A stretch of 64,000 nucleotides of DNA. It comes from a virus. Taxonomy: Duplodnaviria; Caudoviricetes. Position 1 is the stretch's first letter. Every line of letters begins with the position of its first letter. Under the pieces are notes generated by a model that was not told where the DNA came from, made no database searches, and saw nothing but the letters and a program-made list of their open reading frames with translations. The position numbers were made by a program, and so were the translations under genes. Of the stretch, positions 1 through 64,000 are shown in pieces. The stretch is taken from IMG/VR virus record IMGVR_UViG_3300027858_000004, positions 64,001-128,000 of that record, one strand, 5' to 3'.

Positions 1-43
1 AGGAATAGGATGTACTTGGGTTATCCTTGTTTTTAGTTATTTA

Positions 44-286
44 TTGACATATATAATTTACTTATTTAATGCTTTAAATGTAGATTCACTATTAATTCCT
101 ACTTTTATTATGTTGACTCTATTTATTTTCAACGCTGTAAAAGGAGCTATTAGGTCAGCTCAAAACAAAGCTAATAATATTAAACCGAAAATTAAAGATA
201 AGGCAACTCCATATTCAATGTCAATGCGTGTTTTAACTTATATTTACTTTATCTACATGTTATTTATCTTGATTGTGGGGTCTTAA
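44..286 (+). CDS. small membrane protein (true start probably upstream)
   Basis: ORF with two hydrophobic segments; the TTG start coincides with a regulatory motif. Confidence 0.5.
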   Translation: MTYIIYLFNALNVDSLLIPTFIMLTLFIFNAVKGAIRSAQNKANNIKPKIKDKATPYSMSMRVLTYIYFIYMLFILIVGS

Positions 287-713
287 TATGAAGATTACAG
301 TTGAGTTGGATAGATTCACATTGAATAGAGACATATTGTATAAAGATTTTGAAAAGGCATTAGCAAAAGTTGCCAAAGAGAAAGCTGAAAAGTTGAAACA
401 GCTACTAGAACTATCTATTGAAATGGGAACATTGATTACTCTTACAGATGAGCAACTGCGAGGATTAGGGAAGACGACAGCAATTATTGAAACAGCAAAC
501 GAATTGAATGCGGTAGTCGTAGTGACGAGTTCTTCATATCATTCAGCACATGGATGGAAAATAAAAAATTTAGCAGTAATTTCCAACGTTGAAAGTTGCA
601 GAGGTCTTCGCTTGGGGAGTGATTTCATCGTAGATGAGGGTGTAGATGATGAAATTATTAAAGAGTTAATTAGAAATGGAAACAAATTATTAGGTGGATT
701 TAAGAGACTATAA
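273..713 (+). CDS. hypothetical protein with P-loop-like RGLGKTT and IVDE motifs
   Basis: ORF track; Walker A/B-like motifs. Confidence 0.65.
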   Translation: MWGLNMKITVELDRFTLNRDILYKDFEKALAKVAKEKAEKLKQLLELSIEMGTLITLTDEQLRGLGKTTAIIETANELNAVVVVTSSSYHSAHGWKIKNLAVISNVESCRGLRLGSDFIVDEGVDDEIIKELIRNGNKLLGGFKRL

Positions 714-725
714 AACAAGAGGAGA

Positions 726-965
726 ATGAAAATGAGAGAAGCAATAGAAAAAATAGAATTTCAAATAGAGCTTATTCGCAAGGCAAAAAAACATTTTAAT
801 ATTCAAGATAGAGAGTATTTAGAGTTTACAACTATTCAACAGAATTATATGCAAGCCATCAAAAGCATAGTTGAATTGAAAGATAGAGAAGAAAGACTGT
901 GGAAGATAGTAGACCGTAAGCGCTCTCTTGAACCAGTTTCTACAGATAGTGCAGAAGGGTTTTGA
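726..965 (+). CDS. hypothetical protein
   Basis: GGAG RBS, co-oriented. Confidence 0.7.
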   Translation: MKMREAIEKIEFQIELIRKAKKHFNIQDREYLEFTTIQQNYMQAIKSIVELKDREERLWKIVDRKRSLEPVSTDSAEGF

Positions 966-1186
966 TTATCATCAATAAGCAGAGATATGATATAGATTAT
1001 TCCAAATTATTATGGCAATCTGATTGGATGTATTCAGAAGTAATCGATGACACCATAAGTGATGAAGAAGACTTTGTGGTTGGATGCTATTCTTCATCAG
1101 AAATCCCTGAGATAAGTATGTATATTGACATGGAGCGCAACAAAGTTTTAGAAGTATGGACTTCCTATGAAGAGGATGAGAATTAA
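962..1186 (+). CDS. hypothetical acidic protein
   Basis: TTGA overlap with upstream gene. Confidence 0.65.
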   Translation: MIIINKQRYDIDYSKLLWQSDWMYSEVIDDTISDEEDFVVGCYSSSEIPEISMYIDMERNKVLEVWTSYEEDEN

Positions 1187-1690
1187 ATGAACACTGAAAC
1201 ATCTTGCTGTTTTACTGGTCACAGACCTGAAAAGCTACCTAATGGATACAACATGCTTGGAGAAGAAAACTTTAACATGCTCATGAAACTAAAGGAAATA
1301 ATCATAGACCATATTGAGAATAAAAATATAGATACTTTTATAACTGGCATGGCATTAGGAATTGATACTTGGGCAGCATTTATAATATTGAAGTTAAAAC
1401 AAACTTATCCTCATATTAAACTTGTAGCTGCCGTTCCTTGTGCTAACCACAGTATCAAATGGAATCAAGAATCTAGAGACATTCATCAACAGATTCTTGA
1501 TAAGTGTGATACAGTTCACTATGTTTCTGAAGAGCCTTATACACACTGGTGTATGCAAGATAGAAATAAATGGATGGTTGACAACTCTAAATATACCATA
1601 GCAGTTTGGGATGGCACTAAGGGTGGAACAGCGAACTGTGTTAATTATGCTAAGAAGAAAAATAAAGAGATAAGTATTTTACATCCATAG
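1187..1690 (+). CDS. SLOG/YspA (DUF1273) family nucleotide-binding protein
   Basis: FTGHRP, GMALGID, RNKWMVD and WDG..GGT motifs. Confidence 0.85.
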   Translation: MNTETSCCFTGHRPEKLPNGYNMLGEENFNMLMKLKEIIIDHIENKNIDTFITGMALGIDTWAAFIILKLKQTYPHIKLVAAVPCANHSIKWNQESRDIHQQILDKCDTVHYVSEEPYTHWCMQDRNKWMVDNSKYTIAVWDGTKGGTANCVNYAKKKNKEISILHP

Positions 1691-1702
1691 GAGGATAAGA
1701 GA

Positions 1703-1894
1703 ATGCAAGGTAGACTTTGGGATATGACAGAAAGATTTAATGAAGGGCAAAAAGGTAAGAAAAATGATGGGAAAGTGTTGACAATTAGCAATGTACCTAA
1801 GCACATTGGTAACTTGAGCAATGAAGAATTGGACATTCAGTTCAATGAAATAAAAACAGGAACACGAAAAGATGGAGCTAGTTTTATAGAATAG
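1703..1894 (+). CDS. hypothetical protein
   Basis: GGAGG RBS. Confidence 0.65.
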   Translation: MQGRLWDMTERFNEGQKGKKNDGKVLTISNVPKHIGNLSNEELDIQFNEIKTGTRKDGASFIE

Positions 1895-1904
1895 GAGTGA
1901 TTCA

Positions 1905-3620
1905 GTGATTTACACATTAAAAGGTGAGAATGATATATTCAATCCTCTAGAGCAAGTATTAAAGAATCGTGAAATTAAAGACATACAAAAATTCCTGAAT
2001 CCTAGTATAAACGATTTAATCCCATATAATGCACTAAGAAACATGGATAAGGCTATTTATTTACTCTTAAGACACATTAGAGACAATAGTGTCATAGGTG
2101 TTCTAGTAGACCCAGATGCCGATGGAATCAGTAGTTCAGCAAGCTTCGTGTCATATATTAAAAAAGCGTTTCCTGAAATTGAATTAATATTCTACATGCA
2201 CTCAGGAAAACAGCATGGTTTAACTACTGAGATAGTAGAGCAGATTCATGAAACTCAACCAGACTTATTAGTTATTCCAGATGCTGGTTCCAACGATTAT
2301 GAGCAACTTGAAGAACTAAATAAATACCTAGACCTTTTAATTCTTGACCACCATGAATCAGAAAAAGAATCGGAACATGCAATTGTAGTTAATAACCAAC
2401 TGTCTCCTGAGTATGAAAATAAGAGTCTATCAGGTGTTGGTATTGTTTATAAGTTTTTAAAAGCATTAGATGACAAACTAGAATTAGACTATGCAGATGA
2501 ATATTTAGATTTGGTTGCGCTAGGAAACGTTGGAGATGTTATGAGACTAGATGTTCCTGAGACTAGATATTTGGTTTATGAAGGTCTTAAAAACATTAAG
2601 AATGAGTTTCTATTAAACCTAATAGCGAAAAATGCTAAGGACGTAAAAGAAATAACACCGAAAGTATTAAGCTTTAAGATTATTCCTCAGATAAATGCGA
2701 TGATTCGTGTGGGAGACGCAGAACAAAAGCTAGATGTATTTAGAGCTATGGTTGGAGAGCAAGAAGAGTTCTTTAATACTCGCACGAAGAAGACTGAAAC
2801 ATTGCCACAGAAAGCAGCTAGACTTTGTACTAATGCCTACGCTAAGCAAAGACGAGTGAGAGACAAGTGGACTGAGATAATCAAACTACAGATTGAAGAA
2901 CAAGAGCTTGATAAGAATGCTTTCATTGTGTTAAACGTTGATAACTTTGATAAAGAGCTTTCAGGATACATTGCTTCCAACCTCACAGGAATTTATAAAA
3001 AACCTGTTTTATTAATGAGTTGGAACGAAGAGTCTAAGTCCTATACTGGAAGCCTACGTGGATATGAAACAGTAATACGTGATTCTAAGTCATTCCTTAA
3101 TTCATTGGAAGCATTTGAATTTGTTAGTGGACATGCTAATGCGGCTGGTTTCTCAATTAAGAAAGATGAACTAGAAAAACTACCTGATTTAATTAATGAA
3201 AAAATGGAATATACGAATGCCGATTCAGAGCCAACAGAAGTTGACTTTGTGCTAACTGAAAAAGGTTTGACTTTAAACCTTATAAACGATATAATTAAAT
3301 ACGAAGGACTTTGGGGATTCGGGGCATCAGAACCATTGTTTGCTGTAAAAGATATAGAGGTAGACGTTTCTAAAATTATTATTAATAAGCTAACTGGTAG
3401 ATTTATGCTAAATGGAATAGAGTTCATTCAGTTCCAATTAAATGATAATCTAGTGGAGTTGGCAGGTCAGAATAAGATTGCAACATGTGATTTTGTTGGG
3501 AAAGTCAATGTGAACAATTGGCTAGGAAAGGTAACATCCCAGTTCATAATAGAAGCTGTTGATATTAAAGAAACGAAAGATAACGACCTTACATTTGATT
3601 TGTTTGACTTGTTTGGATAA
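1905..3620 (+). CDS. recJ: RecJ-like ssDNA exonuclease (DHH family; SPbeta YorK-like)
   Basis: DPDADG, DHH, SGVG, GSLRG and GHANAAG motifs. Confidence 0.9.
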   Translation: MIYTLKGENDIFNPLEQVLKNREIKDIQKFLNPSINDLIPYNALRNMDKAIYLLLRHIRDNSVIGVLVDPDADGISSSASFVSYIKKAFPEIELIFYMHSGKQHGLTTEIVEQIHETQPDLLVIPDAGSNDYEQLEELNKYLDLLILDHHESEKESEHAIVVNNQLSPEYENKSLSGVGIVYKFLKALDDKLELDYADEYLDLVALGNVGDVMRLDVPETRYLVYEGLKNIKNEFLLNLIAKNAKDVKEITPKVLSFKIIPQINAMIRVGDAEQKLDVFRAMVGEQEEFFNTRTKKTETLPQKAARLCTNAYAKQRRVRDKWTEIIKLQIEEQELDKNAFIVLNVDNFDKELSGYIASNLTGIYKKPVLLMSWNEESKSYTGSLRGYETVIRDSKSFLNSLEAFEFVSGHANAAGFSIKKDELEKLPDLINEKMEYTNADSEPTEVDFVLTEKGLTLNLINDIIKYEGLWGFGASEPLFAVKDIEVDVSKIIINKLTGRFMLNGIEFIQFQLNDNLVELAGQNKIATCDFVGKVNVNNWLGKVTSQFIIEAVDIKETKDNDLTFDLFDLFG

Positions 3621-3636
3621 AGTTATAAGTTATGTA

Positions 3637-3665
3637 TTGACAAATGTAATATAACGTGATAAGAT
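3637..3665 (+). promoter_or_regulatory. sigA-type promoter
   Basis: TTGACA-17bp-(TG)TAAGAT. Confidence 0.75.
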
Positions 3666-3698
3666 AGTGGTTGTAGAGATAATCTGCAACCACTTTTT
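3666..3698 (+). terminator. intrinsic terminator after recJ
   Basis: AGTGGTTGTAGA/TCTGCAACCACT stem plus T-tract. Confidence 0.75.
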
Positions 3699-3726
3699 CT
3701 ATTATAAAATAAAAGGAGGTAATTGT

Positions 3727-6700
3727 TTGTGTAAATCAACAAGACATGAGTTTCACTCTCATTCACCATTCAGTAACATTAGGTTGCTCGATGCCATATC
3801 AACAATAGAAGACCTGATTCAGAAGTCTGCTGATATGGGATTAAAGGGAATTGCAATCACTGACCATGAGACTGTGGCAGCTCACGTTAAAGCAATTCAA
3901 AAAGTAAGAGAGTTGAAAGAGAAAAAGAAGATACCTCAAGATTTCAAATTAACTCTTGGGAATGAAATCTATCTAGTTAACTCAATGGAAGAGGTTCAAG
4001 ATAACTATGAATCAGGAGTTACTAAGTTTCCACACTTTCTGCTGTTAGCTAAAGATATTGAAGCGCATGAGATGTTACGAGGTCTTTCAAGCCAAGCATG
4101 GAGTCAATCTTTCTATACTGGGGCAATGGAGCGTGTACCAACCACTAAAGCACAGTTAGAAGAGGCTATTAGAAGCAATCCTAATAAGTTGGTTGGTAGC
4201 TCAGCGTGTCTAGGTTCAGAATCAAGTATTCACATTCTAAATGGTGACTTCGACAAAGCAAAAGATTTCCTGAAATGGTGTTCTAATCTATTTGGAAAAG
4301 GAAACTTCTTCTTAGAAATGCAACCAGCAATTGGTGGAGAGCAACGTATCGTCAATGAAAAGTTAATTGAGTTTTCTAATGAACTAGGTATTGACTTAAT
4401 AATTACTTCGGATGTTCACTATTTACGACCTGAAGATGCAGACATACACTCTTCATATCTTAACTCAAAAGGTGGGGAACGAGAAGTAGCAGAGTTCTAC
4501 TCAAACACTTACCTTCATACAAACGAGGAAATATATGAAAAACTAAGCTATATAGATGAATCAATTATTACCAAGGCATTAGAAAACACCCTAAAGATTG
4601 GTGAAATGATTGAAGAATACACTATTGAAGCGGATATAGTTATTCCTAAGATTACATTGCCAGAATTCACTTTAAGACATTTATTTAAAAAAGGTTATAA
4701 ACGATATAATTACATTTATGAAATGGCGCATAGTGAAAATGAACAGGATAGATATTTAATCCACTTAATTGAGGAAGGATTTCTAGAATATATTCCATAC
4801 CAATCAGTTAGTCAAGAGTATTTCCATACTATGATGGCTAGGATTAATATTGAGCTGGAACAACTTTGGGAAATATCCAAGGTACTAAATCAAGCTATGT
4901 CAGCTTATTACGTTACAGTTGCTAAGATTGTTGACCTAATGTGGGGAGATGACTGTGGTGAAGATAGTAAAACAGAAGGCTCATTAGTTGGTAGTGGACG
5001 TGGTAGTGCTGTAGCGTTCTTTATTAACTATCTAACTGGTATCACACAAGTTAATCCATTAGTATACGGGATTGAAGTCCCATACTGGAGACATTTAAGT
5101 AAAGATATGCCTAGCATTAGCGCACTAGATGTAGACGTTGATATCAATGGAACCAAGAAACACTATATCTTTGAGCGAATGAAGAGGTTTTTCGGTGAAG
5201 ATAGGTTCCTACAAGTTTGTACATTTGGTACTGAGGGTTCTAAATCAGCCATTCAAACAGCTTGTCGAGGTCTTGGGTATGATACAGACATAGCACAATA
5301 TATTAGTTCTCTTATTCCTTTTGAAAGAGGGGCAAACTGGAGCATTAAAGATTGTCTATATGGTGATGTAGAGGAAGACAGAAAGCCTGTAAGAGAGTTT
5401 ATTAAAGAAATAGAACAATATCCGAAGTTGAAAGAAACTGCTTTGAAAATTGAAGGTCTAGTTAATAAGCGCTCTGTTCATGCTGGTGGAGTTTTAATTA
5501 TGAATGATTCATATGTGAAAACAAATGCCATGATGAAGTCTCCTAAAGGGGTTATGACCACTCAGTTTAATCTTGATGACTCGCAAGCACTAGGAAATAT
5601 TAAATATGATATTTTAACTATCGAAGCGATGGAGAAAATTCAAACAACAATGGATTTATTACTTAAAGAGAAAGAAATGATTTGGCAAGGGACACTGAGA
5701 AAAACATTCAATAAGTACTTGCATCCAGAGATTATTGATAAAGAGAATCCAAAACTATTCGAAATGGCTAGTAGTGGAACAATTCCAGACCTATTCCAGT
5801 TCTCCACAGCAATTGGTCACAGTACGATTAAGAAAGTACAACCAAAAAATCTAATTGAAATGGTCGCTACCAACTCATTAATGAGACTGCAATCAGAAGG
5901 TATGGAACAGCCTATTGACACTTTCATTCGATTTAAGAATGACATTTCACTTTGGTATGATGAAATGCGTAAGTGGGGATTAGATGAAAATGAAGTTAAA
6001 ATAATGGAAGAACATCTCCTTCCATTAAATGGTGTTGCAGATACACAGGAATCAGTAATGCTAATGGCAATGGATAAGAGGGTCGCAAGTTTTAATGTTA
6101 AGGAATCAACAACCCTACGCAAAAGTATTGCCAAAAAGAATAAAGAGATAGCAATTACAGCTAGAGATATTCTAATGGAAAAAGGTTTTGCGCAAGGAAC
6201 TAGCGAGGCACTACTCGATTACGTTTGGTATCAAATAAGTCGAATGTTATCTTATGCTTTCAGCTCTCCACACACATTGGCATATAGTTTAATTGCTATG
6301 GAACAGCTTAATCTCAATATGAATTACAATCCTTTATACTGGAACACTGCTGTCTTAACAGTTAACTCAGGCTCTCAGGAAGTAGAAGAGGGAGAGAAGA
6401 AGAAAACAACCAAGTACGGTAAGACAGCATCAGCAATAGGTAAAATGAAGAGCTTCGGTGTCAATGTTTCTCTACCTTTAATCAACTCAGCAGGATTTGG
6501 ATTTGAAACTGATATTAAAAACAATAGAATCATATTCAGTTTAAAAGGTATCGTTGGAGTTGGTGATGATGCAGTATACGAAATTATCAACAATAGACCA
6601 TACACTTCATTCGATGATTTCTATGATAGACTTTATTTAACTAAAAAGGTTCAAAAGAAACACATTATTAAACTAGTTAAAGCAGGAGCGTTTGACGAGT

Positions 6701-7626
6701 TTGGTGAGCGCATTGAAATAATGAAAAAGCTTGTTTTTAAAGAAGTTGATATGAAAGACAAGCTAACGATGGCAAACCTACCAAGAGCTATAGAAATCGG
6801 TCTCCTAGACGGTGAAAAACTAGAAATCTACAAGCGATTAATAGAGTTCAAGAAATATATTTCTAAATCTGTTGTAAGAACCATTCCCAAGCCAAAAGAC
6901 AAGATTCTTGGACTGGATAATACAGCTCAAGTATTCTTAATGGAGCATTTTACAGATGTTAAGTATGAGTATGAGGACAATATCATGACAATATCTGAAA
7001 AAGAATTCAGCAAATCATATGACATCATCATGGAACCAATTAAAGAGCTGATAAATACAAAGCCGTTCCTGAATGCTTTCAATAAGGCTCAATTTATAGA
7101 ACTTTGGGATGATATGGCTAGTGGAACAGTATCTTCTTGGGAGATGGAATCAGTGTCGTTCTATGATTCTGAACATGAGTTGGAGCACTTAGATAGGGAC
7201 AAATATGGCATTGCCAACTGGAATGAAATAGACCCTATACCTGAGATTGTTGAGACATATGTGTCCAGAGGTAGAGAATATAAAAACAATAGGCTATTCT
7301 CATTAGTGGGAACAGTTTTAGATAAAGATAAGAATAAGCATACTGTCACAATACTAACCCCTGATGGAGTAGTCACATGTAAAATGTATGGTGGGGCATT
7401 TACCCATTATGATAAACAAATATCAGTAGTTGAAGGAGGCAAGAAGAGAGTTGTTGAAAAATCTTGGTTCACACGAGGTAATTTACTGTTTGTCACTGGA
7501 TTTAGAAGGGAAGACCAATTTGTACTAAAGACATATAAGAACTCGCCACATGCACACACAATAAACCTGATTACAGGTATAGAAGGGACAGAAGTGAAAC
7601 TACAGTCGGAACGCACTAAGGGTTAA
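3727..7626 (+). CDS. dnaE: DNA polymerase III alpha subunit (SPbeta YorL-like)
   Basis: PHP domain (HSHS, AITDH, TSDVHY), GSGRGS, DVDVD, HAGG, YAFSSPH, C-terminal OB fold; TTG start at 3727 after AAAGGAGGT. Confidence 0.95.
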   Translation: MCKSTRHEFHSHSPFSNIRLLDAISTIEDLIQKSADMGLKGIAITDHETVAAHVKAIQKVRELKEKKKIPQDFKLTLGNEIYLVNSMEEVQDNYESGVTKFPHFLLLAKDIEAHEMLRGLSSQAWSQSFYTGAMERVPTTKAQLEEAIRSNPNKLVGSSACLGSESSIHILNGDFDKAKDFLKWCSNLFGKGNFFLEMQPAIGGEQRIVNEKLIEFSNELGIDLIITSDVHYLRPEDADIHSSYLNSKGGEREVAEFYSNTYLHTNEEIYEKLSYIDESIITKALENTLKIGEMIEEYTIEADIVIPKITLPEFTLRHLFKKGYKRYNYIYEMAHSENEQDRYLIHLIEEGFLEYIPYQSVSQEYFHTMMARINIELEQLWEISKVLNQAMSAYYVTVAKIVDLMWGDDCGEDSKTEGSLVGSGRGSAVAFFINYLTGITQVNPLVYGIEVPYWRHLSKDMPSISALDVDVDINGTKKHYIFERMKRFFGEDRFLQVCTFGTEGSKSAIQTACRGLGYDTDIAQYISSLIPFERGANWSIKDCLYGDVEEDRKPVREFIKEIEQYPKLKETALKIEGLVNKRSVHAGGVLIMNDSYVKTNAMMKSPKGVMTTQFNLDDSQALGNIKYDILTIEAMEKIQTTMDLLLKEKEMIWQGTLRKTFNKYLHPEIIDKENPKLFEMASSGTIPDLFQFSTAIGHSTIKKVQPKNLIEMVATNSLMRLQSEGMEQPIDTFIRFKNDISLWYDEMRKWGLDENEVKIMEEHLLPLNGVADTQESVMLMAMDKRVASFNVKESTTLRKSIAKKNKEIAITARDILMEKGFAQGTSEALLDYVWYQISRMLSYAFSSPHTLAYSLIAMEQLNLNMNYNPLYWNTAVLTVNSGSQEVEEGEKKKTTKYGKTASAIGKMKSFGVNVSLPLINSAGFGFETDIKNNRIIFSLKGIVGVGDDAVYEIINNRPYTSFDDFYDRLYLTKKVQKKHIIKLVKAGAFDEFGERIEIMKKLVFKEVDMKDKLTMANLPRAIEIGLLDGEKLEIYKRLIEFKKYISKSVVRTIPKPKDKILGLDNTAQVFLMEHFTDVKYEYEDNIMTISEKEFSKSYDIIMEPIKELINTKPFLNAFNKAQFIELWDDMASGTVSSWEMESVSFYDSEHELEHLDRDKYGIANWNEIDPIPEIVETYVSRGREYKNNRLFSLVGTVLDKDKNKHTVTILTPDGVVTCKMYGGAFTHYDKQISVVEGGKKRVVEKSWFTRGNLLFVTGFRREDQFVLKTYKNSPHAHTINLITGIEGTEVKLQSERTKG

Positions 7627-7655
7627 TTAGTCATTATGAGTAAGAGACTGTAGGA

Positions 7656-8360
7656 TTGAGCGTATATATGAAAACGAGAAAGAAAGCACCACTTAAGATT
7701 ATTTCAAGATTACTAATGGGAGTAATTATTATAGGAGGATTCATTTTCTCAGTTGATTTATTGAATAAGATGAATGAACCATGTTACGATGGTTGCACAT
7801 CTGATGATAGCAGCGACATCATGGAAAGAGAAATAAATGATTATAAACTAGCTATTTTCAAAACTGAAGTAGAAGAAGCTAAGATTCTAATAGCTGAAGA
7901 AAAAGAAAGAAAGCGATTAGCCGATATTGAAGCCAAGAAAGTTGCAGAGCTTGAAGCCAAAAGAGTAGCCAAACAAAAGGCTAAAGAAGAAGCAAAGAAA
8001 GCAGAGAAAGAAAAGTATGTTGCAGTGAGTAGAGGAAGTAAAACACAAGGAAACTGGATTGTCTTTGAGGCAACACACTATTCAGCTTTTTGCAATACAG
8101 GATGCACTGGAGTTACAGCTTTGGGGTGGAATGTGAAAAACACTATCTATCATAGTGGACTTCGAGTAATTGCAGTAGACCCTTCCACTATTCCTTTGGG
8201 TTCAATGGTGGAAGTTAAAACCTCATATGGTTCATTTAAAGCATTAGCTGGCGATACTGGAGGGGACATTAATAACTATAGAATAGATATACTAGTTGAG
8301 AACGACACTGTAGCCAACCGACTTGGAAGAGAAAAAGTACAAGTAAGATTAATTAAATAA
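7656..8360 (+). CDS. membrane-anchored 3D-domain cell-wall protein (YorM-like)
   Basis: N-terminal TM, coiled coil, IAVDP..IPLG, DTGG and RIDIL motifs. Confidence 0.85.
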   Translation: MSVYMKTRKKAPLKIISRLLMGVIIIGGFIFSVDLLNKMNEPCYDGCTSDDSSDIMEREINDYKLAIFKTEVEEAKILIAEEKERKRLADIEAKKVAELEAKRVAKQKAKEEAKKAEKEKYVAVSRGSKTQGNWIVFEATHYSAFCNTGCTGVTALGWNVKNTIYHSGLRVIAVDPSTIPLGSMVEVKTSYGSFKALAGDTGGDINNYRIDILVENDTVANRLGREKVQVRLIK

Positions 8361-8376
8361 AGTTTTAAATTAGTTA

Positions 8377-8405
8377 TTGACATTAATATTAAAATGTGAT
8401 ATAGT
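8377..8405 (+). promoter_or_regulatory. sigA-type promoter
   Basis: TTGACA-17bp-(TG)TATAGT. Confidence 0.75.
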
Positions 8406-8481
8406 TATATTTGTAGAGAAGAGGGTAAGAAAAATATTCCTTCTCTATAAAAACTACTTAATTAAAACGGAGGAATACACT

Positions 8482-8982
8482 ATGATAAAATGGTTAAAAG
8501 AAAAAATCTTCAACAGTGAGAAAAAGACAGGTGAATTAGATTTACTTGAAAATAGAAAAGAATATTTGGCTAGTATGAATGAAGGAACAACAAAAGAGTT
8601 TTACGACCAAGTTTCCGAAGAAAATTTAAACAATCACTTTATGAACGTAGTGGAATTACAATATCTAAAAGAAGAACGAGAAAATTCTCCCCAACCATTA
8701 AAAATGACAGATGCTGCATTCAACTATTATAAAAACAGTGTAAAAGGTAATAAGCATATCTCTTATGAACAGGCTTGCTTAAAGATGACGAGAAACATGA
8801 TGCTTGCTCTACCAGTGAATAAGAAAAATGGAAGAATAATCTACATGTATGGAACACTCCACTTCTCAATAAAGAATGGCAGAGTGAGTTGGATTATGAA
8901 TAACCGACCAATTCCTGCTGTATGGTACAAAGATAGAGTTCGCTATGATGAAATAACTAAAATGCTAGGAATTATTGATTAA
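8482..8982 (+). CDS. hypothetical protein
   Basis: GGAGGA RBS before ATG 8482. Confidence 0.75.
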   Translation: MIKWLKEKIFNSEKKTGELDLLENRKEYLASMNEGTTKEFYDQVSEENLNNHFMNVVELQYLKEERENSPQPLKMTDAAFNYYKNSVKGNKHISYEQACLKMTRNMMLALPVNKKNGRIIYMYGTLHFSIKNGRVSWIMNNRPIPAVWYKDRVRYDEITKMLGIID

Positions 8983-9019
8983 TTAACTATAAATTACTTA
9001 ATGACAAAGGAGAGTATAA

Positions 9020-10300
9020 ATGACAAATATTGTGTCGATATATGCTATAGCTCAGAAAATAAAAAATACACCAGGTAAAAAAGCTAAAGAGGCATTACTT
9101 CAAAAGCAAGTAGATAATGATGACTTTAAGAAGTTTCTAAAATTTGTTTATGACCCTTCATTAGTATATGGATTACAAGAAAAGAAGATAAAGAAATTCT
9201 TAGGACAATCAGAAAGTAAAGAGTTAGGATTTAATAATATATTCCTTTTATTTGAATATTTAATAGAAAATAATTCAGGAACAGATAAGAATGCTATGAA
9301 AGTTGCCCATTTTATCGACAAGCAAGAAGAAGAGCACAAGCAATTTGTACTTGAGGCTATTACTAAAACGCTAAAACTGGGTGTTGAGAAGACTATTTCC
9401 AAAGTGTTCCCAGATATTATTGAGCAGTTTGAAGTCATGCGAGGAAAGTCATACTCAGATTACAAGAATAAAATTAAAGGTAGGCTGTTCGTTCTAGCAG
9501 AAAAGAAGAACGGAATACGTTGCATCACTGAAAAGAAAGGTGATTCAGTGCTATTCAAGACTCGTCAAAACAAGATTATCAGTGGCTTAAATGGCATTCA
9601 TGCCGAAATGTTAGCGCTAGACGATGGAATATACGATGGTGAGTTAGTTATCAAAGAATCATGGAAGTATAAACTTCGTGATGTATTACAGCAAACAATG
9701 AAAATTGTGAACTCCGATGATGAAGATAAGATTGTTGACTATTGGATTTTTGATTTACTAACTCCTGATGAGTTCCATGTAACTGTTGCAAGCAGAAACT
9801 ACTTTGAGCGTAGAGATAGTGCAGTGTTGTCATTGAATAAGCATGAGCTTAATCATGTTAAGATGATTCCTGAGCTATATCGTGGAAAAGACTTAGATGT
9901 AGTGGACAAGCTTCTAGACGAGGTTGTTGAAGAAGGTAAAGAAGGACTAATGATGAACTTTGACTTACCATTTAAAACAGGAAAGACAAATAACATTCTT
10001 AAAATTAAGAAAAAGTACTCTTCTGATTTAAAAGTTATCGGATTTGAAGAAGGCAAAGGTAAAAACAAAGGCAAGCTAGGAGCATTAATCTTAGACTATA
10101 AGGGATTCCCACTAGGCTGTTCTGGTATGACTGATGAAGAGCGAGTTGAGATTTGGAATAATCAGGCTAAGTACTTGGGAGTAGTTGTTGAAATCACTCA
10201 TGAGCAAGAGTCAACCAACGATAAGGGTGGAGTATCCCTAGAATATCCAAGTTTTGAAATGTGGAGATTTGATAAGGACGAAGTAAGTTACGCTCATTAA
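9020..10300 (+). CDS. lig: ATP-dependent DNA ligase
   Basis: EKKNGIR (motif I), YDGEL, IFDLL, EGLM, KIKK, OB domain. Confidence 0.9.
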   Translation: MTNIVSIYAIAQKIKNTPGKKAKEALLQKQVDNDDFKKFLKFVYDPSLVYGLQEKKIKKFLGQSESKELGFNNIFLLFEYLIENNSGTDKNAMKVAHFIDKQEEEHKQFVLEAITKTLKLGVEKTISKVFPDIIEQFEVMRGKSYSDYKNKIKGRLFVLAEKKNGIRCITEKKGDSVLFKTRQNKIISGLNGIHAEMLALDDGIYDGELVIKESWKYKLRDVLQQTMKIVNSDDEDKIVDYWIFDLLTPDEFHVTVASRNYFERRDSAVLSLNKHELNHVKMIPELYRGKDLDVVDKLLDEVVEEGKEGLMMNFDLPFKTGKTNNILKIKKKYSSDLKVIGFEEGKGKNKGKLGALILDYKGFPLGCSGMTDEERVEIWNNQAKYLGVVVEITHEQESTNDKGGVSLEYPSFEMWRFDKDEVSYAH

Positions 10301-10331
10301 TTTATAAACTATTTATTGACAACGGAGGAGA

Positions 10332-10997
10332 ATGTATATGAATAAATTTAAAATTGGTGACAAAGTTGTACCTATTGATAAAACTCGTGGAAATGGACTG
10401 CGCTCTTCAGCGCATTGGGCAATGGCTAGAGACATGAATCAGCCGTTTCTTTATGTGAATAGTTGTGGGAGTGAACATGTTTATGCATGTGGATACAGCA
10501 AGTCGACTGTGAGTGGAGATTTTTTCAATGAGGTTGATTTAATACTATACGAGGAAAATACTATTGACCCTAATCTGCCTAATATCACAGAAGGACAAGC
10601 AAAGATTATTGAGCATCTTAAGGAATCTTGGGGAGAGCTAACAATGATTGAGCTTCATCTTTCTGGAGACCACTGGACTAGTGAGAGAAATATTTTAAAT
10701 ACAATTGACCCACTAGAATTCATTAAAGCTGTTACATCAGGATACAACATAGTTAAAACTGGTCTTGAGTGGATTGCAACCCCTGATGAATTAGAACTTA
10801 ATGGAATAATAATTAGAAGTAATTGGGATGACTGGAATAAGGCAAAAATAGAGTATAGAGCACAGCCCTCGGACTCAGAGCATAACAGACCCTTCTATAT
10901 TAATATAAAAAATGATTATACGGGCTTCACAATTGACGATGCGAAAGAACTAAAGGATTACTTAATACAAAAAATAGAATACTTAGAAAGCGAATAA
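10332..10997 (+). CDS. hypothetical protein
   Basis: GGAGG RBS, long ORF. Confidence 0.75.
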   Translation: MYMNKFKIGDKVVPIDKTRGNGLRSSAHWAMARDMNQPFLYVNSCGSEHVYACGYSKSTVSGDFFNEVDLILYEENTIDPNLPNITEGQAKIIEHLKESWGELTMIELHLSGDHWTSERNILNTIDPLEFIKAVTSGYNIVKTGLEWIATPDELELNGIIIRSNWDDWNKAKIEYRAQPSDSEHNRPFYINIKNDYTGFTIDDAKELKDYLIQKIEYLESE

Positions 10998-11035
10998 TAC
11001 TCGACTTTTATTAAGAGAAGAAAAGGGGATTAAAA

Positions 11036-11395
11036 ATGAAGAGAATAGAAAAAGAAAGCATGGGATTCGCTGATGGCATGTTATATGGAATGGGATTCCC
11101 AAATACAGGCTTTAAACAGGTCGATTGGATAAGAGCAAAAGAGATAATAGAAGTTCATAAGAAGGATATCGTTTCAGTGAGTGCAGGATTAGCAGAAGAT
11201 TGGGACTATACATCTGGCGAAGTATGGAATAGTGTAGAGGGCTATATTAAACAAGAAGACACATATGTTTATGCCTGTAGTAAATGGGCAACACCTGCAT
11301 TAGAAATTGAATATAAAGATGGCACTGAAAAAACAATTGAATGCTGGATAGATGGAGATGACTCTAGCAGCTATTTTGACCTGTCGGATATATAA
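11036..11395 (+). CDS. hypothetical protein
   Basis: ORF with RBS. Confidence 0.75.
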   Translation: MKRIEKESMGFADGMLYGMGFPNTGFKQVDWIRAKEIIEVHKKDIVSVSAGLAEDWDYTSGEVWNSVEGYIKQEDTYVYACSKWATPALEIEYKDGTEKTIECWIDGDDSSSYFDLSDI

Positions 11396-11406
11396 GGAGA
11401 GATAAC

Positions 11407-11745
11407 TTGGAAATACTATCTACAACAACACACATGGGAGAATATATTTTCTATATTCTCTTTGCTTCTCTGATGTCATTAGTGCTTTTAATAGCGACCG
11501 TTGCTGGTTTTGTTGAGATATTCCATTATAAGAACCGAGATAAAGAAACTATTCTCGTAACGTTGGGAATATTAATATTTACACTATTAATTATGACAAA
11601 TGGCGCATTCATTATTAAAGATGGAGCAATAGTAACGCATGAAGCAAAGGTTACTGATTGGAACGAAGTTTACGAACAAGACTATAAAGTAGTTAAACAA
11701 AAAGGCGAATTAATAACAATACAATCAAACAAATGGGGGAAATAA
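11407..11745 (+). CDS. membrane protein
   Basis: two TM segments, RBS. Confidence 0.7.
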   Translation: MEILSTTTHMGEYIFYILFASLMSLVLLIATVAGFVEIFHYKNRDKETILVTLGILIFTLLIMTNGAFIIKDGAIVTHEAKVTDWNEVYEQDYKVVKQKGELITIQSNKWGK

Positions 11746-11746
11746 C

Positions 11747-12103
11747 ATGAATCAAATATCAAATGAAGCATTAGAATTTTTAGAATATGCAAAAAAGGAA
11801 TTCACAGACAATCCAAAGTGGTCAACAACCAGAGATGGTCAGTTTATTGGACTTCGAGGCGGCTTCAGAGAAGATTGCATTACGGTTTATGAGCTGGGAA
11901 ATGAGGTAGGACAATTCACTGAGGTTCTACCAAGACAACACCTAACTTTTGTTGAGTATGATGAGTTAGTTAAATATAAAGACCTTGTTGATAGAATTAA
12001 GCGTACCCTTGAAGTTAGAAGCATATTTGAAGTGAGTGCTTATGACGAAGCACTAAATGTCATTTTAGAAGAGCTAAATAAAATTAACTTGGAAACAAAA
12101 TAA
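11747..12103 (+). CDS. hypothetical protein
   Basis: ORF with RBS. Confidence 0.7.
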   Translation: MNQISNEALEFLEYAKKEFTDNPKWSTTRDGQFIGLRGGFREDCITVYELGNEVGQFTEVLPRQHLTFVEYDELVKYKDLVDRIKRTLEVRSIFEVSAYDEALNVILEELNKINLETK

Positions 12104-12123
12104 TATTATTGGAGGACACCCCA

Positions 12124-12579
12124 TTGATTAGAATTCTTAGTGGAGACCTATTAGAAGCAGAAGAGGATGTTATTGTACATCAAGTTAATTGTCAATCTAG
12201 ATTTGGCTCAGGCATTGCCTTACAGGTTAGAAATAGATATCCTTCTGCATATAAAGATTATATGGACTTCTCATCAGGTAAAAGACCAATTGATTTACTG
12301 GGGAAAGTAGTGTTGTCTCCGATGCCCAATCACAGATTTATTGCACATCTGTTTGGTCAGTTGAATTATGGATATGAGAAGAGAAAATACACTAGTTATG
12401 ATGCCCTTTTTGATGGATTAACCTATATTAAAAACTCAGCTAAAAAGGCAGGAAAGTCTATAGCCATCCCATATAGATTAGGTTCCGATAGAGGTGGAGC
12501 CAATTGGGAAATAGTATATAAAATTATTGGAGATGTGTTTTTCGATTACGATGTAACCATCTATAGGTTGGAGGCGTAA
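12124..12579 (+). CDS. macro domain protein (Poa1p/DarG-like ADP-ribose hydrolase)
   Basis: GDLL..IVHQVNC...GSGIA and IAIPY.LG..RGG.NW motifs; TTG start after GGAGG. Confidence 0.85.
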   Translation: MIRILSGDLLEAEEDVIVHQVNCQSRFGSGIALQVRNRYPSAYKDYMDFSSGKRPIDLLGKVVLSPMPNHRFIAHLFGQLNYGYEKRKYTSYDALFDGLTYIKNSAKKAGKSIAIPYRLGSDRGGANWEIVYKIIGDVFFDYDVTIYRLEA

Positions 12580-12580
12580 G

Positions 12581-12946
12581 ATGAATAAATTAGAATCCCT
12601 AGAAAAACTTTTGGAAACAATAGAAACAAAGGACAAGCTTGTCACTGGAAACTACTGTAGAGGTGAGAACAATTGCGTCATTGGACATCTCCTTAAGATT
12701 GGGAATGTCTCACAAGAGCAGCTAATCAAAATTGACAAGGGTGTTTACGGACATAGTTATGCAATTGGCACTATCTTGAGAGACGGCAAGCTAGATTTCG
12801 TTAATGATAGTTTGGTATCATTAGGTTTTGCTATTGAGTCGGATATAGATATTTTAGAAGGTTTACAGTTAGTTAATGATTATCAGGGTACTAAAGAGGT
12901 AAAAAAACATCTTAAAGTAATAATTCAAAGACTAAAAGAAGAATAA
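12581..12946 (+). CDS. hypothetical protein
   Basis: ORF with RBS. Confidence 0.7.
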   Translation: MNKLESLEKLLETIETKDKLVTGNYCRGENNCVIGHLLKIGNVSQEQLIKIDKGVYGHSYAIGTILRDGKLDFVNDSLVSLGFAIESDIDILEGLQLVNDYQGTKEVKKHLKVIIQRLKEE

Positions 12947-12970
12947 ACGCAAGAATATCAGGTTTTAACT

Positions 12971-13044
12971 AAAGTTTGTGAAATTCAATTGACGCAATTC
13001 CCTATACAATGGGCATTTCAATTTTGGATTTCACAAACTTTTTT
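12971..13044 (+). ncRNA. long hairpin/terminator with conserved apical motif (copy A)
   Basis: 18-bp stem with one G-U pair, core CCCTATACAATGGG, T-tract. Confidence 0.55.
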
Positions 13045-13091
13045 CATTAAAATTGGGATTTTATTAATTTATAAATATCATAAACTATGTA

Positions 13092-13120
13092 TTGACAAAT
13101 GATGTGAAGTAGTGTAATAT
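13092..13120 (+). promoter_or_regulatory. sigA-type promoter
   Basis: TTGACA-17bp-TAATAT. Confidence 0.7.
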
Positions 13121-13152
13121 AATAATTAGATAAGACGAAGGGAGATGTGGAG

Positions 13153-13320
13153 ATGATTCCTAAAGTAGAAAGAATATATCGGACTAACAATAGTCCAAAG
13201 CATACACAGCAGGAGCTTAAAAACTTAGAGAGAAATATTAAACCCAGAGAAGTGCAAGAATCAAAATTTATAATCATGGAGAGCTATCTAGACAGTTTGA
13301 TTTCAGAAGGAATATGCTAA
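13153..13320 (+). CDS. small hypothetical protein (55 aa, not in ORF track)
   Basis: RBS plus MIPKVERIYRTNN... read by hand. Confidence 0.55.
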   Translation: MIPKVERIYRTNNSPKHTQQELKNLERNIKPREVQESKFIIMESYLDSLISEGIC

Positions 13321-13350
13321 ATTAAAAACTATTTAATTTAAATTAATGAG

Positions 13351-13605
13351 GTGGAAAAAGTGATTCCAAATGAACCAATTACACTTGAAAAGTTAAAAAA
13401 GCTAATTGAGGATATGGCTCCCTATGGAAATAATTACACCAAAGTGAAAATGAATGAAAGATATTTTAATCACTTGATATTAACTGGGGTTGCTACTGGT
13501 ATCAGAGATAAAAGAACACGACCTATTTTCATAGGAGTGCCGATTGAATTTGATAATAGTATAGAAACATTTAAGTTTATAAAAGAAGGGGAGAATGAAG
13601 AGTGA
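13351..13605 (+). CDS. hypothetical protein
   Basis: ORF track. Confidence 0.65.
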   Translation: MEKVIPNEPITLEKLKKLIEDMAPYGNNYTKVKMNERYFNHLILTGVATGIRDKRTRPIFIGVPIEFDNSIETFKFIKEGENEE

Positions 13606-14006
13606 GCGAAAAACTATCAGAAAAGATATGGGAACAGTCATCTGAATGGATTGACCAAATTGGAGTAGTAATTGGAGGCTTAGCAAAGCAGCTTGGTGTG
13701 GCAACAGAGCATGTCTACACTGTTTACACTAAGCAAGTATTTTTTGAGGGAGTTATATATGCATCTGCAACAGCATTTTTCCTATTAGTTTTGATATTAG
13801 GCAATATTATTACATGGTTTGTAACTAGAAATTCTTATGGAGAAGAAAAATGGGTAGCAAGAATAATAGCAGCAGTTGTTTTGCTGTTCGTTGGTAGTCT
13901 TATTACGTTTGAAGTCTTAGTTCCAAATCTATTAAAAGCTTTCAATCCAGAATATTACACAATTAAAACGATAGTAGACCAAATAGGAAGTATGTTGAAC
14001 AAATAA
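13602..14006 (+). CDS. membrane protein
   Basis: LA.QLGVA.EHVY motif, TM segments, NPEYY motif. Confidence 0.75.
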   Translation: MSEKLSEKIWEQSSEWIDQIGVVIGGLAKQLGVATEHVYTVYTKQVFFEGVIYASATAFFLLVLILGNIITWFVTRNSYGEEKWVARIIAAVVLLFVGSLITFEVLVPNLLKAFNPEYYTIKTIVDQIGSMLNK

Positions 14007-14037
14007 TAAAATGAATTTAAAAAGGAGATAACTTACA

Positions 14038-14198
14038 ATGACGGGTATTTATATTTTAGTAGTGATAATTCTCAATGTCGTAGAAAAAGTTCCACAAGCG
14101 GTAGAAGGAGTTAATACAGTTATAAACGCAAATTTAAGCGGGGAAAAAATGTTTTGGATTGGCTTTTTGATTGCAGTTGTTCTAGATATGATTTTTGA
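14038..14198 (+). CDS. small membrane protein
   Basis: AAGGAG RBS, hydrophobic ORF read by hand. Confidence 0.45.
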
Positions 14199-14230
14199 CT
14201 AAGAAAAATAGATTGAGAGGTAACATAAAT

Positions 14231-14431
14231 ATGAAGCGTTCACTAGTTATTTTGCACAATGATGATACGGAGCCAATTGAATTGGAACTAAAAAAAGCAA
14301 CACAAGTTAAATCAGAGAGTGAATTTATTTATTTCGAAAAGATAAATGATGAGTGGAGACTAACATTTAGTACCTCTGCTATAGAAGATTTTTCCAAAGT
14401 CGATTGCTTACAGATTTTAAGAAATGATTAA
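14231..14431 (+). CDS. hypothetical protein
   Basis: GAGG RBS before ATG 14231. Confidence 0.7.
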   Translation: MKRSLVILHNDDTEPIELELKKATQVKSESEFIYFEKINDEWRLTFSTSAIEDFSKVDCLQILRND

Positions 14432-14445
14432 AGAGGGAGAAAAAC

Positions 14446-15090
14446 ATGGCTGAAATTAATTTAATTGATGAAAAAACTGATTTATCACAGCTTAAAAAAC
14501 CTTATGGATGGGATTTAGAAGTAAAAGGTGTGCCATATGATATTTATCGTATAGAAGGATATAACCATACCATCGGTGGGAAATGGGGAGAAAACTGCTT
14601 TTGGGCTTGCCCATCAGGTGAAAAGCCTTCATTTGAAAATCTCATAGAGTTCAATGGAGATGCACCTACTTGGGGGATATCCTTTGAGCGAGTTAATTAT
14701 ATAAAGAGCAAATGGAATGAAACCTCTGTGGAAACTAGTGGAGATTGCTGGATAACACGTAATGGGAAGAAGTTTTATCACATTTCTGGTAGAAGTATGG
14801 ATTATGCATTGGCTAAAGCGCAGCATTTATTGGTTCAACTTTTAGAAGAATGTCCACTTTATCTATCTGATAGAAATTGGAAAGAACAGGCTATTGGACG
14901 TAAGATTTGGTATGAAAATCAGCCCGCTATTATAACTAGTATTACTAGTGGAAACGAATTGTGGATAGAACCTGATGGCATTCCTTGCTTTAAAGCGCCC
15001 CCTCACTGGGACGACATGGACTATGATGATTATGCAGATGGGCTACGAGTAGGGTTATTATCGCCTGATATTTATTGGTATAGAAATTAG
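14446..15090 (+). CDS. hypothetical Trp-rich phage protein
   Basis: long ORF with RBS. Confidence 0.8.
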   Translation: MAEINLIDEKTDLSQLKKPYGWDLEVKGVPYDIYRIEGYNHTIGGKWGENCFWACPSGEKPSFENLIEFNGDAPTWGISFERVNYIKSKWNETSVETSGDCWITRNGKKFYHISGRSMDYALAKAQHLLVQLLEECPLYLSDRNWKEQAIGRKIWYENQPAIITSITSGNELWIEPDGIPCFKAPPHWDDMDYDDYADGLRVGLLSPDIYWYRN

Positions 15091-15128
15091 TAATATCAGG
15101 ATATTATTAAAAAGGGGAGAACAGATTA

Positions 15129-15647
15129 ATGAATATAATATACTTAATATTAGCAGTTATATTAGTGGTAACTTTAGTAATTTTTATATCTTCAAGTCTT
15201 TATTGGAAGATGATAGATTTAGAAGATTTGGCATCATCATTCGGAATTGGGATTATTGTAGGGGCTATAGCTGCTTTACTTATACTAATTTATGGATTTA
15301 CTGCTGATGGAAAATTATATAAAAGTGAAACGTATGAAATTTCAGCTATTAAAGACAATTCAAATGTATCAGGAAATAGTTTCATAGGAACAGGCTACGT
15401 TAATGAAAGCCAATATTATTTCTATATTCTAGAAACTAAAAAAGGCAAGAAAATGCACAAAGTCCATATTGGTGATGCCTATTTAAATGAAGGTGATTAC
15501 ACTCCTTATGTAGATGTGTACGATTATAAGTATAATAGTAAATTCGCTCAATGGTTATATGGTAAAAACAAATACGATGATTATGAATTTGTATTCTTCA
15601 TACCTGAAGATACTGTCACAACCGAATTTAATGTAGATATGGAGTAA
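15129..15647 (+). CDS. membrane protein
   Basis: two N-terminal TM segments. Confidence 0.75.
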   Translation: MNIIYLILAVILVVTLVIFISSSLYWKMIDLEDLASSFGIGIIVGAIAALLILIYGFTADGKLYKSETYEISAIKDNSNVSGNSFIGTGYVNESQYYFYILETKKGKKMHKVHIGDAYLNEGDYTPYVDVYDYKYNSKFAQWLYGKNKYDDYEFVFFIPEDTVTTEFNVDME

Positions 15648-15667
15648 TAAATAGGAGGAAACATTCA

Positions 15668-15865
15668 ATGGAAACAGTAACGCTATGGGATAAATTAAAA
15701 CTACAAATTGATAACTTAGAATTAATGCATGAGCAACATAAAGCAGGACAAGATGTTAGCACTTCAGTATATTGGCAAGTTGAATACATTCATGAGATTT
15801 TAAGTAGTTTAGAGGATAAATTAGGGGCAAGTAAAATACGTGGCGAATATATTGATTTAGATTAA
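15668..15865 (+). CDS. hypothetical protein
   Basis: AGGAGG RBS. Confidence 0.7.
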   Translation: METVTLWDKLKLQIDNLELMHEQHKAGQDVSTSVYWQVEYIHEILSSLEDKLGASKIRGEYIDLD

Positions 15866-15899
15866 TATTCGGTAATAGCTATGAAAGGGGGACTAGCAA

Positions 15900-16331
15900 A
15901 TGAGCAACACGATGAGTCTAAAAGGTGGATTAAATATGTATGCAGGATTTGGTGAAAGATACGAATCAGATATACCACCTGAAGGAAGAAAAGTATTTTA
16001 TATGCAAAAGAATGGATTTGACCATCATCAGGAACATGCTAATAAATACTTTAAGAAGAACGATGTGCTTACTATTAAAGAAATATATGTAGGAAGAAGC
16101 AGCTCTGAAGTGGAGTTCGTTGAACATCCTAATCAGAAATTTAATACTGTTATGTTTGCAGATTTTGAGATAGGTGGTTATGTAGATAGCAGTGACGGTA
16201 TCCTTGCGATGCTTCACCTTCACCATGATTTTGTTTTACCGAAGAATGATGCTAGAAGAATTTCAAATGCTCATATAAATCGAATAGCTGAAACTCTTAA
16301 AAACTTAGATACACAGGAAAAGATAGATTAA
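15900..16331 (+). CDS. hypothetical protein
   Basis: ORF with RBS. Confidence 0.7.
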   Translation: MSNTMSLKGGLNMYAGFGERYESDIPPEGRKVFYMQKNGFDHHQEHANKYFKKNDVLTIKEIYVGRSSSEVEFVEHPNQKFNTVMFADFEIGGYVDSSDGILAMLHLHHDFVLPKNDARRISNAHINRIAETLKNLDTQEKID

Positions 16332-16379
16332 TAAAAGCAACCTATTATTAAAAATAAATATATAAATGGAGGAGACAGA

Positions 16380-16556
16380 ATGAATACCACACGACATATA
16401 GAATCGATAAATGGTCAGCCGCATGTAAAAAGAATATCAATAGAATTAAGACCAGATGAGGTTAAAGAACTAATAGACGCATTAAAAAATACGCATAATA
16501 GCATTCTAATTAAAAATATAGTTTTTGATTTGACAGGTCAATTATCATATTGTTAA
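16380..16556 (+). CDS. small hypothetical protein (58 aa)
   Basis: GGAGG RBS; fills the interval between sites 16331 and 16563. Confidence 0.6.
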   Translation: MNTTRHIESINGQPHVKRISIELRPDEVKELIDALKNTHNSILIKNIVFDLTGQLSYC

Positions 16557-16614
16557 TAGTTAATAAAATTAGGTTATTATTAAAAACTATTTAAACTAAA
16601 ATGGAGGAATTAGA

Positions 16615-16902
16615 ATGGGTAAATTAATATTAGGGATTATCGGTGTCATTGCAGGTATAGCTTTAGGATTGTACGTTGGAGTGTATCTGCTTTTAATAGG
16701 TGGAATTATGGGACTCGTTGAAGTAGTAAATGTTATGACCGATGGTGGAGCAGCAGATGGTGGACTAATTGCTTGGAGCGTTGTGAAGATGTTGTTCTCA
16801 GGTGTTGCTGGGAGTATTTCAGCTTATGTATTAGTTCTACCTTCATTAGCTTTAATGAGCGTGAACCTTGGTCACACATCAAAACGCAAGAAGCGTATAT
16901 AA
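16615..16902 (+). CDS. membrane protein
   Basis: Gly-rich TM helices. Confidence 0.75.
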   Translation: MGKLILGIIGVIAGIALGLYVGVYLLLIGGIMGLVEVVNVMTDGGAADGGLIAWSVVKMLFSGVAGSISAYVLVLPSLALMSVNLGHTSKRKKRI

Positions 16903-16917
16903 GAGGGAGAGATAAAT

Positions 16918-17124
16918 ATGAAAACAATTGAAGAAGCGATTCTAGAATTAAGAGGGTGTGGGGCTGCCATCCAAATTACTATTGATTGGGATAAGAGTCC
17001 AACTGTTCATGTATTTGATAGAAATGGAAAACTACATCAAACTAGTGGAATGGATGTTCTAACAGCGTTGCAATCTATGACACTGAAATTAATCCAACAG
17101 AACAATGAGGGGGAAAACAATTGA
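16918..17124 (+). CDS. hypothetical protein
   Basis: ORF with RBS. Confidence 0.65.
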   Translation: MKTIEEAILELRGCGAAIQITIDWDKSPTVHVFDRNGKLHQTSGMDVLTALQSMTLKLIQQNNEGENN

Positions 17125-17306
17125 TATCTGTTGGTACTGAAATATCTGAAACAGAAAAGTGTGGAAGTTGTCGCTCTAAAGATAGGGTTGTTAGAGTTGA
17201 AATTGGCAATGGGAATTATATATCCTTCTTCCACTTGTGCAGTCAATGCTCTAAAGAATTGCATACAAAATTGGAAGAGTCGAAGTCTACTATTGAAGGA
17301 GAGTAA
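17121..17306 (+). CDS. small zinc-finger protein
   Basis: CGSC...CSQC. Confidence 0.65.
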   Translation: MISVGTEISETEKCGSCRSKDRVVRVEIGNGNYISFFHLCSQCSKELHTKLEESKSTIEGE

Positions 17307-17313
17307 TAATAAT

Positions 17314-17505
17314 ATGAAAAACATATGGACGGCTACAGCACCACTTAGACGAAGTGATTTAGAATATTATGGTTTCACATTTTCTGCAAAAGAATTGAAA
17401 ACACCCACACTAGAACATTATTTCAAAAGTGTTCATATAAATCTATTTGCACATGGAACGTTAATGAGGGCAAGACATAGGCTGGGACTACCTATATACA
17501 ACTAA
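17314..17505 (+). CDS. hypothetical protein
   Basis: AAGGAG RBS before ATG 17314. Confidence 0.6.
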   Translation: MKNIWTATAPLRRSDLEYYGFTFSAKELKTPTLEHYFKSVHINLFAHGTLMRARHRLGLPIYN

Positions 17506-17775
17506 AGGGAGGAAATAGAATATGAAAGTTAAAAAGACACTTCATGAGGTCTATAGTGAGATAGTTAGATTAAGGGAGCAAAGAGACATGATGGGACAGG
17601 TCGCTACAGAAAGACCAGTATCATGCAAATATCATCACCTTTAATAATAGGGGGGATGATAATTAATAATCCTCTATCTTATTTCTTTGTAAGATTATAT
17701 GTAAGAAAACACATTAAAAACAATGTAAAGATAAAACGTGTAGAAAATAAGTGGAGATAAGAAGGGGGAATTACA

Positions 17776-18051
17776 ATGAGTAAAACAAAGGTATTATTAG
17801 CATATGGTGACGGTGACTACGGTGCAATGGACTTTGAGGAAAAGTTTAAAGTAAAAGATGTCTACGCAGAAATGTTAGAAAATAATGTAACTGAAATAGA
17901 CCTTATTCACGATTGTGGATATGGGGATGAAGAGATACATGTGACTCTCCATGAGTTTGCAGAGGTAGACCCAGAGTTTGTAGGATTTATATTTGAAGAG
18001 TTTATGGAATACGATAATTCAAAAGCTAAATGCTTTTATATTGTAGATTAG
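17776..18051 (+). CDS. hypothetical acidic protein
   Basis: ORF with RBS. Confidence 0.7.
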   Translation: MSKTKVLLAYGDGDYGAMDFEEKFKVKDVYAEMLENNVTEIDLIHDCGYGDEEIHVTLHEFAEVDPEFVGFIFEEFMEYDNSKAKCFYIVD

Positions 18052-18061
18052 GAGTGAGAAC

Positions 18062-18304
18062 ATGAAAAAATTAACATTACAATTGGAAAATATCGAAGGT
18101 GTAATAGAGCAAGAGAGTCAAATCAGTATGGGTGACAATGACATTTTAGTTATGCAGTATCCAGAAAGAATGACTCTAGCAGAGGCTTATGAGTCTTTTG
18201 AAATTTTAGAGAATTCATTTATAAACAATGTGAGTGTAATAGCAATGCCTTCTGACTTAACATTTAAGGTAATTAAAAACAAAAGGAGTGAAAAAGATGA
18301 TTAA
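18062..18304 (+). CDS. hypothetical protein
   Basis: ORF with RBS. Confidence 0.7.
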   Translation: MKKLTLQLENIEGVIEQESQISMGDNDILVMQYPERMTLAEAYESFEILENSFINNVSVIAMPSDLTFKVIKNKRSEKDD

Positions 18305-18482
18305 TGCACTACTATACGTTAACTATGTAAGACATGTTAGTATTTTTCTAAAGTCTTCACCAAGCGTAGGAGAACATATTTCTATTGAAGACAAAGCATA
18401 CAAAATAGAAAAAATAGTACACCATGAGTTGGATGCCAGTAAATTTGATTTAGAGCTTTATGTGGTAAGCGAAGATTATTAA
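18288..18482 (+). CDS. hypothetical protein
   Basis: ORF track. Confidence 0.6.
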   Translation: MKKMINALLYVNYVRHVSIFLKSSPSVGEHISIEDKAYKIEKIVHHELDASKFDLELYVVSEDY

Positions 18483-18513
18483 TAATATTTCCATTTTATA
18501 CAGGAGGTAAGTA

Positions 18514-18672
18514 ATGAATAAAGAATTAGATAAGGCTTTTGAAAGCTTACAAGATAATATGGTTAAGCAAGCTTTGATATATAAAGATACAAAGTTAGAC
18601 CCATTCTATCGTTTTGTAATAGGTAAAATGGATTTTAAAGAATGTGTAGATAAGGTTGCGAAAAACATTTGA
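18514..18672 (+). CDS. small hypothetical protein (52 aa)
   Basis: AGGAGG RBS; fills the interval between sites 18482 and 18672. Confidence 0.6.
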   Translation: MNKELDKAFESLQDNMVKQALIYKDTKLDPFYRFVIGKMDFKECVDKVAKNI

Positions 18673-18706
18673 TAAAATGCGAGATTTATAAAGGAGGAAT
18701 ATATAA

Positions 18707-19147
18707 GTGCAAGTTTATACAGATGAATTTATTGAAGCAATGGAGAAAATTGAAAATAACGTAGAGAAAGCAATATCAGATTGGATTAATAAAATAAATT
18801 TAGATTCCATGATAGAGTCTAGAAATATTTTAATTGGAGATAGCAATGAGTTTTTAAATGGATTTTTTGTCAACGCTAAAACACATAAAATAGATATTTC
18901 AAATGAAATTAATCTAGGAAGAAGAAATTCAATCGATGACATTAGCAAAGCGGTATGTAAAAAAGCTTTAAATGACTTACAAGAATTGATTGAAAAAAAG
19001 ATTGAAGAGTCTACCATTCCTGTCAATAGAGCTAGAGATGTAAGAAAGATTATAAAAGTTGCATACGAAGGGGCTCTAATTGAGTTAAACAGTCTAACTC
19101 TATGCTTAAAAATTGGCATCGAAGAATATAAGAAAACAAAAGATTGA
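18707..19147 (+). CDS. hypothetical protein
   Basis: AAGGAGG RBS. Confidence 0.7.
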   Translation: MQVYTDEFIEAMEKIENNVEKAISDWINKINLDSMIESRNILIGDSNEFLNGFFVNAKTHKIDISNEINLGRRNSIDDISKAVCKKALNDLQELIEKKIEESTIPVNRARDVRKIIKVAYEGALIELNSLTLCLKIGIEEYKKTKD

Positions 19148-19177
19148 CTAATGCGAATTTGATAAAGGAGGATTAAC

Positions 19178-19381
19178 ATGGAAGAGTCAAAATGGGCGAT
19201 TGTTGACAAGAAAACAGGCAAGTTCTTAGTAAGTAAGCTTTATACTCATAGAGGTACTGCACTGAATATCCTTAATAAAGGGCATTTCTATATCCCTGAT
19301 TTACATGAGCCTGTTGTAGTTGGCTTAAATCAGGCTTTAGGGTTAGCGTTAGCAAAAGCACAAACAGAAGTGAGAGATTAA
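19178..19381 (+). CDS. hypothetical protein (paralog of the next gene)
   Basis: K.TG..L..K.Y.H.GTA...N.G...IP...EPVV motif. Confidence 0.75.
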   Translation: MEESKWAIVDKKTGKFLVSKLYTHRGTALNILNKGHFYIPDLHEPVVVGLNQALGLALAKAQTEVRD

Positions 19382-19406
19382 TAAAACTTCTATTTTATAA
19401 GGGGAT

Positions 19407-19685
19407 ATGACTATGGGATTTATAATAATAAATAAAATTACAGGAGAGCTATTAACTCTGAAAATATATAAACACGAAGGTACAGCAAAACATCAGATAA
19501 ATAGAGGAATATATCATATTCCAAATAAGCAGGAACCAGTTGTAATTCCAATGCCAAGTACACATACAATGAAGGAAGTTGCGAATGGTGCATCATATAG
19601 CACAATTAAGTATGCTGGAAAGCTTCCATTGAGACCGCTTGAGTTTGATGAATGTCTTTGCACAGAGGAGGAAAACAATGAATAA
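19407..19685 (+). CDS. hypothetical protein (paralog of the previous gene)
   Basis: same motif as 19178..19381. Confidence 0.75.
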   Translation: MTMGFIIINKITGELLTLKIYKHEGTAKHQINRGIYHIPNKQEPVVIPMPSTHTMKEVANGASYSTIKYAGKLPLRPLEFDECLCTEEENNE

Positions 19686-20034
19686 ACAAGAAATTTATGA
19701 TTCAATTGTTAATTGGCAAATGGAAGCTGGAGAAGATTTCTTAGATTACTTTGACTCAGACTTAAAGGCTGGGAGCTATATGATATGGTGCTTAGGTAGG
19801 GGTCACATTACAGTTGAACAATTTAATCTGTGGGAAGAAGATAGCAGCTATTATTCAGATTGGGCTTCACACTATGTTCATAACTGTCATGGAGAAGATA
19901 TTCCTTATTCAGTTGTTAGTGAAGAAGACTGGACAGAAGAGGGTCAAGAAAAGGCTTATATGATTCTTGCAGAGTTTATTTCTGAAAGTGTTACCTATCA
20001 AAAGAGACTAAAAGAATTTTTAGAGGAAAACTAA
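19678..20034 (+). CDS. hypothetical acidic protein
   Basis: GGAGG RBS before ATG 19678. Confidence 0.7.
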   Translation: MNKQEIYDSIVNWQMEAGEDFLDYFDSDLKAGSYMIWCLGRGHITVEQFNLWEEDSSYYSDWASHYVHNCHGEDIPYSVVSEEDWTEEGQEKAYMILAEFISESVTYQKRLKEFLEEN

Positions 20035-20037
20035 GCT

Positions 20038-20223
20038 ATGAAATTTTTAGAATATTTTAGAGTAAATAGCACACCCATTGCAATAACACTGGCAATCTTA
20101 ATGCTATTAAACTTTTATTCCACAAATGAGAATGGGATTATAGTTAATGTGTTAGTAAATGGAGTAACATGGATAGTTATCTACACATTGTTAAAGCAAT
20201 TTATCTTTTTTAAAAAATCATAA
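20038..20223 (+). CDS. small membrane protein
   Basis: two TM segments. Confidence 0.6.
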   Translation: MKFLEYFRVNSTPIAITLAILMLLNFYSTNENGIIVNVLVNGVTWIVIYTLLKQFIFFKKS

Positions 20224-20231
20224 ATTACTTA

Positions 20232-20260
20232 TTGACAACATATTAAACCTGTGATAAGCT
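20232..20260 (+). promoter_or_regulatory. sigA-type promoter
   Basis: TTGACA-17bp-(TG)TAAGCT. Confidence 0.7.
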
Positions 20261-20266
20261 TGTTTA

Positions 20267-20479
20267 GTGGAGGTGAGAAGGATACTTAAAGAGCATAAGG
20301 TCATAGTAATATTAGATGAGCCTAAAAGGGTTGCTTTAAAGCTAGACCACTTAGATATAGAATATTGGAGTGTAACAGTAATCATGAAAGGCTCAAAGAA
20401 AGAGTATGAGTCATCGGTAACTTTTGAAACGTTTGATAAAGCTATTGCATTAAAAGAGGGGGATACTTTTCTCCGATGA
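20267..20479 (+). CDS. hypothetical protein
   Basis: ORF track; start uncertain. Confidence 0.6.
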   Translation: MEVRRILKEHKVIVILDEPKRVALKLDHLDIEYWSVTVIMKGSKKEYESSVTFETFDKAIALKEGDTFLR

Positions 20480-20493
20480 GAGCAGGTAATTAA

Positions 20494-20742
20494 TTGAACA
20501 TTGAAGATATTGAATTAGAAAACGTTGAAAGAATTGAAAGACAATTAATAGAAAAGTATGGAGCATTAGGTGCATCTCTAACTAATAGTATTAAAACTAT
20601 TAAAACCAATTTAAAATTATACTCTATTGATGAAGAACTTTTAAACAGAGTTAATGAAGAGATGTATGAGGCTGGGCAACAAGAAGATATCAAAGATGTG
20701 GAAACAAAAATAAAGCACCTGTCCAGTACGTTTTGGGACTAA
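20494..20742 (+). CDS. hypothetical protein
   Basis: ORF track. Confidence 0.6.
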   Translation: MNIEDIELENVERIERQLIEKYGALGASLTNSIKTIKTNLKLYSIDEELLNRVNEEMYEAGQQEDIKDVETKIKHLSSTFWD

Positions 20743-20790
20743 GAGCTTTATACTAAAAACTATATATTGACATGAAAAGGGGTTTGGAAA

Positions 20791-21147
20791 ATGAAGAATG
20801 AAACAATTCGACAAAACACTAAGAAAGAACAAATTATCAATATCTTGAGAGAGCATCCAAATGGTATCACAAACGTGGAGCTTTCTAAAGTGGCACTTCG
20901 CTATGGAGGATATCTTGGCTTACTTTATAGAGATGGATACAAAATTACTAAAGCTCATTTGGGTGATGGTGTATATCTATACACTCTAACAGAAGAGCCA
21001 AAAGAAAAGCGTCAGCACAGTACAGCAATTGAAACGTTTGCATGTGCATTACAACTAAATGGAATGGATGATGTTGCTTCATCCCTTGTGGAACTATTGG
21101 AGGAAGCAGGAGTAGCATTAAGATTCAAAGGTGGAACTTATCAATAA
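20791..21147 (+). CDS. putative winged-helix DNA-binding protein
   Basis: IINILREHPNGITNVEL...LYRDGYKI pattern. Confidence 0.6.
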   Translation: MKNETIRQNTKKEQIINILREHPNGITNVELSKVALRYGGYLGLLYRDGYKITKAHLGDGVYLYTLTEEPKEKRQHSTAIETFACALQLNGMDDVASSLVELLEEAGVALRFKGGTYQ

Positions 21148-21224
21148 ATAGTTATAAAGACTCCTTTCTATTAGTTAGTTATTAACATATAATATGAAAG
21201 CTCAAGAAGGGAGGGAGTTTTAGA

Positions 21225-21407
21225 ATGGGTTCATTAAAATACAGTATTACTTTTGTTGAAAAAAATGCTGGATACGAGAGCTTGACAGAAGAAGAATTAA
21301 CGGAAACTGCTGAAGCCTTAAAGGAATATATCAAAGATATTCTGGCTGTTAGATTTAATACGGAGAGAGAAACAATTCAAATAAGCTTTGAAGCAGTTCA
21401 AGAATAG
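21225..21407 (+). CDS. hypothetical protein
   Basis: ORF with RBS. Confidence 0.6.
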   Translation: MGSLKYSITFVEKNAGYESLTEEELTETAEALKEYIKDILAVRFNTERETIQISFEAVQE

Positions 21408-21417
21408 GAGGATTTAA

Positions 21418-22011
21418 ATGGAGTTCAAAACAGAAATTAAAGCATCTAAATTTAAAAAAGACAACATCGTGGGACTAATCAATAGCCCTGACCAAAGCTC
21501 ATACATTATTTTAGCTAAGTATCTAGTAAATAATAAATATAGCTATGAGTGCACTCTACTGGATGATTTTCTAAGTGGGAAAAAGTTTGGTATGTATACA
21601 TTTAGTGAATCACAACTAGGGTTAATAGAGGATATAAAGCAAGGAGAATTCTCTATGGACATGACAAATGTGATATTAGATTTAACACCTGCAACCCTGT
21701 TCCCATCAGATGGTGCAAAAGTAGACCCTAATCATAAGTTGCACATGGACTTAATTCTTCAAATGCATGAGACTTATCTTGTAAAAAATAAAGACTACGG
21801 TAATTCATTCTCTGAGCAATACGATGAGTATGGTGTATTGTCGGCTATTATCCGCTTTGATGATAAGATACGTAGAATTAAACAGCTTATGCGCAATGGC
21901 AAAGCAGAAGTAAACGATGAGAGCTTAAAAGACAGTGTAAAAGACTTAGCAAATTATGCAGTAATGCTTTGGATGGAATTAGAAAAAGATGAAAGAAATA
22001 ATATAAAATAA
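21418..22011 (+). CDS. DUF1599/nucleotide-modification-associated domain protein
   Basis: C-terminal KNKDYGNSF...IRFDDKIRR...DLANYAVM. Confidence 0.75.
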   Translation: MEFKTEIKASKFKKDNIVGLINSPDQSSYIILAKYLVNNKYSYECTLLDDFLSGKKFGMYTFSESQLGLIEDIKQGEFSMDMTNVILDLTPATLFPSDGAKVDPNHKLHMDLILQMHETYLVKNKDYGNSFSEQYDEYGVLSAIIRFDDKIRRIKQLMRNGKAEVNDESLKDSVKDLANYAVMLWMELEKDERNNIK

Positions 22012-22058
22012 TTTATAAACTACTTAATGACAAGTAGATAAAAGGAAGAGGAAGAAAA

Positions 22059-22250
22059 ATGGAAATGAGAATGGAAAAATTGGTTCGTGGAGACAAGGTA
22101 TTATTTAATCCAGCGTTTGAGGAGCAAGCATGGATTGACTATGCAGGATTGGAAGCAGAAGTGTTGTCTGTTTTCAACGATGAAGTAGAGATTTTATTTG
22201 AAGATGGAACGGAACTTGGAGTTATTGATTTCGAATTAATTAAAAAATAA
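22059..22250 (+). CDS. hypothetical SH3/KOW-like protein
   Basis: ORF with RBS. Confidence 0.6.
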   Translation: MEMRMEKLVRGDKVLFNPAFEEQAWIDYAGLEAEVLSVFNDEVEILFEDGTELGVIDFELIKK

Positions 22251-22305
22251 GAAAAGCGTAGAAACCTACTGCTTTCAAATATGAAAAAAAGAGAGGAAAT
22301 GAAAC

Positions 22306-23703
22306 ATGACAATTATCACAAAAGACAGAAACTCACATGTTCAAAAGTCGGAGTTTATGTTGGAAAGATTTGAGCGTTTCTTTAATGAAATTATAGAGGA
22401 CTCAGAAAAACAATATGACCAAGACATTCTTAATACAATCAAAGAAAACGTATTGGACTACGTTGAATCAAAAGAAGAGGTTGAAGCAGATAAGCTTTTT
22501 GATTTAATTATCAGAGCATCTAATGACCAAATCTCCGAGAAGAATCCTGATTTCACTTATTTAAGTGCATCAGCATTGCGCAGAAAGATTTATAAACAAG
22601 CATCTAAAAATCGTGGTTTTGATTATAAAAACGGATATGGAGATTACTATTCATTCGTTATCCAGATGGTTGAGCAAGGAATTTATGATGAAGACATTTT
22701 AACTTCCTATACCGAAGCAGAAATTAGAAGAGTAGGTAAATTAATCAACATTGGCAAAGATAAGAAGTTCAGTTATGCAGGATTATTTATGCTTAACAAC
22801 ACTTACTTGAAAAAGGGATACAGAGGAGAAGTATTGGAGCTACCACAAGAGCGCTTCTTAACATCTGCTTTATACTTCATGAAAGACGAGAAGAAAACTA
22901 AGCGTTTTGAGTTTGTTCGTGAAGCTTATTGGGCATTGTCTAATCACTTCATTGGTTTGGCAACCCCTTCATTGTTAAATGCTGGCGCAACTAATGGAAC
23001 ACTCTCATCTTGCCATATTATTACCCCTAATGATGATTTAATGAGCATTATGGAAAGTTTGAAACAGACAGCCAAGTTCTCACAAAATGGAGCTGGAATT
23101 GGAATTTATATGGGATTCTTACGTGCAAGTGGTTCGTGGATTCGTGGATACAAAGGTCGTGCAACTGGGGTTCTACATCCTTCACGCTTAACTAGTACAT
23201 TAGCTGAGTATGTAAATCAACTTGGCGCTAGACCTGCTGGAATAGCTTTGTATTTACCTGTGTGGCATTTAGATGTATTTGACTTCTTAGATTTACGATT
23301 GAAAACTGGGTCACAAGAGAAACGTGCTCACACTATTAAAACTGCTGTAACTGTACCAGATGAGTTTATGCGCAGATTGAAAGCTAAGCAAAACTTCACT
23401 CTCTTTGACCCATATGAATTTAAGAAGAAAATGGGAGTGGACTTGAACCGCTTGTTCGATAAAAAGAAATTGATGGATGGAGAAGAACCCAATAAAGTTG
23501 ACCATGCTTTCACTTACTGGTATCGCAAAGCAGAAGAAGACAAAACATTTGAGCTTAGTCGTGTTGTAAGCACAACTGAGATTTACAAATCAATCTTTGC
23601 ATCACGTAAAACTGGTGGAACACCTTACATGTACTACTCTGACATCTCAGCACGAATGAATCCTAATGAGCACATGGGAATGCCTTTTGGTTCTAATCTG
23701 TGT
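22306..23703 (+). CDS. nrdA: class I ribonucleotide reductase alpha subunit, exon 1
   Basis: ATP..NAG, LSSC, GAGIG; ends at the catalytic SNLC. Confidence 0.92.
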
Positions 23704-24604
23704 TAATTATTAGCACCTTTGAGAAGTGATTCTCATAGCAAACCCATCTAAACAGGGGAACTCTCATGGCATTGAGACAATCCTGTGCTAAATACTCGAT
23801 ATTGACAAATAAATGATATGGATGTGAAAAACAATGATTTATGATGTATATTCAATTACATGCTTAGCAAATGGCAGGGTGTATTTTGGTCGCTCTCAGG
23901 AGATAGGAAAAAGATGGAGAGCACATGTGAACATGCTTAGAAAGTCGGTTCATAACAACTTACTTCTTCAATCTGACTGGAATGAATATGGTGAGCCAAA
24001 CTTTACATTCAAGATAATCCATTCAACAGAATCTCTAGAAGAGTCTGTAGATATTGAGCAATCATACATTGATTCCAGCGCCTATGAAAAATATAACATT
24101 TCTGATGCAAAAGACGGTGGAAATACATTTACAAATAACCCCAGAAGCGAAGTTACTAGAAAGTTAAAAAGCTATAACACCACTGGGGAGAGAAATCCAA
24201 TGTATGGAAAACCGAAATCAGAAAAAATGATAAGTAGAGTTAAAGAGGCAAATTCCAAGCCTGTGGTGGTTGAAGGTGTTCTTTATCCAAGCTCAGTAGA
24301 AGTTAGCAAGGCAACTGGGATAAAAACTACAACAATAAACTACAGATTGCAATCCAAATCTCCAAGATTTAAAGATTGGAATTATGCATAAAAAGCAATA
24401 TCGAGTTAAATGCCAAACGACTATCGAAAGGGTAGCTTACATCGAGAGGATATAAGTGAGAACCGAGTAGAGTACACTCAAGCGAGTGGAAAAGATGGGA
24501 ATCTGTAGTAACGATACAGATTATGATATAGTCTAGCCTCTATAGTGATGTAGAGCAGTCTAGAGACGGTTGTGACATTAGCGATGTTACAGCGAATATA
24601 AGCG
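23704..24604 (+). ncRNA. group I intron in nrdA
   Basis: 5' exon ends in U and intron ends in G; GACTA/TAGTC core pairing; splicing restores SNLC|SEIIQN in frame. Confidence 0.9.
23834..24391 (+). CDS. intron-encoded GIY-YIG homing endonuclease
   Basis: VYSI..VYFGRS..RWRAH, NUMOD3-like GERNPMYGK, C-terminal HTH. Confidence 0.9.
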   Translation: MIYDVYSITCLANGRVYFGRSQEIGKRWRAHVNMLRKSVHNNLLLQSDWNEYGEPNFTFKIIHSTESLEESVDIEQSYIDSSAYEKYNISDAKDGGNTFTNNPRSEVTRKLKSYNTTGERNPMYGKPKSEKMISRVKEANSKPVVVEGVLYPSSVEVSKATGIKTTTINYRLQSKSPRFKDWNYA

Positions 24605-25531
24605 AGTGAGATTATTCAAAATATGGATTATGACCGAGTTGAGTCAGAAGAGTTGGATAAAGAAGGCTTCTTAGTTACTAAGACAAAGGGTGAAGGATTA
24701 GTTACATGTAACTTATCGTCATTGGTATTAAACAACATATTTGGAAAAGGCAATGAACATGTTGACTTGCAAAAGGTTGTTGATATCCAGTTTAGAATGT
24801 TGGATAACGTTATCACACTAAATCGCACAGTTGTTCCACAAGCCACACACACTAATAGACTTTATCGTGCTGTTGGGGCAGGAGCTATGGGGCTAGTTAC
24901 TCTAATGACATCTGAGGGTATTCGCTGGGAGTCTAATGAAGCATCTGAATTCACAGAGAATATTTTTAAGCAATATTTAATGGCTTCAATTAAAGCATCG
25001 TCAAAACTGGCAGAAGAGAAAGGTTCTTATCCTTATTACGAAGGCTCAGATTGGAACACAGGAGCATTCTTTGATAAGCGTGGATTCGTTTCTGATGAGT
25101 GGAATGAGGTTCGTGATTTAGCTTCTAAGGGCATGAGAAATGCTTACTTGATGGCTATTGCTCCGACATCTTCAAACTCAATCATGATGAATAGTAGTCC
25201 AAGTATTGACCCTCCGTATGCTGTTATCTACAGAGAAGAGAAGTCTGGACTTAATGTTATCATTGTTCCTTCTAACTACAATAATCAAACAAAATGGTTT
25301 TATAAGTCTGGTTTTGAAATGGATGAAATGTGGGCAATTAAAGTTGTTGCGGCAGCTCAAAAATACATTGACCAAGCTATCAGCCACAACATGCATGTTT
25401 CCAAGTCTATTAAAGGTTCTGAGCTATTGAGACTGGATATGGGTGTTTGGGAAAACGGCATAAAAACTACTTATTACACATACACAGAAGACTACGTGTT
25501 GGATGATACTTGTGTAATGTGCAGTTCATAA
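24605..25531 (+). CDS. nrdA: ribonucleotide reductase alpha subunit, exon 2
   Basis: CNLSS, GAGAMG, AIAPT, DQAIS, KTTYY, C-terminal CxxC. Confidence 0.92.
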   Translation, partial: SEIIQNMDYDRVESEELDKEGFLVTKTKGEGLVTCNLSSLVLNNIFGKGNEHVDLQKVVDIQFRMLDNVITLNRTVVPQATHTNRLYRAVGAGAMGLVTLMTSEGIRWESNEASEFTENIFKQYLMASIKASSKLAEEKGSYPYYEGSDWNTGAFFDKRGFVSDEWNEVRDLASKGMRNAYLMAIAPTSSNSIMMNSSPSIDPPYAVIYREEKSGLNVIIVPSNYNNQTKWFYKSGFEMDEMWAIKVVAAAQKYIDQAISHNMHVSKSIKGSELLRLDMGVWENGIKTTYYTYTEDYVLDDTCVMCSS

Positions 25532-25546
25532 AGGAGAACAGTTAAA

Positions 25547-26638
25547 ATGAAGAATTTTAGAGTTTATGATGGAGAAGCAAGCAATTCAGCTACAAAAGTA
25601 TTCGGAGGGAAGTCAAGTGGGATACGTGATTGGGACAAAATCAAGTATCCTCAGATGCTTGACCTAAACAAATCATTATTCGCAGAGTACTGGAATGAAG
25701 ATGAAATAAAATTATCAAAAGACATTGAAGAGTATCGTGAAAAACTAAATGACACAGAAAGACGAGTGTTCAATATTATCTCTGGAAAGTTAAACTGGCT
25801 AGATTCAATAGCAACTGATTTTAACTTTGTACTTGGATACTTATGCACTGACTCATCTGTGCGCTCTGTTATTGCCATGATTGATTCGTTTGAGCAATTG
25901 CACAATAGAAGTTATCAATATTTAACTTCTTCTATGTTAAATCAACAAGAGAAGGAACAGGCTTTTGAAGAAACAAAAAGAATTCCTGAATTAGTTCACA
26001 GAAATGAACTGGTCATTACACCCATTCAAGATATGGTCGATAAAGCAAAACAATATCTATTCTTAGAAGAGGGTGAGGAACCATCCGATGAGCTATTAGA
26101 ATCTATCGCTTTTGGGGTTTTATCTAATATGATTCTTGAAGGTCTTTATTTCTCAGGTGGATTCACTTATTTCCATTCTTTAGCTCGTGACCAAAAAATG
26201 ATTGGCTCAAACAATATGATTCAACTTATTCGAGATGATGAGAATCAACATTCTACGTTCTATGGCATGTTGTTCCAAATTGTTATGGGTGAGAATCCAC
26301 AATTGGCAACTCCAGAGAACTATAAAAAAGCTTTGGACTACGTTGTTGAGGCAGTGAATCGTGAGAAGGTTTGGGCTACCTATATATTCCAAGGTATTGA
26401 TACTTTATCTATTAAAGAGTATCACAACTATGTTGAGTATTTGGCTAATCTAATTTGTCGTAACGCTGGTATCGAAGAACCTTATCCAGAAAATGAACAG
26501 CTAAAATCTCAATGGATTAACACCTATGGGAAGAAGAAGCGTTCAGGAGAAGCAAATGAAATCGTAACTAGAACAGATTTCCTTCAAGGTAATGCAATCA
26601 ACTATGCTCACGAAGGTGGGGAGGACTTTGACCTCTAA
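25547..26638 (+). CDS. nrdB: ribonucleotide reductase beta subunit
   Basis: LDS, EQLHNRSY, LEGLYF and RDDENQH metal/tyrosyl motifs. Confidence 0.92.
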   Translation: MKNFRVYDGEASNSATKVFGGKSSGIRDWDKIKYPQMLDLNKSLFAEYWNEDEIKLSKDIEEYREKLNDTERRVFNIISGKLNWLDSIATDFNFVLGYLCTDSSVRSVIAMIDSFEQLHNRSYQYLTSSMLNQQEKEQAFEETKRIPELVHRNELVITPIQDMVDKAKQYLFLEEGEEPSDELLESIAFGVLSNMILEGLYFSGGFTYFHSLARDQKMIGSNNMIQLIRDDENQHSTFYGMLFQIVMGENPQLATPENYKKALDYVVEAVNREKVWATYIFQGIDTLSIKEYHNYVEYLANLICRNAGIEEPYPENEQLKSQWINTYGKKKRSGEANEIVTRTDFLQGNAINYAHEGGEDFDL

Positions 26639-27044
26639 GAAACTACTTGTCTACTATTCAATGACTGGAAATACTAAAGCTATGATTCCATTCTTTGAAG
26701 CCCTAAATTTTGATTTGATTGATATTAGAAAGGTTGACTCCATAGATTTTGAACCTTATGAGTTCATAGCTTTTGGTACGTCTACTTGGGGGAGAGGTCT
26801 TCCTCCAAAACCCTTCTTTAAACTTAGGGATGATATTGTAAAAATAAAAGGCAAGTCTATTGGATTGTTTGGAAGTGGAAGAAGTGAGTATGAGTTCTTT
26901 TGTGGAGCTTTAGACCTTTTAGAAGAGCTACTTCAAAGTGGTAATAATAAAATAGTATTTAAGTATAAATACGAAGGTTATCCAAGGGAAATTGACTTTG
27001 GAAACATGAAGAAAAACATTAAAAATTTGGAGGAACTATTATGA
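26628..27044 (+). CDS. flavodoxin
   Basis: YYSMTGNT, GTSTWG, FGSG..Y..FCGA. Confidence 0.88.
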   Translation: MTSKKLLVYYSMTGNTKAMIPFFEALNFDLIDIRKVDSIDFEPYEFIAFGTSTWGRGLPPKPFFKLRDDIVKIKGKSIGLFGSGRSEYEFFCGALDLLEELLQSGNNKIVFKYKYEGYPREIDFGNMKKNIKNLEELL

Positions 27045-27304
27045 CAAAAAGACTATTAAAATTTGAAGGCGCTTCTTGTGGAGCATGTAAATCAGCACAG
27101 AGTTTATTAGATAGCATTGATGCACCTATAGAAAAAATTGACGTGGGCGAAAGTCCACATTTGGCAGCACAGTATGACATTGGTGGAATTCCAACATTTA
27201 TTTTACTTGATGGAGATGACACTGAGTTAGATAGAATGATTGGATATAATCCCAATCGTTCATCTGAGCTATTAAATCTAGTAAACAAATTAAAAACTAT
27301 ATAA
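27041..27304 (+). CDS. thioredoxin
   Basis: CGAC and IPT motifs, next to nrd genes. Confidence 0.88.
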   Translation: MTKRLLKFEGASCGACKSAQSLLDSIDAPIEKIDVGESPHLAAQYDIGGIPTFILLDGDDTELDRMIGYNPNRSSELLNLVNKLKTI

Positions 27305-27349
27305 TTTAAAACAAAATAAGACAAAACTAAAACAAGAGGAGAAATAATA

Positions 27350-28090
27350 ATGCAAACAATGCAATTCGTTAAAATTAATTTACAGGATATCGTATTCGAT
27401 AAAGGGTCTAAGCAACATGGTAAAGTTAAATATATTGATAATCCAACTCGCACAGCTAAAATTGAGGTCATCATTAGTAAAGATGAGAAAGCAGGGGAAC
27501 GCACAACACGTTTAATTGAAGCTAGACTTTCTAATTTAGTTGTGGTTGAAGAAGCTAAAAAAAAGCCTAGCCATGACCCTAATAAATGGTGGTCATTAGT
27601 TAAGATGTTCCATAAAGCTTTTAATCACCCTGTAGAAGAAAAACCAACTCAAATGGGATTAGAAAGAGCTACGGATAGAGCTGTTTGGACTGGGGAAGAA
27701 GCGTTAGTTGAATTCATTCATGCTTCATCCAATAATAAAGAAGAGTTTGATGAGGCATATAAAATGTTGATTGCTGGATTAGATAAGGCTAAAATAAAAT
27801 CAGATGCAATGGAATTCTATGAAGAGGGAGTACCACGTATCGTAGCTCAGTCAGATGCTTTAATTGATGCTCTATATTTCATCATGGGTTCACTTGTGGA
27901 AATGGGAGTTAAGCCAGATAAGCTAATGGATGCTGTTCAAGATGCTAACATGAGTAAATTGTTTACTGATGAAAATGGTAAGAAGTATGCTAAATATCGT
28001 GAGGAAGATGGAAAAATCCTTAAGTCTCCAGACTTCTTCCAACCAGAGCCAGAGTTGTTAAGAGAAATCTTGCGCCAAATGAATAAATAA
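27350..28090 (+). CDS. MazG-like/all-alpha NTP pyrophosphohydrolase
   Basis: FHKAF, EE..E, DALIDALY, ANMSK, DGKILK. Confidence 0.8.
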   Translation: MQTMQFVKINLQDIVFDKGSKQHGKVKYIDNPTRTAKIEVIISKDEKAGERTTRLIEARLSNLVVVEEAKKKPSHDPNKWWSLVKMFHKAFNHPVEEKPTQMGLERATDRAVWTGEEALVEFIHASSNNKEEFDEAYKMLIAGLDKAKIKSDAMEFYEEGVPRIVAQSDALIDALYFIMGSLVEMGVKPDKLMDAVQDANMSKLFTDENGKKYAKYREEDGKILKSPDFFQPEPELLREILRQMNK

Positions 28091-28095
28091 GATAC

Positions 28096-28128
28096 AATAG
28101 AAGAGGAGTAATTCCTCTTCTATTTTTT
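28096..28128 (+). terminator. intrinsic terminator
   Basis: 12-bp stem AATAGAAGAGGA/TCCTCTTCTATT plus T-tract. Confidence 0.85.
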
Positions 28129-28172
28129 ATATATAATAATAAAAACTATTTAATGAAATATAAATAAACAGG

Positions 28173-28201
28173 TTGACAACTGGTTTTTATTATGTTATGC
28201 T
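28173..28201 (+). promoter_or_regulatory. sigA-type promoter for the sigma gene
   Basis: TTGACA-17bp-(TG)TATGCT. Confidence 0.7.
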
Positions 28202-28281
28202 ATTAATAGATTAAAAGAAGTTGTTTAATCTGATTTATAAACTAGATAATGACATAAAACATAAGAAAAGAGGACGTATAA

Positions 28282-28917
28282 ATGGTAACAGCAATGGCAG
28301 AGGAACTCCCACCAGAAGAAGGTATGGATTTTTCAAACTTAACAAGTGAAAACGTAGCACAACTAATTGAAAAGTATAAGTATTTGGTTCCAATAACAAT
28401 TAGTAAAAGATTTAACGCAGAAGGGCTTTTAAGATATCATGGTCTAGGTAAAGATGATTTGGTGCAGTTTGGAACGATTGGATTGGTTGACGCTATAAAT
28501 AGCTATGACCCAAACAGAGGGGCAAAACTAAAGTCTCATATTATTTCATATATTTATCGCTATATAATACACTACTCACAAAAAGATTCTTTATATAATA
28601 AAAACAACTATAGCTTTGATTTGCTTAGAACTGTTAGCTTAGATGTTGATAATGATGATGAAGAGGACGTATTCTCAAGAGACGCAATAGAATCTGAATA
28701 TCTAAAGGATGATGGCTTCATCAGAAAATCAGAGATAAATATAATGTTCGAGCGACTGGAAGGTATTATACCAGAAAAAGCTATTAGGATTATTGGATTG
28801 CGCTTACAGGGATATACTAATCTTGAGGTATCAGAGATGGAAGGAATTACTCGACAAGCAGTTCAAAGAATGCTGAAAAGAAACAAGATGTATATTTTAA
28901 ATGCTATAAATGAATAA
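28282..28917 (+). CDS. phage sigma-70 family RNA polymerase sigma factor
   Basis: region 2 DLVQFGTIGLVDAINSYDPNRG; region 4 HTH. Confidence 0.85.
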   Translation: MVTAMAEELPPEEGMDFSNLTSENVAQLIEKYKYLVPITISKRFNAEGLLRYHGLGKDDLVQFGTIGLVDAINSYDPNRGAKLKSHIISYIYRYIIHYSQKDSLYNKNNYSFDLLRTVSLDVDNDDEEDVFSRDAIESEYLKDDGFIRKSEINIMFERLEGIIPEKAIRIIGLRLQGYTNLEVSEMEGITRQAVQRMLKRNKMYILNAINE

Positions 28918-28965
28918 TAAAATTTCTTTAAAAGTTAGTTAATGACAACAAATAGGAGGATTTAG

Positions 28966-29487
28966 ATGAATAAGGTAGATGAAATGTTTATTGAGGATTT
29001 AGAAGAAATTCTTAAGCAAGATTGGGAAGTAGACAATAGGGCTAAGTGGCTTGATGGTACACAGACAAAGACAAAACGTATTATTCAATCAGTAAATAGA
29101 TATGACTTGTCAGAAGGGTTTCCAATCTTTAATCTTCGTGAAATTAATTGGAAACTTCCTATCGATGAAATTATTTGGATAATGATTAAACAGTCTAATA
29201 ACATTAAAGATTTGAATAGTAAGATATGGAACTCTTGGGCAAATGAAAATGGCGATATTGAAAAAGCATATGGCTATCAAATTGCAAAGCCTACTATGGG
29301 GCATCCATCTCAGATGCACTATGTAATAAATGAGATTAAAACAAATCCAACAAGCAGACGTATTATGATAAATATGTTCTCAGCAGAAGAGCAATTAACT
29401 AAAGCTACTGAATCATTGGTTGAGTGTGCATATGCAATCCACTTAAGCGTAAAGAATGGAAAGCTTGATATGACTCTGATTCAGCGT
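28966..29487 (+). CDS. thyA: thymidylate synthase, exon 1
   Basis: IWNSWA, AYGYQ, NPTSRRI, catalytic Cys; ends IQR. Confidence 0.9.
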
Positions 29488-30748
29488 TAACTTTGAGCGC
29501 CTATAAGAAGTAATTCTTATAGCAAACCTGCCTAAACGGGGAAACTCTCAACTTGAGACAATCCCGTACTAAATCTGTGAGAGGATTTACAAAGGAGCAT
29601 TGTTAATTTGTACTATTTATACACAATCACAAATAAAAAAACGAACAAGAAATATCTTGGTATGACCTCGAATCCACACCAGCGAGAAAGCAGACATTTT
29701 AGCGATTTAAGAGGAAATAGGCATCATTGTGCATATTTGCAAAGGTCGTTCAATAAACATGGTGAAGAAAACTTTGTGTTTGAAATAATTTTCGAGAATA
29801 TGACGGAAGAAAAAGCATCTAGAATAGAAGAAATGTATCTAGTCAATCACTATGACAATTTATACAATACCTCTAAAAAATCAGGAGGTGGAGATTTAAT
29901 AAGCTACCATCCAGAGATAGATAGAATCAAAGAGCAACATAGCATTGCTGGTTTAATTTGGTGGAAAACCAAAAGCGAAGAAGAGAAGAAGGAATTTGGC
30001 GATAAATTTAGAGGTGAAAAGAATGCGATGTATGGAAGAACACACGCTCCAGAAGCACGAGAAAAAATATCAAGTGCACATAAAGGAAGAAAAATATCAG
30101 AAGAGCGAAAGAAGACTATTTCAGAAGCCCAAAGAGAAAGATTTTCTGTTTTAGGGGAGCGAGAAAAAGTTTCGGAAAGAAACAGGAAAAGGTATGAAGA
30201 CCCTGAAGAAAGAAATAAAACATCTTTAGCTAATAAGAAAAGATTTGAGAACCCAGAAGAAAGAGAAACCATTCGGAAAGCTTCTCGCAAGAGAAATCAA
30301 AAAGACTATAAAGTTTTCTTTCCCGATGGAGATACAATGGAATTTACAAACTTAATCGATATCATTGAATACTTTATGGAAAATCATTCGATAGGTAGGT
30401 GGACAATAAATAGTTTGCTTAAAACAGGTCAGACATGGAATCCTTTTTATGAGAAACATAAATATTTAACTGGGTTAAAGATAACCGTAAATGAAAATAA
30501 GAGTAAAAATTAATAAATCCTCTCACAGTAAATGTCGAACGACTATCCCATCGGTGGTGAAATTCCACATTAGGAGTAGGGCACAAGTTAACGGTGTGGG
30601 CGAAAACCCCTTAAATCGAAACGGTAGGTATCCTCTATAAGAGAATAGAAGGATAGTGATATAGTCTAATCTCATAGGCGACTATGAGCGGTTTATTCAA
30701 GCAGAGAATAAACGGTATAAGTGTTACGAGCTTATATGAATATAAATG
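29488..30748 (+). ncRNA. group I intron in thyA
   Basis: P1 GCGU/GCGC, terminal G, core similar to the nrdA intron; splicing restores QR|SGD. Confidence 0.9.
29608..30513 (+). CDS. intron-encoded GIY-YIG homing endonuclease with NUMOD3-like repeats
   Basis: LYTI..KYLG, GEKNAMYGRTH, repeated R.E.PEER. Confidence 0.9.
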   Translation: MYYLYTITNKKTNKKYLGMTSNPHQRESRHFSDLRGNRHHCAYLQRSFNKHGEENFVFEIIFENMTEEKASRIEEMYLVNHYDNLYNTSKKSGGGDLISYHPEIDRIKEQHSIAGLIWWKTKSEEEKKEFGDKFRGEKNAMYGRTHAPEAREKISSAHKGRKISEERKKTISEAQRERFSVLGEREKVSERNRKRYEDPEERNKTSLANKKRFENPEERETIRKASRKRNQKDYKVFFPDGDTMEFTNLIDIIEYFMENHSIGRWTINSLLKTGQTWNPFYEKHKYLTGLKITVNENKSKN

Positions 30749-31069
30749 TCAGGAGATTTCTTAACTGCTGCTGGAGCTGGTGGATGGAATGTGGTTCAGT
30801 ATGCATTCTTACAACATGCAATTGCTAAAGAGTGTGGATTGGAGGCTGGTATTTTACTTCATGTGGTACAAGACTTACATCTATACAATAAACACACAGA
30901 GCAAGCAGCAGAATTAATTAAAAGATATGCCGAAGATACAGGTGAGCTGAATACAAAAGTACAGATTAAAATTTCAGATAAACCATTCTTTGAGCTAACG
31001 GCTGATGATGTTGAGTTAATTGGGTACGAGCCAAAAGGTAAGATTGATAAACTGGATGTTGCTATATAG
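30749..31069 (+). CDS. thyA: thymidylate synthase, exon 2
   Basis: SGD..N..QY, DLHLYNKH, C-terminal VAI. Confidence 0.9.
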   Translation, partial: SGDFLTAAGAGGWNVVQYAFLQHAIAKECGLEAGILLHVVQDLHLYNKHTEQAAELIKRYAEDTGELNTKVQIKISDKPFFELTADDVELIGYEPKGKIDKLDVAI

Positions 31070-31084
31070 AAAGGGGATAAATAA

Positions 31085-31891
31085 ATGACACAAATAATGG
31101 AAGCTTTAGAAACACAGAAGAAAAGATTGGAAGCACATGGCTATACGGTGGCTTATATTTGTCTCTATGGCTCACAAAACTATGAGCTAGATATTAACAA
31201 CATAGATTATCAGTCGGACATAGATATGAAAGCTATAGTCGTTCCTACTTTAGATGATTTGGTAAGAAATAGCAAACCAATGTCTACAGTAGTTGAAACA
31301 GAATGGGGTCAATGTGATATCAAAGATATCAGACCATATTTCCAGACTCTGCTAAAGGCAAATCCATCTTACATCGAAACACTATTTTCAAAGTATTATA
31401 TTGTTGATGAAGCATTTGAGAATGAATTTATCACCATCTTTAACAAGAGAGAGATACTGGTTGATGCTTTAAAAGCCCAATCTATTCGTGCAATATATGG
31501 GATGATGTGTGAGAAAGAAAAAGCACTATGTCATCCATATCCATCGATTGCACATAAGATTGAAAAGTATGGATTTGATGGCAAACAACTATCCCATGCA
31601 CATAGACTTTGGTTGATGATGAACTACTATTATATTGAAAATAAGCCATTAGCTGATTGTTTTACCCATAATAAAATAAACAGTGAGAAGCTTATCGATA
31701 TGAAGTTGAACAGACACTCATTAGAATATGCGAAGTCAAGCATGGAAGAGATTATGGTAAAAGCAAAAACTTTGAGGGATGAAGTTTTATTGAAAATTGA
31801 TGAAAAGACCACCGACTACTCAATTAAAGATGAGTTTTTAGCATTGTCACAAGACATTATTAAAGCAAAAATAATGGACGAGTGCGCATGA
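31085..31891 (+). CDS. nucleotidyltransferase (pol-beta superfamily)
   Basis: LYGSQNY...SDID motif. Confidence 0.75.
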   Translation: MTQIMEALETQKKRLEAHGYTVAYICLYGSQNYELDINNIDYQSDIDMKAIVVPTLDDLVRNSKPMSTVVETEWGQCDIKDIRPYFQTLLKANPSYIETLFSKYYIVDEAFENEFITIFNKREILVDALKAQSIRAIYGMMCEKEKALCHPYPSIAHKIEKYGFDGKQLSHAHRLWLMMNYYYIENKPLADCFTHNKINSEKLIDMKLNRHSLEYAKSSMEEIMVKAKTLRDEVLLKIDEKTTDYSIKDEFLALSQDIIKAKIMDECA

Positions 31892-32035
31892 GTGTAATAG
31901 GAAAGAAAACTAAAAGCAGAGGATTGTGGTTGATGAATCCTACTACAAAAGTTAGAGATAGTAAGAAGAAATATGACAGAAAAGAAAGCAAAAAAGAAAT
32001 AAAGAAATATGAAAAATAAGAGTGGAGGATAACTT

Positions 32036-32506
32036 ATGGCTATTGAATTAGAAAAGGTGAGTCCTCCAAAAACTTATGGAGAGCTATTTAATAGTATAGG
32101 CAATGTGGATGATTTGTTTGGTGAAGATATCTATGCTCAAACGGAACTTAGAGGTGGTATTGGAAATAAGGTTTTACTTATGTGGAACAATCGTTCCGTA
32201 GAAGTGGAAGATTCAACTCTTGCTAATATTCAAGATAGTTTTGAGGAGAGATTTGTAAATAAGAGACCTCCCATTAATATTGAAAGAGGCGATTTACTTT
32301 ATAACTCTTATATAGAAAGTCACTTAGAGGATTTAAAAGAAGACGTAGAATGCCATGAGATTTGCATGTGGACTAGCTTTAAAACTTTCATAAGAAATAA
32401 TATCATTTTACTAATTATGAATCACATTAACAATGAAACACTATATGAAAAGTTAGTAAACTCAATATTTGACAGTTTAATACTAGAAAATGGGAATTTG
32501 GACTAA
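32036..32506 (+). CDS. hypothetical protein
   Basis: GGAGG RBS. Confidence 0.7.
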   Translation: MAIELEKVSPPKTYGELFNSIGNVDDLFGEDIYAQTELRGGIGNKVLLMWNNRSVEVEDSTLANIQDSFEERFVNKRPPINIERGDLLYNSYIESHLEDLKEDVECHEICMWTSFKTFIRNNIILLIMNHINNETLYEKLVNSIFDSLILENGNLD

Positions 32507-32520
32507 TTCAATTTTTATTA

Positions 32521-32578
32521 GACGACAAATAATCCTATTAAATGGGCAATACTGTCGTCCCTTTTAATTACAAAAGGG
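32521..32578 (+). ncRNA. hairpin with conserved apical motif (copy B) followed by a CCCTTTT/AAAAGGG hairpin
   Basis: GACGACA/TGTCGTC stem, core TCCTATTAAATGGG. Confidence 0.5.
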
Positions 32579-32681
32579 AATAAAATGGAGATTTTACTGA
32601 TATGTATACAAAACTGTATACTTGTAAACTTGTGTACAAAATTGTATACATTAATCAGAAAATACAAGGGGAGAGATTAAT

Positions 32682-32816
32682 ATGAGAATAGCTATCGCTT
32701 TTTTACTGGCAGTGCCAATTTATAATATGGTTGAGTTTGGGTGGGGTTGGCTTTTAATAATTACATTGCAAATATTAGCAGGGTTGGACTTAGAGCTTTG
32801 GAACAGAAGCCGATGA
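32682..32816 (+). CDS. small membrane protein (44 aa)
   Basis: RBS plus hydrophobic ORF read by hand. Confidence 0.5.
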   Translation: MRIAIAFLLAVPIYNMVEFGWGWLLIITLQILAGLDLELWNRSR

Positions 32817-32968
32817 AGAAAATATTTAGAATCTCTGAAACAGAACATGCTATTCGCACTTGGAAAGTGGAAGCCGACAGTGAAGATGAGGCTCTATCAA
32901 TATTTGAAACAAAAGGTACTGTAATTGATGAGAAGCTTCTTGATTATGATTTGGAAATAATAGATTAA
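32813..32968 (+). CDS. hypothetical protein
   Basis: ATGA overlap; VEADSEDEA motif. Confidence 0.6.
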   Translation: MKKIFRISETEHAIRTWKVEADSEDEALSIFETKGTVIDEKLLDYDLEIID

Positions 32969-33055
32969 GAGTTTTTTACCGATAAGGTTACACAGGTAGA
33001 ATTCTACAGAGCTTAGAATGTCAATGTCAGCATCATAAAAAAGGGGAAGAGTAAT

Positions 33056-33496
33056 ATGAAACTAGAAAAACTAAGATTAAAACATATTGCAATAGATAAA
33101 GAGCTTAGAAAAGTAGACGATGAAATTTCAGTATTATTAGATGGAACATTTAAATATAACGGTGTATTGTGCTTTGTAGATGATTATAGCACAGATGAAG
33201 ATTTTATTCTACTGGGTTCGACAAATGGAAGTACAATATCTGGATTCAACAATCAAGTGTCACTAACATTTAGAGAATTTGAGGAAACTTTTAAAAGCCA
33301 CAAATATAAAATACATTTCTACAATGGTAAGGAATCGTTCGGAGAAGTTTTGTCGCTTTATAAGACTGTAGAAGTTGAATTTGATATTGAGCCTGACTCT
33401 GATGACACAATAATTCGTAAAGGTCTATTAGAATTGGGTACTTATCCAAGGTCTTACACCGCAAAAGTATATAAAATTGAAAAGGGAGATAAGTAG
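33056..33496 (+). CDS. hypothetical protein
   Basis: ORF with RBS. Confidence 0.7.
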   Translation: MKLEKLRLKHIAIDKELRKVDDEISVLLDGTFKYNGVLCFVDDYSTDEDFILLGSTNGSTISGFNNQVSLTFREFEETFKSHKYKIHFYNGKESFGEVLSLYKTVEVEFDIEPDSDDTIIRKGLLELGTYPRSYTAKVYKIEKGDK

Positions 33497-33739
33497 ATGA
33501 AATATGTACGTTATTACTTTACTTTTAAAAATGGATTAAAAGAGGACTATCTTATAGAAATTGAGCCTCACAAGATTGAAGAATATAAGAATGGATTAAA
33601 AGAGGTCAATTCCGTAATTTACAATTCAATGATGACTGGGAAGAGCGGTGTAATTAAACTAAAAACCGAATATGGATTGGCTCATATAAGAACAGACGAT
33701 ATTGTAAGTTCACTTGTCACAGGATTTTTAGAGCTATAA
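33497..33739 (+). CDS. hypothetical protein
   Basis: ORF with RBS. Confidence 0.7.
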   Translation: MKYVRYYFTFKNGLKEDYLIEIEPHKIEEYKNGLKEVNSVIYNSMMTGKSGVIKLKTEYGLAHIRTDDIVSSLVTGFLEL

Positions 33740-33752
33740 AGGAGGATATTAA

Positions 33753-33866
33753 ATGAAAGATGAAACTAAGAACTTAATAATAGCCTATGTAATGCTAACT
33801 ACAGCATTTTCAGCTCTTTGCTTTTTGATTGGATGGATTGGCTATGAAATAGGGATTAACAAATAA
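33753..33866 (+). CDS. small single-TM protein (37 aa)
   Basis: AAGGAGG RBS. Confidence 0.5.
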   Translation: MKDETKNLIIAYVMLTTAFSALCFLIGWIGYEIGINK

Positions 33867-33897
33867 AATTCTCGTATTATTAAAGGAGGTGTGGTAA

Positions 33898-34161
33898 TTG
33901 AGCAGTGATTTCCTCATAGATGAGAGCTTTACTATTGTTATTCCAGTAAGTGAAAAGCCACTAAAGATAATTCATGAAGCCTATAAAATTGAACCTACTG
34001 ATAATCCAATGGAATTTACATTATCAAAGAAAACTACAGTAGATGAAATGGCTACTAATATGAATATGAGTGTTGAAGAGCTTATGGATTTTTTAGAACA
34101 TGGTGAAAATTATTTAAAGGAGAATGACATTGAACAAGGAACAAACTCAACAAATAGTTAA
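33898..34161 (+). CDS. hypothetical protein
   Basis: AAGGAGG RBS. Confidence 0.65.
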   Translation: MSSDFLIDESFTIVIPVSEKPLKIIHEAYKIEPTDNPMEFTLSKKTTVDEMATNMNMSVEELMDFLEHGENYLKENDIEQGTNSTNS

Positions 34162-34558
34162 TTTACTCCACGAGGACTATCGAGATTGCAAAGTACAAAT
34201 AATCAAAAGTAAGAGTCAATTTATTAAATGGAAGATAGTGGAGCTAGTCAAGTTAAAATCTTTCGCCTTTATCCATCGAAAATATATTTGGAGCCACAGT
34301 AAAGAGGTTTTATCCAATGAGGTTGCTGGAAGCTATAACTCTAAATTAAAAAATATTCAAGTATATCAGTTTAGTATGCTTGAAGACTGCAAGGATTTGT
34401 ATACTTCTCTAGTATTGTTCCATGAGCTAAGACATCACTATCAAGATAAATATGGAAGATTAGACAGACATGACATTGAAGACGATTGCAACAGGTTTGC
34501 ATGGAAGATGTACGATAGGTACTATGCAGAGATAAAAAATATTCTTGAAATCAATTAA
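34124..34558 (+). CDS. putative zinc metallopeptidase
   Basis: HELRH (HExxH) plus downstream E.DCN.FA. Confidence 0.65.
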   Translation: MTLNKEQTQQIVNLLHEDYRDCKVQIIKSKSQFIKWKIVELVKLKSFAFIHRKYIWSHSKEVLSNEVAGSYNSKLKNIQVYQFSMLEDCKDLYTSLVLFHELRHHYQDKYGRLDRHDIEDDCNRFAWKMYDRYYAEIKNILEIN

Positions 34559-34589
34559 AAACTATATAAACTAAAAGGGGATTAATTAA

Positions 34590-35468
34590 ATGGAAACTAC
34601 ACAAAAGAAGTATCAATCAATTGAGCGTCATGGTAAATCAGGAACACATCTTACTATTGAAGGAAATCCACTTATTGTTATTCAGGAGAAGATTGATGGA
34701 GCAAATGCTTCTTTCCAAAGAGTGGGAGATGAAATCTTAGCATTCTCTCGCAACAATCAACTAGGACGAGATAATAAGAACCTACGAGGTTTTTATGAGT
34801 GGACTCAAACGCTAAATGTTAACGAGATGTCAGAAGGATTTGTACACTTTGGAGAATGGACAGCTAGACATAAAATTGATTACGGTGAGAATGCTAATAA
34901 GTTCTACCTGTTCGATGTTTACGAAATTAATAATAATAAATACCATGATTTTGATGTTGTCGAAGATGTGGCAGTGCTTCTTGCTATTAATCTAGTTCCA
35001 GTATTCTATAAAGGTGAATTCCAATCACTAGAACATATTCAATCATTCGTTGGTAAGTCTGTACTAGGTGATATCGGAGAAGGTGTTGTGGTTAAGAATT
35101 ACAAATACACAACTAAATTTGGTGAGCAAGTATTCACTAAATTTGTATCTGACCATTTTGCTGAAATCATGAAGATTAAAAAGCACAATGCAAGTAAGAA
35201 TTCAGACCCACTACAACAGTTCATTAATTCAACTTTAACTGAAGCACGAGTATCTAAGCTTATTCATAAGCTAGTTGACGAAGGTGTGTTGCAAGAAGAT
35301 TATGCTATTGAAGATATGGGAGCAATTCTAAAAGGATTGGGTTCTAGCGTATTCGATGACATAATTAAAGAAGAGTTAGATGAGCTTCTAAAGCTTGTTA
35401 AGGGTAAGGTTGGACGAGCTGTACCAAACATCGTTAAATCCATTCTAGCTGAAGAGGGAAGAGCCTAA
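34590..35468 (+). CDS. RNA ligase (Rnl2-like)
   Basis: QEKIDGAN, FGEW, FYLFDV, GEGVVVK. Confidence 0.85.
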   Translation: METTQKKYQSIERHGKSGTHLTIEGNPLIVIQEKIDGANASFQRVGDEILAFSRNNQLGRDNKNLRGFYEWTQTLNVNEMSEGFVHFGEWTARHKIDYGENANKFYLFDVYEINNNKYHDFDVVEDVAVLLAINLVPVFYKGEFQSLEHIQSFVGKSVLGDIGEGVVVKNYKYTTKFGEQVFTKFVSDHFAEIMKIKKHNASKNSDPLQQFINSTLTEARVSKLIHKLVDEGVLQEDYAIEDMGAILKGLGSSVFDDIIKEELDELLKLVKGKVGRAVPNIVKSILAEEGRA

Positions 35469-35551
35469 AAACTAGTTAAATTAAAATTAATAAAAATCAT
35501 ATTTTATCTTGTTTTTAAAAACTAGATATGTTACAATAAGGGAGTAAATAA

Positions 35552-35719
35552 ATGAAACTTCAAGCGTTATATAAAAACATGTGGTTCCCAATTGTTCAGA
35601 GAAGACAGAGAGAAGAGGAGGTTGAGCTTCTTTTATATTCTCGTAACCAGTATAAGGTTGATATTTGGGTTTCCACAAACGAAATAGAAGAAGTAAGAGA
35701 GATAGGAGATAATATTTAA
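35552..35719 (+). CDS. small hypothetical protein (55 aa)
   Basis: GGGAG RBS, read by hand. Confidence 0.55.
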   Translation: MKLQALYKNMWFPIVQRRQREEEVELLLYSRNQYKVDIWVSTNEIEEVREIGDNI

Positions 35720-35720
35720 T

Positions 35721-36296
35721 ATGACAATATATTTTACATCAGACTCACACTTTCGACATAAGAAAATAGTTGAATTTGAACAGCGTCCATTTGAATCCAC
35801 TGAAGAAATGAACGAGGGATTAATTAAGGCTTGGAACAATACAGTTAAGAGTGGTGACTTAGTATACCACTTGGGAGACTTTTGCTTTGGCTCGTACAAT
35901 GAGTGGATTAATATTATTGAGCGTTTAAATGGAGAAATAGTCTTAATCAAAGGCAATCATGATAGTTCAGACATAATTAAAAAAGCTCATAAAAATGGAT
36001 ATTTAAATGAAGTCCACATGATAGGTTATTATATGAAATCCAATGGCTATATTCTTAATTTAACTCACTATCCTATGGAAATAGGGAATCGTCCTAGAAA
36101 CTTCAATATATCAGGTCATATTCACGCTCAACCAAGTCGTATGCTCAATCAGGTAAACGTAGGTGTGGACAGTCCACTAAACTTTAATCGCCCATTTGGT
36201 CAACCTATATCACAAGATGAGCTTATAGCTCATTTAGATTACATTAATCCTAAAGTAGAAGAGCAATTTCACATAGAAAGAGGTATTACAATTTGA
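35721..36296 (+). CDS. calcineurin-like metallophosphoesterase
   Basis: SDSH, HLGD, GNHD, GHIH. Confidence 0.88.
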   Translation: MTIYFTSDSHFRHKKIVEFEQRPFESTEEMNEGLIKAWNNTVKSGDLVYHLGDFCFGSYNEWINIIERLNGEIVLIKGNHDSSDIIKKAHKNGYLNEVHMIGYYMKSNGYILNLTHYPMEIGNRPRNFNISGHIHAQPSRMLNQVNVGVDSPLNFNRPFGQPISQDELIAHLDYINPKVEEQFHIERGITI

Positions 36297-36793
36297 TAAA
36301 ACTAATATGCGCAGTTGATGTAAACTACGGAATTGGATTTAATAATGACCTACTATTTAAAGTATTAGAAGATATGAAACGTTTCCAAGAGCTAACTACT
36401 GGTCATATCGTAGTGATGGGGAGAAAGACTCTAGAGTCTCTTCCTAAGCCATTAAAGAATAGAACCAATGTGGTATTAACAAGAAACGAAAATTACGAGG
36501 CTCCAGTGGGAGTATTTAAAATGGATTCTGTTGATAAGATTTTAAGCCACTATCTAACAACTGGAGAGCAAGACAAGGATTTATTTATTATTGGTGGGCA
36601 AGAAATATATAGAGAATTTCTTCCACATGCAGATACAGTTGAACTAACTGTAATAAACAAAGAGGCAAAAGAAGTGGATGCATTTTTCCCATATGAGCTT
36701 CTAAAACAATACTTTAAAATATCTAAAGCAGAAACACATTATAGCGAAACAGAAGAGTGTGTTTACTCTTTTGTAACTTACATTAAAAACTAG
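36293..36793 (+). CDS. dfrA: dihydrofolate reductase
   Basis: IG..N.L, D..RF, VVMGRKT, PL.NR.N, IIGG..IY, DAFFP. Confidence 0.93.
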   Translation: MIKLICAVDVNYGIGFNNDLLFKVLEDMKRFQELTTGHIVVMGRKTLESLPKPLKNRTNVVLTRNENYEAPVGVFKMDSVDKILSHYLTTGEQDKDLFIIGGQEIYREFLPHADTVELTVINKEAKEVDAFFPYELLKQYFKISKAETHYSETEECVYSFVTYIKN

Positions 36794-36941
36794 TTAGTGA
36801 CATATAAGGAGAAATAATATGATTATTAAAACTTCGAAAGAAGTACATGAAAGATTTAGAAAAGAACTCATTGAAAATGTGCCAAATGAGCTCATCTCTA
36901 ATCTAATGAAAACAATAGATAATTTCAATATAAAAATAGCA

Positions 36942-36978
36942 AGAAAAGGCTGAGAGTGATTTACTTTCTGCCTTTTTT
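36942..36978 (+). terminator. intrinsic terminator
   Basis: AAAAGGC...GCCTTTTTT. Confidence 0.65.
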
Positions 36979-37028
36979 CTGTATAATAGACCATATAATA
37001 TATTTATTATTTAAAAGGAGGACATTTA

Positions 37029-37457
37029 ATGAGAGCCAATTGGTCGATAGAGGAAGCAGAAACCCTTAAAAAGCTATATTCTATTAGGACTGCTAATGAG
37101 CTGGCTGAGATTTTCCCGAACTATAGTAACACTCAAATACTGAGAAAAGCAAAACAACTTAAGCTAAAAAAGAAAAAAGAAGTTACTTATAAATCAAGAT
37201 TAGAAAACTCTATTATTCAAAGAAATGACCTGTGGACAGATAAAGAAAAGAGCATTGTAATTGAGAACTATTCTATCTTGGGAGCAAAAGGTGTAATGGA
37301 GCTAATGGGAGAGAATCGCTCTGAGGAGCAAATAAAAAAAATGGCATATAGAATGAATCTACAGCGAGAAGATAAATCAATGATGTGGGAACAAACAGAT
37401 ATAAAACTGGTCAATAATAATATTTTTTCAGTTGAAGCAACTTACAAAGGACGGTGA
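37029..37457 (+). CDS. Myb/SANT-like repeat DNA-binding protein
   Basis: two W[ST]..E...L/V...Y repeats. Confidence 0.65.
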   Translation: MRANWSIEEAETLKKLYSIRTANELAEIFPNYSNTQILRKAKQLKLKKKKEVTYKSRLENSIIQRNDLWTDKEKSIVIENYSILGAKGVMELMGENRSEEQIKKMAYRMNLQREDKSMMWEQTDIKLVNNNIFSVEATYKGR

Positions 37458-38971
37458 CTCTGGTGAATGAATTTCAAACATATAAAACAACTAGGAATAT
37501 TTTAGAATCGATTAAAAATGTAGGGATGTACATCCGTAAATCGAGAGGGGATGCACAGGAAGATTTACAAAAGCATAGAATGATTATGGAAGAAATATGT
37601 AAACAAAACAACTGGAACTTTGTTGAATACTCTGAGATAGGCACTGGAGATTCAATAGAAGATAGGGTGGAGATAAAGGAGCTACTAAAAGATGTAGCGG
37701 AAGGTCTTTTCGATGCAGTAATAGTATTTGACTATGATAGATTGGGTCGTGGTAATGGAACAGACCAAGATACCATTAAAAACACCTTCAGAAATAGTGA
37801 TACTTTAATTATTGTTTCAAATCCATTTCAAATCTTTGATACAAATGATGAGCGTGACGAAGAGGCAATGGACTTCAAAGGATTTATGGCTAGAAGAGAA
37901 TATAAAATGATTACTAAGCGTATGGTTACAGGTAAGAAAATTGGTCTGAAGATGGGAAGATGGTCTAACGGTGTTGCACCATTCGGTTATGAATATAGTA
38001 AAGAGCTTAAAAGTTTAACTGTACATCCACTGGAATCAGAAATATATAAAAAACTAATTGTAAGCGAATATATAAATGGAAAGTCTATTACTGATATAGC
38101 ATGGGACTTAAATAAGAAAAATATAGCATCTCCGAGAAATGGTAAGTGGACTCCAAACACAATTAGCAACATGTTAAAAAGCGAAGTTTATCTAGGACAT
38201 ATTGTCTATAATAAGTCCGAAGGTAGTAGAAAGTCCAATTCTCAAACTAAAAAACCTTTTAAACAAAAACCTAAAGAAGAGTGGATAACAATAAAAAATT
38301 GTCACACATCTCTAAAAACACAAACTGAACACCTTAAAATAATATCTCTATTGAAATCAAAAACCAGACACAATAACCATTCTATAAATGCTCTAACTGG
38401 TTTAGTAAAATGCTATGAATGTGGTGGAACATTAAAAACACAGAAAGTAAACAATAAAGTTGTATTAAGAAACTGCACTGCTTGTAAGGACTCTCATGGG
38501 GGAGATACCTCATTAATTGAGAAAACTATATTTGATACCATTAGTCACTTAAGGGATATTCTAATTAATACAAAAAATTCAAATGCAAATGAAACAGAAA
38601 AAGAGTATATTCTTAATCAGGTGAAATCACTTGAAAGAGAGCTGGATGTAAATGAGGCAGCAATAGAAAAAATTGAAAATGCTTATGAAGAAGGAGAATA
38701 TGATATAAATAAATTCAGAAAAAAGGTAAAAGCAAGACAAGAAAACATACTTGAATTAGAAGAAAATTTGAAAGTTAAGAAGTTAGAATTAAGCTCATTT
38801 TCAAATGTTGATAATGAGGAAAGAATACAAAGAATTGATGTTTTTTTTGAGCAGATAAAAAAATGTAAAAACAACAAAGAGATGAATGAATCTTACAAAA
38901 GTATTATTAGCTCAATAGTATGGAAGAGGACAATATGGGATGAAGTGAGGGTGACTGTAAATTTTCTTTAA
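37454..38971 (+). CDS. large serine recombinase (integrase)
   Basis: YIRKS catalytic Ser, DRLGR, PFGY, zinc ribbon CYEC..CTAC, coiled coil. Confidence 0.93.
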   Translation: MTLVNEFQTYKTTRNILESIKNVGMYIRKSRGDAQEDLQKHRMIMEEICKQNNWNFVEYSEIGTGDSIEDRVEIKELLKDVAEGLFDAVIVFDYDRLGRGNGTDQDTIKNTFRNSDTLIIVSNPFQIFDTNDERDEEAMDFKGFMARREYKMITKRMVTGKKIGLKMGRWSNGVAPFGYEYSKELKSLTVHPLESEIYKKLIVSEYINGKSITDIAWDLNKKNIASPRNGKWTPNTISNMLKSEVYLGHIVYNKSEGSRKSNSQTKKPFKQKPKEEWITIKNCHTSLKTQTEHLKIISLLKSKTRHNNHSINALTGLVKCYECGGTLKTQKVNNKVVLRNCTACKDSHGGDTSLIEKTIFDTISHLRDILINTKNSNANETEKEYILNQVKSLERELDVNEAAIEKIENAYEEGEYDINKFRKKVKARQENILELEENLKVKKLELSSFSNVDNEERIQRIDVFFEQIKKCKNNKEMNESYKSIISSIVWKRTIWDEVRVTVNFL

Positions 38972-39081
38972 GGGGATAGACCAATAACGACCATATGTGG
39001 AATTATATACGTACTGTTGAATAGTGTGATGCATCACACTTTATTTAGTACATTATTAAAAACACATTGGGTCTATCCCCT
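38971..39081. repeat. nested inverted repeats, candidate attP
   Basis: 12-bp IR AGGGGATAGACC/GGTCTATCCCCT around the perfect 18-bp palindrome AGTGTGATGCATCACACT (39023-39040). Confidence 0.55.
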
Positions 39082-39089
39082 CATAAACA

Positions 39090-39141
39090 TTGATATATAA
39101 AGGTTTTAAAGCTATAATAGCATTATCAAAAGTTATCCACA
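39090..39141 (+). promoter_or_regulatory. sigA promoter followed by a consensus DnaA box
   Basis: TTGATA-17bp-TATAAT; TTATCCACA at 39133-39141. Confidence 0.65.
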
Positions 39142-39184
39142 ATGTCCAATTTAACATGAATTTAACTGAAAGATGGTGTCAATA

Positions 39185-40153
39185 ATGAGAAAGAAAGTGG
39201 TAATAATTACGACAGGTGGAACCATAGCATCCACAAAAGATGAGAATGGAATGTTGATTTCAGGTCAACTAAATGGAAATGAGTTAGCCGAGATTTGTCA
39301 GCTACCAAGTAATATTGAAATAATAATTTTGGATGTGTTTCAACTTCCGAGTATGCATATTAACATTTCTAGAATGCAAGAAATTAAGAATGTAATTATG
39401 CATACTCTTAATGACAAATCTGTAGACGGTATAGTAGTGACTCATGGAACAGATAGCTTAGAGGAAACTGCATATTTTTTAGATTTAACTATTAATGATT
39501 CAAGACCAATTGTAGTAACTGGTTCTCAGAAGTCTCCGCAAGAGGTTGGAACGGATGTGTTTTCCAATTTAAAGAATTCGATTAGTGTTGCCTTAAATGA
39601 ATCGTTAATAGGTGTAGGTGCTGTTGTAGTGTTCAATGAGAGGATTTATAGTGCGAAATATATTAAGAAGGTTCACGCATCTAATTTACAAGGATTTGAT
39701 TCACTTGGTCATGGGTATCTTGGGATAATTGATAATGATGTGGTTAGTCTATATCAAAAGCCAATCACAAGAGAATCATATAGTTTAATTAATCCGCTAG
39801 AAAAAGTAGACATAGTTAAGTGTTATGCTGGCGCAGATGGATATTTAATTGATGCATTATGCTTAGGTGGGGTTAAAGGTGTGGTCTTGGAGGGGGCTGG
39901 AAGAGGACAAGTATCTCCTGAGATGGTTGCTTCAATAGAAAAAGCTATTGATAACTACTCAATGACAATAGTATTAACGACTAGTACTGAAGAAGGTCAG
40001 GTTCACCCGTCTTACAATTATAAAGGGAGTGCTTATAATTTAGTGAATCTTGGAGTTATACTGGGTGGAGATTATGACAGTAAAAAGGCAAGAATTAAAT
40101 TAGCAGTTTTACTATCGTCTAATACAGATGTTAAGAAGGGATTTGAAAAATAA
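39185..40153 (+). CDS. ansA: L-asparaginase (cytoplasmic, full length)
   Basis: TGGTIA, HGTDSLEETAY, TGSQ, GAGRG, KARIKL. Confidence 0.9.
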   Translation: MRKKVVIITTGGTIASTKDENGMLISGQLNGNELAEICQLPSNIEIIILDVFQLPSMHINISRMQEIKNVIMHTLNDKSVDGIVVTHGTDSLEETAYFLDLTINDSRPIVVTGSQKSPQEVGTDVFSNLKNSISVALNESLIGVGAVVVFNERIYSAKYIKKVHASNLQGFDSLGHGYLGIIDNDVVSLYQKPITRESYSLINPLEKVDIVKCYAGADGYLIDALCLGGVKGVVLEGAGRGQVSPEMVASIEKAIDNYSMTIVLTTSTEEGQVHPSYNYKGSAYNLVNLGVILGGDYDSKKARIKLAVLLSSNTDVKKGFEK

Positions 40154-40154
40154 T

Positions 40155-40316
40155 ATGTCGAACATAAAACAAGTATCAGCATTAGCATTTACGCTATTGG
40201 TTAAATCACAGGTATTGACTGAAGAGGAAATTAATGTGGCAAAAGAACAAGGGTACGAGGGATTGTGTGAATTGCTATCTGAAAAAATATTAATCGTCAC
40301 AGGAACTTTAAAATAG
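40155..40316 (+). CDS. small SHOCT-like protein
   Basis: FTLL....LTEEE; paralog of the next ORF. Confidence 0.55.
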   Translation: MSNIKQVSALAFTLLVKSQVLTEEEINVAKEQGYEGLCELLSEKILIVTGTLK

Positions 40317-40328
40317 GAGGCTATAATA

Positions 40329-40505
40329 TTGGAAGATTTAATTAGACTAACATCAAGGTGCTTTACATTACTTAAGCTTGAAGGAATAATCTCTGAAGAA
40401 GAATATGCAGAAGCTATGAAGGATGAAGACAAGGTATTAGGATTTACAGATTTGGTTAGTAGCAAAATAACGGAGAAGAGAACTATCAATGACAACAACA
40501 ACTAA
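40329..40505 (+). CDS. small SHOCT-like protein (58 aa, not in ORF track)
   Basis: AGGAGG RBS plus TTG; FTLLKLEGIISEEEY. Confidence 0.6.
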   Translation: MEDLIRLTSRCFTLLKLEGIISEEEYAEAMKDEDKVLGFTDLVSSKITEKRTINDNNN

Positions 40506-40812
40506 AACACTATTCAGTCGAAAGATAAAATGTCAAAACTGCGGCTCTTCCTATTATAAAAAAGTGGAGCGTGGAGTGGTTAAATATGTGTGCAGTTTAT
40601 ACAATAAAACTGGTGAGTGTAAAAGAAATATAGTTTCAGAAGATTTTTTAGTAGACTTATTAGAAAAGAGACTGAATAGAAAGATAACTCGTGAAGTTAT
40701 AGAGAAAAACGTTCAGATGGTTATGATTGAAAATGTTGACCCATATCTATTAGAAATTCATTTTTACAATCAAAAGTCCATAACTTTTTCTAAAGATTCC
40801 ATCATATATTAA
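40489..40812 (+). CDS. stand-alone recombinase zinc beta-ribbon domain protein
   Basis: LFSRKIKCQNCG...YVC......C. Confidence 0.75.
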   Translation: MTTTTKTLFSRKIKCQNCGSSYYKKVERGVVKYVCSLYNKTGECKRNIVSEDFLVDLLEKRLNRKITREVIEKNVQMVMIENVDPYLLEIHFYNQKSITFSKDSIIY

Positions 40813-40860
40813 AGGGGCGACAGGTCATTTTTAGAAAAACTAACAGGAGGGAGGATAAAC

Positions 40861-40889
40861 GCTTGATATAACTGTATACTATGTAAACT
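40861..40889 (+). other. dif-like Xer recombination site
   Basis: GCTTGATATAA-CTGTATA-CTATGTAAACT compared with Firmicutes dif ACTTCCTA(G/T)AA-TATATA-TTATGTAAACT. Confidence 0.45.
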
Positions 40890-40920
40890 TAAAGGGGCGA
40901 CAAATATCGTCCCTTTAAGT
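40887..40920. terminator. hairpin at the convergence of the two arms
   Basis: 14-bp stem ACTTAAAGGGGCGA/TCGTCCCTTTAAGT. Confidence 0.7.
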
Positions 40921-40953
40921 GTGTTTAAGATGCTAAAAGACATTGAAAGTGTA

Positions 40954-41850
40954 TTAGTTTTTAGTCTCATTTATAACGTAAACAACCCAACCAAATTTAT
41001 CTTTCAACTGTTTTCCAACAGCTTCAGCATCTTCTTTTGCTGTAAATGTTCCAGTATAAATACGATACTCTGGGTTAAATCCAAGTGACTCTGGCTTCTC
41101 ATAAACAACACCAGTAAACTCAGTTTTCATTTTAGCTACTCCATCTGCCAATGCTTTTGCATCGGGGAATGTTCCAGTTTTGAGTCTGTACGTTCCTTTA
41201 GCTTTAGCAGGAGCTGGAACAGGCTTTGGAGTTGTTGTAACTTCTGCGGTAGGCTTCTTCAAAATTTCTAAGGTTTTGGCTCCAGCAATCCCATCAACAG
41301 TTAATCCATTTTTCTTCTGGAAGTCTTTTACTGCATCTAACGTAGCGTTGCCTGAAATACCATCCACAACTAACTTATATCCAAATTTATTTAACAATGT
41401 TTGCAATTCAAGTGTCACTGAATCTACTACGTATTTCAATGGGTCTTTTGCATATGTGTAACTGCTATTTCTCTTTCCACCTACATGAACCTCAAAATGT
41501 AAATGAATCCCAGTAGAGTTTCCAGTAGTACCTTTAACTCCAATTTTCTGACCTTGCTTAACCTTATCTCCAACTTTTACCGACATAGATGTCAAATGTG
41601 CATAAAGTGTTTGATACGTAATGCCATTAATTAGATGTGTAATGATAATTGTGTTGCCATAGCCATCAAATACACTCGAACGCTCTACCGTACCATCGGC
41701 AGAAGCTATTATAGTATTGTCAGAAGGGGTGTTCCCATAATCTACTCCCCAGTGCATCTTTTTGGTTTTAGAAATGGGATGAATACGATATCCAAAAGGG
41801 CTAGTAATGCGTCCGTTACAAGGAACTATAAAATTACTCATGTGTTTCAC
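40954..41850 (-). CDS. endolysin: M23 peptidase + PG-binding + SPOR-like repeats
   Basis: HWGVD, YAHL, HLHFE; DGIAG..T repeats. Confidence 0.9.
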   Translation of the reverse strand: MKHMSNFIVPCNGRITSPFGYRIHPISKTKKMHWGVDYGNTPSDNTIIASADGTVERSSVFDGYGNTIIITHLINGITYQTLYAHLTSMSVKVGDKVKQGQKIGVKGTTGNSTGIHLHFEVHVGGKRNSSYTYAKDPLKYVVDSVTLELQTLLNKFGYKLVVDGISGNATLDAVKDFQKKNGLTVDGIAGAKTLEILKKPTAEVTTTPKPVPAPAKAKGTYRLKTGTFPDAKALADGVAKMKTEFTGVVYEKPESLGFNPEYRIYTGTFTAKEDAEAVGKQLKDKFGWVVYVINETKN

Positions 41851-42205
41851 CTACCAATTGTTCACCGTTTACCAGTTCTTTTGCAGCTTTATTGCTGTTA
41901 AGCATATCTCTCATTTCAATGAGTGCTTGGTCTACTAATAGACTAAACATATTAAACGTAACTAATTTAGAGATAACTGGGAATCTTGTGATAAACATAT
42001 CATATACCATATGAAGCTTTATCTTTCCTACGGAGCTACCTAGCTCTTTCTCAGCGAACGTTACACCATATAGCAACCAAGATTTAACTTGTTCTATTTG
42101 TTTCTTACTAGGTTGAGTGAAAAATTTGTATGCACCGATACCTAAAGCAATAACCAAGATAACCACTACTACAATAGTTGTCCAATTTTCAATTATGAAA
42201 TTCAT
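41834..42205 (-). CDS. putative holin
   Basis: N-terminal TM, AEKELG..G..K motif, adjacent to the lysin. Confidence 0.7.
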   Translation of the reverse strand: MNFIIENWTTIVVVVILVIALGIGAYKFFTQPSKKQIEQVKSWLLYGVTFAEKELGSSVGKIKLHMVYDMFITRFPVISKLVTFNMFSLLVDQALIEMRDMLNSNKAAKELVNGEQLVGETHE

Positions 42206-42552
42206 AATATTTCTTCCTCCTCGATAATAATTTCTTCCGCAATAGTTTCAGCCGTTCCATTTTTAGCATCTCTACGCTCTTTCATTTCATTTGTAACTTT
42301 CTCTACACCTTCTATAGTGAATACAGAGGCAACGATGGTCATAATTACAGGAGTAACTATGTCCACCAGCCTAAGATACATTTCATCCAAAGGTCTTCCT
42401 ATTAACAATATTGTTAGACCCACTGCTATAAATAAGAAGAACACTGAGGTTGAGATTAACAGCAAATAATCACGCTGAGTAATTCCATCGCTGTCATTTA
42501 AGAAAGTTTGATATTCAATAATCTTTCTTGTTTTCTTAGGTTTTTTAGCCAT
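42202..42552 (-). CDS. two-TM membrane protein (holin-like)
   Basis: TM segments, position in lysis cassette. Confidence 0.6.
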   Translation of the reverse strand: MAKKPKKTRKIIEYQTFLNDSDGITQRDYLLLISTSVFFLFIAVGLTILLIGRPLDEMYLRLVDIVTPVIMTIVASVFTIEGVEKVTNEMKERRDAKNGTAETIAEEIIIEEEEIL

Positions 42553-42564
42553 GTGTGATACCTC

Positions 42565-43077
42565 CTATTTACTCCATCCAAGTTTAAACGCTAGGAAACC
42601 AGCTAGAGCACCTATTAGCCCTAGAATAAAAGTTGCACCACCTTTTTTCACAACAGCCCACAAATCCACTTTATTTCCATCTTCCAATGCCTCGACTTTA
42701 GAATCCACAATACTAATTTTGGCATCGTATTTAGCATCGAATTTACCAACGTCTGTTTTAATTTGGTGGATATCATCTTTCATATCTTTAACTTCATAGC
42801 GAAGGCTTTTATATGATTCTTCAACATCTCCCAACACAGTAGATAATCTTCCCATTTGGTCGTGCATCATTTGGTCTTGTTTCTCTTGTCTTAGTTGACG
42901 CTCTTTACTCATTTCTACCTGATTTTCAAGGATGCTTGTTAGCCTAGCAAAAGTGGGAGCTATATCTTGCTCCTCCGTAATTTGCATACGTCTTTCTAGG
43001 TTTTTTACCCACTCTTCGGTCTTGGCTTGTCTAACATACATTGCTGTATTTTCTTGTAATTCGTATCCTTCAATCAT
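42565..43077 (-). CDS. coiled-coil protein with C-terminal TM (XhlA/BhlA-like lysis accessory)
   Basis: domain architecture and position. Confidence 0.55.
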   Translation of the reverse strand: MIEGYELQENTAMYVRQAKTEEWVKNLERRMQITEEQDIAPTFARLTSILENQVEMSKERQLRQEKQDQMMHDQMGRLSTVLGDVEESYKSLRYEVKDMKDDIHQIKTDVGKFDAKYDAKISIVDSKVEALEDGNKVDLWAVVKKGGATFILGLIGALAGFLAFKLGWSK

Positions 43078-43092
43078 TCTCTTTTAGCTCCT

Positions 43093-43512
43093 TTAGTTAA
43101 TTTCTTCTACGATTTCGCACCATCTGTCGTACTGAGTAGCTTCATCTCCAGAGAACTCTAAGTCACAATCCAAAACAATATTTTTCACTTCGATTAACAT
43201 ATCTAAAACTTCTTGAGTTTCTTCAATAATAAAATCTTCTTCTAAGATGCAAATAACTTCTTTATTGAATTCCTCCACATCTCCGATTACGATTCCTTCT
43301 TGACCAGCTTCATTTTCCTGATAAACGATTTCACCTTTTTCATCTCTTTTGGCAAACTCATTTACTAGTTGTTCTCTTTCTGCTATTTGCAACTCCAGTC
43401 TTCCTTGCAAAACTTTGACAAATCGTGTTCTCATTCGTGATTGTTTACCTCTTAGTGTTAAGTCAAATAAAAATCTTCCGAACTGTTCAACCTCATAGTT
43501 TTTAATAATCAT
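43093..43512 (-). CDS. DUF1617-like phage protein
   Basis: L.L.GKQSRMRTRF pattern. Confidence 0.6.
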   Translation of the reverse strand: MIIKNYEVEQFGRFLFDLTLRGKQSRMRTRFVKVLQGRLELQIAEREQLVNEFAKRDEKGEIVYQENEAGQEGIVIGDVEEFNKEVICILEEDFIIEETQEVLDMLIEVKNIVLDCDLEFSGDEATQYDRWCEIVEEIN

Positions 43513-43602
43513 TTAATAATATTCTCCTTTTATTCTATTTTTTGTAAATTAAAAACCCCATAAGTTGGGGCTCTCTGTTAATGCATATTAAATAATCTAT
43601 AT

Positions 43603-43630
43603 AAAAAGAGAGTTACCGAAGTAACTCTCT
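43603..43630 (-). terminator. intrinsic terminator with UUCG loop
   Basis: AGAGAGTTAC-TTCG-GTAACTCTCT-TTTT on the minus strand. Confidence 0.85.
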
Positions 43631-43635
43631 ACAAT

Positions 43636-45783
43636 TTATATAATGAAAGCGTAACTTCCACCTTTACCACGTACTTGTATTACCGTATCAACATCTGAGG
43701 CTCTTAGTATTCTAGGGAGAATCTCAACCATCACATCACTGTCTCCGAAGTATGGAATGTGAATCTCAGTTAAAATATTAGGTCTAGATATTGAAATTTC
43801 AACTTCCACATTAGAATTAGGTATTGCTTCAATTTCAACCAAAATACTATTGTGTATCATTATAGTTATTTCAGTTTCCACATCATCACGATATTTTACT
43901 TCGACAGCAGCTTCTATATCACGATACTCAGTTACTGTGATTTCAGTTAATGTATCAGGTCTAGATATTGAAATTGTAGTATCAACACTATCATCGCCTA
44001 ATGCACGAATAAGTATTTCAGTTTCAATTTCATCTTCACCAATTCCACGTATTTCTATTTCAGTGAGCACTATCTCTCTCGTTACTGAAACTTGAACAAC
44101 AATGTCGTCATCATCAGGAACTCGAACTGATATTTCAGTATCCACAGTGTCTTGGTCAATCGCTCTAATTTCTAATTCAGTAAGTAATGATTCTCTGGTT
44201 ACAGAAATTTGTACTGGAACGGTGTCATCAGCTAATGCTCTAACTTCCAACTCAGTATCGATAGTATCTTCTGTGATTGCTCTGATTTCAATTTCAGTTG
44301 GGACTTTTTCACGACTAGCGCTTACTTCTACTAATTTATCGTTTTCTAATCCACGCTCAACTTCAAGTTCAACATAAACATCATTCCAAGGTCTAACGTA
44401 GATTTCTGCATATACCATCTCTCTTGATATGCTTATTTCTGCTAATTTATCGTTTTCAATTCCCCGTTCAACTTCAATCACAGTAGGGATATCGTTTCTG
44501 TATCGAACGTATATTTCTGTATTAAGATGCTCTCTAGTTACACTTATTTCAGCTAATTTCACATCATCATCATAGCGTTGTATTTCAATCACAGTTTCAA
44601 CGTTGTTTTTATATTTAACTTCAATCTCAACAAACTGGTACGGCTTAGATACTGTAATTTCAGCAAGTTGGATACTTTCAAGAGGTAGTCTAGGTGTAAT
44701 TTCAACTAAGATACTATCATCGTCAATTACAGATATCGTAATTTCAGACCAGATATTAGGCTTAGTTACTGTAATTTCAGTTTCTAATTCTTCGATTACT
44801 GGTGATTCATATCGATGCACTTCTAATTCAACTAAAATATCATCACTCTTATTTGAATAAGCAACTTCAATTTGAGTTAATACGTCTTTATTTCCAGTTT
44901 GCCAAACAAATATTTCTGTAGGAACTTGACTTCTACCACCACTATAAATACGACCATCATAGTATGTTATTAATAATTCAGGTGGTCTAGATGATTCTCT
45001 AGATTTAAAGTTAATATAACCAAATGAGCTATCTGATTCATTTGCATATCTCAATACTAATCCTTCATTAGAAATTACATTTCTAATCCAGTCCTCAGTT
45101 AATTTAGTAACTTCGAATTCAATATACTTCTCTACAGAATTATTTATAAATTTGGTAGTAGCCAATGAAATTGGATTTGGTCTATTTACGTGGGTAACAC
45201 CATATTCTTGCCATAGTTGATTAAGTGTTAGTAATTCAATATTAACTCCATTAGGTACTGTTCCTGAGTAATGTAATCTTATTTTAGACTCAATGATTAC
45301 AAAGAAAGGATTCCAATTGGAAAAATCAAATTGCAAGTAAGAACGGAATCTGTCGTCCGATGTAGAACCCACGTTTAATGATGCTGTATCGCCATAGTTA
45401 AGTGTTTGGTAAACACTCTTTTCACGAGTAAATGCATCCTTAACAGGGTGAAGAATATCCGTAATTTTAGGTGGTTCTTGTATTTCATATAAAGCTTTCA
45501 TTCTACTATGTGGTCTTACTTCGATTTCCACTGGAACAGCTTTCCATCCATAAGGCTGAATCTCAGTAAGCACATCTGAAATATTACCATATGCAACATC
45601 TATTTCTGCATTGAGAATATTTTCTTCTTCAACTCGAATAGCAATTTCAGTCAATACATCGTCATTGTTTCCTTGACGTATTAATATTTCAGATAAGACT
45701 TCACTGTAGCCTGAGCCAATTACAGTGAACTTACCACTCATTTTGTTTGATGATACTATCTGACTAGCATCCATAATTCTCAC
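43636..45783 (-). CDS. DNRLRE/CBM-like domain protein with long acidic beta-repeat region (virion fibre-like)
   Basis: DAF..E...NYG..RSYLQFD..F.SRE..P.L.ITY; many EI.V..E repeats. Confidence 0.7.
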   Translation of the reverse strand: MRIMDASQIVSSNKMSGKFTVIGSGYSEVLSEILIRQGNNDDVLTEIAIRVEEENILNAEIDVAYGNISDVLTEIQPYGWKAVPVEIEVRPHSRMKALYEIQEPPKITDILHPVKDAFTREKSVYQTLNYGDTASLNVGSTSDDRFRSYLQFDFSNWNPFFVIIESKIRLHYSGTVPNGVNIELLTLNQLWQEYGVTHVNRPNPISLATTKFINNSVEKYIEFEVTKLTEDWIRNVISNEGLVLRYANESDSSFGYINFKSRESSRPPELLITYYDGRIYSGGRSQVPTEIFVWQTGNKDVLTQIEVAYSNKSDDILVELEVHRYESPVIEELETEITVTKPNIWSEITISVIDDDSILVEITPRLPLESIQLAEITVSKPYQFVEIEVKYKNNVETVIEIQRYDDDVKLAEISVTREHLNTEIYVRYRNDIPTVIEVERGIENDKLAEISISREMVYAEIYVRPWNDVYVELEVERGLENDKLVEVSASREKVPTEIEIRAITEDTIDTELEVRALADDTVPVQISVTRESLLTELEIRAIDQDTVDTEISVRVPDDDDIVVQVSVTREIVLTEIEIRGIGEDEIETEILIRALGDDSVDTTISISRPDTLTEITVTEYRDIEAAVEVKYRDDVETEITIMIHNSILVEIEAIPNSNVEVEISISRPNILTEIHIPYFGDSDVMVEILPRILRASDVDTVIQVRGKGGSYAFII

Positions 45784-45805
45784 ATCCTATCACATTGTAT
45801 TGTGA

Positions 45806-47560
45806 TTAGATTACTTTATCAGCAGTAACTATAATATCAAATTCTCCTGAAGTCGGAGGAGTTACCCCTAATTGAGTTGCTAATCTTATATAAAAAGTTA
45901 ATTCTTCGCCATCCTCTAGTGTCTGTGCATATAGCAGCTCATCCAATGACTCAAACGATATTTCATTTGTACCAAATCTTGCAGACATACCAACGGGGAA
46001 ATTAGCTTGGTTTGCACGAATAAGAATATTATTTACAGGATAACCATATGTGTTACGCAATATGATTGCTTGTTCAACAGTAGTCTGTCCTGCAATAATA
46101 ATACCGAAATCAAGATTTTGTAGAATCTCACCAACATCAGTAGAGTAATATTTACCAGTTGAATCCAAGAACATTAATCCATTATAAGTACCAACAAAAT
46201 TAGTTTGCCAATAGTCTGTTGCACCCCAATAATCTTGAAATTCAATTCGCAACACATTGTTTTCATCAATTTTTATCTCATCATTGGATAGTGTTAATGC
46301 TACATCTAATGGTGCAGCTTGCAATGGTGTAAAATCACCTGATTGTGGGAAATATGGATTACCGTTTAACAATACTCTATATTGAACTTTACCTGAGTCG
46401 GCATCATCCACTGAGCCTGTAATTGTCTTTCCAGCAAATGTTACGTTGATTGTCGAAGTAGTATTAAGAATATATAACTTAGCATCAGAAACCTTAGTGC
46501 TATACTTAGGTGCTAAATCTGCATAAGAAATCTTATCAACAATTGAAGTTGATTTTCCTCGAATGTCATCGTCCAAATAAACACCCACATATAGATTATC
46601 ATGTGACCAAGAAGTCCATTGAGGCTCTTGCATGTTAAGAATCGTTTTATATGTCATACCTTTTGTTAATATGTTGCTATTAACTGAAGCATCAACGGAA
46701 ACGAAACTCGTACCATCCCACGTATACCATGCGGTTTTATTAGGGGAGATAAGATATCTAGTGTTATTTTTAACATCGTTATTAATACCTTCTGAAACCA
46801 TCAGGTCACTCAAGTTACCATAAATTCCTGCTGGATTTTTAAGGTGTACGAATTGAGGAACTGGTATGGCAGATAAACCTAATCCTTTACCTTGTACTGT
46901 CACATCAATCCCATTAGCTACATTTCCTGTAGGTACGTAAGTTAGCAATTTAACATCAGGATTTATTAATAGCAATTCAGACCACGCTTCAGACTTAATT
47001 AACGATAAATCATCATGCCCATATGTTTCGAAGTCTGATTTGGAAGGGGGAGAAGCTATAGTTTTCCATCCAGCGTTGTAATATCTAGTTGTTCCATTTA
47101 ATGAAATCAGAGTTTTATTTACTGGCAAGCCAAATACCCCATTGAAGTCAATATCAACAGCATCAAAAAGGTATATTTTATCTACTGTTTGAGGATAGAT
47201 TTTCACTTCATGGTATTCATCTGCTAAGTTTATTTTTTCGAATAGAAGAGCTTGATGTGTAGCTGTACTATATATTTGAGTAAAATTACTTTTAATTCCA
47301 TCAATCTCTATAGCTACAGAATTATCGAAAGCTGTATTACTTGTACTTGAACCTATTATTCTAATTTTTGTTCCTTTAAAGTAAAACTTCATGAAATTTA
47401 AGTTTCCTACAACACCCTTACCTCTCATAGCTCTACTGCCAAAGTAACCGATGTAACTGTTTTCCTCCCATAAACCAGAGTAAGAGAAATTAACATTGGT
47501 ATCATCGTATCTTTTCCACCCTACTTCTGGGGTAATTAAAGCTTGATTTAAAGTTGCCAT
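45806..47560 (-). CDS. tail-associated protein with carbohydrate-binding-like N-terminus
   Basis: PE.GWKRYDD motif, position in tail module. Confidence 0.65.
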   Translation of the reverse strand: MATLNQALITPEVGWKRYDDTNVNFSYSGLWEENSYIGYFGSRAMRGKGVVGNLNFMKFYFKGTKIRIIGSSTSNTAFDNSVAIEIDGIKSNFTQIYSTATHQALLFEKINLADEYHEVKIYPQTVDKIYLFDAVDIDFNGVFGLPVNKTLISLNGTTRYYNAGWKTIASPPSKSDFETYGHDDLSLIKSEAWSELLLINPDVKLLTYVPTGNVANGIDVTVQGKGLGLSAIPVPQFVHLKNPAGIYGNLSDLMVSEGINNDVKNNTRYLISPNKTAWYTWDGTSFVSVDASVNSNILTKGMTYKTILNMQEPQWTSWSHDNLYVGVYLDDDIRGKSTSIVDKISYADLAPKYSTKVSDAKLYILNTTSTINVTFAGKTITGSVDDADSGKVQYRVLLNGNPYFPQSGDFTPLQAAPLDVALTLSNDEIKIDENNVLRIEFQDYWGATDYWQTNFVGTYNGLMFLDSTGKYYSTDVGEILQNLDFGIIIAGQTTVEQAIILRNTYGYPVNNILIRANQANFPVGMSARFGTNEISFESLDELLYAQTLEDGEELTFYIRLATQLGVTPPTSGEFDIIVTADKVI

Positions 47561-47606
47561 AAATCTTCATCTCCTTTGCATTGTATTGCAAATTTCTATT
47601 TTCAAT

Positions 47607-47656
47607 AAAAAAGAGATGTCCTAAAACTCCCATTTTACAGGGATTCTAGACATCTC
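47607..47656 (-). ncRNA. hairpin/terminator with conserved apical motif (copy C)
   Basis: GAGATGTC/GACATCTC stem, core CCCTGTAAAATGGG on the minus strand, T-tract. Confidence 0.55.
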
Positions 47657-47691
47657 AAATATCAGTAAAATAACTATTTTATCTTGTTACT

Positions 47692-48921
47692 TTATTTAAC
47701 TTTTACTACATTTTCTAAATTCAATGGAGTAGCGTAAACTGTTCCATCTTGAACAACATCTGTAGATAATTGAGGTGTACTCTTCTGTACCACTTCGTCA
47801 ATAGCATTACTCCAAGTCACAACTTCAAAGTCTTCATCTAATTCATCCAATGGAGAATAGTTTGCAGTAATCTCTAAATCAGCTTTAGTCTTAGCTGTAT
47901 CATCTGTGTAGTATAAGACTTCCATAGTATCACCAAATTCATCATAGATAGAATAAGGTTCAACTTCTGTTTCTACTTTAGATTCAACTTGTGAAGGATT
48001 ATCAGTGTACTCTAATACTTTAACCTCTTTGCCTTTAAATTCATCTGCTAGAGTAAATGGAGTAGTTTCTATGTTGAATTGTGCTTCTGATTTAGGTTGA
48101 AAGTCAGACCATAGCGTTAATTCAACACTTCCTGTTAATCCACTCCAAGCTGATTCTGGAATAGACGAAATATCTTCCATACCTTTTGTTTTGTAATCCA
48201 ATTCAGTTACAGTAGCTCCAATAGTTTGCCATGATGTTGTGTAGTATTTATATACACCACCATGAAGAATCAATGCTTTGTCTGAAATAACTGATATTAC
48301 ATTATTGTATATTTCCAATTCATCTATTTGAAAATTAAAATAAGAATCATTGTGAACTACTCTTCTGCCAATCTCAAAATTATCAGATGCAATTCCCTCT
48401 GGTCTTAGTAGAGTGGACTCAGTAATTTGATTTCTTAAATCATCAATATACAGTTTAACTATATTTGAAGAATCGAAGGTTATTAATATATCATGCCATT
48501 GATTATCGCAAACATTAACTGTTCCAAAATTAATATCTAATATAGCCCCACTGGTGTCTGTTAAGTATAAAAATGGAATTCCACTAGTGTGACGAACCCC
48601 TAGTCTTATTCCATTAAATCCAACCCCTCTTGTATTACCGAAAATCATTCTGTGAGTGTTTAATGGTGGGGTTGGCGATTTTACTCTTAATCTTATGCTT
48701 TTATTACCTATTGGTATAGCGATAGAACTATTGAAGGTTACAAAGTCGTCTACTCCATCAAAACTCAAAGCACTACCCTTACCATCCCATCCTATTACTC
48801 TAGTTGCTCCTGTAATAGTACCAACAGCAGTTCCTTTGGAATCTGTTGCATTACCACTAGTTTCGTTAAACTTAAACCACCCAGTACCATAACTATTCAT
48901 ATTATCTATCATATTAGCCAT
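47692..48921 (-). CDS. LamG/concanavalin-like lectin domain protein
   Basis: WFKFNETSG, ALSFDG.DD, DNQWH, IDELEIYN. Confidence 0.8.
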   Translation of the reverse strand: MANMIDNMNSYGTGWFKFNETSGNATDSKGTAVGTITGATRVIGWDGKGSALSFDGVDDFVTFNSSIAIPIGNKSIRLRVKSPTPPLNTHRMIFGNTRGVGFNGIRLGVRHTSGIPFLYLTDTSGAILDINFGTVNVCDNQWHDILITFDSSNIVKLYIDDLRNQITESTLLRPEGIASDNFEIGRRVVHNDSYFNFQIDELEIYNNVISVISDKALILHGGVYKYYTTSWQTIGATVTELDYKTKGMEDISSIPESAWSGLTGSVELTLWSDFQPKSEAQFNIETTPFTLADEFKGKEVKVLEYTDNPSQVESKVETEVEPYSIYDEFGDTMEVLYYTDDTAKTKADLEITANYSPLDELDEDFEVVTWSNAIDEVVQKSTPQLSTDVVQDGTVYATPLNLENVVKVK

Positions 48922-48953
48922 AAATCCATCTCCTTTCTTTCAAAATAAAGTTC

Positions 48954-50189
48954 CTATTTTATCGCAACCTTTTTAATTGGCACTTGCGAAATATCAATTG
49001 ATTTCTTGAATACTTTACCACTACCTAATGTAGTTGGTGATTGTTCGATAAATGCTATAGTTCCAATTTCAGATGTAACATCTAATTCAAGTGGTTTATC
49101 CATGCCATGATTGATAAAGCTTTGTTCTGATTGGGATGATATTGTAGTTAATTTTGAAGATATACTTTCATACATTTCTATTTCTGCAATTCTTAAATAA
49201 GTTCCACCTTTTACATCAGACACATCTAATTTGTAGCTTGTAAAAGAATTATTGTATTTATAATCAACAATAAATTCATTGGGACTACCATACACCCATC
49301 CAGTAGTTACATTACTTCTAACATCTAGGTCAGTCCAATTTATACCATCGTTTGAACCACGCAAAATCCAATCTGTTGGAGACCAAGTAGCAGGGTTTTG
49401 AACTGGGAATATTGAATACTTTTTAATTTTCTTCCCTACTGGAAAAGTATAAGAAATGAATCCTGTTTTTAAATATTTACCTTCTATCCATACATCAGTT
49501 TTATTTCCATTAAAAGCTTTCCATGCTTCATTTCCACTCAACTCATTACTGGCACTAGCTATACCAGAAGGTGAATTATTGCTTGTCATAACAGGTATTA
49601 AATTATCTGTATACCCACCTTTTTTAATACTTAACGCTTCTCCATTTGAAGATGAAATCAAGATTTTATTGAATCCTTCATATAATCTAAACCCTTGAGG
49701 AATATTATATTTAAATGGGGTTGCACCAAAATTAGCGGTTGCTTTACCAATAGCACCTCCACTAGTTATTGAAGGAAAAACTTTACCCATAGTTTTAATA
49801 TCAGAAAAGGCAATACCTTGACTAATCCCATTTTTATAGAATTCTAATTTGCCATTATCTAAATCTAAAGCTACACCAATAACATCTCCAACTGTATATG
49901 TAGCACCATATGTTGAAGTAGGATAATATCTGTTGCCATTTTGAGAATAATAATATCTTGAATTTAAGGTATCAAAAGTTCTCGAATCAAGTCCTGCATC
50001 TTTATTTATTATTCCTATTAAAAAATACCCACCAGAGACAATATTTATCTCCCAATACCATTTACCACTTTCTCTGCCAATTGTAGTCCTTGCTGTAGTT
50101 GTATTTGATGATATTTCGGTTGTCAGATTCCCATTTGACAACACTACGTTTACCCCTTTATTGATAGCATCCCATGTAACCAATGTCAT
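48954..50189 (-). CDS. SPRY + discoidin (F5/8-type C) domain protein
   Basis: GKWYWE, GDVIGVALDLDNG, NFG..PF; IPVMTSN..WKAF..P.DW..GSNDG. Confidence 0.8.
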   Translation of the reverse strand: MTLVTWDAINKGVNVVLSNGNLTTEISSNTTTARTTIGRESGKWYWEINIVSGGYFLIGIINKDAGLDSRTFDTLNSRYYYSQNGNRYYPTSTYGATYTVGDVIGVALDLDNGKLEFYKNGISQGIAFSDIKTMGKVFPSITSGGAIGKATANFGATPFKYNIPQGFRLYEGFNKILISSSNGEALSIKKGGYTDNLIPVMTSNNSPSGIASASNELSGNEAWKAFNGNKTDVWIEGKYLKTGFISYTFPVGKKIKKYSIFPVQNPATWSPTDWILRGSNDGINWTDLDVRSNVTTGWVYGSPNEFIVDYKYNNSFTSYKLDVSDVKGGTYLRIAEIEMYESISSKLTTISSQSEQSFINHGMDKPLELDVTSEIGTIAFIEQSPTTLGSGKVFKKSIDISQVPIKKVAIK

Positions 50190-50228
50190 TCTCTCACTCT
50201 CCTATCTTTATAAAACTAAATAAAATAC

Positions 50229-51503
50229 TCACTTTAATGAGATTTTCTTTAATACTTTATTAACATCTAATGTATGTTCAAATACTTTTCCAGTTCCTAA
50301 TATAGTAGATGTATCTTGAATGTAATGTTTTTCTGTGAAGTCCACATACATATCTACAGATGCTAAGTCTGATTGAGACATTCCATGATTGAGAAATGCT
50401 TGTTCTGATTGAGATGGGATTTTGATGATTGTATTAATATTTTCGTACATCTCTAATTCCTGTATTGCTAAATAACTTGCGTCCCCACTATTTACTGTCA
50501 CATTAATTCTGTATTTTAAATAGTTTTTATTATTTCTAAATACGAAAGTTTTCTTTACATTATCAGACCACCCTGTAATTCCTACCTGTGTGTCTAATAT
50601 TTCCCATAAAGATGTAGTACTATTCCATCCCTCGAATGTCCAGTTTTTAGGACTTCTCAATAGGTATCCCACTTGTGGATAAATGGAATAAGAAAGTATG
50701 GATTTAGGTGATGGAAAATCATATTGTAACCATCCACTAGTAACTCCATTAGTAGACCATGCATTTACCGAAACTGCTATATTTCCATCAAAAGCCTTAA
50801 AAACTGGTGTCGTAGAATAAAAACTACTTGCACTAGCTGTCCCATTGGGTAAAATGTTAGATGTCATAATAGGAATTAAATTGTTTGAGTATCTAATGGG
50901 TATCTTTCTAAATTCATTATTTCCAGACGAAAGTAGGATTTTATTTACAATGCCATCATCATTATATGAAAGATAACCACTTGGAATTGGATATGCAAAA
51001 GGTGTCGCTCCAAAATTAAATGTTAAAGTTAGTGTATTTATGTTGCCACTTTTAAAAAAAGGAAACACTTCACCTAAAACACTTAAATCAGTATGTGAAA
51101 CACCCATGCTAATACCGTTTTTGTAAAACTCTAATTTTCCATTGTCTAAATCTACACCTACACCAATAATATTACCAACAACTACAGATGTTCCATATGT
51201 TGTGTTTTCTGGAAATTTATTACCACTATTACCTTGATATAACCTTAGATTTTGTGAATCGCCACTTACTCCACTAAAACCTGTAGCTGTAATTGGGTAT
51301 AGTTTATTTGCAATACCAATAAAGAACGTGGTTGCTCCACTATCAAATTTTACCTCCCAATACCATTTACCCTTCGTTTTACCATGTGTTGCACGAATAT
51401 TACCACTAGTACTTACTGTAGAAGTTAATGTTAAATTTCCATTGGTTAGTGCTATTGCTCCATTCATATCACTTGAATTGAGGGTTACAAGTTGTTTACC
51501 CAT
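50229..51503 (-). CDS. SPRY + discoidin domain protein
   Basis: same architecture as 48954..50189; ATG 51503 after AAGGAG. Confidence 0.8.
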   Translation of the reverse strand: MGKQLVTLNSSDMNGAIALTNGNLTLTSTVSTSGNIRATHGKTKGKWYWEVKFDSGATTFFIGIANKLYPITATGFSGVSGDSQNLRLYQGNSGNKFPENTTYGTSVVVGNIIGVGVDLDNGKLEFYKNGISMGVSHTDLSVLGEVFPFFKSGNINTLTLTFNFGATPFAYPIPSGYLSYNDDGIVNKILLSSGNNEFRKIPIRYSNNLIPIMTSNILPNGTASASSFYSTTPVFKAFDGNIAVSVNAWSTNGVTSGWLQYDFPSPKSILSYSIYPQVGYLLRSPKNWTFEGWNSTTSLWEILDTQVGITGWSDNVKKTFVFRNNKNYLKYRINVTVNSGDASYLAIQELEMYENINTIIKIPSQSEQAFLNHGMSQSDLASVDMYVDFTEKHYIQDTSTILGTGKVFEHTLDVNKVLKKISLK

Positions 51504-51557
51504 AAATCCATCTCCTTCCTTTATGAAACTAAATAAAGTTCCCATTTTATTTCCATT

Positions 51558-51586
51558 AAAAAAGAAGTAGCCATATAGACTACTTC
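51558..51586 (-). terminator. intrinsic terminator
   Basis: GAAGTAG/CTACTTC stem plus T-tract. Confidence 0.7.
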
Positions 51587-52944
51587 ACTTCTAGTTTTCT
51601 TAAATCAAATATCTTCTTCAAATCTACTGATGATTTGTATACTTTACCTGCACCTAATACTTCACTAGTCATACCTTTTGGACTTTCTAATACCTTTTGA
51701 ACTTTACGGTCAAAGATAGATAAGTCATCCATACCTTCTGTTTGGAATTGAGGTAAAGTTGGAAGAGTAGGTGATACTGTTTTGAATGATGGAGGTATTG
51801 CAGGAGTTGGAGTTTCGAACATTGATAGTTCTCCTATCGCTAAATATGAACCACCGTTATGCAATGACACGTTTATTCTATAGTATAAATATGTTTTTAC
51901 ATTATTAATATCAAATGTCTTAGTTTGAGAAAGTATCCATCCTGTAATATTCGATTGTGTATCTAAAACATCAAATAAAATTCCGTCATTTGAACCTTCG
52001 AATGTCCAAGACTTAGGATACATGGTTTCTGTTCCTGCTATTGTAGAGCTAGAAACTGAATATTTTACAATCTTTTTAGGTAATGTAAATTGATACATTA
52101 GCCAACCAACAATACCTACTGGTTGCCAAATCGTATCATAACTACCATCAAACGCTTTATACATGCCATATAGCTCACTACGCTCCGTTGAAGCTGTTAC
52201 AGTTCCACTAGGGGTAGTTTTACTTGTCATCACTGGTATTGCACTATTGGTGATTGCAGGACTTCCTTGACTCAACTTCTTATACCCATCACTCAATAAA
52301 ATGAACGATTTATTTAGTAGTGTGAATAGAGATTCTATTTCTAAAACTGGTCTGAAAGCTCTAGTTGCGTCTGACGTTACCACATTACTAGACGAGGTGC
52401 TTGTTGAACCTCTAATAATTCGTTTTGTAGAATCTGTTGAAAGTGTCGTACTTGTCCATGAATATATTCCAAAGTTCCATACATTATTATCTCCTGCTGT
52501 AATCGTTCCACCAAGAGTAGAGCCAACAATATATTTATCCCATTCATTATCTTTGTCTGTTGAAACTGTTCCACCTGTTAATAGGCGAGTAGCAAATGTA
52601 TGTTTCAATCCTGTACCATCACTAATTTCGGGTAACATATTTGGTAGTCCACTACCACTTGCGATTCCACGACTATTCAGAACATCCAAACTTAAACTGT
52701 GTTGGATATTTCTGTCAGCTAAAAGTATCTTCTTACCATTCCAATCTTCAACCATAATGAATCTGAAATATCCATTAGGAGTGGCACTTGATGCTACTGG
52801 AATCACAGGAATTGCTTCTGCATCAGTCTTAGTTGCTATATCTGAAAATACACCAACTGTGTTAGCTGTTGCAACTGTATATTTACACCAAAAGTAATCT
52901 CCAACTTTTAGTTTAGATAGATTATTATTTAAAGTTAAAGCCAT
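51580..52944 (-). CDS. C-type-lectin-like N-domain + discoidin domain protein
   Basis: GDY..C.Y, ADR, NEWDKYIV, AFRPVLE; IPVMTS..PKSWTFEGSNDG. Confidence 0.75.
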   Translation of the reverse strand: MALTLNNNLSKLKVGDYFWCKYTVATANTVGVFSDIATKTDAEAIPVIPVASSATPNGYFRFIMVEDWNGKKILLADRNIQHSLSLDVLNSRGIASGSGLPNMLPEISDGTGLKHTFATRLLTGGTVSTDKDNEWDKYIVGSTLGGTITAGDNNVWNFGIYSWTSTTLSTDSTKRIIRGSTSTSSSNVVTSDATRAFRPVLEIESLFTLLNKSFILLSDGYKKLSQGSPAITNSAIPVMTSKTTPSGTVTASTERSELYGMYKAFDGSYDTIWQPVGIVGWLMYQFTLPKKIVKYSVSSSTIAGTETMYPKSWTFEGSNDGILFDVLDTQSNITGWILSQTKTFDINNVKTYLYYRINVSLHNGGSYLAIGELSMFETPTPAIPPSFKTVSPTLPTLPQFQTEGMDDLSIFDRKVQKVLESPKGMTSEVLGAGKVYKSSVDLKKIFDLRKLEVK

Positions 52945-53012
52945 TAAAACATCTCCTTTCTTTTGAATCTATAGTCAATAAATTTGACATTTTATCTTTA
53001 TTTAATTATTAT

Positions 53013-53648
53013 TTATGCTTCTTGATATTCGAAGACTGGACGAAATCCATAAGCTCCACTAGTAGTACTTGATAATGCAAAAGCTATTTTACCAGTAGTA
53101 CTAGTTCTTACCCTTTGCGTACTTGGTGCTAAAGCTAAATTAGGGGTATCTTGTGTCCAAGTGCCACTGTTAGTATAATGAAACACATCGTCTACTGTCT
53201 TCCCACTCTGAATCTTATCAGCAGGGAATTTAACAATATATTTATCCCATTCATTATTAGTAGGAAATGCACCAAATCCTAAATCTGTAGTTGAACTATT
53301 TCCATTAGCATCTACATAGGCTACTCCACCTGTAAGGGAACGTAAGCTTCCAACAATACTATCTATTGTTTTTGGTGTTCCTTGAATTAATTTATTGGTA
53401 TTCAAGGTGTCCCAAGTTACTGTATGAACCGCTACCCTGTCAGACATCAACAATCCTTTATCTACTTTGATAAAATAGAAATAATTGTTAGCTGAACCAT
53501 TTGCAACTCCTGTCAATGGAAATTCAGTAAGACCATTAACTCCTATAACAAACGTCAATCCTGCTTGATATGAACAAGCTATATAATCTCCAATTTGCAT
53601 ATCTGCAATCTTCGTTCTTAAAACTCCTGTTGTTGCAGGAACTCCCAT
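53013..53648 (-). CDS. single C-type-lectin-like domain protein
   Basis: GDYIACSY, NEWDKYIV, GFRPVFE. Confidence 0.75.
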   Translation of the reverse strand: MGVPATTGVLRTKIADMQIGDYIACSYQAGLTFVIGVNGLTEFPLTGVANGSANNYFYFIKVDKGLLMSDRVAVHTVTWDTLNTNKLIQGTPKTIDSIVGSLRSLTGGVAYVDANGNSSTTDLGFGAFPTNNEWDKYIVKFPADKIQSGKTVDDVFHYTNSGTWTQDTPNLALAPSTQRVRTSTTGKIAFALSSTTSGAYGFRPVFEYQEA

Positions 53649-53752
53649 ATTTATTCCTCCTTATGATAAATATTTGATGATTAACAACCAAATTAACTTA
53701 TATTTATCAAATTATTATCATTAAAACCAAATAAAATCTATATATTATTGGT

Positions 53753-53902
53753 TTATTTAACTTCGTATTTTGCTTTCATCACATTTGTTTTGGTATTTGA
53801 TTCTTCATCGTTATTGCGCTTATTAAATAAGTGTTTCACATATCCAGAGATAGCACGAAACCTAAATAAGCTTCCACCATTCCTACTTTTGAATAAGCTC
53901 AT
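53753..53902 (-). CDS. small hypothetical protein (49 aa)
   Basis: AGGAG RBS, read by hand. Confidence 0.45.
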   Translation of the reverse strand: MSLFKSRNGGSLFRFRAISGYVKHLFNKRNNDEESNTKTNVMKAKYEVK

Positions 53903-53903
53903 A

Positions 53904-54173
53904 TTAATATTCTCCTAAGTACGTATACTGAACATTAGGTGTTACAATAATAAAACTTTTTATTCCACCTTTGTTATAGTCAAATCCTTGTTCTGTATCT
54001 AAAAAGATTGCATCACTGCCATTGATTTTAACGATACAAGGCATCTTATTAATGAAACTAAATTGTTTAAAAGTGTATCTCTCATCAGTCCAAATAGAAG
54101 GGGTTAATGGGATAACCTCATGGTTAGCCTTTGATGTCTCTATTGTTTCCGAGCCTTTAAATCTACCTGACAT
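53904..54173 (-). CDS. hypothetical structural-module protein
   Basis: ORF with RBS. Confidence 0.7.
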   Translation of the reverse strand: MSGRFKGSETIETSKANHEVIPLTPSIWTDERYTFKQFSFINKMPCIVKINGSDAIFLDTEQGFDYNKGGIKSFIIVTPNVQYTYLGEY

Positions 54174-54184
54174 TCTATCGTCTC

Positions 54185-54772
54185 CTAATTAATATTTATT
54201 TTGTCTAGTCTTAGCCATTCGGCTCTTGTAATAGGCTTTCTGAATAAGTATCCTTCACTAGTCCAAGCCATGTCTCTATTCATCATCATTTTATAATCAC
54301 GCTTTAGCTTTAAAGTTCCACCTGAAGTTTCAATGTTATATGAATTGTTAAATAACGCTGAATCGGAAGGATTATTGAAATCTGAAAGTGTGAAATTGGT
54401 TAATTCATATCCTGCATAGAATATAATTTTAATTTGGATGTATCTTTTTGTTTCTGATTGGATATTTCCTGTTTCTGTAGTAGAAATATATTCGTCAAAT
54501 CTAATCCCATCATCAGATGTTCGAGTAAAAACTCCTATTGTATCTGATTTAGTTTGAACCTTGGATAAAACAACTCTGTCAAAGTCTTGGAACTTATCAA
54601 CCAAGTCAATCACTTTCGATTCCCAATATCCTTCATCTGCGTAGATAGACTCTCCTAAATCTGTGATTGCTGTTTTAGTCAGTTTAATAGCACCATCAAC
54701 ATACTCGGAGTTAGAATATGTTCCTAACCCAATTCCCAGTGCAATACCTATTTCTTTTGTTTCTGTAGCCAT
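54185..54772 (-). CDS. tail/baseplate-module protein
   Basis: G.WES.VID and YIQIKI pattern. Confidence 0.65.
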   Translation of the reverse strand: MATETKEIGIALGIGLGTYSNSEYVDGAIKLTKTAITDLGESIYADEGYWESKVIDLVDKFQDFDRVVLSKVQTKSDTIGVFTRTSDDGIRFDEYISTTETGNIQSETKRYIQIKIIFYAGYELTNFTLSDFNNPSDSALFNNSYNIETSGGTLKLKRDYKMMMNRDMAWTSEGYLFRKPITRAEWLRLDKININ

Positions 54773-54783
54773 TTAGTCACCAC

Positions 54784-55392
54784 CTAATATTTAATTGTCC
54801 AATTGATTTGTCCTGATAAGCTTTGTACCAAAGGAGTTTGGAAACGTTCGACTTCTTTGCCTTTACAATAGAATACTAGTTCACCATCTATTGATTTGTT
54901 AGATGTTAATTTAATTTCAATAAAAGCAGAGTCAGTAAATGGCAACGACACCACTGGTTGAAAATTTAGTATTAAATCATCTTTAATATAGACTGTTTTA
55001 TATCCAAAGTTTATAGAAGTTGTATTTGTACGTTGCAACCCTTGTTTGTTACTAAAGTCTGTGTGAGCTTCTTTATATGTGATAATATCTTTTTGATTTG
55101 GATTATTAGTTAAATTATGAATTTGACCATCTTTTTCGTGGAACATGATTTCTAATCTTTTTCCATTTAAGAAGAAGGAACCATCAATTGCCTCATAAAA
55201 AAATTTCATGTTCTGACCGAATAGTCCAAATCTGATAGTGTTTGCTTGATTAATTGAATAAAATTTATTTTCCTTGTGTGTTTGTAAATCATATTCACTT
55301 AAAAAATTCCCATCAAAATAATCAGCTACCCAATTAAACGGTAACTTTATAGATTTTGGTAATATTAATTGATTAAAAAACATAGTGTACAC
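54784..55392 (-). CDS. hypothetical structural-module protein
   Basis: ORF track. Confidence 0.7.
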   Translation of the reverse strand: MYTMFFNQLILPKSIKLPFNWVADYFDGNFLSEYDLQTHKENKFYSINQANTIRFGLFGQNMKFFYEAIDGSFFLNGKRLEIMFHEKDGQIHNLTNNPNQKDIITYKEAHTDFSNKQGLQRTNTTSINFGYKTVYIKDDLILNFQPVVSLPFTDSAFIEIKLTSNKSIDGELVFYCKGKEVERFQTPLVQSLSGQINWTIKY

Positions 55393-55417
55393 CTCATTGT
55401 ATTGAGTATTTTAATAT

Positions 55418-55447
55418 AAAAAAGAGCAGTCAAAATAATGACTACTC
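55418..55447 (-). terminator. intrinsic terminator
   Basis: GAGTAGTCA/TGACTGCTC stem plus T-tract on the minus strand. Confidence 0.7.
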
Positions 55448-55469
55448 CTAATTGTTGTTTATCTAGTTA

Positions 55470-56189
55470 TTAAACGTAGCGGAAAGAAACACGTTGTAGC
55501 AATAGGTTTTTACCTGAACTAGCATCAATTGGAACATCTGCAAATACTGTTAGTTTTACAAAGTTTCCACCTGAGTTAGCTGCATTTGCGCCAGTGTCTA
55601 ATACGCTGTTTGCTACACCAAGAATTTCTTGTGCAGCAGGTTTTTTATTAATTGTGATTGCAGTGTATTGCACTGTACCATCTGTTACAACGTTTCCTTC
55701 AGTTGTTGAAGACGGGGCTGTTGCACCAGTAGTTCCTGCAAATGTAACCTTATAAATCATACCGTTGTCTACTACAGGTTTTACATAGTCTCCAACCACA
55801 TAGGGTACACCAGAAGCCCAAGTAGAGGCTGTTGCTGCTTTCGGATTAATTGTTGTTCCATTTGTTCCTACAGGTTTTACAGCGACTTTACCTACAGGAG
55901 TGAAAGCTGATTCATTTAATGAGTCCACACGAACTTGGAACCAGTTGTTTTTTACTGCCTCAACAATGTTTGGTTGTGTATCTCCTGTACCGCCAGCTCT
56001 ATCACGAGTCGTGAATGTTACTTCTTCCATTTTAGAAACATCTTCTAAACTATTGCGGTTGTTCCAAATGTAGAATGTCTTTTGAGGAGATTCTGTATCG
56101 GCATCTACACGACCATAGTCCACCGTACCTTTTACTTCACTTGCTTTTGCGTTATTACCTTCATACCAACTTACCAATGGTTCTGCCAT
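55470..56189 (-). CDS. virion protein with inserted CBM5/12-like module
   Basis: WASGVPYVVGDYV...Y.V..AGT..P motif. Confidence 0.65.
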   Translation of the reverse strand: MAEPLVSWYEGNNAKASEVKGTVDYGRVDADTESPQKTFYIWNNRNSLEDVSKMEEVTFTTRDRAGGTGDTQPNIVEAVKNNWFQVRVDSLNESAFTPVGKVAVKPVGTNGTTINPKAATASTWASGVPYVVGDYVKPVVDNGMIYKVTFAGTTGATAPSSTTEGNVVTDGTVQYTAITINKKPAAQEILGVANSVLDTGANAANSGGNFVKLTVFADVPIDASSGKNLLLQRVSFRYV

Positions 56190-56205
56190 TATTAAATTCC
56201 TCCAA

Positions 56206-57348
56206 TTATATTAATTTAATTTTGATGCTTAATGTCAGATTGGAAACATCTCCTGAGAAGGGGACGTACAATCTAAAAATGTCACCTGCTAAAACCGACT
56301 TATCGGAAATAACATGTGACATATTATCGAAATATTCATTTGTATTTATTTGAACTGGAACTGAAGTAATAGCCCTCCAGTCAACCATATTGTTACTTTT
56401 TTCAACTCTTATGCTAGTGGGGGATGAACCTCCAATAGAGACAAAAGCTTTTATATCTTCTATTTCACCATCAAATGGAAATGCAACGTGTGGATTTTGA
56501 ATACCAGAAAGAACTTCTTCTGGAATTACAAATACAATTGCACGAGTGTCCACGTTATTAGTTATGGCATCCAACTTAGTGAATAATTCTTTAGATAGTA
56601 GACCATCAATTACTTTACTTGCTAGTGGAATATTACCACCAAAAGCATCAATTGGAATCCAATCTTGACCATTGAATCTATATCTAACTCCTGTATCAAA
56701 CACTTGAACAGTCCATCCGACTAGCGGATACGGATAAGTAGTTCTCACATCTTCTTCAGTCATTACAAAAGGTTGATAGGTTAAGACTGTAGTTTTATAA
56801 GCATCTTGCACTAACTCTGTAGCTGTATTTGCTTTTTGAGCTGCTATGACCGCTCTATCAGATGCTTCGTTTGTAATGTTTGTCGCAATAACCATTCTTG
56901 CCATTACTTCTTCAAAATCTTCAGTTTCATCTATTAAATGAATAATTTGTATTTTTGTTTTTTCAATTAAATCGTGAAGCGTTTCTGCTGGGTTAGTGCC
57001 ATCAGAATGCACTATGCGAGACGTAGGGTATAATATTAAGCCCCTACCTTTATATACTATTGAAATAGTTAGAGCCTCTTTAGATATATTAAAATAAACA
57101 AATCCATTCGAGTAATCTACATAGTATTCATCTGTAGCTAGGTTGCTTTTAATAAATTTTTCATAGTTTATTTCTTGCATGTTAGCAATTCTAACTCTGT
57201 ATAATTCGTCTGGTATTTCTAATAGGGCAATTCTTTGATTAACTACTTTTGTAATATCCAACCTATCTACAAAAGGGTCATCAGCAGTACCTTTCCTCCA
57301 GATAATTTGGATGGGATTGTTAAATTCCAAATACGTGTTTTGTGACAT
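56206..57348 (-). CDS. tail fibre/baseplate protein
   Basis: YYVDYSNG, coiled coil, TYP.P..GW, DGLLSKE..KLD. Confidence 0.65.
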   Translation of the reverse strand: MSQNTYLEFNNPIQIIWRKGTADDPFVDRLDITKVVNQRIALLEIPDELYRVRIANMQEINYEKFIKSNLATDEYYVDYSNGFVYFNISKEALTISIVYKGRGLILYPTSRIVHSDGTNPAETLHDLIEKTKIQIIHLIDETEDFEEVMARMVIATNITNEASDRAVIAAQKANTATELVQDAYKTTVLTYQPFVMTEEDVRTTYPYPLVGWTVQVFDTGVRYRFNGQDWIPIDAFGGNIPLASKVIDGLLSKELFTKLDAITNNVDTRAIVFVIPEEVLSGIQNPHVAFPFDGEIEDIKAFVSIGGSSPTSIRVEKSNNMVDWRAITSVPVQINTNEYFDNMSHVISDKSVLAGDIFRLYVPFSGDVSNLTLSIKIKLI

Positions 57349-57365
57349 CTTTTCACCTCGATTCT

Positions 57366-57845
57366 TTAACTAATGTTAACTGTAGTGCTCAATCCACCAC
57401 TTACGGTGGAAGATGTTCCTGCATGTGTTGTAACACTACCACCAGAAAGAACAGCTAGTTTACCATTCACAAATACATTTTTTGTATTTCCAACTATTAC
57501 ACTTCCACTTGCGCTACTGTGAGCGCCACTAACATATTTACCACCGCTAGGAAGAGAATAGGTGTCAGTTTCAGTTGTTTTATCACCAACAACGATGGGT
57601 GATTTTCCTTGAATCTTTACATTGGTGACAGTTGCTGCTATTGTTCCGTTGATGGTGGCGCTAGTTGTGTAGGGTACGTCCTGTCTAATAGGATTTCCAC
57701 CTCCCCAACTATTGCAATATCCATCATCATCCCACCCATTGCAATATTCTGGAGTGTATCCAACTATCTCATTTACTGTGTAATTAATGTGATTGGACGC
57801 AGAAGTTTGTGAAATTGTTGCCCCTGATAATGCTATTTTTGCCAT
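57366..57845 (-). CDS. PAAR-like spike-tip protein
   Basis: KIAL.G, V.I.GK....GD, VFVNGK.A..G. Confidence 0.55.
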   Translation of the reverse strand: MAKIALSGATISQTSASNHINYTVNEIVGYTPEYCNGWDDDGYCNSWGGGNPIRQDVPYTTSATINGTIAATVTNVKIQGKSPIVVGDKTTETDTYSLPSGGKYVSGAHSSASGSVIVGNTKNVFVNGKLAVLSGGSVTTHAGTSSTVSGGLSTTVNIS

Positions 57846-57855
57846 TTTCTCACCT

Positions 57856-60800
57856 CTAATTTAAGTTGATTGCAGTACCCTTAATTGTTACTCCTGATGA
57901 GCTTAGTTCAATGTAGTTGTTGGCATCAACTTCTATTCTAACTACTTTACCCTTAGTGCGAATATCATGTGGTGTTTCTAGTAAAATTGAATCTTTAATA
58001 GAATCGTTCATGGCAATTTTTCTAGTGTTACCATCAATTCCTTTATACTCAAAAGAAAAAGTATCTCCTGTTTTATATAAGAATCCTTTATCATTTCCAT
58101 TTGCATCTCCAGCGCCCCATGTTGAATGAGGGTAAGAAGATTCTCCTGTTCCTTTTAAAGTTAATTCAAACTTGGTTCTTGCTGTATTGTCTGCGAATCC
58201 AGTATTTAACTGAATAAAATTATCTTTAATGAAAACATGGTCTTGGGGAACATTTGAGTTTAGGGTTCTTAATTTATTTACGGTTAAGTCAGAGATATAG
58301 CTACCAGTAACTTCATCAAGTATTGCTTCATCAAAGTCTTCATTTAGAACTATTAGTCTTCTAGCATAAAGCATTCCATCTGTTCCTAGCCACATTCTGT
58401 TTTCACCATTCACATCGATTGCAATACCTTCATTAGCGTTCAATCTAATCTGTTCGCCTTTATTACCGTTAATTGTAATACCTGTATTTTGGTCGAGTAT
58501 TATTTTTTCTCCTAATTCTCCATTTACAATTTTCAAGTTGTGTGTGACTAAATCTTGCGCATATAAGCTGCCATCTGTGTCTACTTTAAATTTATTAACA
58601 CAATCCACATCTATTGCAAAACCTCTATTTTTTGTCATGTAAATTAAAGAGTTATTAGTTCCTTTTAATATTGTTCCAAAATCAGTAGAAGGGGAGCACA
58701 TTGGGACTGAACCATATGGAATGTAACCTAACCACATTACAGGATTTGCACCATCAGATACAGTTCCCTTATTTCCTTCAAATTTGAAATATCCATCATC
58801 GTCAATTGCAGTTAAGTTCTTGGCTGTGAAATCTTCTACCCAGAATTCTCCATCTAAATTGGCATACATTTTCTTAACCCATTCAGAGCCAACTTTTTTC
58901 TCAATCATAAATCCATCGCAAGAAGTTGCGTGTACTCTATGTCTCCCATTATCAAGAAGCATTCCAAAGCATTCGCCTTTAGGGTCATCTGTAACTAGCC
59001 CCAATCTCATTTGCTCTTTTCCAGCTCTATCATAGATAGTTGTGCGAGAGCCACGAGTAATCCAAACTCCACTTGCATCCTCAATAGCAAGATTAACTCC
59101 AGAAATTATTTTTCCGTAAATTCTTTCCCCAACTATTCCTTCAGAAGTGATTGCATGTTTCCAAGAATTTCCTGAATCATTAGTTATTGCTAACATACCA
59201 TTTTGAATTACTAACCAAGTGTTCGGGTCTTCTAATGAACGCACAATAATTCCACGCTCGCTCATTTCAATTTGTTGCTCATAACCAGCAATCACTGAGT
59301 TTTTAATGGCATCCCACTTATTGTTGATTATATCGTTTATCATGCCATTGTTCTCTTCAGCTAAGTTCCATTTGTATTTATCCATATTAACAACTGTGGA
59401 TGTGTTCCCAGCATTATATAATAAATCCATCAGTTTTTTAGCATTATCTTTAATTTCTTTTTCATTGGCAATAGTTAAAGATATCTCTTTTGACTCAAAG
59501 CTGTAATTGATTTCAATTATCTTTGCCTGTATGTCAATATCCATTCTATTGTGTTTACCAACTACTGTGTCTCCTAGTACCAATTTACCCCAATCATTTT
59601 GTGCTTCAACAATTGATAAAAAATTAATAATATTCAACGTCATAGAAATTTTAGGCTCTCTAAATTCTTTGAATACTTCGTATCCTTCGTCCAATAAGTC
59701 CTGCTCATCTACAATTGCATCATTAGTGTATTCTTTCTCTATGATGAAATCATTTAATTCTAACAGTTGACTAGGCGATAGATTGTTTTCTGTTGCTACT
59801 AAGCTGTTTAGGATTGAAATTTGATTAATGATATTTCTTTCTTGAGCATCCAAACTAGAAATGAATATCATTTTAGCGTCTATTTCTTTATTTTTTTCAT
59901 TCATTCTTAATATGACTGCTTGATGTGCAGGAGTTCCATCTAGGAACTGAGAGTTTAAGATATCTCTCTCATCAAGAATTTTTACTAGCTCTGTTTGCAA
60001 GACACTCAACTTTTGCTCTTCCTGTTGAATTTCATCTTGTTTTAGGGTTAGATTTTTAGTTAGGGTGTCAAACTCACCTTGTTTAGAACTTAGAAGAGCT
60101 TTATAATTTTCTAAGGCAATACACAATTCATTGCTCATATAATCAGACTCGCTGGTTACTGTTCCATTTTTATCACGCTTAAAAGGGAACATATAATACG
60201 AAAAATCCTCAATATAATTAGAGCCAGTTGCAGAAAGATTCCTAATTGTCAATCCATCTTTACCATAAAGCTTTAAGCGTGTAATGGTTTCATTGGAATC
60301 CGAGCTAACAGTCATGCTATCAAGATATTTTCCTTTTTTAAATCTTAAGCCTTTGTTTGTTCCAACATTTTCTGGGCGATAGAAGTTAATTTTTAAATTG
60401 ACCGTATCCCATTTAATAACAGCATTGAACTTTTCAGCTAATTCATAGGTTGCTTGCAATGCAGTCTGCGAAGCTATTTCATGACTTCGATATTTTAAAT
60501 CGAAAGCAGAGTCAACATATCCAACTTTCCACTTTGAAAATTTCAAAATATCATTCATCATATATGAAAGATTCTTACTTTCTACAGACCATGCTCGAAT
60601 ATTTTTATCTGCAAGCTGTGTTCCTAATGAGAGGGCTTTATACTCAACATATTCATCATTTGAAACACCCTTACTTCTCTCATTAAACTGAAAATACTCA
60701 ATAGTACTTCCATATATTAATTTAAACAAATATCTATGTTTAATGTCCTTGATATTGGGATTGGTAATTGGAACCCTATCTTTTTCTATCATTGTTGGAA

Positions 60801-60963
60801 TCTTGAAGCTTATTTCATTTAGTGAACCCAACTTAGTAGAATAGTTTACTTCATGTGCTTCTGTGAGCTTAGCAATTGTTTTCTTATCTGGCTTGCATAA
60901 GAACAAACTGGCTTCAATTGGTTTTAGGTTTGGATTTATTTCTCCTAATTTCAATATTTTCAT
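57856..60963 (-). CDS. phage tail spike/tail endopeptidase-family protein (YomG-like)
   Basis: TRLKLYGKDG, coiled coil, LGDTV, AIT.EGIVGERI.G. Confidence 0.8.
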   Translation of the reverse strand: MKILKLGEINPNLKPIEASLFLCKPDKKTIAKLTEAHEVNYSTKLGSLNEISFKIPTMIEKDRVPITNPNIKDIKHRYLFKLIYGSTIEYFQFNERSKGVSNDEYVEYKALSLGTQLADKNIRAWSVESKNLSYMMNDILKFSKWKVGYVDSAFDLKYRSHEIASQTALQATYELAEKFNAVIKWDTVNLKINFYRPENVGTNKGLRFKKGKYLDSMTVSSDSNETITRLKLYGKDGLTIRNLSATGSNYIEDFSYYMFPFKRDKNGTVTSESDYMSNELCIALENYKALLSSKQGEFDTLTKNLTLKQDEIQQEEQKLSVLQTELVKILDERDILNSQFLDGTPAHQAVILRMNEKNKEIDAKMIFISSLDAQERNIINQISILNSLVATENNLSPSQLLELNDFIIEKEYTNDAIVDEQDLLDEGYEVFKEFREPKISMTLNIINFLSIVEAQNDWGKLVLGDTVVGKHNRMDIDIQAKIIEINYSFESKEISLTIANEKEIKDNAKKLMDLLYNAGNTSTVVNMDKYKWNLAEENNGMINDIINNKWDAIKNSVIAGYEQQIEMSERGIIVRSLEDPNTWLVIQNGMLAITNDSGNSWKHAITSEGIVGERIYGKIISGVNLAIEDASGVWITRGSRTTIYDRAGKEQMRLGLVTDDPKGECFGMLLDNGRHRVHATSCDGFMIEKKVGSEWVKKMYANLDGEFWVEDFTAKNLTAIDDDGYFKFEGNKGTVSDGANPVMWLGYIPYGSVPMCSPSTDFGTILKGTNNSLIYMTKNRGFAIDVDCVNKFKVDTDGSLYAQDLVTHNLKIVNGELGEKIILDQNTGITINGNKGEQIRLNANEGIAIDVNGENRMWLGTDGMLYARRLIVLNEDFDEAILDEVTGSYISDLTVNKLRTLNSNVPQDHVFIKDNFIQLNTGFADNTARTKFELTLKGTGESSYPHSTWGAGDANGNDKGFLYKTGDTFSFEYKGIDGNTRKIAMNDSIKDSILLETPHDIRTKGKVVRIEVDANNYIELSSSGVTIKGTAINLN

Positions 60964-60968
60964 CCTTT

Positions 60969-61610
60969 CTATTCTTGTAGTAGCTTACCTTGATAGCGGA
61001 TATCCATATCAAAATCTCCAGTTGTTTTTATATATGTTTCTCCAACATCTAGTTCCAACCATTCATTATTGTGATTGTCATATCTATAGACTCCTAAACT
61101 CTGCAAAGAAGAAACTATGTCCTCGCTCTCACAATCGATAAACACTTCCTCCTTATTTTGCAATGCAGTTAAAGACATTTTTTGTCCTGTCATGTAATTA
61201 GTTATAGAAATATCCCCATCACCATCTACTTTCCTAATCCACAACTTGGGTTTTAAAGGAAGGTCAGCGATATTTTCAAAAAACACATATGGAGCAAAAG
61301 ATATTTTAATTAATTGTAAGAATGGCTTATTAGTGGGGGAGATGGATGCAAAAATTACTTTGTATCTAAAGTAAAGCTGAGTTAGATTGTGTGAGCTTAA
61401 AAAATCTGTAGATTGCTTAAAGAATGGAGACCATTCAGTCCAATTGATATTATCATTGGACACTGAGTAGTAGAAATCCATTCGTTGATTATTAATATTA
61501 ATATCAGTTATATTTATAGAAACTATATATCTATCAAGATTATTTGAAATGTTGAATACTTGAGAAATATAGGTTCCATATGGCTTTGTGACTTCTGACC
61601 AAATTGGCAT
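60969..61610 (-). CDS. distal-tail-like protein (C-terminal Dit half)
   Basis: P.L.I...G.GDI.I.N...IDCE.E.I...RYD..N..WL.L..G. Confidence 0.6.
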   Translation of the reverse strand: MPIWSEVTKPYGTYISQVFNISNNLDRYIVSINITDININNQRMDFYYSVSNDNINWTEWSPFFKQSTDFLSSHNLTQLYFRYKVIFASISPTNKPFLQLIKISFAPYVFFENIADLPLKPKLWIRKVDGDGDISITNYMTGQKMSLTALQNKEEVFIDCESEDIVSSLQSLGVYRYDNHNNEWLELDVGETYIKTTGDFDMDIRYQGKLLQE

Positions 61611-61622
61611 TTACATCACATC

Positions 61623-62279
61623 CTATTCAATTTTCCCAAAAGGTCTAAAGTTACTAGCTGATGCAACTTGCTTCCATTTGATTGCTTTTTCTTTTCTCCA
61701 CACAACAGAGCCGTCAATATGTGTAATACCTTCGTTAACAGTATCCCATTTTGGTTCAACGATATCTGATAGACCTGAAGTTTCACAAATGTAATAGTAA
61801 ACTTTTGTTCCATCTGTAGAGAAAACAACATCATCAACTTCATAGTTGTAATTAGCCATCCATTGATTTCCTATTGCATCATAAAACTCTATATTCTTAT
61901 TTGTGAGAAAAGTTGGTGTTTTATTCATGGAGCGTCCACCAACTACACATTGGTAAGCATTTCCATTATCTGTGGTTGGTCGAACATAATCTCCAACCGT
62001 ATATTTCTTTAGTGGTTCCCATTTAGGAGCATAAACTCCCTCACGAACATTCACAAAGCCAATATGCTCACCAATGGTAGGGGAGTTGTCCCACAGCCTA
62101 GCTCCATATGAATAAAGCTGACCAATTTTTAGTTCTTCTGGATTTCCAGTGGAATCAGCAATAATCTTGTCAATGATGCCAAAGTTTTTTCCATATTCTA
62201 ACCAAGTTTCCTTAACATCGTCTTCAGACCAAGAACTTGGAGTTGTAATTTTTAATCCTAAATTGGCGGTATTTTCCAT
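61623..62279 (-). CDS. tail protein with carbohydrate-binding repeats
   Basis: two W....Y..GD.V...Y.C...G.S...P repeats. Confidence 0.6.
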   Translation of the reverse strand: MENTANLGLKITTPSSWSEDDVKETWLEYGKNFGIIDKIIADSTGNPEELKIGQLYSYGARLWDNSPTIGEHIGFVNVREGVYAPKWEPLKKYTVGDYVRPTTDNGNAYQCVVGGRSMNKTPTFLTNKNIEFYDAIGNQWMANYNYEVDDVVFSTDGTKVYYYICETSGLSDIVEPKWDTVNEGITHIDGSVVWRKEKAIKWKQVASASNFRPFGKIE

Positions 62280-62878
62280 TAATCTAATTCACCCCATTTT
62301 TTATATAGTTCATAAAATCTTTCCAAGCTCATTACAGGGTTGTCAATCGTTAATCCATTGTCTGCTGTAATAGTATTATCATGAATCCCATTGTCAAATG
62401 ATTTTATATCGTCTGAAACGATTGTACCGACATTTGAACTCCTGTTTTTAATATTGTTTAATGAATGTTCTGATGTGTATCCGTATGGAGAATCGCACCT
62501 TACATTAAATTCTATATATCCTTCTTTTCCACCGTTATGAATCAAAGTGGAATCTCCTTCAAACATTGCGTAAAATATTCTATTGGGATTAGAATCAAAT
62601 GTTAAAGGCTTGTAATAGTCTTGAAAAAGCCATCTTGCTATTTTTCTAAGAGTCATGTTATCTTCCCATTTGTCTATAAAAATACTCATAGAAAAAGAGA
62701 GTGGTTTATGTTCCACTCCCTGTAGATAAGGCTTCTCTCTATTAGCAATCGTTTTTTCATTTATGGTTCTATCTGGGAGGAAGGACTCTTCAAAAAGACC
62801 TTTTTTAGTGGAGGCTATTGCAACCCCCATGTCCTTAGAGCTTTTCCCATCATACATAAAATGAATGGATTGTTTCAT
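62279..62878 (-). CDS. distal tail protein (Dit, YomH-like)
   Basis: F.YDG.SS.DMG, WL....YKPL.FD..P.R, RCDSPY; follows the tape measure gene. Confidence 0.75.
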   Translation of the reverse strand: MKQSIHFMYDGKSSKDMGVAIASTKKGLFEESFLPDRTINEKTIANREKPYLQGVEHKPLSFSMSIFIDKWEDNMTLRKIARWLFQDYYKPLTFDSNPNRIFYAMFEGDSTLIHNGGKEGYIEFNVRCDSPYGYTSEHSLNNIKNRSSNVGTIVSDDIKSFDNGIHDNTITADNGLTIDNPVMSLERFYELYKKWGELD

Positions 62879-64000
62879 TTAGTAACCTCTCTCTCTTTTT
62901 AGTCCAGTCATGATATCGTTGACAAAGTTTTTGGCTTCCTCTTTAGTAGCATTCATATTCTCTACTATGAAATCAATTTTAATAGGACTGTTATTATTGT
63001 TGCTTGTATTGCCTATAAGAGATGGTTGCACTATATTTGGCATTAACAGAGGGCTAATCATGTTATTCAGTGTCTCTAGAATAGGAGCGTATTTAAAGAA
63101 GTCTTTCGTTTCTTTTTTATTTAATACCACTTCTTCTTCATGAAGCATTGTTAATCCATCTGATTTTGTATACCCTCCAGTTTTTAAGCCAACTGCACTA
63201 TATTCTAATCTCTTACCATATTCAGTGATATAGTCTTGAAGATAGTCGGTGGAAACAGTTTTAAAACCTTGGTTCTGCAAGTACTGTCCAAACTTAACTT
63301 TATCTTCATTAGACATTTTTGATAAAATCTCATCCAACCCTTGGTTGCTTTTTATTGTAGATTTTTCTGCACGACCTTCAGCAGCCAATGCGTAAGCTTT
63401 GTCTCTTATATATGTCTGTCTTACTGCTGATTTTTCCTTTGTAATAAGAGTTTCCGCAAGATATTTGCCAGTCAGAACTTTTAAATCCGCATTAGAAAGA
63501 CCAATATTTCCTTTTTCTCCATCAAAATGAGCACCTTCGCCTATTCCTTTAGAGCTGTCGCTATCGGTTTTAATAACTTTATCTAACATATCTAGTGCTT
63601 TTTGAAGGTTGTCTATCACATTTTCACGAATAGATTTTCCGACACCCTTAAGTGTTCCATCAAATTTGCTTAAGAAGTTCGGCATGGTATCTTCCATTTC
63701 TTTAATGTAAGTTTGAAACTCACCACTAAGGTTTTTAAAGTTTCCAGCTACAATATCTTCCTTCATTTTTGCGAAGTATCTCTCATCATTTAATTGGTCT
63801 TCATAGAATTTATCCCAATATTTTTTTAAGTCTTCTAATCTTTCAATTTCATTTTCATATTTTATATCTTCTAGCTCTTCTAGCTCTTCATATTTTTCTT
63901 TTTCCTTTTCAAGAAGGTCGTTTAAGTTTTCTTTTCTAAGGTCAATTTCTCTGTCATGTCTTTTATCAGCGATACTTTCGTCAATTGCGTCCAATTCCTC
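62879..64000 (-). CDS. tape measure protein, C-terminal part (runs off the window)
   Basis: coiled coil, TGGYT...LH.EE.VLN, position upstream of Dit. Confidence 0.75.
   Translation of the reverse strand, partial: EELDAIDESIADKRHDREIDLRKENLNDLLEKEKEKYEELEELEDIKYENEIERLEDLKKYWDKFYEDQLNDERYFAKMKEDIVAGNFKNLSGEFQTYIKEMEDTMPNFLSKFDGTLKGVGKSIRENVIDNLQKALDMLDKVIKTDSDSSKGIGEGAHFDGEKGNIGLSNADLKVLTGKYLAETLITKEKSAVRQTYIRDKAYALAAEGRAEKSTIKSNQGLDEILSKMSNEDKVKFGQYLQNQGFKTVSTDYLQDYITEYGKRLEYSAVGLKTGGYTKSDGLTMLHEEEVVLNKKETKDFFKYAPILETLNNMISPLLMPNIVQPSLIGNTSNNNNSPIKIDFIVENMNATKEEAKNFVNDIMTGLKRERGY

Follow-up and report, generated by a model that had tools for sequence, protein, structure and literature searches.

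The accessory region of this phage genome is punctuated by a dyad-symmetric element with the consensus core ATAAAA-N6-TTTTAT, which probably serves for protein docking and also provides a fixed point at which genes are exchanged. The motif, with its strict N6 spacing, is conserved across the phage family and specific to these phages; its sites are biased towards intergenic and accessory positions, occur in excess at mosaic boundaries and retain their 6-bp centre. In this genome (166 kb, G000), the element read TTA-ATAAWA-N6-TWTTAT-TAA. The window, the 64,000-nucleotide stretch that was analysed, contained 11 exact matches to ATAAWA-N6-TWTTAT (0.30 expected) and 27 with at most one mismatch (7.05 expected). 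Across the genome, 34 exact matches were found at a spacing of six, and 0–4 at each of the spacings 0–5 and 7–15. A scan with a symmetrised 24-bp matrix, scored in bits, retrieved 65 sites in G000 against 2.3 expected; with an intergenic-only null, 47 were observed against 0.83 expected, the maximum in 200 simulations being 3. Only 1 of the 34 exact sites had the double-variant form ATAATA...TATTAT; such rarity would be expected if a pair of weak half-sites bound too poorly. No mention of the motif was found in the literature searched.

Of 14 large siphovirus genomes from related phages, 11 had a 6-N6-6 peak, with N6 counts of 34 in G000, 14 in SPbeta, 15 in phi3T, 12 in SPR, 19 in Goe13, 16 in SPbetaL4, 15 in BUCT082, 27 in Mammaliicoccus phi6255, 11 in the Staphylococcus SPbeta-like phage, 20 in Tsamsa and 19 in Geobacillus E3. 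The peak was absent from Lactococcus phage phiL47 (one site), and SEP9 had no clear N6 peak. A 7.9-Mb Paenibacillus genome contained 26 exact sites, compared with 4 for the reversed-pattern control, and 20 of the 26 fell within 110 kb of the contig bearing an SPbeta-like prophage; unrelated phage contigs held one exact site in 146 kb. The motif is common to SPbeta-like phages and related large temperate siphoviruses of Bacillales, and is near-absent from the host chromosome and from unrelated phages. Of the nine lineages compared, the six that were strongly positive (G000, SPbeta, phi6255, Staphylococcus SPbeta-like, Tsamsa and E3) all had an MrpR-like protein, and the three weak or negative ones lacked it; this profile of nine genomes is small and confounded by phylogeny.

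All ten strings listed as sites by a first-pass annotation of the window were present at the positions given, and eight were motif members (16–22 bits), whereas those at 12952 and 19146 failed the matrix and were ruled out (Table 1). Judging from an alignment with the common string AATGCGA..TT.ATAAAGGAGGA, 19146 appears to have decayed from a direct repeat of the 18672 junction and its RBS. The annotation had also described most sites as overlapping the upstream stop codon and preceding the next RBS, which was true for six of the eight valid sites, the exceptions being 13047 and 16563. Its single-gene units 16331-16580 and 18482-18689 were site-bounded, as were many more in the early region, but 18672-19163 depends on the failed 19146 string.

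Table 1. Sites and associated features in the window
Feature	Sequence	Position	Strand	Score	Remark
Strong match		2995..3012		18.1 bits	inside recJ-like gene (1905-3620; Pfam DHH/RecJ_OB)
Strong match		9234..9251		20.6 bits	inside ATP-dependent ligase gene (9020-10300; Pfam)
Junction site	ATAATA-CTCGAC-TTTTAT	10994..11011		19.6 bits	left arm contains stop of ORF 10332-10997; RBS and start of ORF 11036 follow
First-pass site, rejected	AGAATA-TCAGGT-TTTAAC	12952..12969		-0.7 bits
Terminator-like long hairpin, then U run		12971..13041	+	-27 kcal/mol, z -5.8	closes upstream gene string
Junction site	TTAAAA-TTGGGA-TTTTAT	13047..13064		18.4 bits	between hairpin and promoter
Sigma-A-like promoter	TTGACA-17-TAATAT	13092..13120	+		heads gene string from 13147; sole 10/12 match on + strand in region
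Junction site	GTAATA-TCAGGA-TATTAT	15090..15107		19.9 bits	first base is stop end of ORF 14446-15090
Junction site	ATAAAA-GCAACC-TATTAT	16331..16348		22.5 bits	first base is stop end of ORF 15900-16331
Junction site	ATAAAA-TTAGGT-TATTAT	16563..16580		21.2 bits	7 nt past stop of ORF 16380-16556
Weak match	GTAAAA-CAAAGG-TATTAT	17780..17797		13.9 bits	within first codons of ORF 17776-18051
Junction site	ATAATA-TTTCCA-TTTTAT	18482..18499		18.6 bits	first base is stop end of ORF 18288-18482
Junction site	ATAAAA-TGCGAG-ATTTAT	18672..18689		16.3 bits	first base is TGA end of ORF 18514-18672
First-pass site, rejected	GACTAA-TGCGAA-TTTGAT	19146..19163		-13.3 bits
Junction site	ATAAAA-CTTCTA-TTTTAT	19381..19398		18.4 bits	separates ORFs 19178-19381 and 19407-19685, which are small paralogues (42% over 45 aa, E 2e-13)
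Three more sites, + arm		32580..35507		16.5, 20.3, 16.9 bits	starts 32580, 33863, 35490
Nine sites, structural (-) arm		43516..53748		13.6-20.3 bits	starts 43516, 47101, 47665, 49652, 50220, 51533, 52296, 52978, 53731; 47101, 49652 and 52296 within ORFs

Although the genome is 90% coding, 52 of the 65 matrix sites were intergenic, a density 35 times that in coding sequence, and 28 of these 52 had a stop codon at the arm edge. The other 13 lay within ORFs and are left unexplained by a pure junction role. The comparison of core and accessory boundaries proposed in the first-pass annotation gave an accessory enrichment: a site was present at 46 of 197 junctions (23%) without a conserved neighbour and at 3 of 80 (4%) with at least one (Fisher p 4e-5). 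The reported absence of sites among recJ, dnaE and ligase held for the junctions of these genes but not for the interiors of recJ and ligase, and the site was not limited to the accessory arm, since eight junction sites and additional intragenic ones were located on the structural arm.

The location of the site inside operons, where it is transcribed in the interval between stop codon and RBS, and its A/U-rich composition would also suit an element acting at the RNA level (an intercistronic hairpin, processing site, weak terminator or translational enhancer), and some extended-arm copies can fold (15090, -4.8 kcal/mol, z -4.4). We consider such an element barely credible. At arm positions 5 and 14, the pair was broken in 25 of 27 G000 variant sites and compensated in two, so that covariation was absent; arm-on-arm folding was seen in only three of eight sites (-0.6 to -4.8 kcal/mol), four of the eight folded no better than shuffles, and no Rfam match was obtained in the window. 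In addition, the dyad symmetry is perfect and the identical word occurs on both genome arms. Arms without covariation, together with weak hairpins, point to a symmetric protein dimer site on duplex DNA rather than an RNA element.

In six Spbetavirus genomes, a partner sharing only one flank was found for 90 of 129 site junctions (70%), compared with 133 of 260 control junctions within 1.5 kb of sites (51%); the genomes are related and the statistics non-independent, with single-reference Fisher p values from 0.003 to 0.27. About half of the nearby site-less junctions were mosaic boundaries as well. In SPbeta, 13 of 19 sites lay within 16 bp of a homology breakpoint. The commonest end of homology, seen in 90 of 232 cases, was 1–7 nt past the site's far edge. 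Of 49 non-redundant one-flank pairs, 46 had centres that were identical or differed by one base, and the centre was the same in all 26 oriented pairs, of which 12 shared only the upstream and 14 only the downstream flank. Since the centre is constant whichever flank is shared, the site belongs to the junction and to neither gene. SPbeta 116414 and phi3T 107931 had the 18-mer alone in common. Entire site-bounded units were exchanged in a few cases: SPR and BUCT082 share a 908-bp unit at 98.7% identity, and Goe13 and SPR a 327-bp unit at 100%, each with unrelated outer flanks. A 1405-bp interval between two sites, spanning the mtbP methyltransferase gene, has no marker that distinguishes SPbeta from phi3Ts.

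The first-pass annotation had proposed that much of the cargo was acquired as integron-like promoterless RBS-ORF-site cassettes, each ORF bringing its own site. The accessory enrichment, the coincidence with mosaic boundaries, the site-bounded single-gene units and the few whole-unit exchanges agree with this proposal, and integron attC sites are likewise imperfect inverted repeats that follow promoterless ORFs in arrays. We nevertheless regard it as very unlikely, because the site did not travel with the ORF in any of the 26 oriented pairs, where the centre persisted on replacement of the upstream or the downstream gene. Unlike attC, the site stays at its junction when an ORF is exchanged and does not fold, its arms lack attC-type pairing, and no attI-integrase platform adjoins the array; the structural arm and gene interiors contain sites too. 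ORF 14446-15090 was the only cargo ORF with relatives elsewhere: homologues (approximately 75% amino-acid identity) were found in eight unrelated viral contigs without the neighbouring ORFs of the window, and these contigs, with four matrix sites in 146 kb, were nearly siteless, contrary to the expectation that such ORFs remain site-flanked elsewhere.

We give about an even chance to the reading that a dyad-symmetric protein-binding site on duplex DNA works as a fixed gene-exchange junction. The site would stand at the ends of genes and transcription units, with a stop codon often provided by its left arm and the next RBS lying just past the right arm; the same junction in relatives would carry the same site and centre, with the flanking gene modules swapped there. 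A putative phage-encoded symmetric dimer would read both A/T half-sites, most likely with a regulatory, roadblock or insulator function tied to the lysogeny module. Exchange may proceed by recombination inside the short identical site, with phage annealing proteins or a dedicated recombinase as candidate executors. The junction role was shown in SPbeta relatives; for this genome we can only infer it, since no close relative was found. In laboratory phi3Ts x SPbeta hybrids, crossovers fell within long shared blocks, and one in a 40-bp site-less interval, indicating that ordinary homologous recombination is enough for exchange. Compact intergenic gaps push any viable breakpoint close to a site.

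The same dimer-site evidence would fit a purely regulatory or architectural site (silencer, roadblock, insulator or nucleoid-protein site) without a causal part in recombination, the mosaic link arising solely because sites occupy module ends in plastic regions. This is rather unlikely in our estimate, although several placements favour it. Sites take terminator-like positions: four of them precede the -35 of strong early promoters by 12–14 nt, where promoter 13978 has instead a hairpin, at a distance of 9 nt, and the 13047 site is placed between a terminator-like hairpin and a promoter. On the SPbeta early arm, a site lies within 260 bp of five of the six SPBRE copies, and the motif is strongly represented where the MrpR-like lysogeny module is present. 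The accessible text of bioRxiv 10.1101/2025.11.27.690993 also describes a second repressor of SPbeta-like phages, SroE/YopQ, with unknown targets. However, the one-flank excess persists against controls within 1.5 kb, the ends of homology cluster at the site's outer edge, and there are islands that consist of the 18-mer only. A YopQ-like protein was not detected in Tsamsa, which has 20 sites, and constancy of the motif across phages of four host genera would be out of character for immunity-defining operators.

SPBRE itself, a repeated intergenic SPbeta element with 5 of 12 copies within 260 bp of a site, was ruled out as the identity of the motif by its different sequence. According to the accessible text of PMC10516654 and bioRxiv 10.1101/2025.11.27.690993, it is the MrpR/SroF operator in SPbeta, and the latter describes reading by a monomer over 24–26 bp. 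SPBRE is ACAAATAATATGTAT-like, lies within promoters and numbers about 10–12 copies; de novo dyad counting in SPbeta separated SPBRE (ATACA-N7-TGTAT) from the site (TAAAA-N6-TTTTA).

A fairly improbable rival reading assigns the exchange to a conserved Xer-like tyrosine recombinase (YomM-like or YopP-like) that would bind the arms and exchange strands across the 6-bp centre; the centre would act as an address, and recombination would occur only between same-junction sites of two phages. The layout resembles dif-type core sites, in which inverted arms flank a 6-bp centre, and pdif modules of Acinetobacter plasmids, where many dif-type copies bracket exchangeable gene modules. Dif-type Xer sites have 11-bp arms with XerC and XerD halves, whereas the conserved arms here are short (6–9 bp) and identical, which implies a homodimer. 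All genomes compared code for Xer-like recombinases, including a YomM-like protein. G000 has two Phage_integrase proteins that align with XerA at Arg, His-x-x-Arg, His and Tyr, which we take to be the catalytic residues, and its top-scoring site (23.7 bits) is 15 bp upstream of the YomM-like gene. The accessible text of the Tsamsa paper, which likewise counts for a recombinase, lists three tyrosine recombinases of unknown specificity. Against a link between recombinase and site, the YomM-like protein of phiL47 is 47% identical to that of G000 (SPbeta's is 28%), yet phiL47 has one site and no peak, and SEP9 carries a YomM-like protein but lacks a clear peak. Sites are also not consistently adjacent to recombinase genes in SPbeta, phi6255 and the Staphylococcus phage. 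Centre retention in the one-flank pairs fits an address, but homologous recombination within an identical site predicts it equally. In favour of the recombinase, centres within a genome were no more alike than shuffles and fell below the null mean in eight of nine genomes, an under-dispersion that is weak (P 0.007–0.78 per genome).

Like the site described here, stoperators comprise dozens of copies of one short protein-binding word spread over a genome; the copies lie within operons, in narrow gaps between genes and frequently at stop codons. Stoperators are asymmetric and transcription-oriented, are bound by an immunity repressor acting as a monomer, and vary from one immunity group to another, whereas the site here is a palindrome with one word in Bacillus, Paenibacillus, Geobacillus, Staphylococcus and Mammaliicoccus phages. 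The stoperators in question are those of Cluster A mycobacteriophages, a subject of PMC9283540. T4-type PeSLs, which in the accessible text of Arbiol et al. 2010 (PMC2839356) and Comeau et al. 2014 (PMC4122927) combine an early promoter with a stem-loop terminator, are also short and conserved and are interspersed in hyperplastic regions of small ORFs; they lie at insertion, deletion or replacement breakpoints between relatives and have a proposed role in modular shuffling. Unlike PeSLs, the site has no stable stem-loop, adjoins only 4 of approximately 26 strong early promoters, and is conserved non-continuously, as a pair of 6-bp half-sites flanking a free 6-bp centre.

All ten strings that the first-pass annotation had listed as copies of one 18-bp site between window positions 10994 and 19398 were found where it placed them. 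Eight scored 16.3–22.5 bits with a symmetrized 24-bp matrix (threshold ≥12 bits), while those at 12952 (−0.7 bits) and 19146 (−13.3 bits) did not belong to the motif. The 19146 string has its centre and ribosome-binding site (RBS) in common with the junction at 18672 and looks like a decayed direct repeat of it. The motif is ATAAWA-N6-TWTTAT, inverted 6-bp arms around a free 6-bp centre, and the dyad extends into the flanks (TTA-ATAAWA-N6-TWTTAT-TAA). The window contained 11 exact copies (0.30 expected) and 27 matches with up to one mismatch (7.05 expected). The window corresponds to bases 64001–128000 of a single virus contig of 166,074 bp with a G+C content of 33%. In this whole genome (G000), 34 exact copies had a spacing of 6, versus 0–4 at each other spacing from 0 to 15, and everted and direct arrangements of the half-sites also numbered 0–4. 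This internal control of spacing and arrangement rules out A+T richness as the cause. The matrix detected 65 sites in G000, compared with 2.3 per genome expected in third-order Markov sequence; when the null model was built only from intergenic DNA, the counts were 47 observed and 0.83 expected. The observation was therefore largely right: the motif is real and strict, and it is specific to this phage group, in which its conservation reaches well past SPbeta itself. Membership in a longer repeat was rejected, as an all-against-all comparison of the G000 site contexts returned only a common early-promoter module. In three genomes, the spacing that came second to N6 was nine (ATAAWA-N9-TWTTAT; 7 copies in phi6255, 4 in the Staphylococcus SPbeta-like phage and 4, all intergenic, in G000), which may represent a minor spacing class.

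The genes of G000 are on the plus strand up to approximately 104.8 kb and on the minus strand from there to approximately 153.8 kb. Based on the Pfam content of the window, including a polymerase (PHP, DNA_pol3_alpha), a RecJ-like protein, a ligase, an nrd gene, a large serine recombinase and a YomG-like tail protein, G000 was placed among the SPbeta-like phages. The relationship is distant, with 51% identity between its polymerase and YorL of SPbeta. Megablast of the site region against phages returned no match, and ligase and polymerase protein queries of viral and genome contigs detected no close relative. The window scan detected no Rfam families or tRNAs, and ten cargo ORFs had only sub-threshold Pfam matches (Macro, TetR_C). 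The serine recombinase gene and an adjoining L-asparaginase gene, whose product has both Pfam Asparaginase domains (N and C), are located at the switch between the two arms; the asparaginase gene probably represents cargo for lysogenic conversion carried close to the attachment site.

Positions of features in the phage genome (G000) and its stretches L069 and L073
Feature	Position	Strand	Context
Early promoters	L069:590-18642; also G000 21791-23010 and 162.4-165.9 kb		outside the window
Site 13047	window 13047		between a -27 kcal/mol hairpin and the region's single good promoter
ORF of 214 aa	window 14446-15090		no known family
Repeat-flanked ORF	window 18707-19147		precedes the tandem paralogues
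Tandem paralogous small ORFs	window 19178-19685		site 19381 between the two
Large serine recombinase gene	window 37454-38971
L-asparaginase gene	window 39173-40153		adjoins the serine recombinase gene
YomM-like Xer-family recombinase gene	L073:6836-7801 = G000 134836-135801	-	late-gene arm

Although 90% of G000 is coding, 52 of the 65 sites were intergenic (3.05 per kb intergenic versus 0.087 per kb coding DNA), and at 28 of these 52 a stop codon ended at the arm edge. The coding sequences of recJ and the ligase were among the ORFs that contained the other 13 sites. It had been claimed that most sites overlap the upstream stop codon and precede the next RBS; this applied to six of the eight valid sites, with the RBS within a few to approximately 25 nt, and not to the other two. 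Where no neighbouring gene was conserved, 46 of 197 junctions had a site; beside a gene conserved in distant relatives, 3 of 80 did (p = 4 × 10−5). Equal frequency at core boundaries had been named as evidence against the reading, and these unequal frequencies do not refute it. The site was not confined to the accessory arm, since eight junction sites were located on the structural arm. A promoter scan of window positions 9000–22000 detected only one 10/12 promoter on the plus strand. From 13147 to approximately 22000, no further strong promoter and no plus-strand terminator were detected, so most sites there are internal to an operon. The tandem paralogues in this region shared 42% identity over 45 aa (E = 2 × 10−13). 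The unit preceding them, for which no relatives were found, was flanked by an imperfect direct repeat of approximately 25 bp consisting of the site centre and RBS.

The symmetry of the site was analysed at the variable arm position (5/14), which formed a pair in 38 of the 65 G000 sites, broke it in 25 and was compensated in two; both arms were variant in only one of the 34 exact sites. In RNA folding of the eight valid sites, arm paired with arm in three, weakly, and four folded no better than shuffled sequences. The pair-breaking variants, the weak folding and the lack of an Rfam match are the signature of two half-sites on duplex DNA for a putative symmetric dimer, not of a hairpin. An intrinsic terminator or structured RNA was rejected, as there was no stable G+C-rich hairpin with a U tract. 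Of the sequencing runs screened, no RNA run contained the window stretch; the single run that did was a DNA run, probably its source. The site also differs from integron attC sites, whose arms pair into a folded single strand: 25 of the 27 variants broke the 5/14 pair, and five of the eight sites did not fold arm-on-arm. Integron arrays adjoin an IntI-type integrase gene with attI and Pc; the two Phage_integrase proteins of G000 are encoded elsewhere in the genome.

In the early region (0.5–23 kb of the genome), approximately 26 near-identical strong promoters of the form TTGACA-N14-TGTGCTATAAT were detected, 17 of which, in the first 20 kb, were perfect (12/12) with TG. Four of the approximately 26 had a site 12–14 nt upstream of the −35 box, and another had a hairpin in the same place. 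The promoter-early stem-loop (PeSL) of T4-type phages combines a strong early promoter with a terminator stem-loop, a composite that the junction site, adjoining few promoters and forming weak hairpins, does not show. The site resembles PeSL in its location, in hyperplastic small-ORF regions and at breakpoints of indels or replacements; these breakpoints are known from Spbetavirus relatives, not from G000. A second dyad, (C)TATAA-N5-TTATA(G), occurred in 26 copies in G000, and in 18 of these the left arm was the −10 box of an early promoter. It was also enriched in Tsamsa (11 copies, 1.0 expected) and probably serves the main repressor of the G000 phage as its operator.

Peaks at N6 were observed in SPbeta (14 copies), phi3T (15), SPR (12), Goe13 (19), SPbetaL4 (16) and BUCT082 (15), in Mammaliicoccus phage phi6255 (27) and the Staphylococcus SPbeta-like phage (11), and in the giant temperate siphovirus Tsamsa (20) and Geobacillus virus E3 (19). 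Counts were weaker in Enterococcus phage 9183 (6, modest) and SEP9 (5, no clear peak), and the peak was absent from Lactococcus phage phiL47 (1 site), in which the dyad ATTAA-N8-TTAAT occurred eight times (1.0 expected). A de novo count of all 5-mer dyads, blind to the motif, ranked TAAAA-N6-TTTTA or ATAAA-N8-TTTAT first in four phages (SPbeta, Tsamsa, E3 and 9183) and within the first three dyads in G000. A 7.9-Mb Paenibacillus genome contained 26 exact sites (reversed-pattern control, 4). Twenty of them were within 110 kb of a contig carrying an SPbeta-like prophage, and four were on a low-G+C contig end that probably belongs to the same prophage. Eight unrelated phage contigs contained one site in 146 kb. 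The clustering on prophage contigs and near-absence from unrelated phages indicate that the element marks the phage group, not the hosts. In a genome labelled Streptomyces, 10 of the 11 exact sites were on one contig of 133,358 bp, which encoded a YorL 82% identical to that of SPbeta; this contig looks like an SPbeta-like phage genome in a high-G+C assembly and is possibly a contaminant.

The gene-module junctions that carry the site are hotspots of mosaic exchange. Mosaicism was analysed in six Spbetavirus genomes, and the breakpoint evidence is that of these relatives, not of G000. In SPbeta, 13 of 19 sites had a breakpoint of megablast homology no more than 16 bp away, and breakpoints were present at 11 of 15 junctions with a site versus 69 of 195 without one (p = 0.005). 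The six-genome counts are not independent (single-reference tests gave p = 0.003–0.27, all in the same direction); here, at least one partner genome had only one flank in common at 90 of 129 site junctions versus 133 of 260 controls within 1.5 kb, and the pair-level ratio of one-flank to syntenic cases was 237:126 at sites versus 287:471 at local controls. A site abutting the common flank was present in the other genome too in 167 of the 232 one-flank cases, and an end of homology 1–7 nt beyond the far edge of the site was the commonest outcome (90 of 232). SPR and BUCT082 shared a 908-bp unit (98.7% identity) that was bracketed by sites and set in unrelated outer sequence, and Goe13 and SPR shared a 327-bp unit (100% identity). 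Between SPbeta and phi3Ts, a 1405-bp interval without a distinguishing marker spanned mtbP between two sites, and at one SPbeta/phi3T junction the 18-mer was the sole common sequence. In the laboratory phi3Ts × SPbeta hybrids Hyb1–3, crossovers were in parental-identity blocks of 1.4–18 kb, several of them beginning or ending at a site, and one was in a 40-bp interval without a site. These hybrids show that ordinary homologous recombination works; as evidence of crossover at the site they were rejected, because intervals of 40 bp to 18 kb cannot place one.

According to the first-pass annotation, much of the unknown-ORF cargo was acquired as promoterless RBS-ORF-site cassettes, each with its own site. 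The same centre (0–1 mismatch) was present in 46 of 49 non-redundant pairs with one 60-bp flank in common and the other different, and, once transcription direction had been assigned, it was kept in 12 of 12 upstream-flank-only and 14 of 14 downstream-flank-only pairs. Since the centre was kept whichever flank differed, the site is not the property of such a cassette, in which it would change with one flank. The proposed modularity was correct, the ownership of the site was not. The junction site differs in the same respect from integron attC, which is inherited with one ORF. The 214-aa ORF, the one cargo ORF with outside relatives, had homologues (~75% identity) in eight otherwise unrelated viral contigs of 23–63 kb. 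These contained none of its neighbouring window ORFs, and it therefore looks like a horizontally moving accessory gene; they also contained almost no sites.

Centres within a genome were no more alike than shuffled ones and were, weakly, below the null mean in eight of nine genomes. Identical centres between distant genomes (14 versus ~5.4 expected, six genome pairs) were too weak a signal to use. If common arms and a junction-specific centre addressed the exchange, only matching junctions of co-resident relatives would recombine, each junction combining the shared arms with a 6-bp centre peculiar to it; the joining would be done by a conserved enzyme of the phage or by annealing across the identical 18–24 bp. 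Whole genes would then be swapped in register with gene order preserved, and unlike centres would guard each genome against internal deletions. We consider this addressed exchange rather unlikely.

The proteins encoded by G000 include two of the Phage_integrase family, one YopP-like and the other YomM-like, as well as a homologue of MrpR (SroF) and a DndB-domain homologue of YopQ (SroE). A dedicated Xer-like recombination system could use the site. Alignments of these two integrase-family proteins to XerA of archaea extended through the Arg, His-x-x-Arg, His and Tyr positions, which we take to be the catalytic residues, so that G000 appears to code for a cognate recombinase whose active site is intact, as for dif-like sites. 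The top-scoring site of G000 (23.7 bits) was 15 bp upstream of the YomM-like gene. A dif-like core has inverted arms around a crossover region of 6–8 bp; the junction site has a strict spacing of 6 bp, with arms conserved over only 6–9 bp. Homologues of the YomM-like protein, for which we know of no reported function, were found in 140 phage records and all nine genomes compared; these phages presumably include virulent ones (Lactococcus 949 group, SEP9-like, Enterococcus Denvervirus). Site and recombinase did not occur together across lineages: the phiL47 protein is 47% identical to that of G000, yet phiL47 lacks the motif, which argues against the YomM-like protein as the specific binding protein, and SEP9 encodes the protein without a clear N6 peak. 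We consider the Xer-like system rather unlikely. No YopQ-like protein was detected in Tsamsa. An MrpR-like protein was found in the six strongly positive lineages and in no others, a profile of nine genomes that is small and follows phylogeny. Adjacency of the site to the gene of its binding protein was rejected as a guide, as no candidate consistently adjoined a site in four genomes.

Stoperators are bound by the immunity repressor, which stops elongation. Like them, the junction site is a multicopy element of operons, placed in short gaps between genes and at stop codons or close to them; stoperators, however, are asymmetric and oriented with transcription, whereas the junction site is a palindrome. 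We consider a purely regulatory role rather unlikely as well. Use as a YonO promoter was rejected, as no site was present at the mapped start upstream of yonK, at approximately 60 kb in SPBc2 by rough conversion of the position in PMC5467207. The reading to which we give about an even chance is a predicted dimer-binding junction, probably regulatory, that doubles as short identical homology for module exchange. If the site itself drives exchange, it would be a Gram-positive siphovirus counterpart of T4 PeSL shuffling with a different architecture. The element bears on how approximately 200 genes stay silent or insulated and on why the mosaic boundaries of these phages coincide precisely with the gaps between genes, and it is a concrete target for asking what orphan Xer-like recombinases or a second repressor bind.

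SPbeta is a model temperate phage whose control circuit (MrpR/SroF, SroE, arbitrium) is actively studied. The literature searched, as far as its text was accessible and apart from the SPbeta genome paper of 1999, the sro-operon paper of 2023 and supplements, contained no mention of the motif. MrpR binds SPBRE, its operator in SPbeta, which differs from the junction site in being a different, 15-bp word inside promoters, ACAAA(T/A)AATATGTAT upstream of ten MrpR-bound genes. None of the twelve SPBRE copies mapped in SPbeta coincided with a site, and the de novo dyad count in SPbeta recovered SPBRE (ATACA-N7-TGTAT) separately. The junction site is a second cis element that recurs throughout the genome, and it reads the same in Bacillus phages, in Staphylococcus phages and in giant siphoviruses of the Tsamsa and E3 types. 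SPBRE is bound by a monomer over 24–26 bp according to bioRxiv 10.1101/2025.11.27.690993. In the SPbeta early arm (83413–129296), five of six SPBRE copies (yopV, yorE, yorM, yorZ, yosX) had a site 71–259 bp away, so MrpR-controlled units are often bracketed by the site.

Follow-up and report, generated by a model that had tools for sequence, protein, structure and literature searches.

Three hairpins of a large phage genome, designated A, B and C, carry similar 14-base tips on mutually unrelated stems, and they are read here, with a confidence slightly short of even, as boundary terminators lying on or beside junctions of the form TAAAA-N6-TTTTA (N6 sites) and not as a separate RNA family. The observation is genuine, yet small in extent: all members of the family come from a single genome, the statistics turn marginal once a fair null model is applied, and anatomically the hairpins correspond to terminators. 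A new RNA motif has only thin evidence in its favor, and the N6 junction motif, established as strongly non-random and common to SPbeta-like phages including SPBc2, represents the more notable by-product, being genetically testable in SPBc2.

The window, i.e., the whole stretch of 64,000 nucleotides analyzed, corresponds to bases 64001-128000 of a 166,074-bp virus record featuring direct terminal repeats (33.1% G+C). Its plus strand carries replication and nucleotide-metabolism genes, and its minus strand, from approximately position 40950 onwards, lysis, tail-fibre and tail genes. The PolC-like DNA polymerase (1319 aa) shares approximately 51% identity with YorL of SPbeta-group phages, and the genome furthermore encodes a MrpR homologue, two further Phage_integrase-domain proteins, a large serine recombinase and a sigma-like protein. 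Judged by this gene content and the YorL-like polymerase, the virus is a distant SPbeta-like temperate phage from a metagenome. Searches with single proteins identified no close relatives in viral_contigs, and megablast against phages likewise revealed no close relative. The best relatives compared reach 65% (a 6.4-kb contig) and 58% DNA polymerase identity; proteins with 70-75% polymerase identity exist, and comparison at the DNA level covered relatives only up to 65%. A homologue of YonO was not detected in the genome by tblastn. Since the genome has no YonO-type polymerase, late transcription could rely on a 211-aa sigma-like factor (28282-28917) with a Sigma70 region 2 and an HTH domain. 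The genes for the ribonucleotide reductase large subunit (22306-25531) and thymidylate synthase (28966-31069) are each split in an intron-like manner around a GIY-YIG endonuclease gene (23834-24391 and 29608-30513, respectively); a group I intron was not reported by Rfam at gathering scores in the window.

The hairpins and the elements next to them are compiled in Table 1. As claimed in the preliminary description, hairpin A encloses the 14-base core (13000-13013) between the arms AAAGTTTGTGAAATTCAA (12971-12988) and TTGGATTTCACAAACTTT (13024-13041), with six T next. Its stem, described as 18 bp, does comprise 18 pairs, 17 of which are Watson-Crick pairs and one is T.G. The same core was also recovered, as had been stated, in two other hairpins with unrelated stems, namely B (32533-32546) and C (47642-47629 on the minus strand; arms GAGATGTC.../...GACATCTC), and the orientation with local transcription was confirmed, all three hairpins reading in the sense of the flanking ORFs, which end at 12946 (A), 32506 (B) and 47692 (C).

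Table 1. Hairpins A, B and C and neighbouring elements (positions counted from the first base of the window).
Feature	Position	Strand	Description
Hairpin A	12971..13041	+	18-pair outer stem, then TTGA/TCAA and AAT/ATT pairs; apical CCC/GGG clamp; octaloop TATACAAT
Core motif, copy A	13000..13013	+	CCCTATACAATGGG
13-codon frame at A	13009..13050	+	MGISILDFTNFFH and stop; opens at the core ATG, stops at the TAA beginning the N6 site
Six-T run at A	13039..13044	+	first three T are the last stem bases; CATT next
Perfect N6 site at A	13048..13063	.	TAAAATTGGGATTTTA; starts 48 nt after the start of core A
Sigma-A-type promoter-like site	13092..13120	+	TTGACA, 17 nt, TAATAT; precedes small gene 13147-13320
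Hairpin B	32521..32559	+	7-pair stem GACGACA/TGTCGTC, large internal loop, apical TCC/GGG clamp; CCTTTTAATT next
Core motif, copy B	32533..32546	+	TCCTATTAAATGGG
13-codon frame at B	32542..32583	+	MGNTVVPFNYKRE and stop; stops at the TAA of the N6 site
Second small hairpin	32558..32579	+	TCCCTTTT-AATTAC-AAAAGGGA; directly 3' of hairpin B
Perfect N6 site at B	32581..32596	.	TAAAATGGAGATTTTA; starts 48 nt after the start of core B
Six-T run at C	47607..47612	-	directly 3' of stem C
Hairpin C	47613..47656	-	about 17 pairs, two one-base bulges; apical CCC/GGG clamp; octaloop TGTAAAAT
Perfect N6 site over core C	47622..47637	.	minus strand TAAAATGGGAGTTTTA
Core motif, copy C	47629..47642	-	CCCTGTAAAATGGG
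Perfect N6 site upstream of C	47666..47681	.	follows the stop of gene 47692-48921; 9 nt ahead of stem C

Hairpin A sits between the replication-gene operon and the TTGACA-17-TAATAT site. Hairpin B precedes a TGTATAC-repeat region, in which four TGTATAC-type palindromes (32602-32651) separate the N6 site from the gene beginning at 32683; they look like an operator array. A 27-codon frame behind GGAGA crosses these palindromes and ends in ATGA with the next gene (read by eye). For comparison, the SPBc2 promoters bearing the MrpR-bound motif SPBRE contain ATATGTATA, and a MrpR homologue is present in this phage. Hairpin C represents the sole long junction among five consecutive paralogous tail-fibre-like genes on the minus strand (45806-52944), which have PHROG 10080, 17517, 10667 and 24906 in common.

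The predicted folds are stable, with -29.1 kcal/mol for A (z -6.35), -18.9 kcal/mol for B (z -2.86) and -23.4 kcal/mol for C (z -3.05), values that were equalled by 0, 1 and 0 of 200 shuffles, respectively. In each case, the sense strand folds better than the antisense strand (-26.5 versus -22.1 kcal/mol for A, -11.9 versus -10.4 for B and -20.0 versus -15.6 for C), because the G.U pair of each stem would be an A.C mismatch on the opposite strand; the resulting advantage amounts to 4.4, 1.5 and 4.4 kcal/mol. A stable sense stem-loop just 3' of a stop codon is thus present at A, B and C. A and C combine a long stem with six T, and B is weak in this respect, being followed only by CCTTTTAATT (four T after CC). 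The terminator interpretation offered in the preliminary description therefore holds for the anatomy of A and C and for the strand preference, and less well for B. A simple consensus terminator scan called none of the three, because its rule needs five unbroken pairs beside the loop, where only three to four are present here.

Regarding the junction motif, 22 N6 sites were counted in the genome versus 4, 1, 3 and 3 for the same arms at spacings N4, N5, N7 and N8, and with one mismatch allowed, 95 versus 47-58 for the other spacers. In 93 related loci, 392 occurrences at N6 compare with 13-54 at other spacings. Most sites lie behind a stop codon and ahead of the Shine-Dalgarno sequence that follows it, and for 8 of the 18 sites in the SPBc2 region 90000-134416, the first bases are the stop codon annotated for the preceding gene. 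Seven of the 22 sites fall within the window (2996, 13048, 19382, 32581, 35491, 47622 and 47666). A description of TAAAA-N6-TTTTA was not found in the searched portions of the SPbeta papers PMC10516654, PMC8270828 and bioRxiv 10.1101/2021.11.22.469490; the 1999 genome paper may mention it. In SPBc2, yonN and yonK are separated by 1.7 kb lacking annotated genes (59153-60833); this stretch is G+C-richer than its surroundings and, following the available part of PMC5467207, lies upstream of the reported YonO start site.

Each hairpin had been proposed to start 1-8 nt after an N6 site. This was borne out only loosely by C, with a site 9 nt before the stem; upstream of A and B, no site with up to two mismatches was found, their perfect sites lying downstream at 13048 and 32581. 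The tips themselves relate to the motif to different degrees: the loop and 3' clamp of C form a perfect site (0 mismatches), the tip of A shows two mismatches, and at the tip of B no site with up to two mismatches is present, 5 of 10 arm bases agreeing (hand count). Furthermore, A and B each possess a perfect N6 site exactly 48 nt from the core start, with the spacers TTGGGA and TGGAGA; a TGGRR spacer occurs in only 3 of the 22 N6 sites, those of A, B and C (TGGGAG). In the downstream direction, A and B agree in register at 51 of 112 positions (versus 35.3 ± 4.5; none of 2000 shuffles attained this value), with most of the agreement falling in the core and the N6 site; nothing of the kind is seen for the pairs A-C and B-C. 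Upstream identities between the copies (17, 17 and 19 of 45) are not significant. The purine-spacer N6 sites shared by A and B at +48 point to something more than plain terminators.

N6 sites built into or next to terminators are also found in related phages. At the yorZ end of SPBc2, an N6 site lies inside a terminator (ataagagga-TAAAATAT-tccttttat), the related locus L045 provides a second case (aaaaccga-TAAAATG-ttggtttt), and between yorD and yorE the order is annotated stem-loop, N6 site, promoter.

From the sequence, we infer termination at A, B and C as well as an N6 origin of the tip. A and C would act as Rho-independent terminators or attenuators, a stable stem being followed by six U, and B would be a weaker version of the same device, so that the three hairpins would mark transcription-unit boundaries right after gene ends. 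In the tip, an A/U-rich octaloop would top a clamp of three C.G pairs (U.G in B), and its AAAAT would be the left arm of an N6 site; the N6 spacer would be the sole place for G, hence GGG, and CCC would be the upstream complement of this spacer GGG, completing the clamp. Such an origin accounts fully for C, partly for A and poorly for B, and it leaves the shared 5'-side CCCT-R-T and the +48 purine-spacer sites unaccounted for. Given this partial fit and the unexplained elements, the boundary-terminator reading is held to be nearly, but not quite, an even proposition.

Promoter functions were considered and rejected. A promoter within the loop (TACAAT/TAAAAT, then GGG) would have its -35-like hexamers at distances of 10, 14 and 15 nt upstream (hand count). 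The promoter-coupled terminator geometry, as laid out in the available text of bioRxiv 10.64898/2026.08.19.745784, does not apply, as no -10 element follows right after the T runs. For a phage RNA polymerase promoter, the YonO homologue is missing from the genome, and the YonO promoter is undefined in the available part of PMC5467207.

The consensus YCCTRTWMAATGGG has exactly three matches in the window, which are also the only three in the whole 166,074-bp genome, and each of them forms a hairpin apex 3' of a gene end on the sense strand. With one mismatch there are no further genomic matches, and with two there are 17. Ten of the 14 tip positions are identical in the three copies, the other four offer two-base choices, and ATGGG is invariant; other terminator-like hairpins of the genome lack the shared tip. 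The numbers of exact and near matches, the common sense orientation and the lack of the tip elsewhere are what would be expected if the tip, CCC-URUWMAAU-GGG, were bound by a phage or host protein or by a pairing RNA, the hairpins serving as terminators or processing sites whose read-through or RNA stability would be regulated at three unit boundaries. Conservation of the tip on unrelated stems also favors this alternative, which we nevertheless regard as unlikely. Neither the gene annotations nor the Pfam scans provided a candidate binding protein, and the copies are limited to three in a single genome.

Only three pairs are common to A, B and C, and further copies were searched for with a sequence profile and a mismatch-plus-stem scan. 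The consensus had no match in 93 related loci (1,773,191 bases), the mismatch-plus-stem scan found no exact consensus in 1,866,208 bases of related loci, and 46 whole related phage records (~5.7 Mb) contained no true copy. Nine of these 46 records yielded one match each, in all cases TCCTGTTCAATGGG within a conserved reading frame (...INPVQWGFFSL...), which is best explained as a coding coincidence. The profile built from the three 30-mers recovered the three copies at E-values of 0.004, 0.005 and 0.08, followed only by the TCCTGTTCAATGGG coding sites at E >1. Neither the additional copies nor the covariation that had been anticipated in relatives emerged within this range, but as the nearest relatives compared share only 58-65% polymerase identity, this test is weak. 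Rfam reported no match in the window at gathering scores, in agreement with the earlier remark that the hairpin was not recognized as a named RNA family; with E-values up to 5, only mir-2059 appeared over hairpin A (26.3 bits versus a gathering score of 90), representing a meaningless match to a miRNA precursor. With three copies only, no Rfam family and marginal significance under a structure-keeping null model (see below), the apex could not be upheld as a protein-recognized RNA family.

Scanning the collection with the 21-mer common to A and C resulted in 16 loci, one of them a singleton in an unrelated 238-kb record without a polymerase match and the rest belonging to one giant-virus repeat family. 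Since the reversed control pattern gave as many independent matches (three versus two), the likeness to giant viruses was treated as coincidence. In the giant-virus contigs concerned (L005-L019 of viral_contigs), a repeated element of ~130 nt ends in a long hairpin with the apex GCCC-TRTAAAAT-GGGC and is preceded by an ORF with a terminal part weakly similar to Fanzor 1 (PDB 9cf0, E 0.0037). Pfam returned no match for this ORF and Rfam none for the element, which could be a guide-RNA scaffold. Its terminal hairpin resembles those described here in its long A/T-rich stem and in an apex matching copy C in 20 of 21 bases; however, it was found by a match-forcing pattern, and this phage has no TnpB/Fanzor-type domain according to the Pfam scans. 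The core combined with an N6 site at the A/B spacing was found at no fewer than 109 loci (at least 109), none of them with the full core, the best showing two mismatches in the eight upstream bases.

That the shared core exceeds chance expectation could be sustained in part. The initial shuffle test was circular, as it used a consensus derived from A, B and C themselves. For an unbiased test, 206 intergenic hairpins were listed without reference to the motif and every triple of tips was scored; a subset comprised the 70 hairpins with at least three G-C pairs. By plain uncentred identity, the trio scores 23 (12 + 11, hand count), a value reached or exceeded in 200 of 200 shuffles. By information-weighted uncentred scoring, it achieves 47.6 bits versus a null maximum of 46.8 ± 1.4 for the 206 hairpins, the null 95th percentile of the 70-hairpin subset being 47.5, and the uncentred tests of the trio are not significant. 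When the tips were centred on the apex, the trio ranked first among all triples of the 206 hairpins, with P = 0.0075 (206 hairpins) and 0.0025 (70 hairpins) in mononucleotide shuffles, which speaks for recognition of the loop by a factor. Shuffles keeping the paired columns gave P = 0.205 and 0.0875, respectively, which speaks against it, and a second, G-rich triple scores 47.5 in the same apex-centred test. Taken alone, the tip similarity is suggestive, weakly beyond chance and not compelling.

Two further structures came to light among the hairpins. The top-scoring hairpin family in the unbiased identity test consists of early promoters (L128:954-982, 1956-1991 and 5952-5976) with TTGACA / TGCTATAAT, whose -10 region lies inside a palindrome of 10-12 pairs. 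A composite hairpin at genome position 134764-134838 (L132:8764-8838), located between the tape-measure gene and a tyrosine-recombinase-like gene, has a 19-pair outer stem enclosing CCCTCTAATA-N3-TATTAGAGGG.

The uncentred scores, the paired-column null model and the second G-rich triple are all in line with pure coincidence, i.e., three unrelated hairpins agreeing in a G-C clamp and an A/T-rich loop. This explanation is likewise considered improbable, though not strongly so: A and B are additionally tied, independently of the tip, to N6 sites that have purine-rich spacers and lie at +48 in both, and no exact true copy arose in the ~5.7 Mb of related records.

In a more elaborate version, the tip would be a recognition module, and a phage factor, or a ribosome at the loop AUG of a 13-codon frame terminating in the following N6 site, would switch the three boundary terminators between stop and read-through during infection. 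We consider this rather unlikely; if true, the phage lineage would possess a small set of regulated terminators of its own, coupled to the clade-wide TAAAA-N6-TTTTA junctions. A lineage-specific regulated terminator as such has a modest chance. If the tip were truly recognized, it would provide a compact handle on transcription timing across unit boundaries in a large temperate Bacillota phage, a matter that is poorly known for SPbeta-like phages.

Action at the DNA level, with the tip or a cruciform bound by a DNA-binding protein or recombinase (an attC-like element, an operator or a site of a tyrosine-recombinase-like protein), is very doubtful. Core sites of tyrosine recombinases consist of arms plus a 6-bp spacer, a shape shared by the N6 sites, and the phage encodes the MrpR homologue, two other Phage_integrase-domain proteins and the large serine recombinase mentioned above; none of the recombinase genes adjoins A, B or C, however, and sense-strand RNA is favored by the G.U pairs. 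A resemblance to the motif is seen in CCCTATAAATAACTA, the attP core of phage H2 (Table 2 of PMC8270828). Of the 46 related records, however, 2 contained an H2-type core (one mismatch), which does not exceed the control level, and the one site inspected lies outside a hairpin. Known SPbeta repressor sites are promoter motifs of different sequence. The attC-like element suggested in the preliminary description was rejected on anatomical grounds, as conservation resides in the tip here but in the base in attC.

Translation from the loop is the least probable of these alternatives and hardly to be expected. The label "ORF-less" given to the hairpin A region needs qualification, as the core ATG of A and B, part of the invariant ATGGG, opens a 13-codon frame running through the 3' arm and the T run; a ribosome loaded there could keep the terminator open, or the product could be a micropeptide. 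The frames MGISILDFTNFFH and MGNTVVPFNYKRE are equal in length, and in both the stop codon coincides with the opening TAA of a perfect N6 site, recalling the stop-codon overlap of the 8 of 18 SPBc2 sites, but their ending on the N6 TAA is the same fact as the 48-nt spacing, and equal length would occur by chance in approximately 1 in 25-40 cases (own estimate). Bacillota as a rule need a Shine-Dalgarno sequence; because none precedes any of the three ATGs and the frame of C extends over 43 codons, enters the tail-fibre gene in a different register and ends at no N6 site, translation was rated low.

Several known systems invite comparison. The boxB element of the lambda nut sites has a 5-nt loop on a 5-pair stem, is located downstream of promoters and needs boxA and the N protein. 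Its small G-C stem and A-rich loop, read as RNA by a protein, are reminiscent of the tips, and the boxB sequence resembles copy C; the tips described here, however, are 8-nt loops on three pairs at gene ends, neither boxA nor an N-like protein was seen at A, B or C or, for the latter, among the annotations, and the hairpins are not regarded as boxB elements. Integron attC sites combine a conserved base (R/L boxes) and extrahelical bases with a variable tip. Like the present elements, they are hairpin folds at cassette ends that show little sequence conservation overall, but in A, B and C the tip is conserved and the stem bases are unrelated; the Phage_integrase-domain proteins are encoded elsewhere in the genome and not next to the sites, and neither a cassette array nor, at the level of domain annotation, IntI was found. 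The promoter-early stem-loops (PeSL) of T4-type phages, in which an early promoter and a conserved stem-loop occur at the borders of mobile cassettes, many per genome, share with the present hairpins the repetition of regulatory stem-loops at gene-cassette borders of a large phage, the difference being that only three copies with unrelated stems exist here. The SPBRE is a 15-bp promoter-region motif bound by MrpR, and the genes listed for it in PMC10516654 include yorE, yorZ and yosX. The SPBc2 promoters of these three genes share TAGACAAA..ATATGTATA, which is unlike the tip motif, and the tips are not classed as SPBRE.

The boundary-terminator reading places A, B and C closest to the intrinsic terminators of Bacillota and their phages, which they resemble as sense stem-loops right after a stop codon, with a T run in A and C. 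Their stems are unusually long and interrupted (approximately 28 pairs in A), and B is without a good T run. Annotated SPBc2 stem-loops likewise set a G-C clamp close to the tip against an A/T-rich genomic background. A further counterpart is the stem-loop at the yorZ end of SPBc2 (AF020713, stem_loop 116406-116431). It differs in its clamp, which is GAGGA/TCCTT and not CCC/GGG, and it lacks CCCT-R-T; at the tips of A and B, the N6 arms are degenerate or absent. It carries, however, the N6 left arm TAAAA in its loop, its spacer and right arm pair with an upstream complement, and T-rich bases follow next, and copy C represents exactly such a design.
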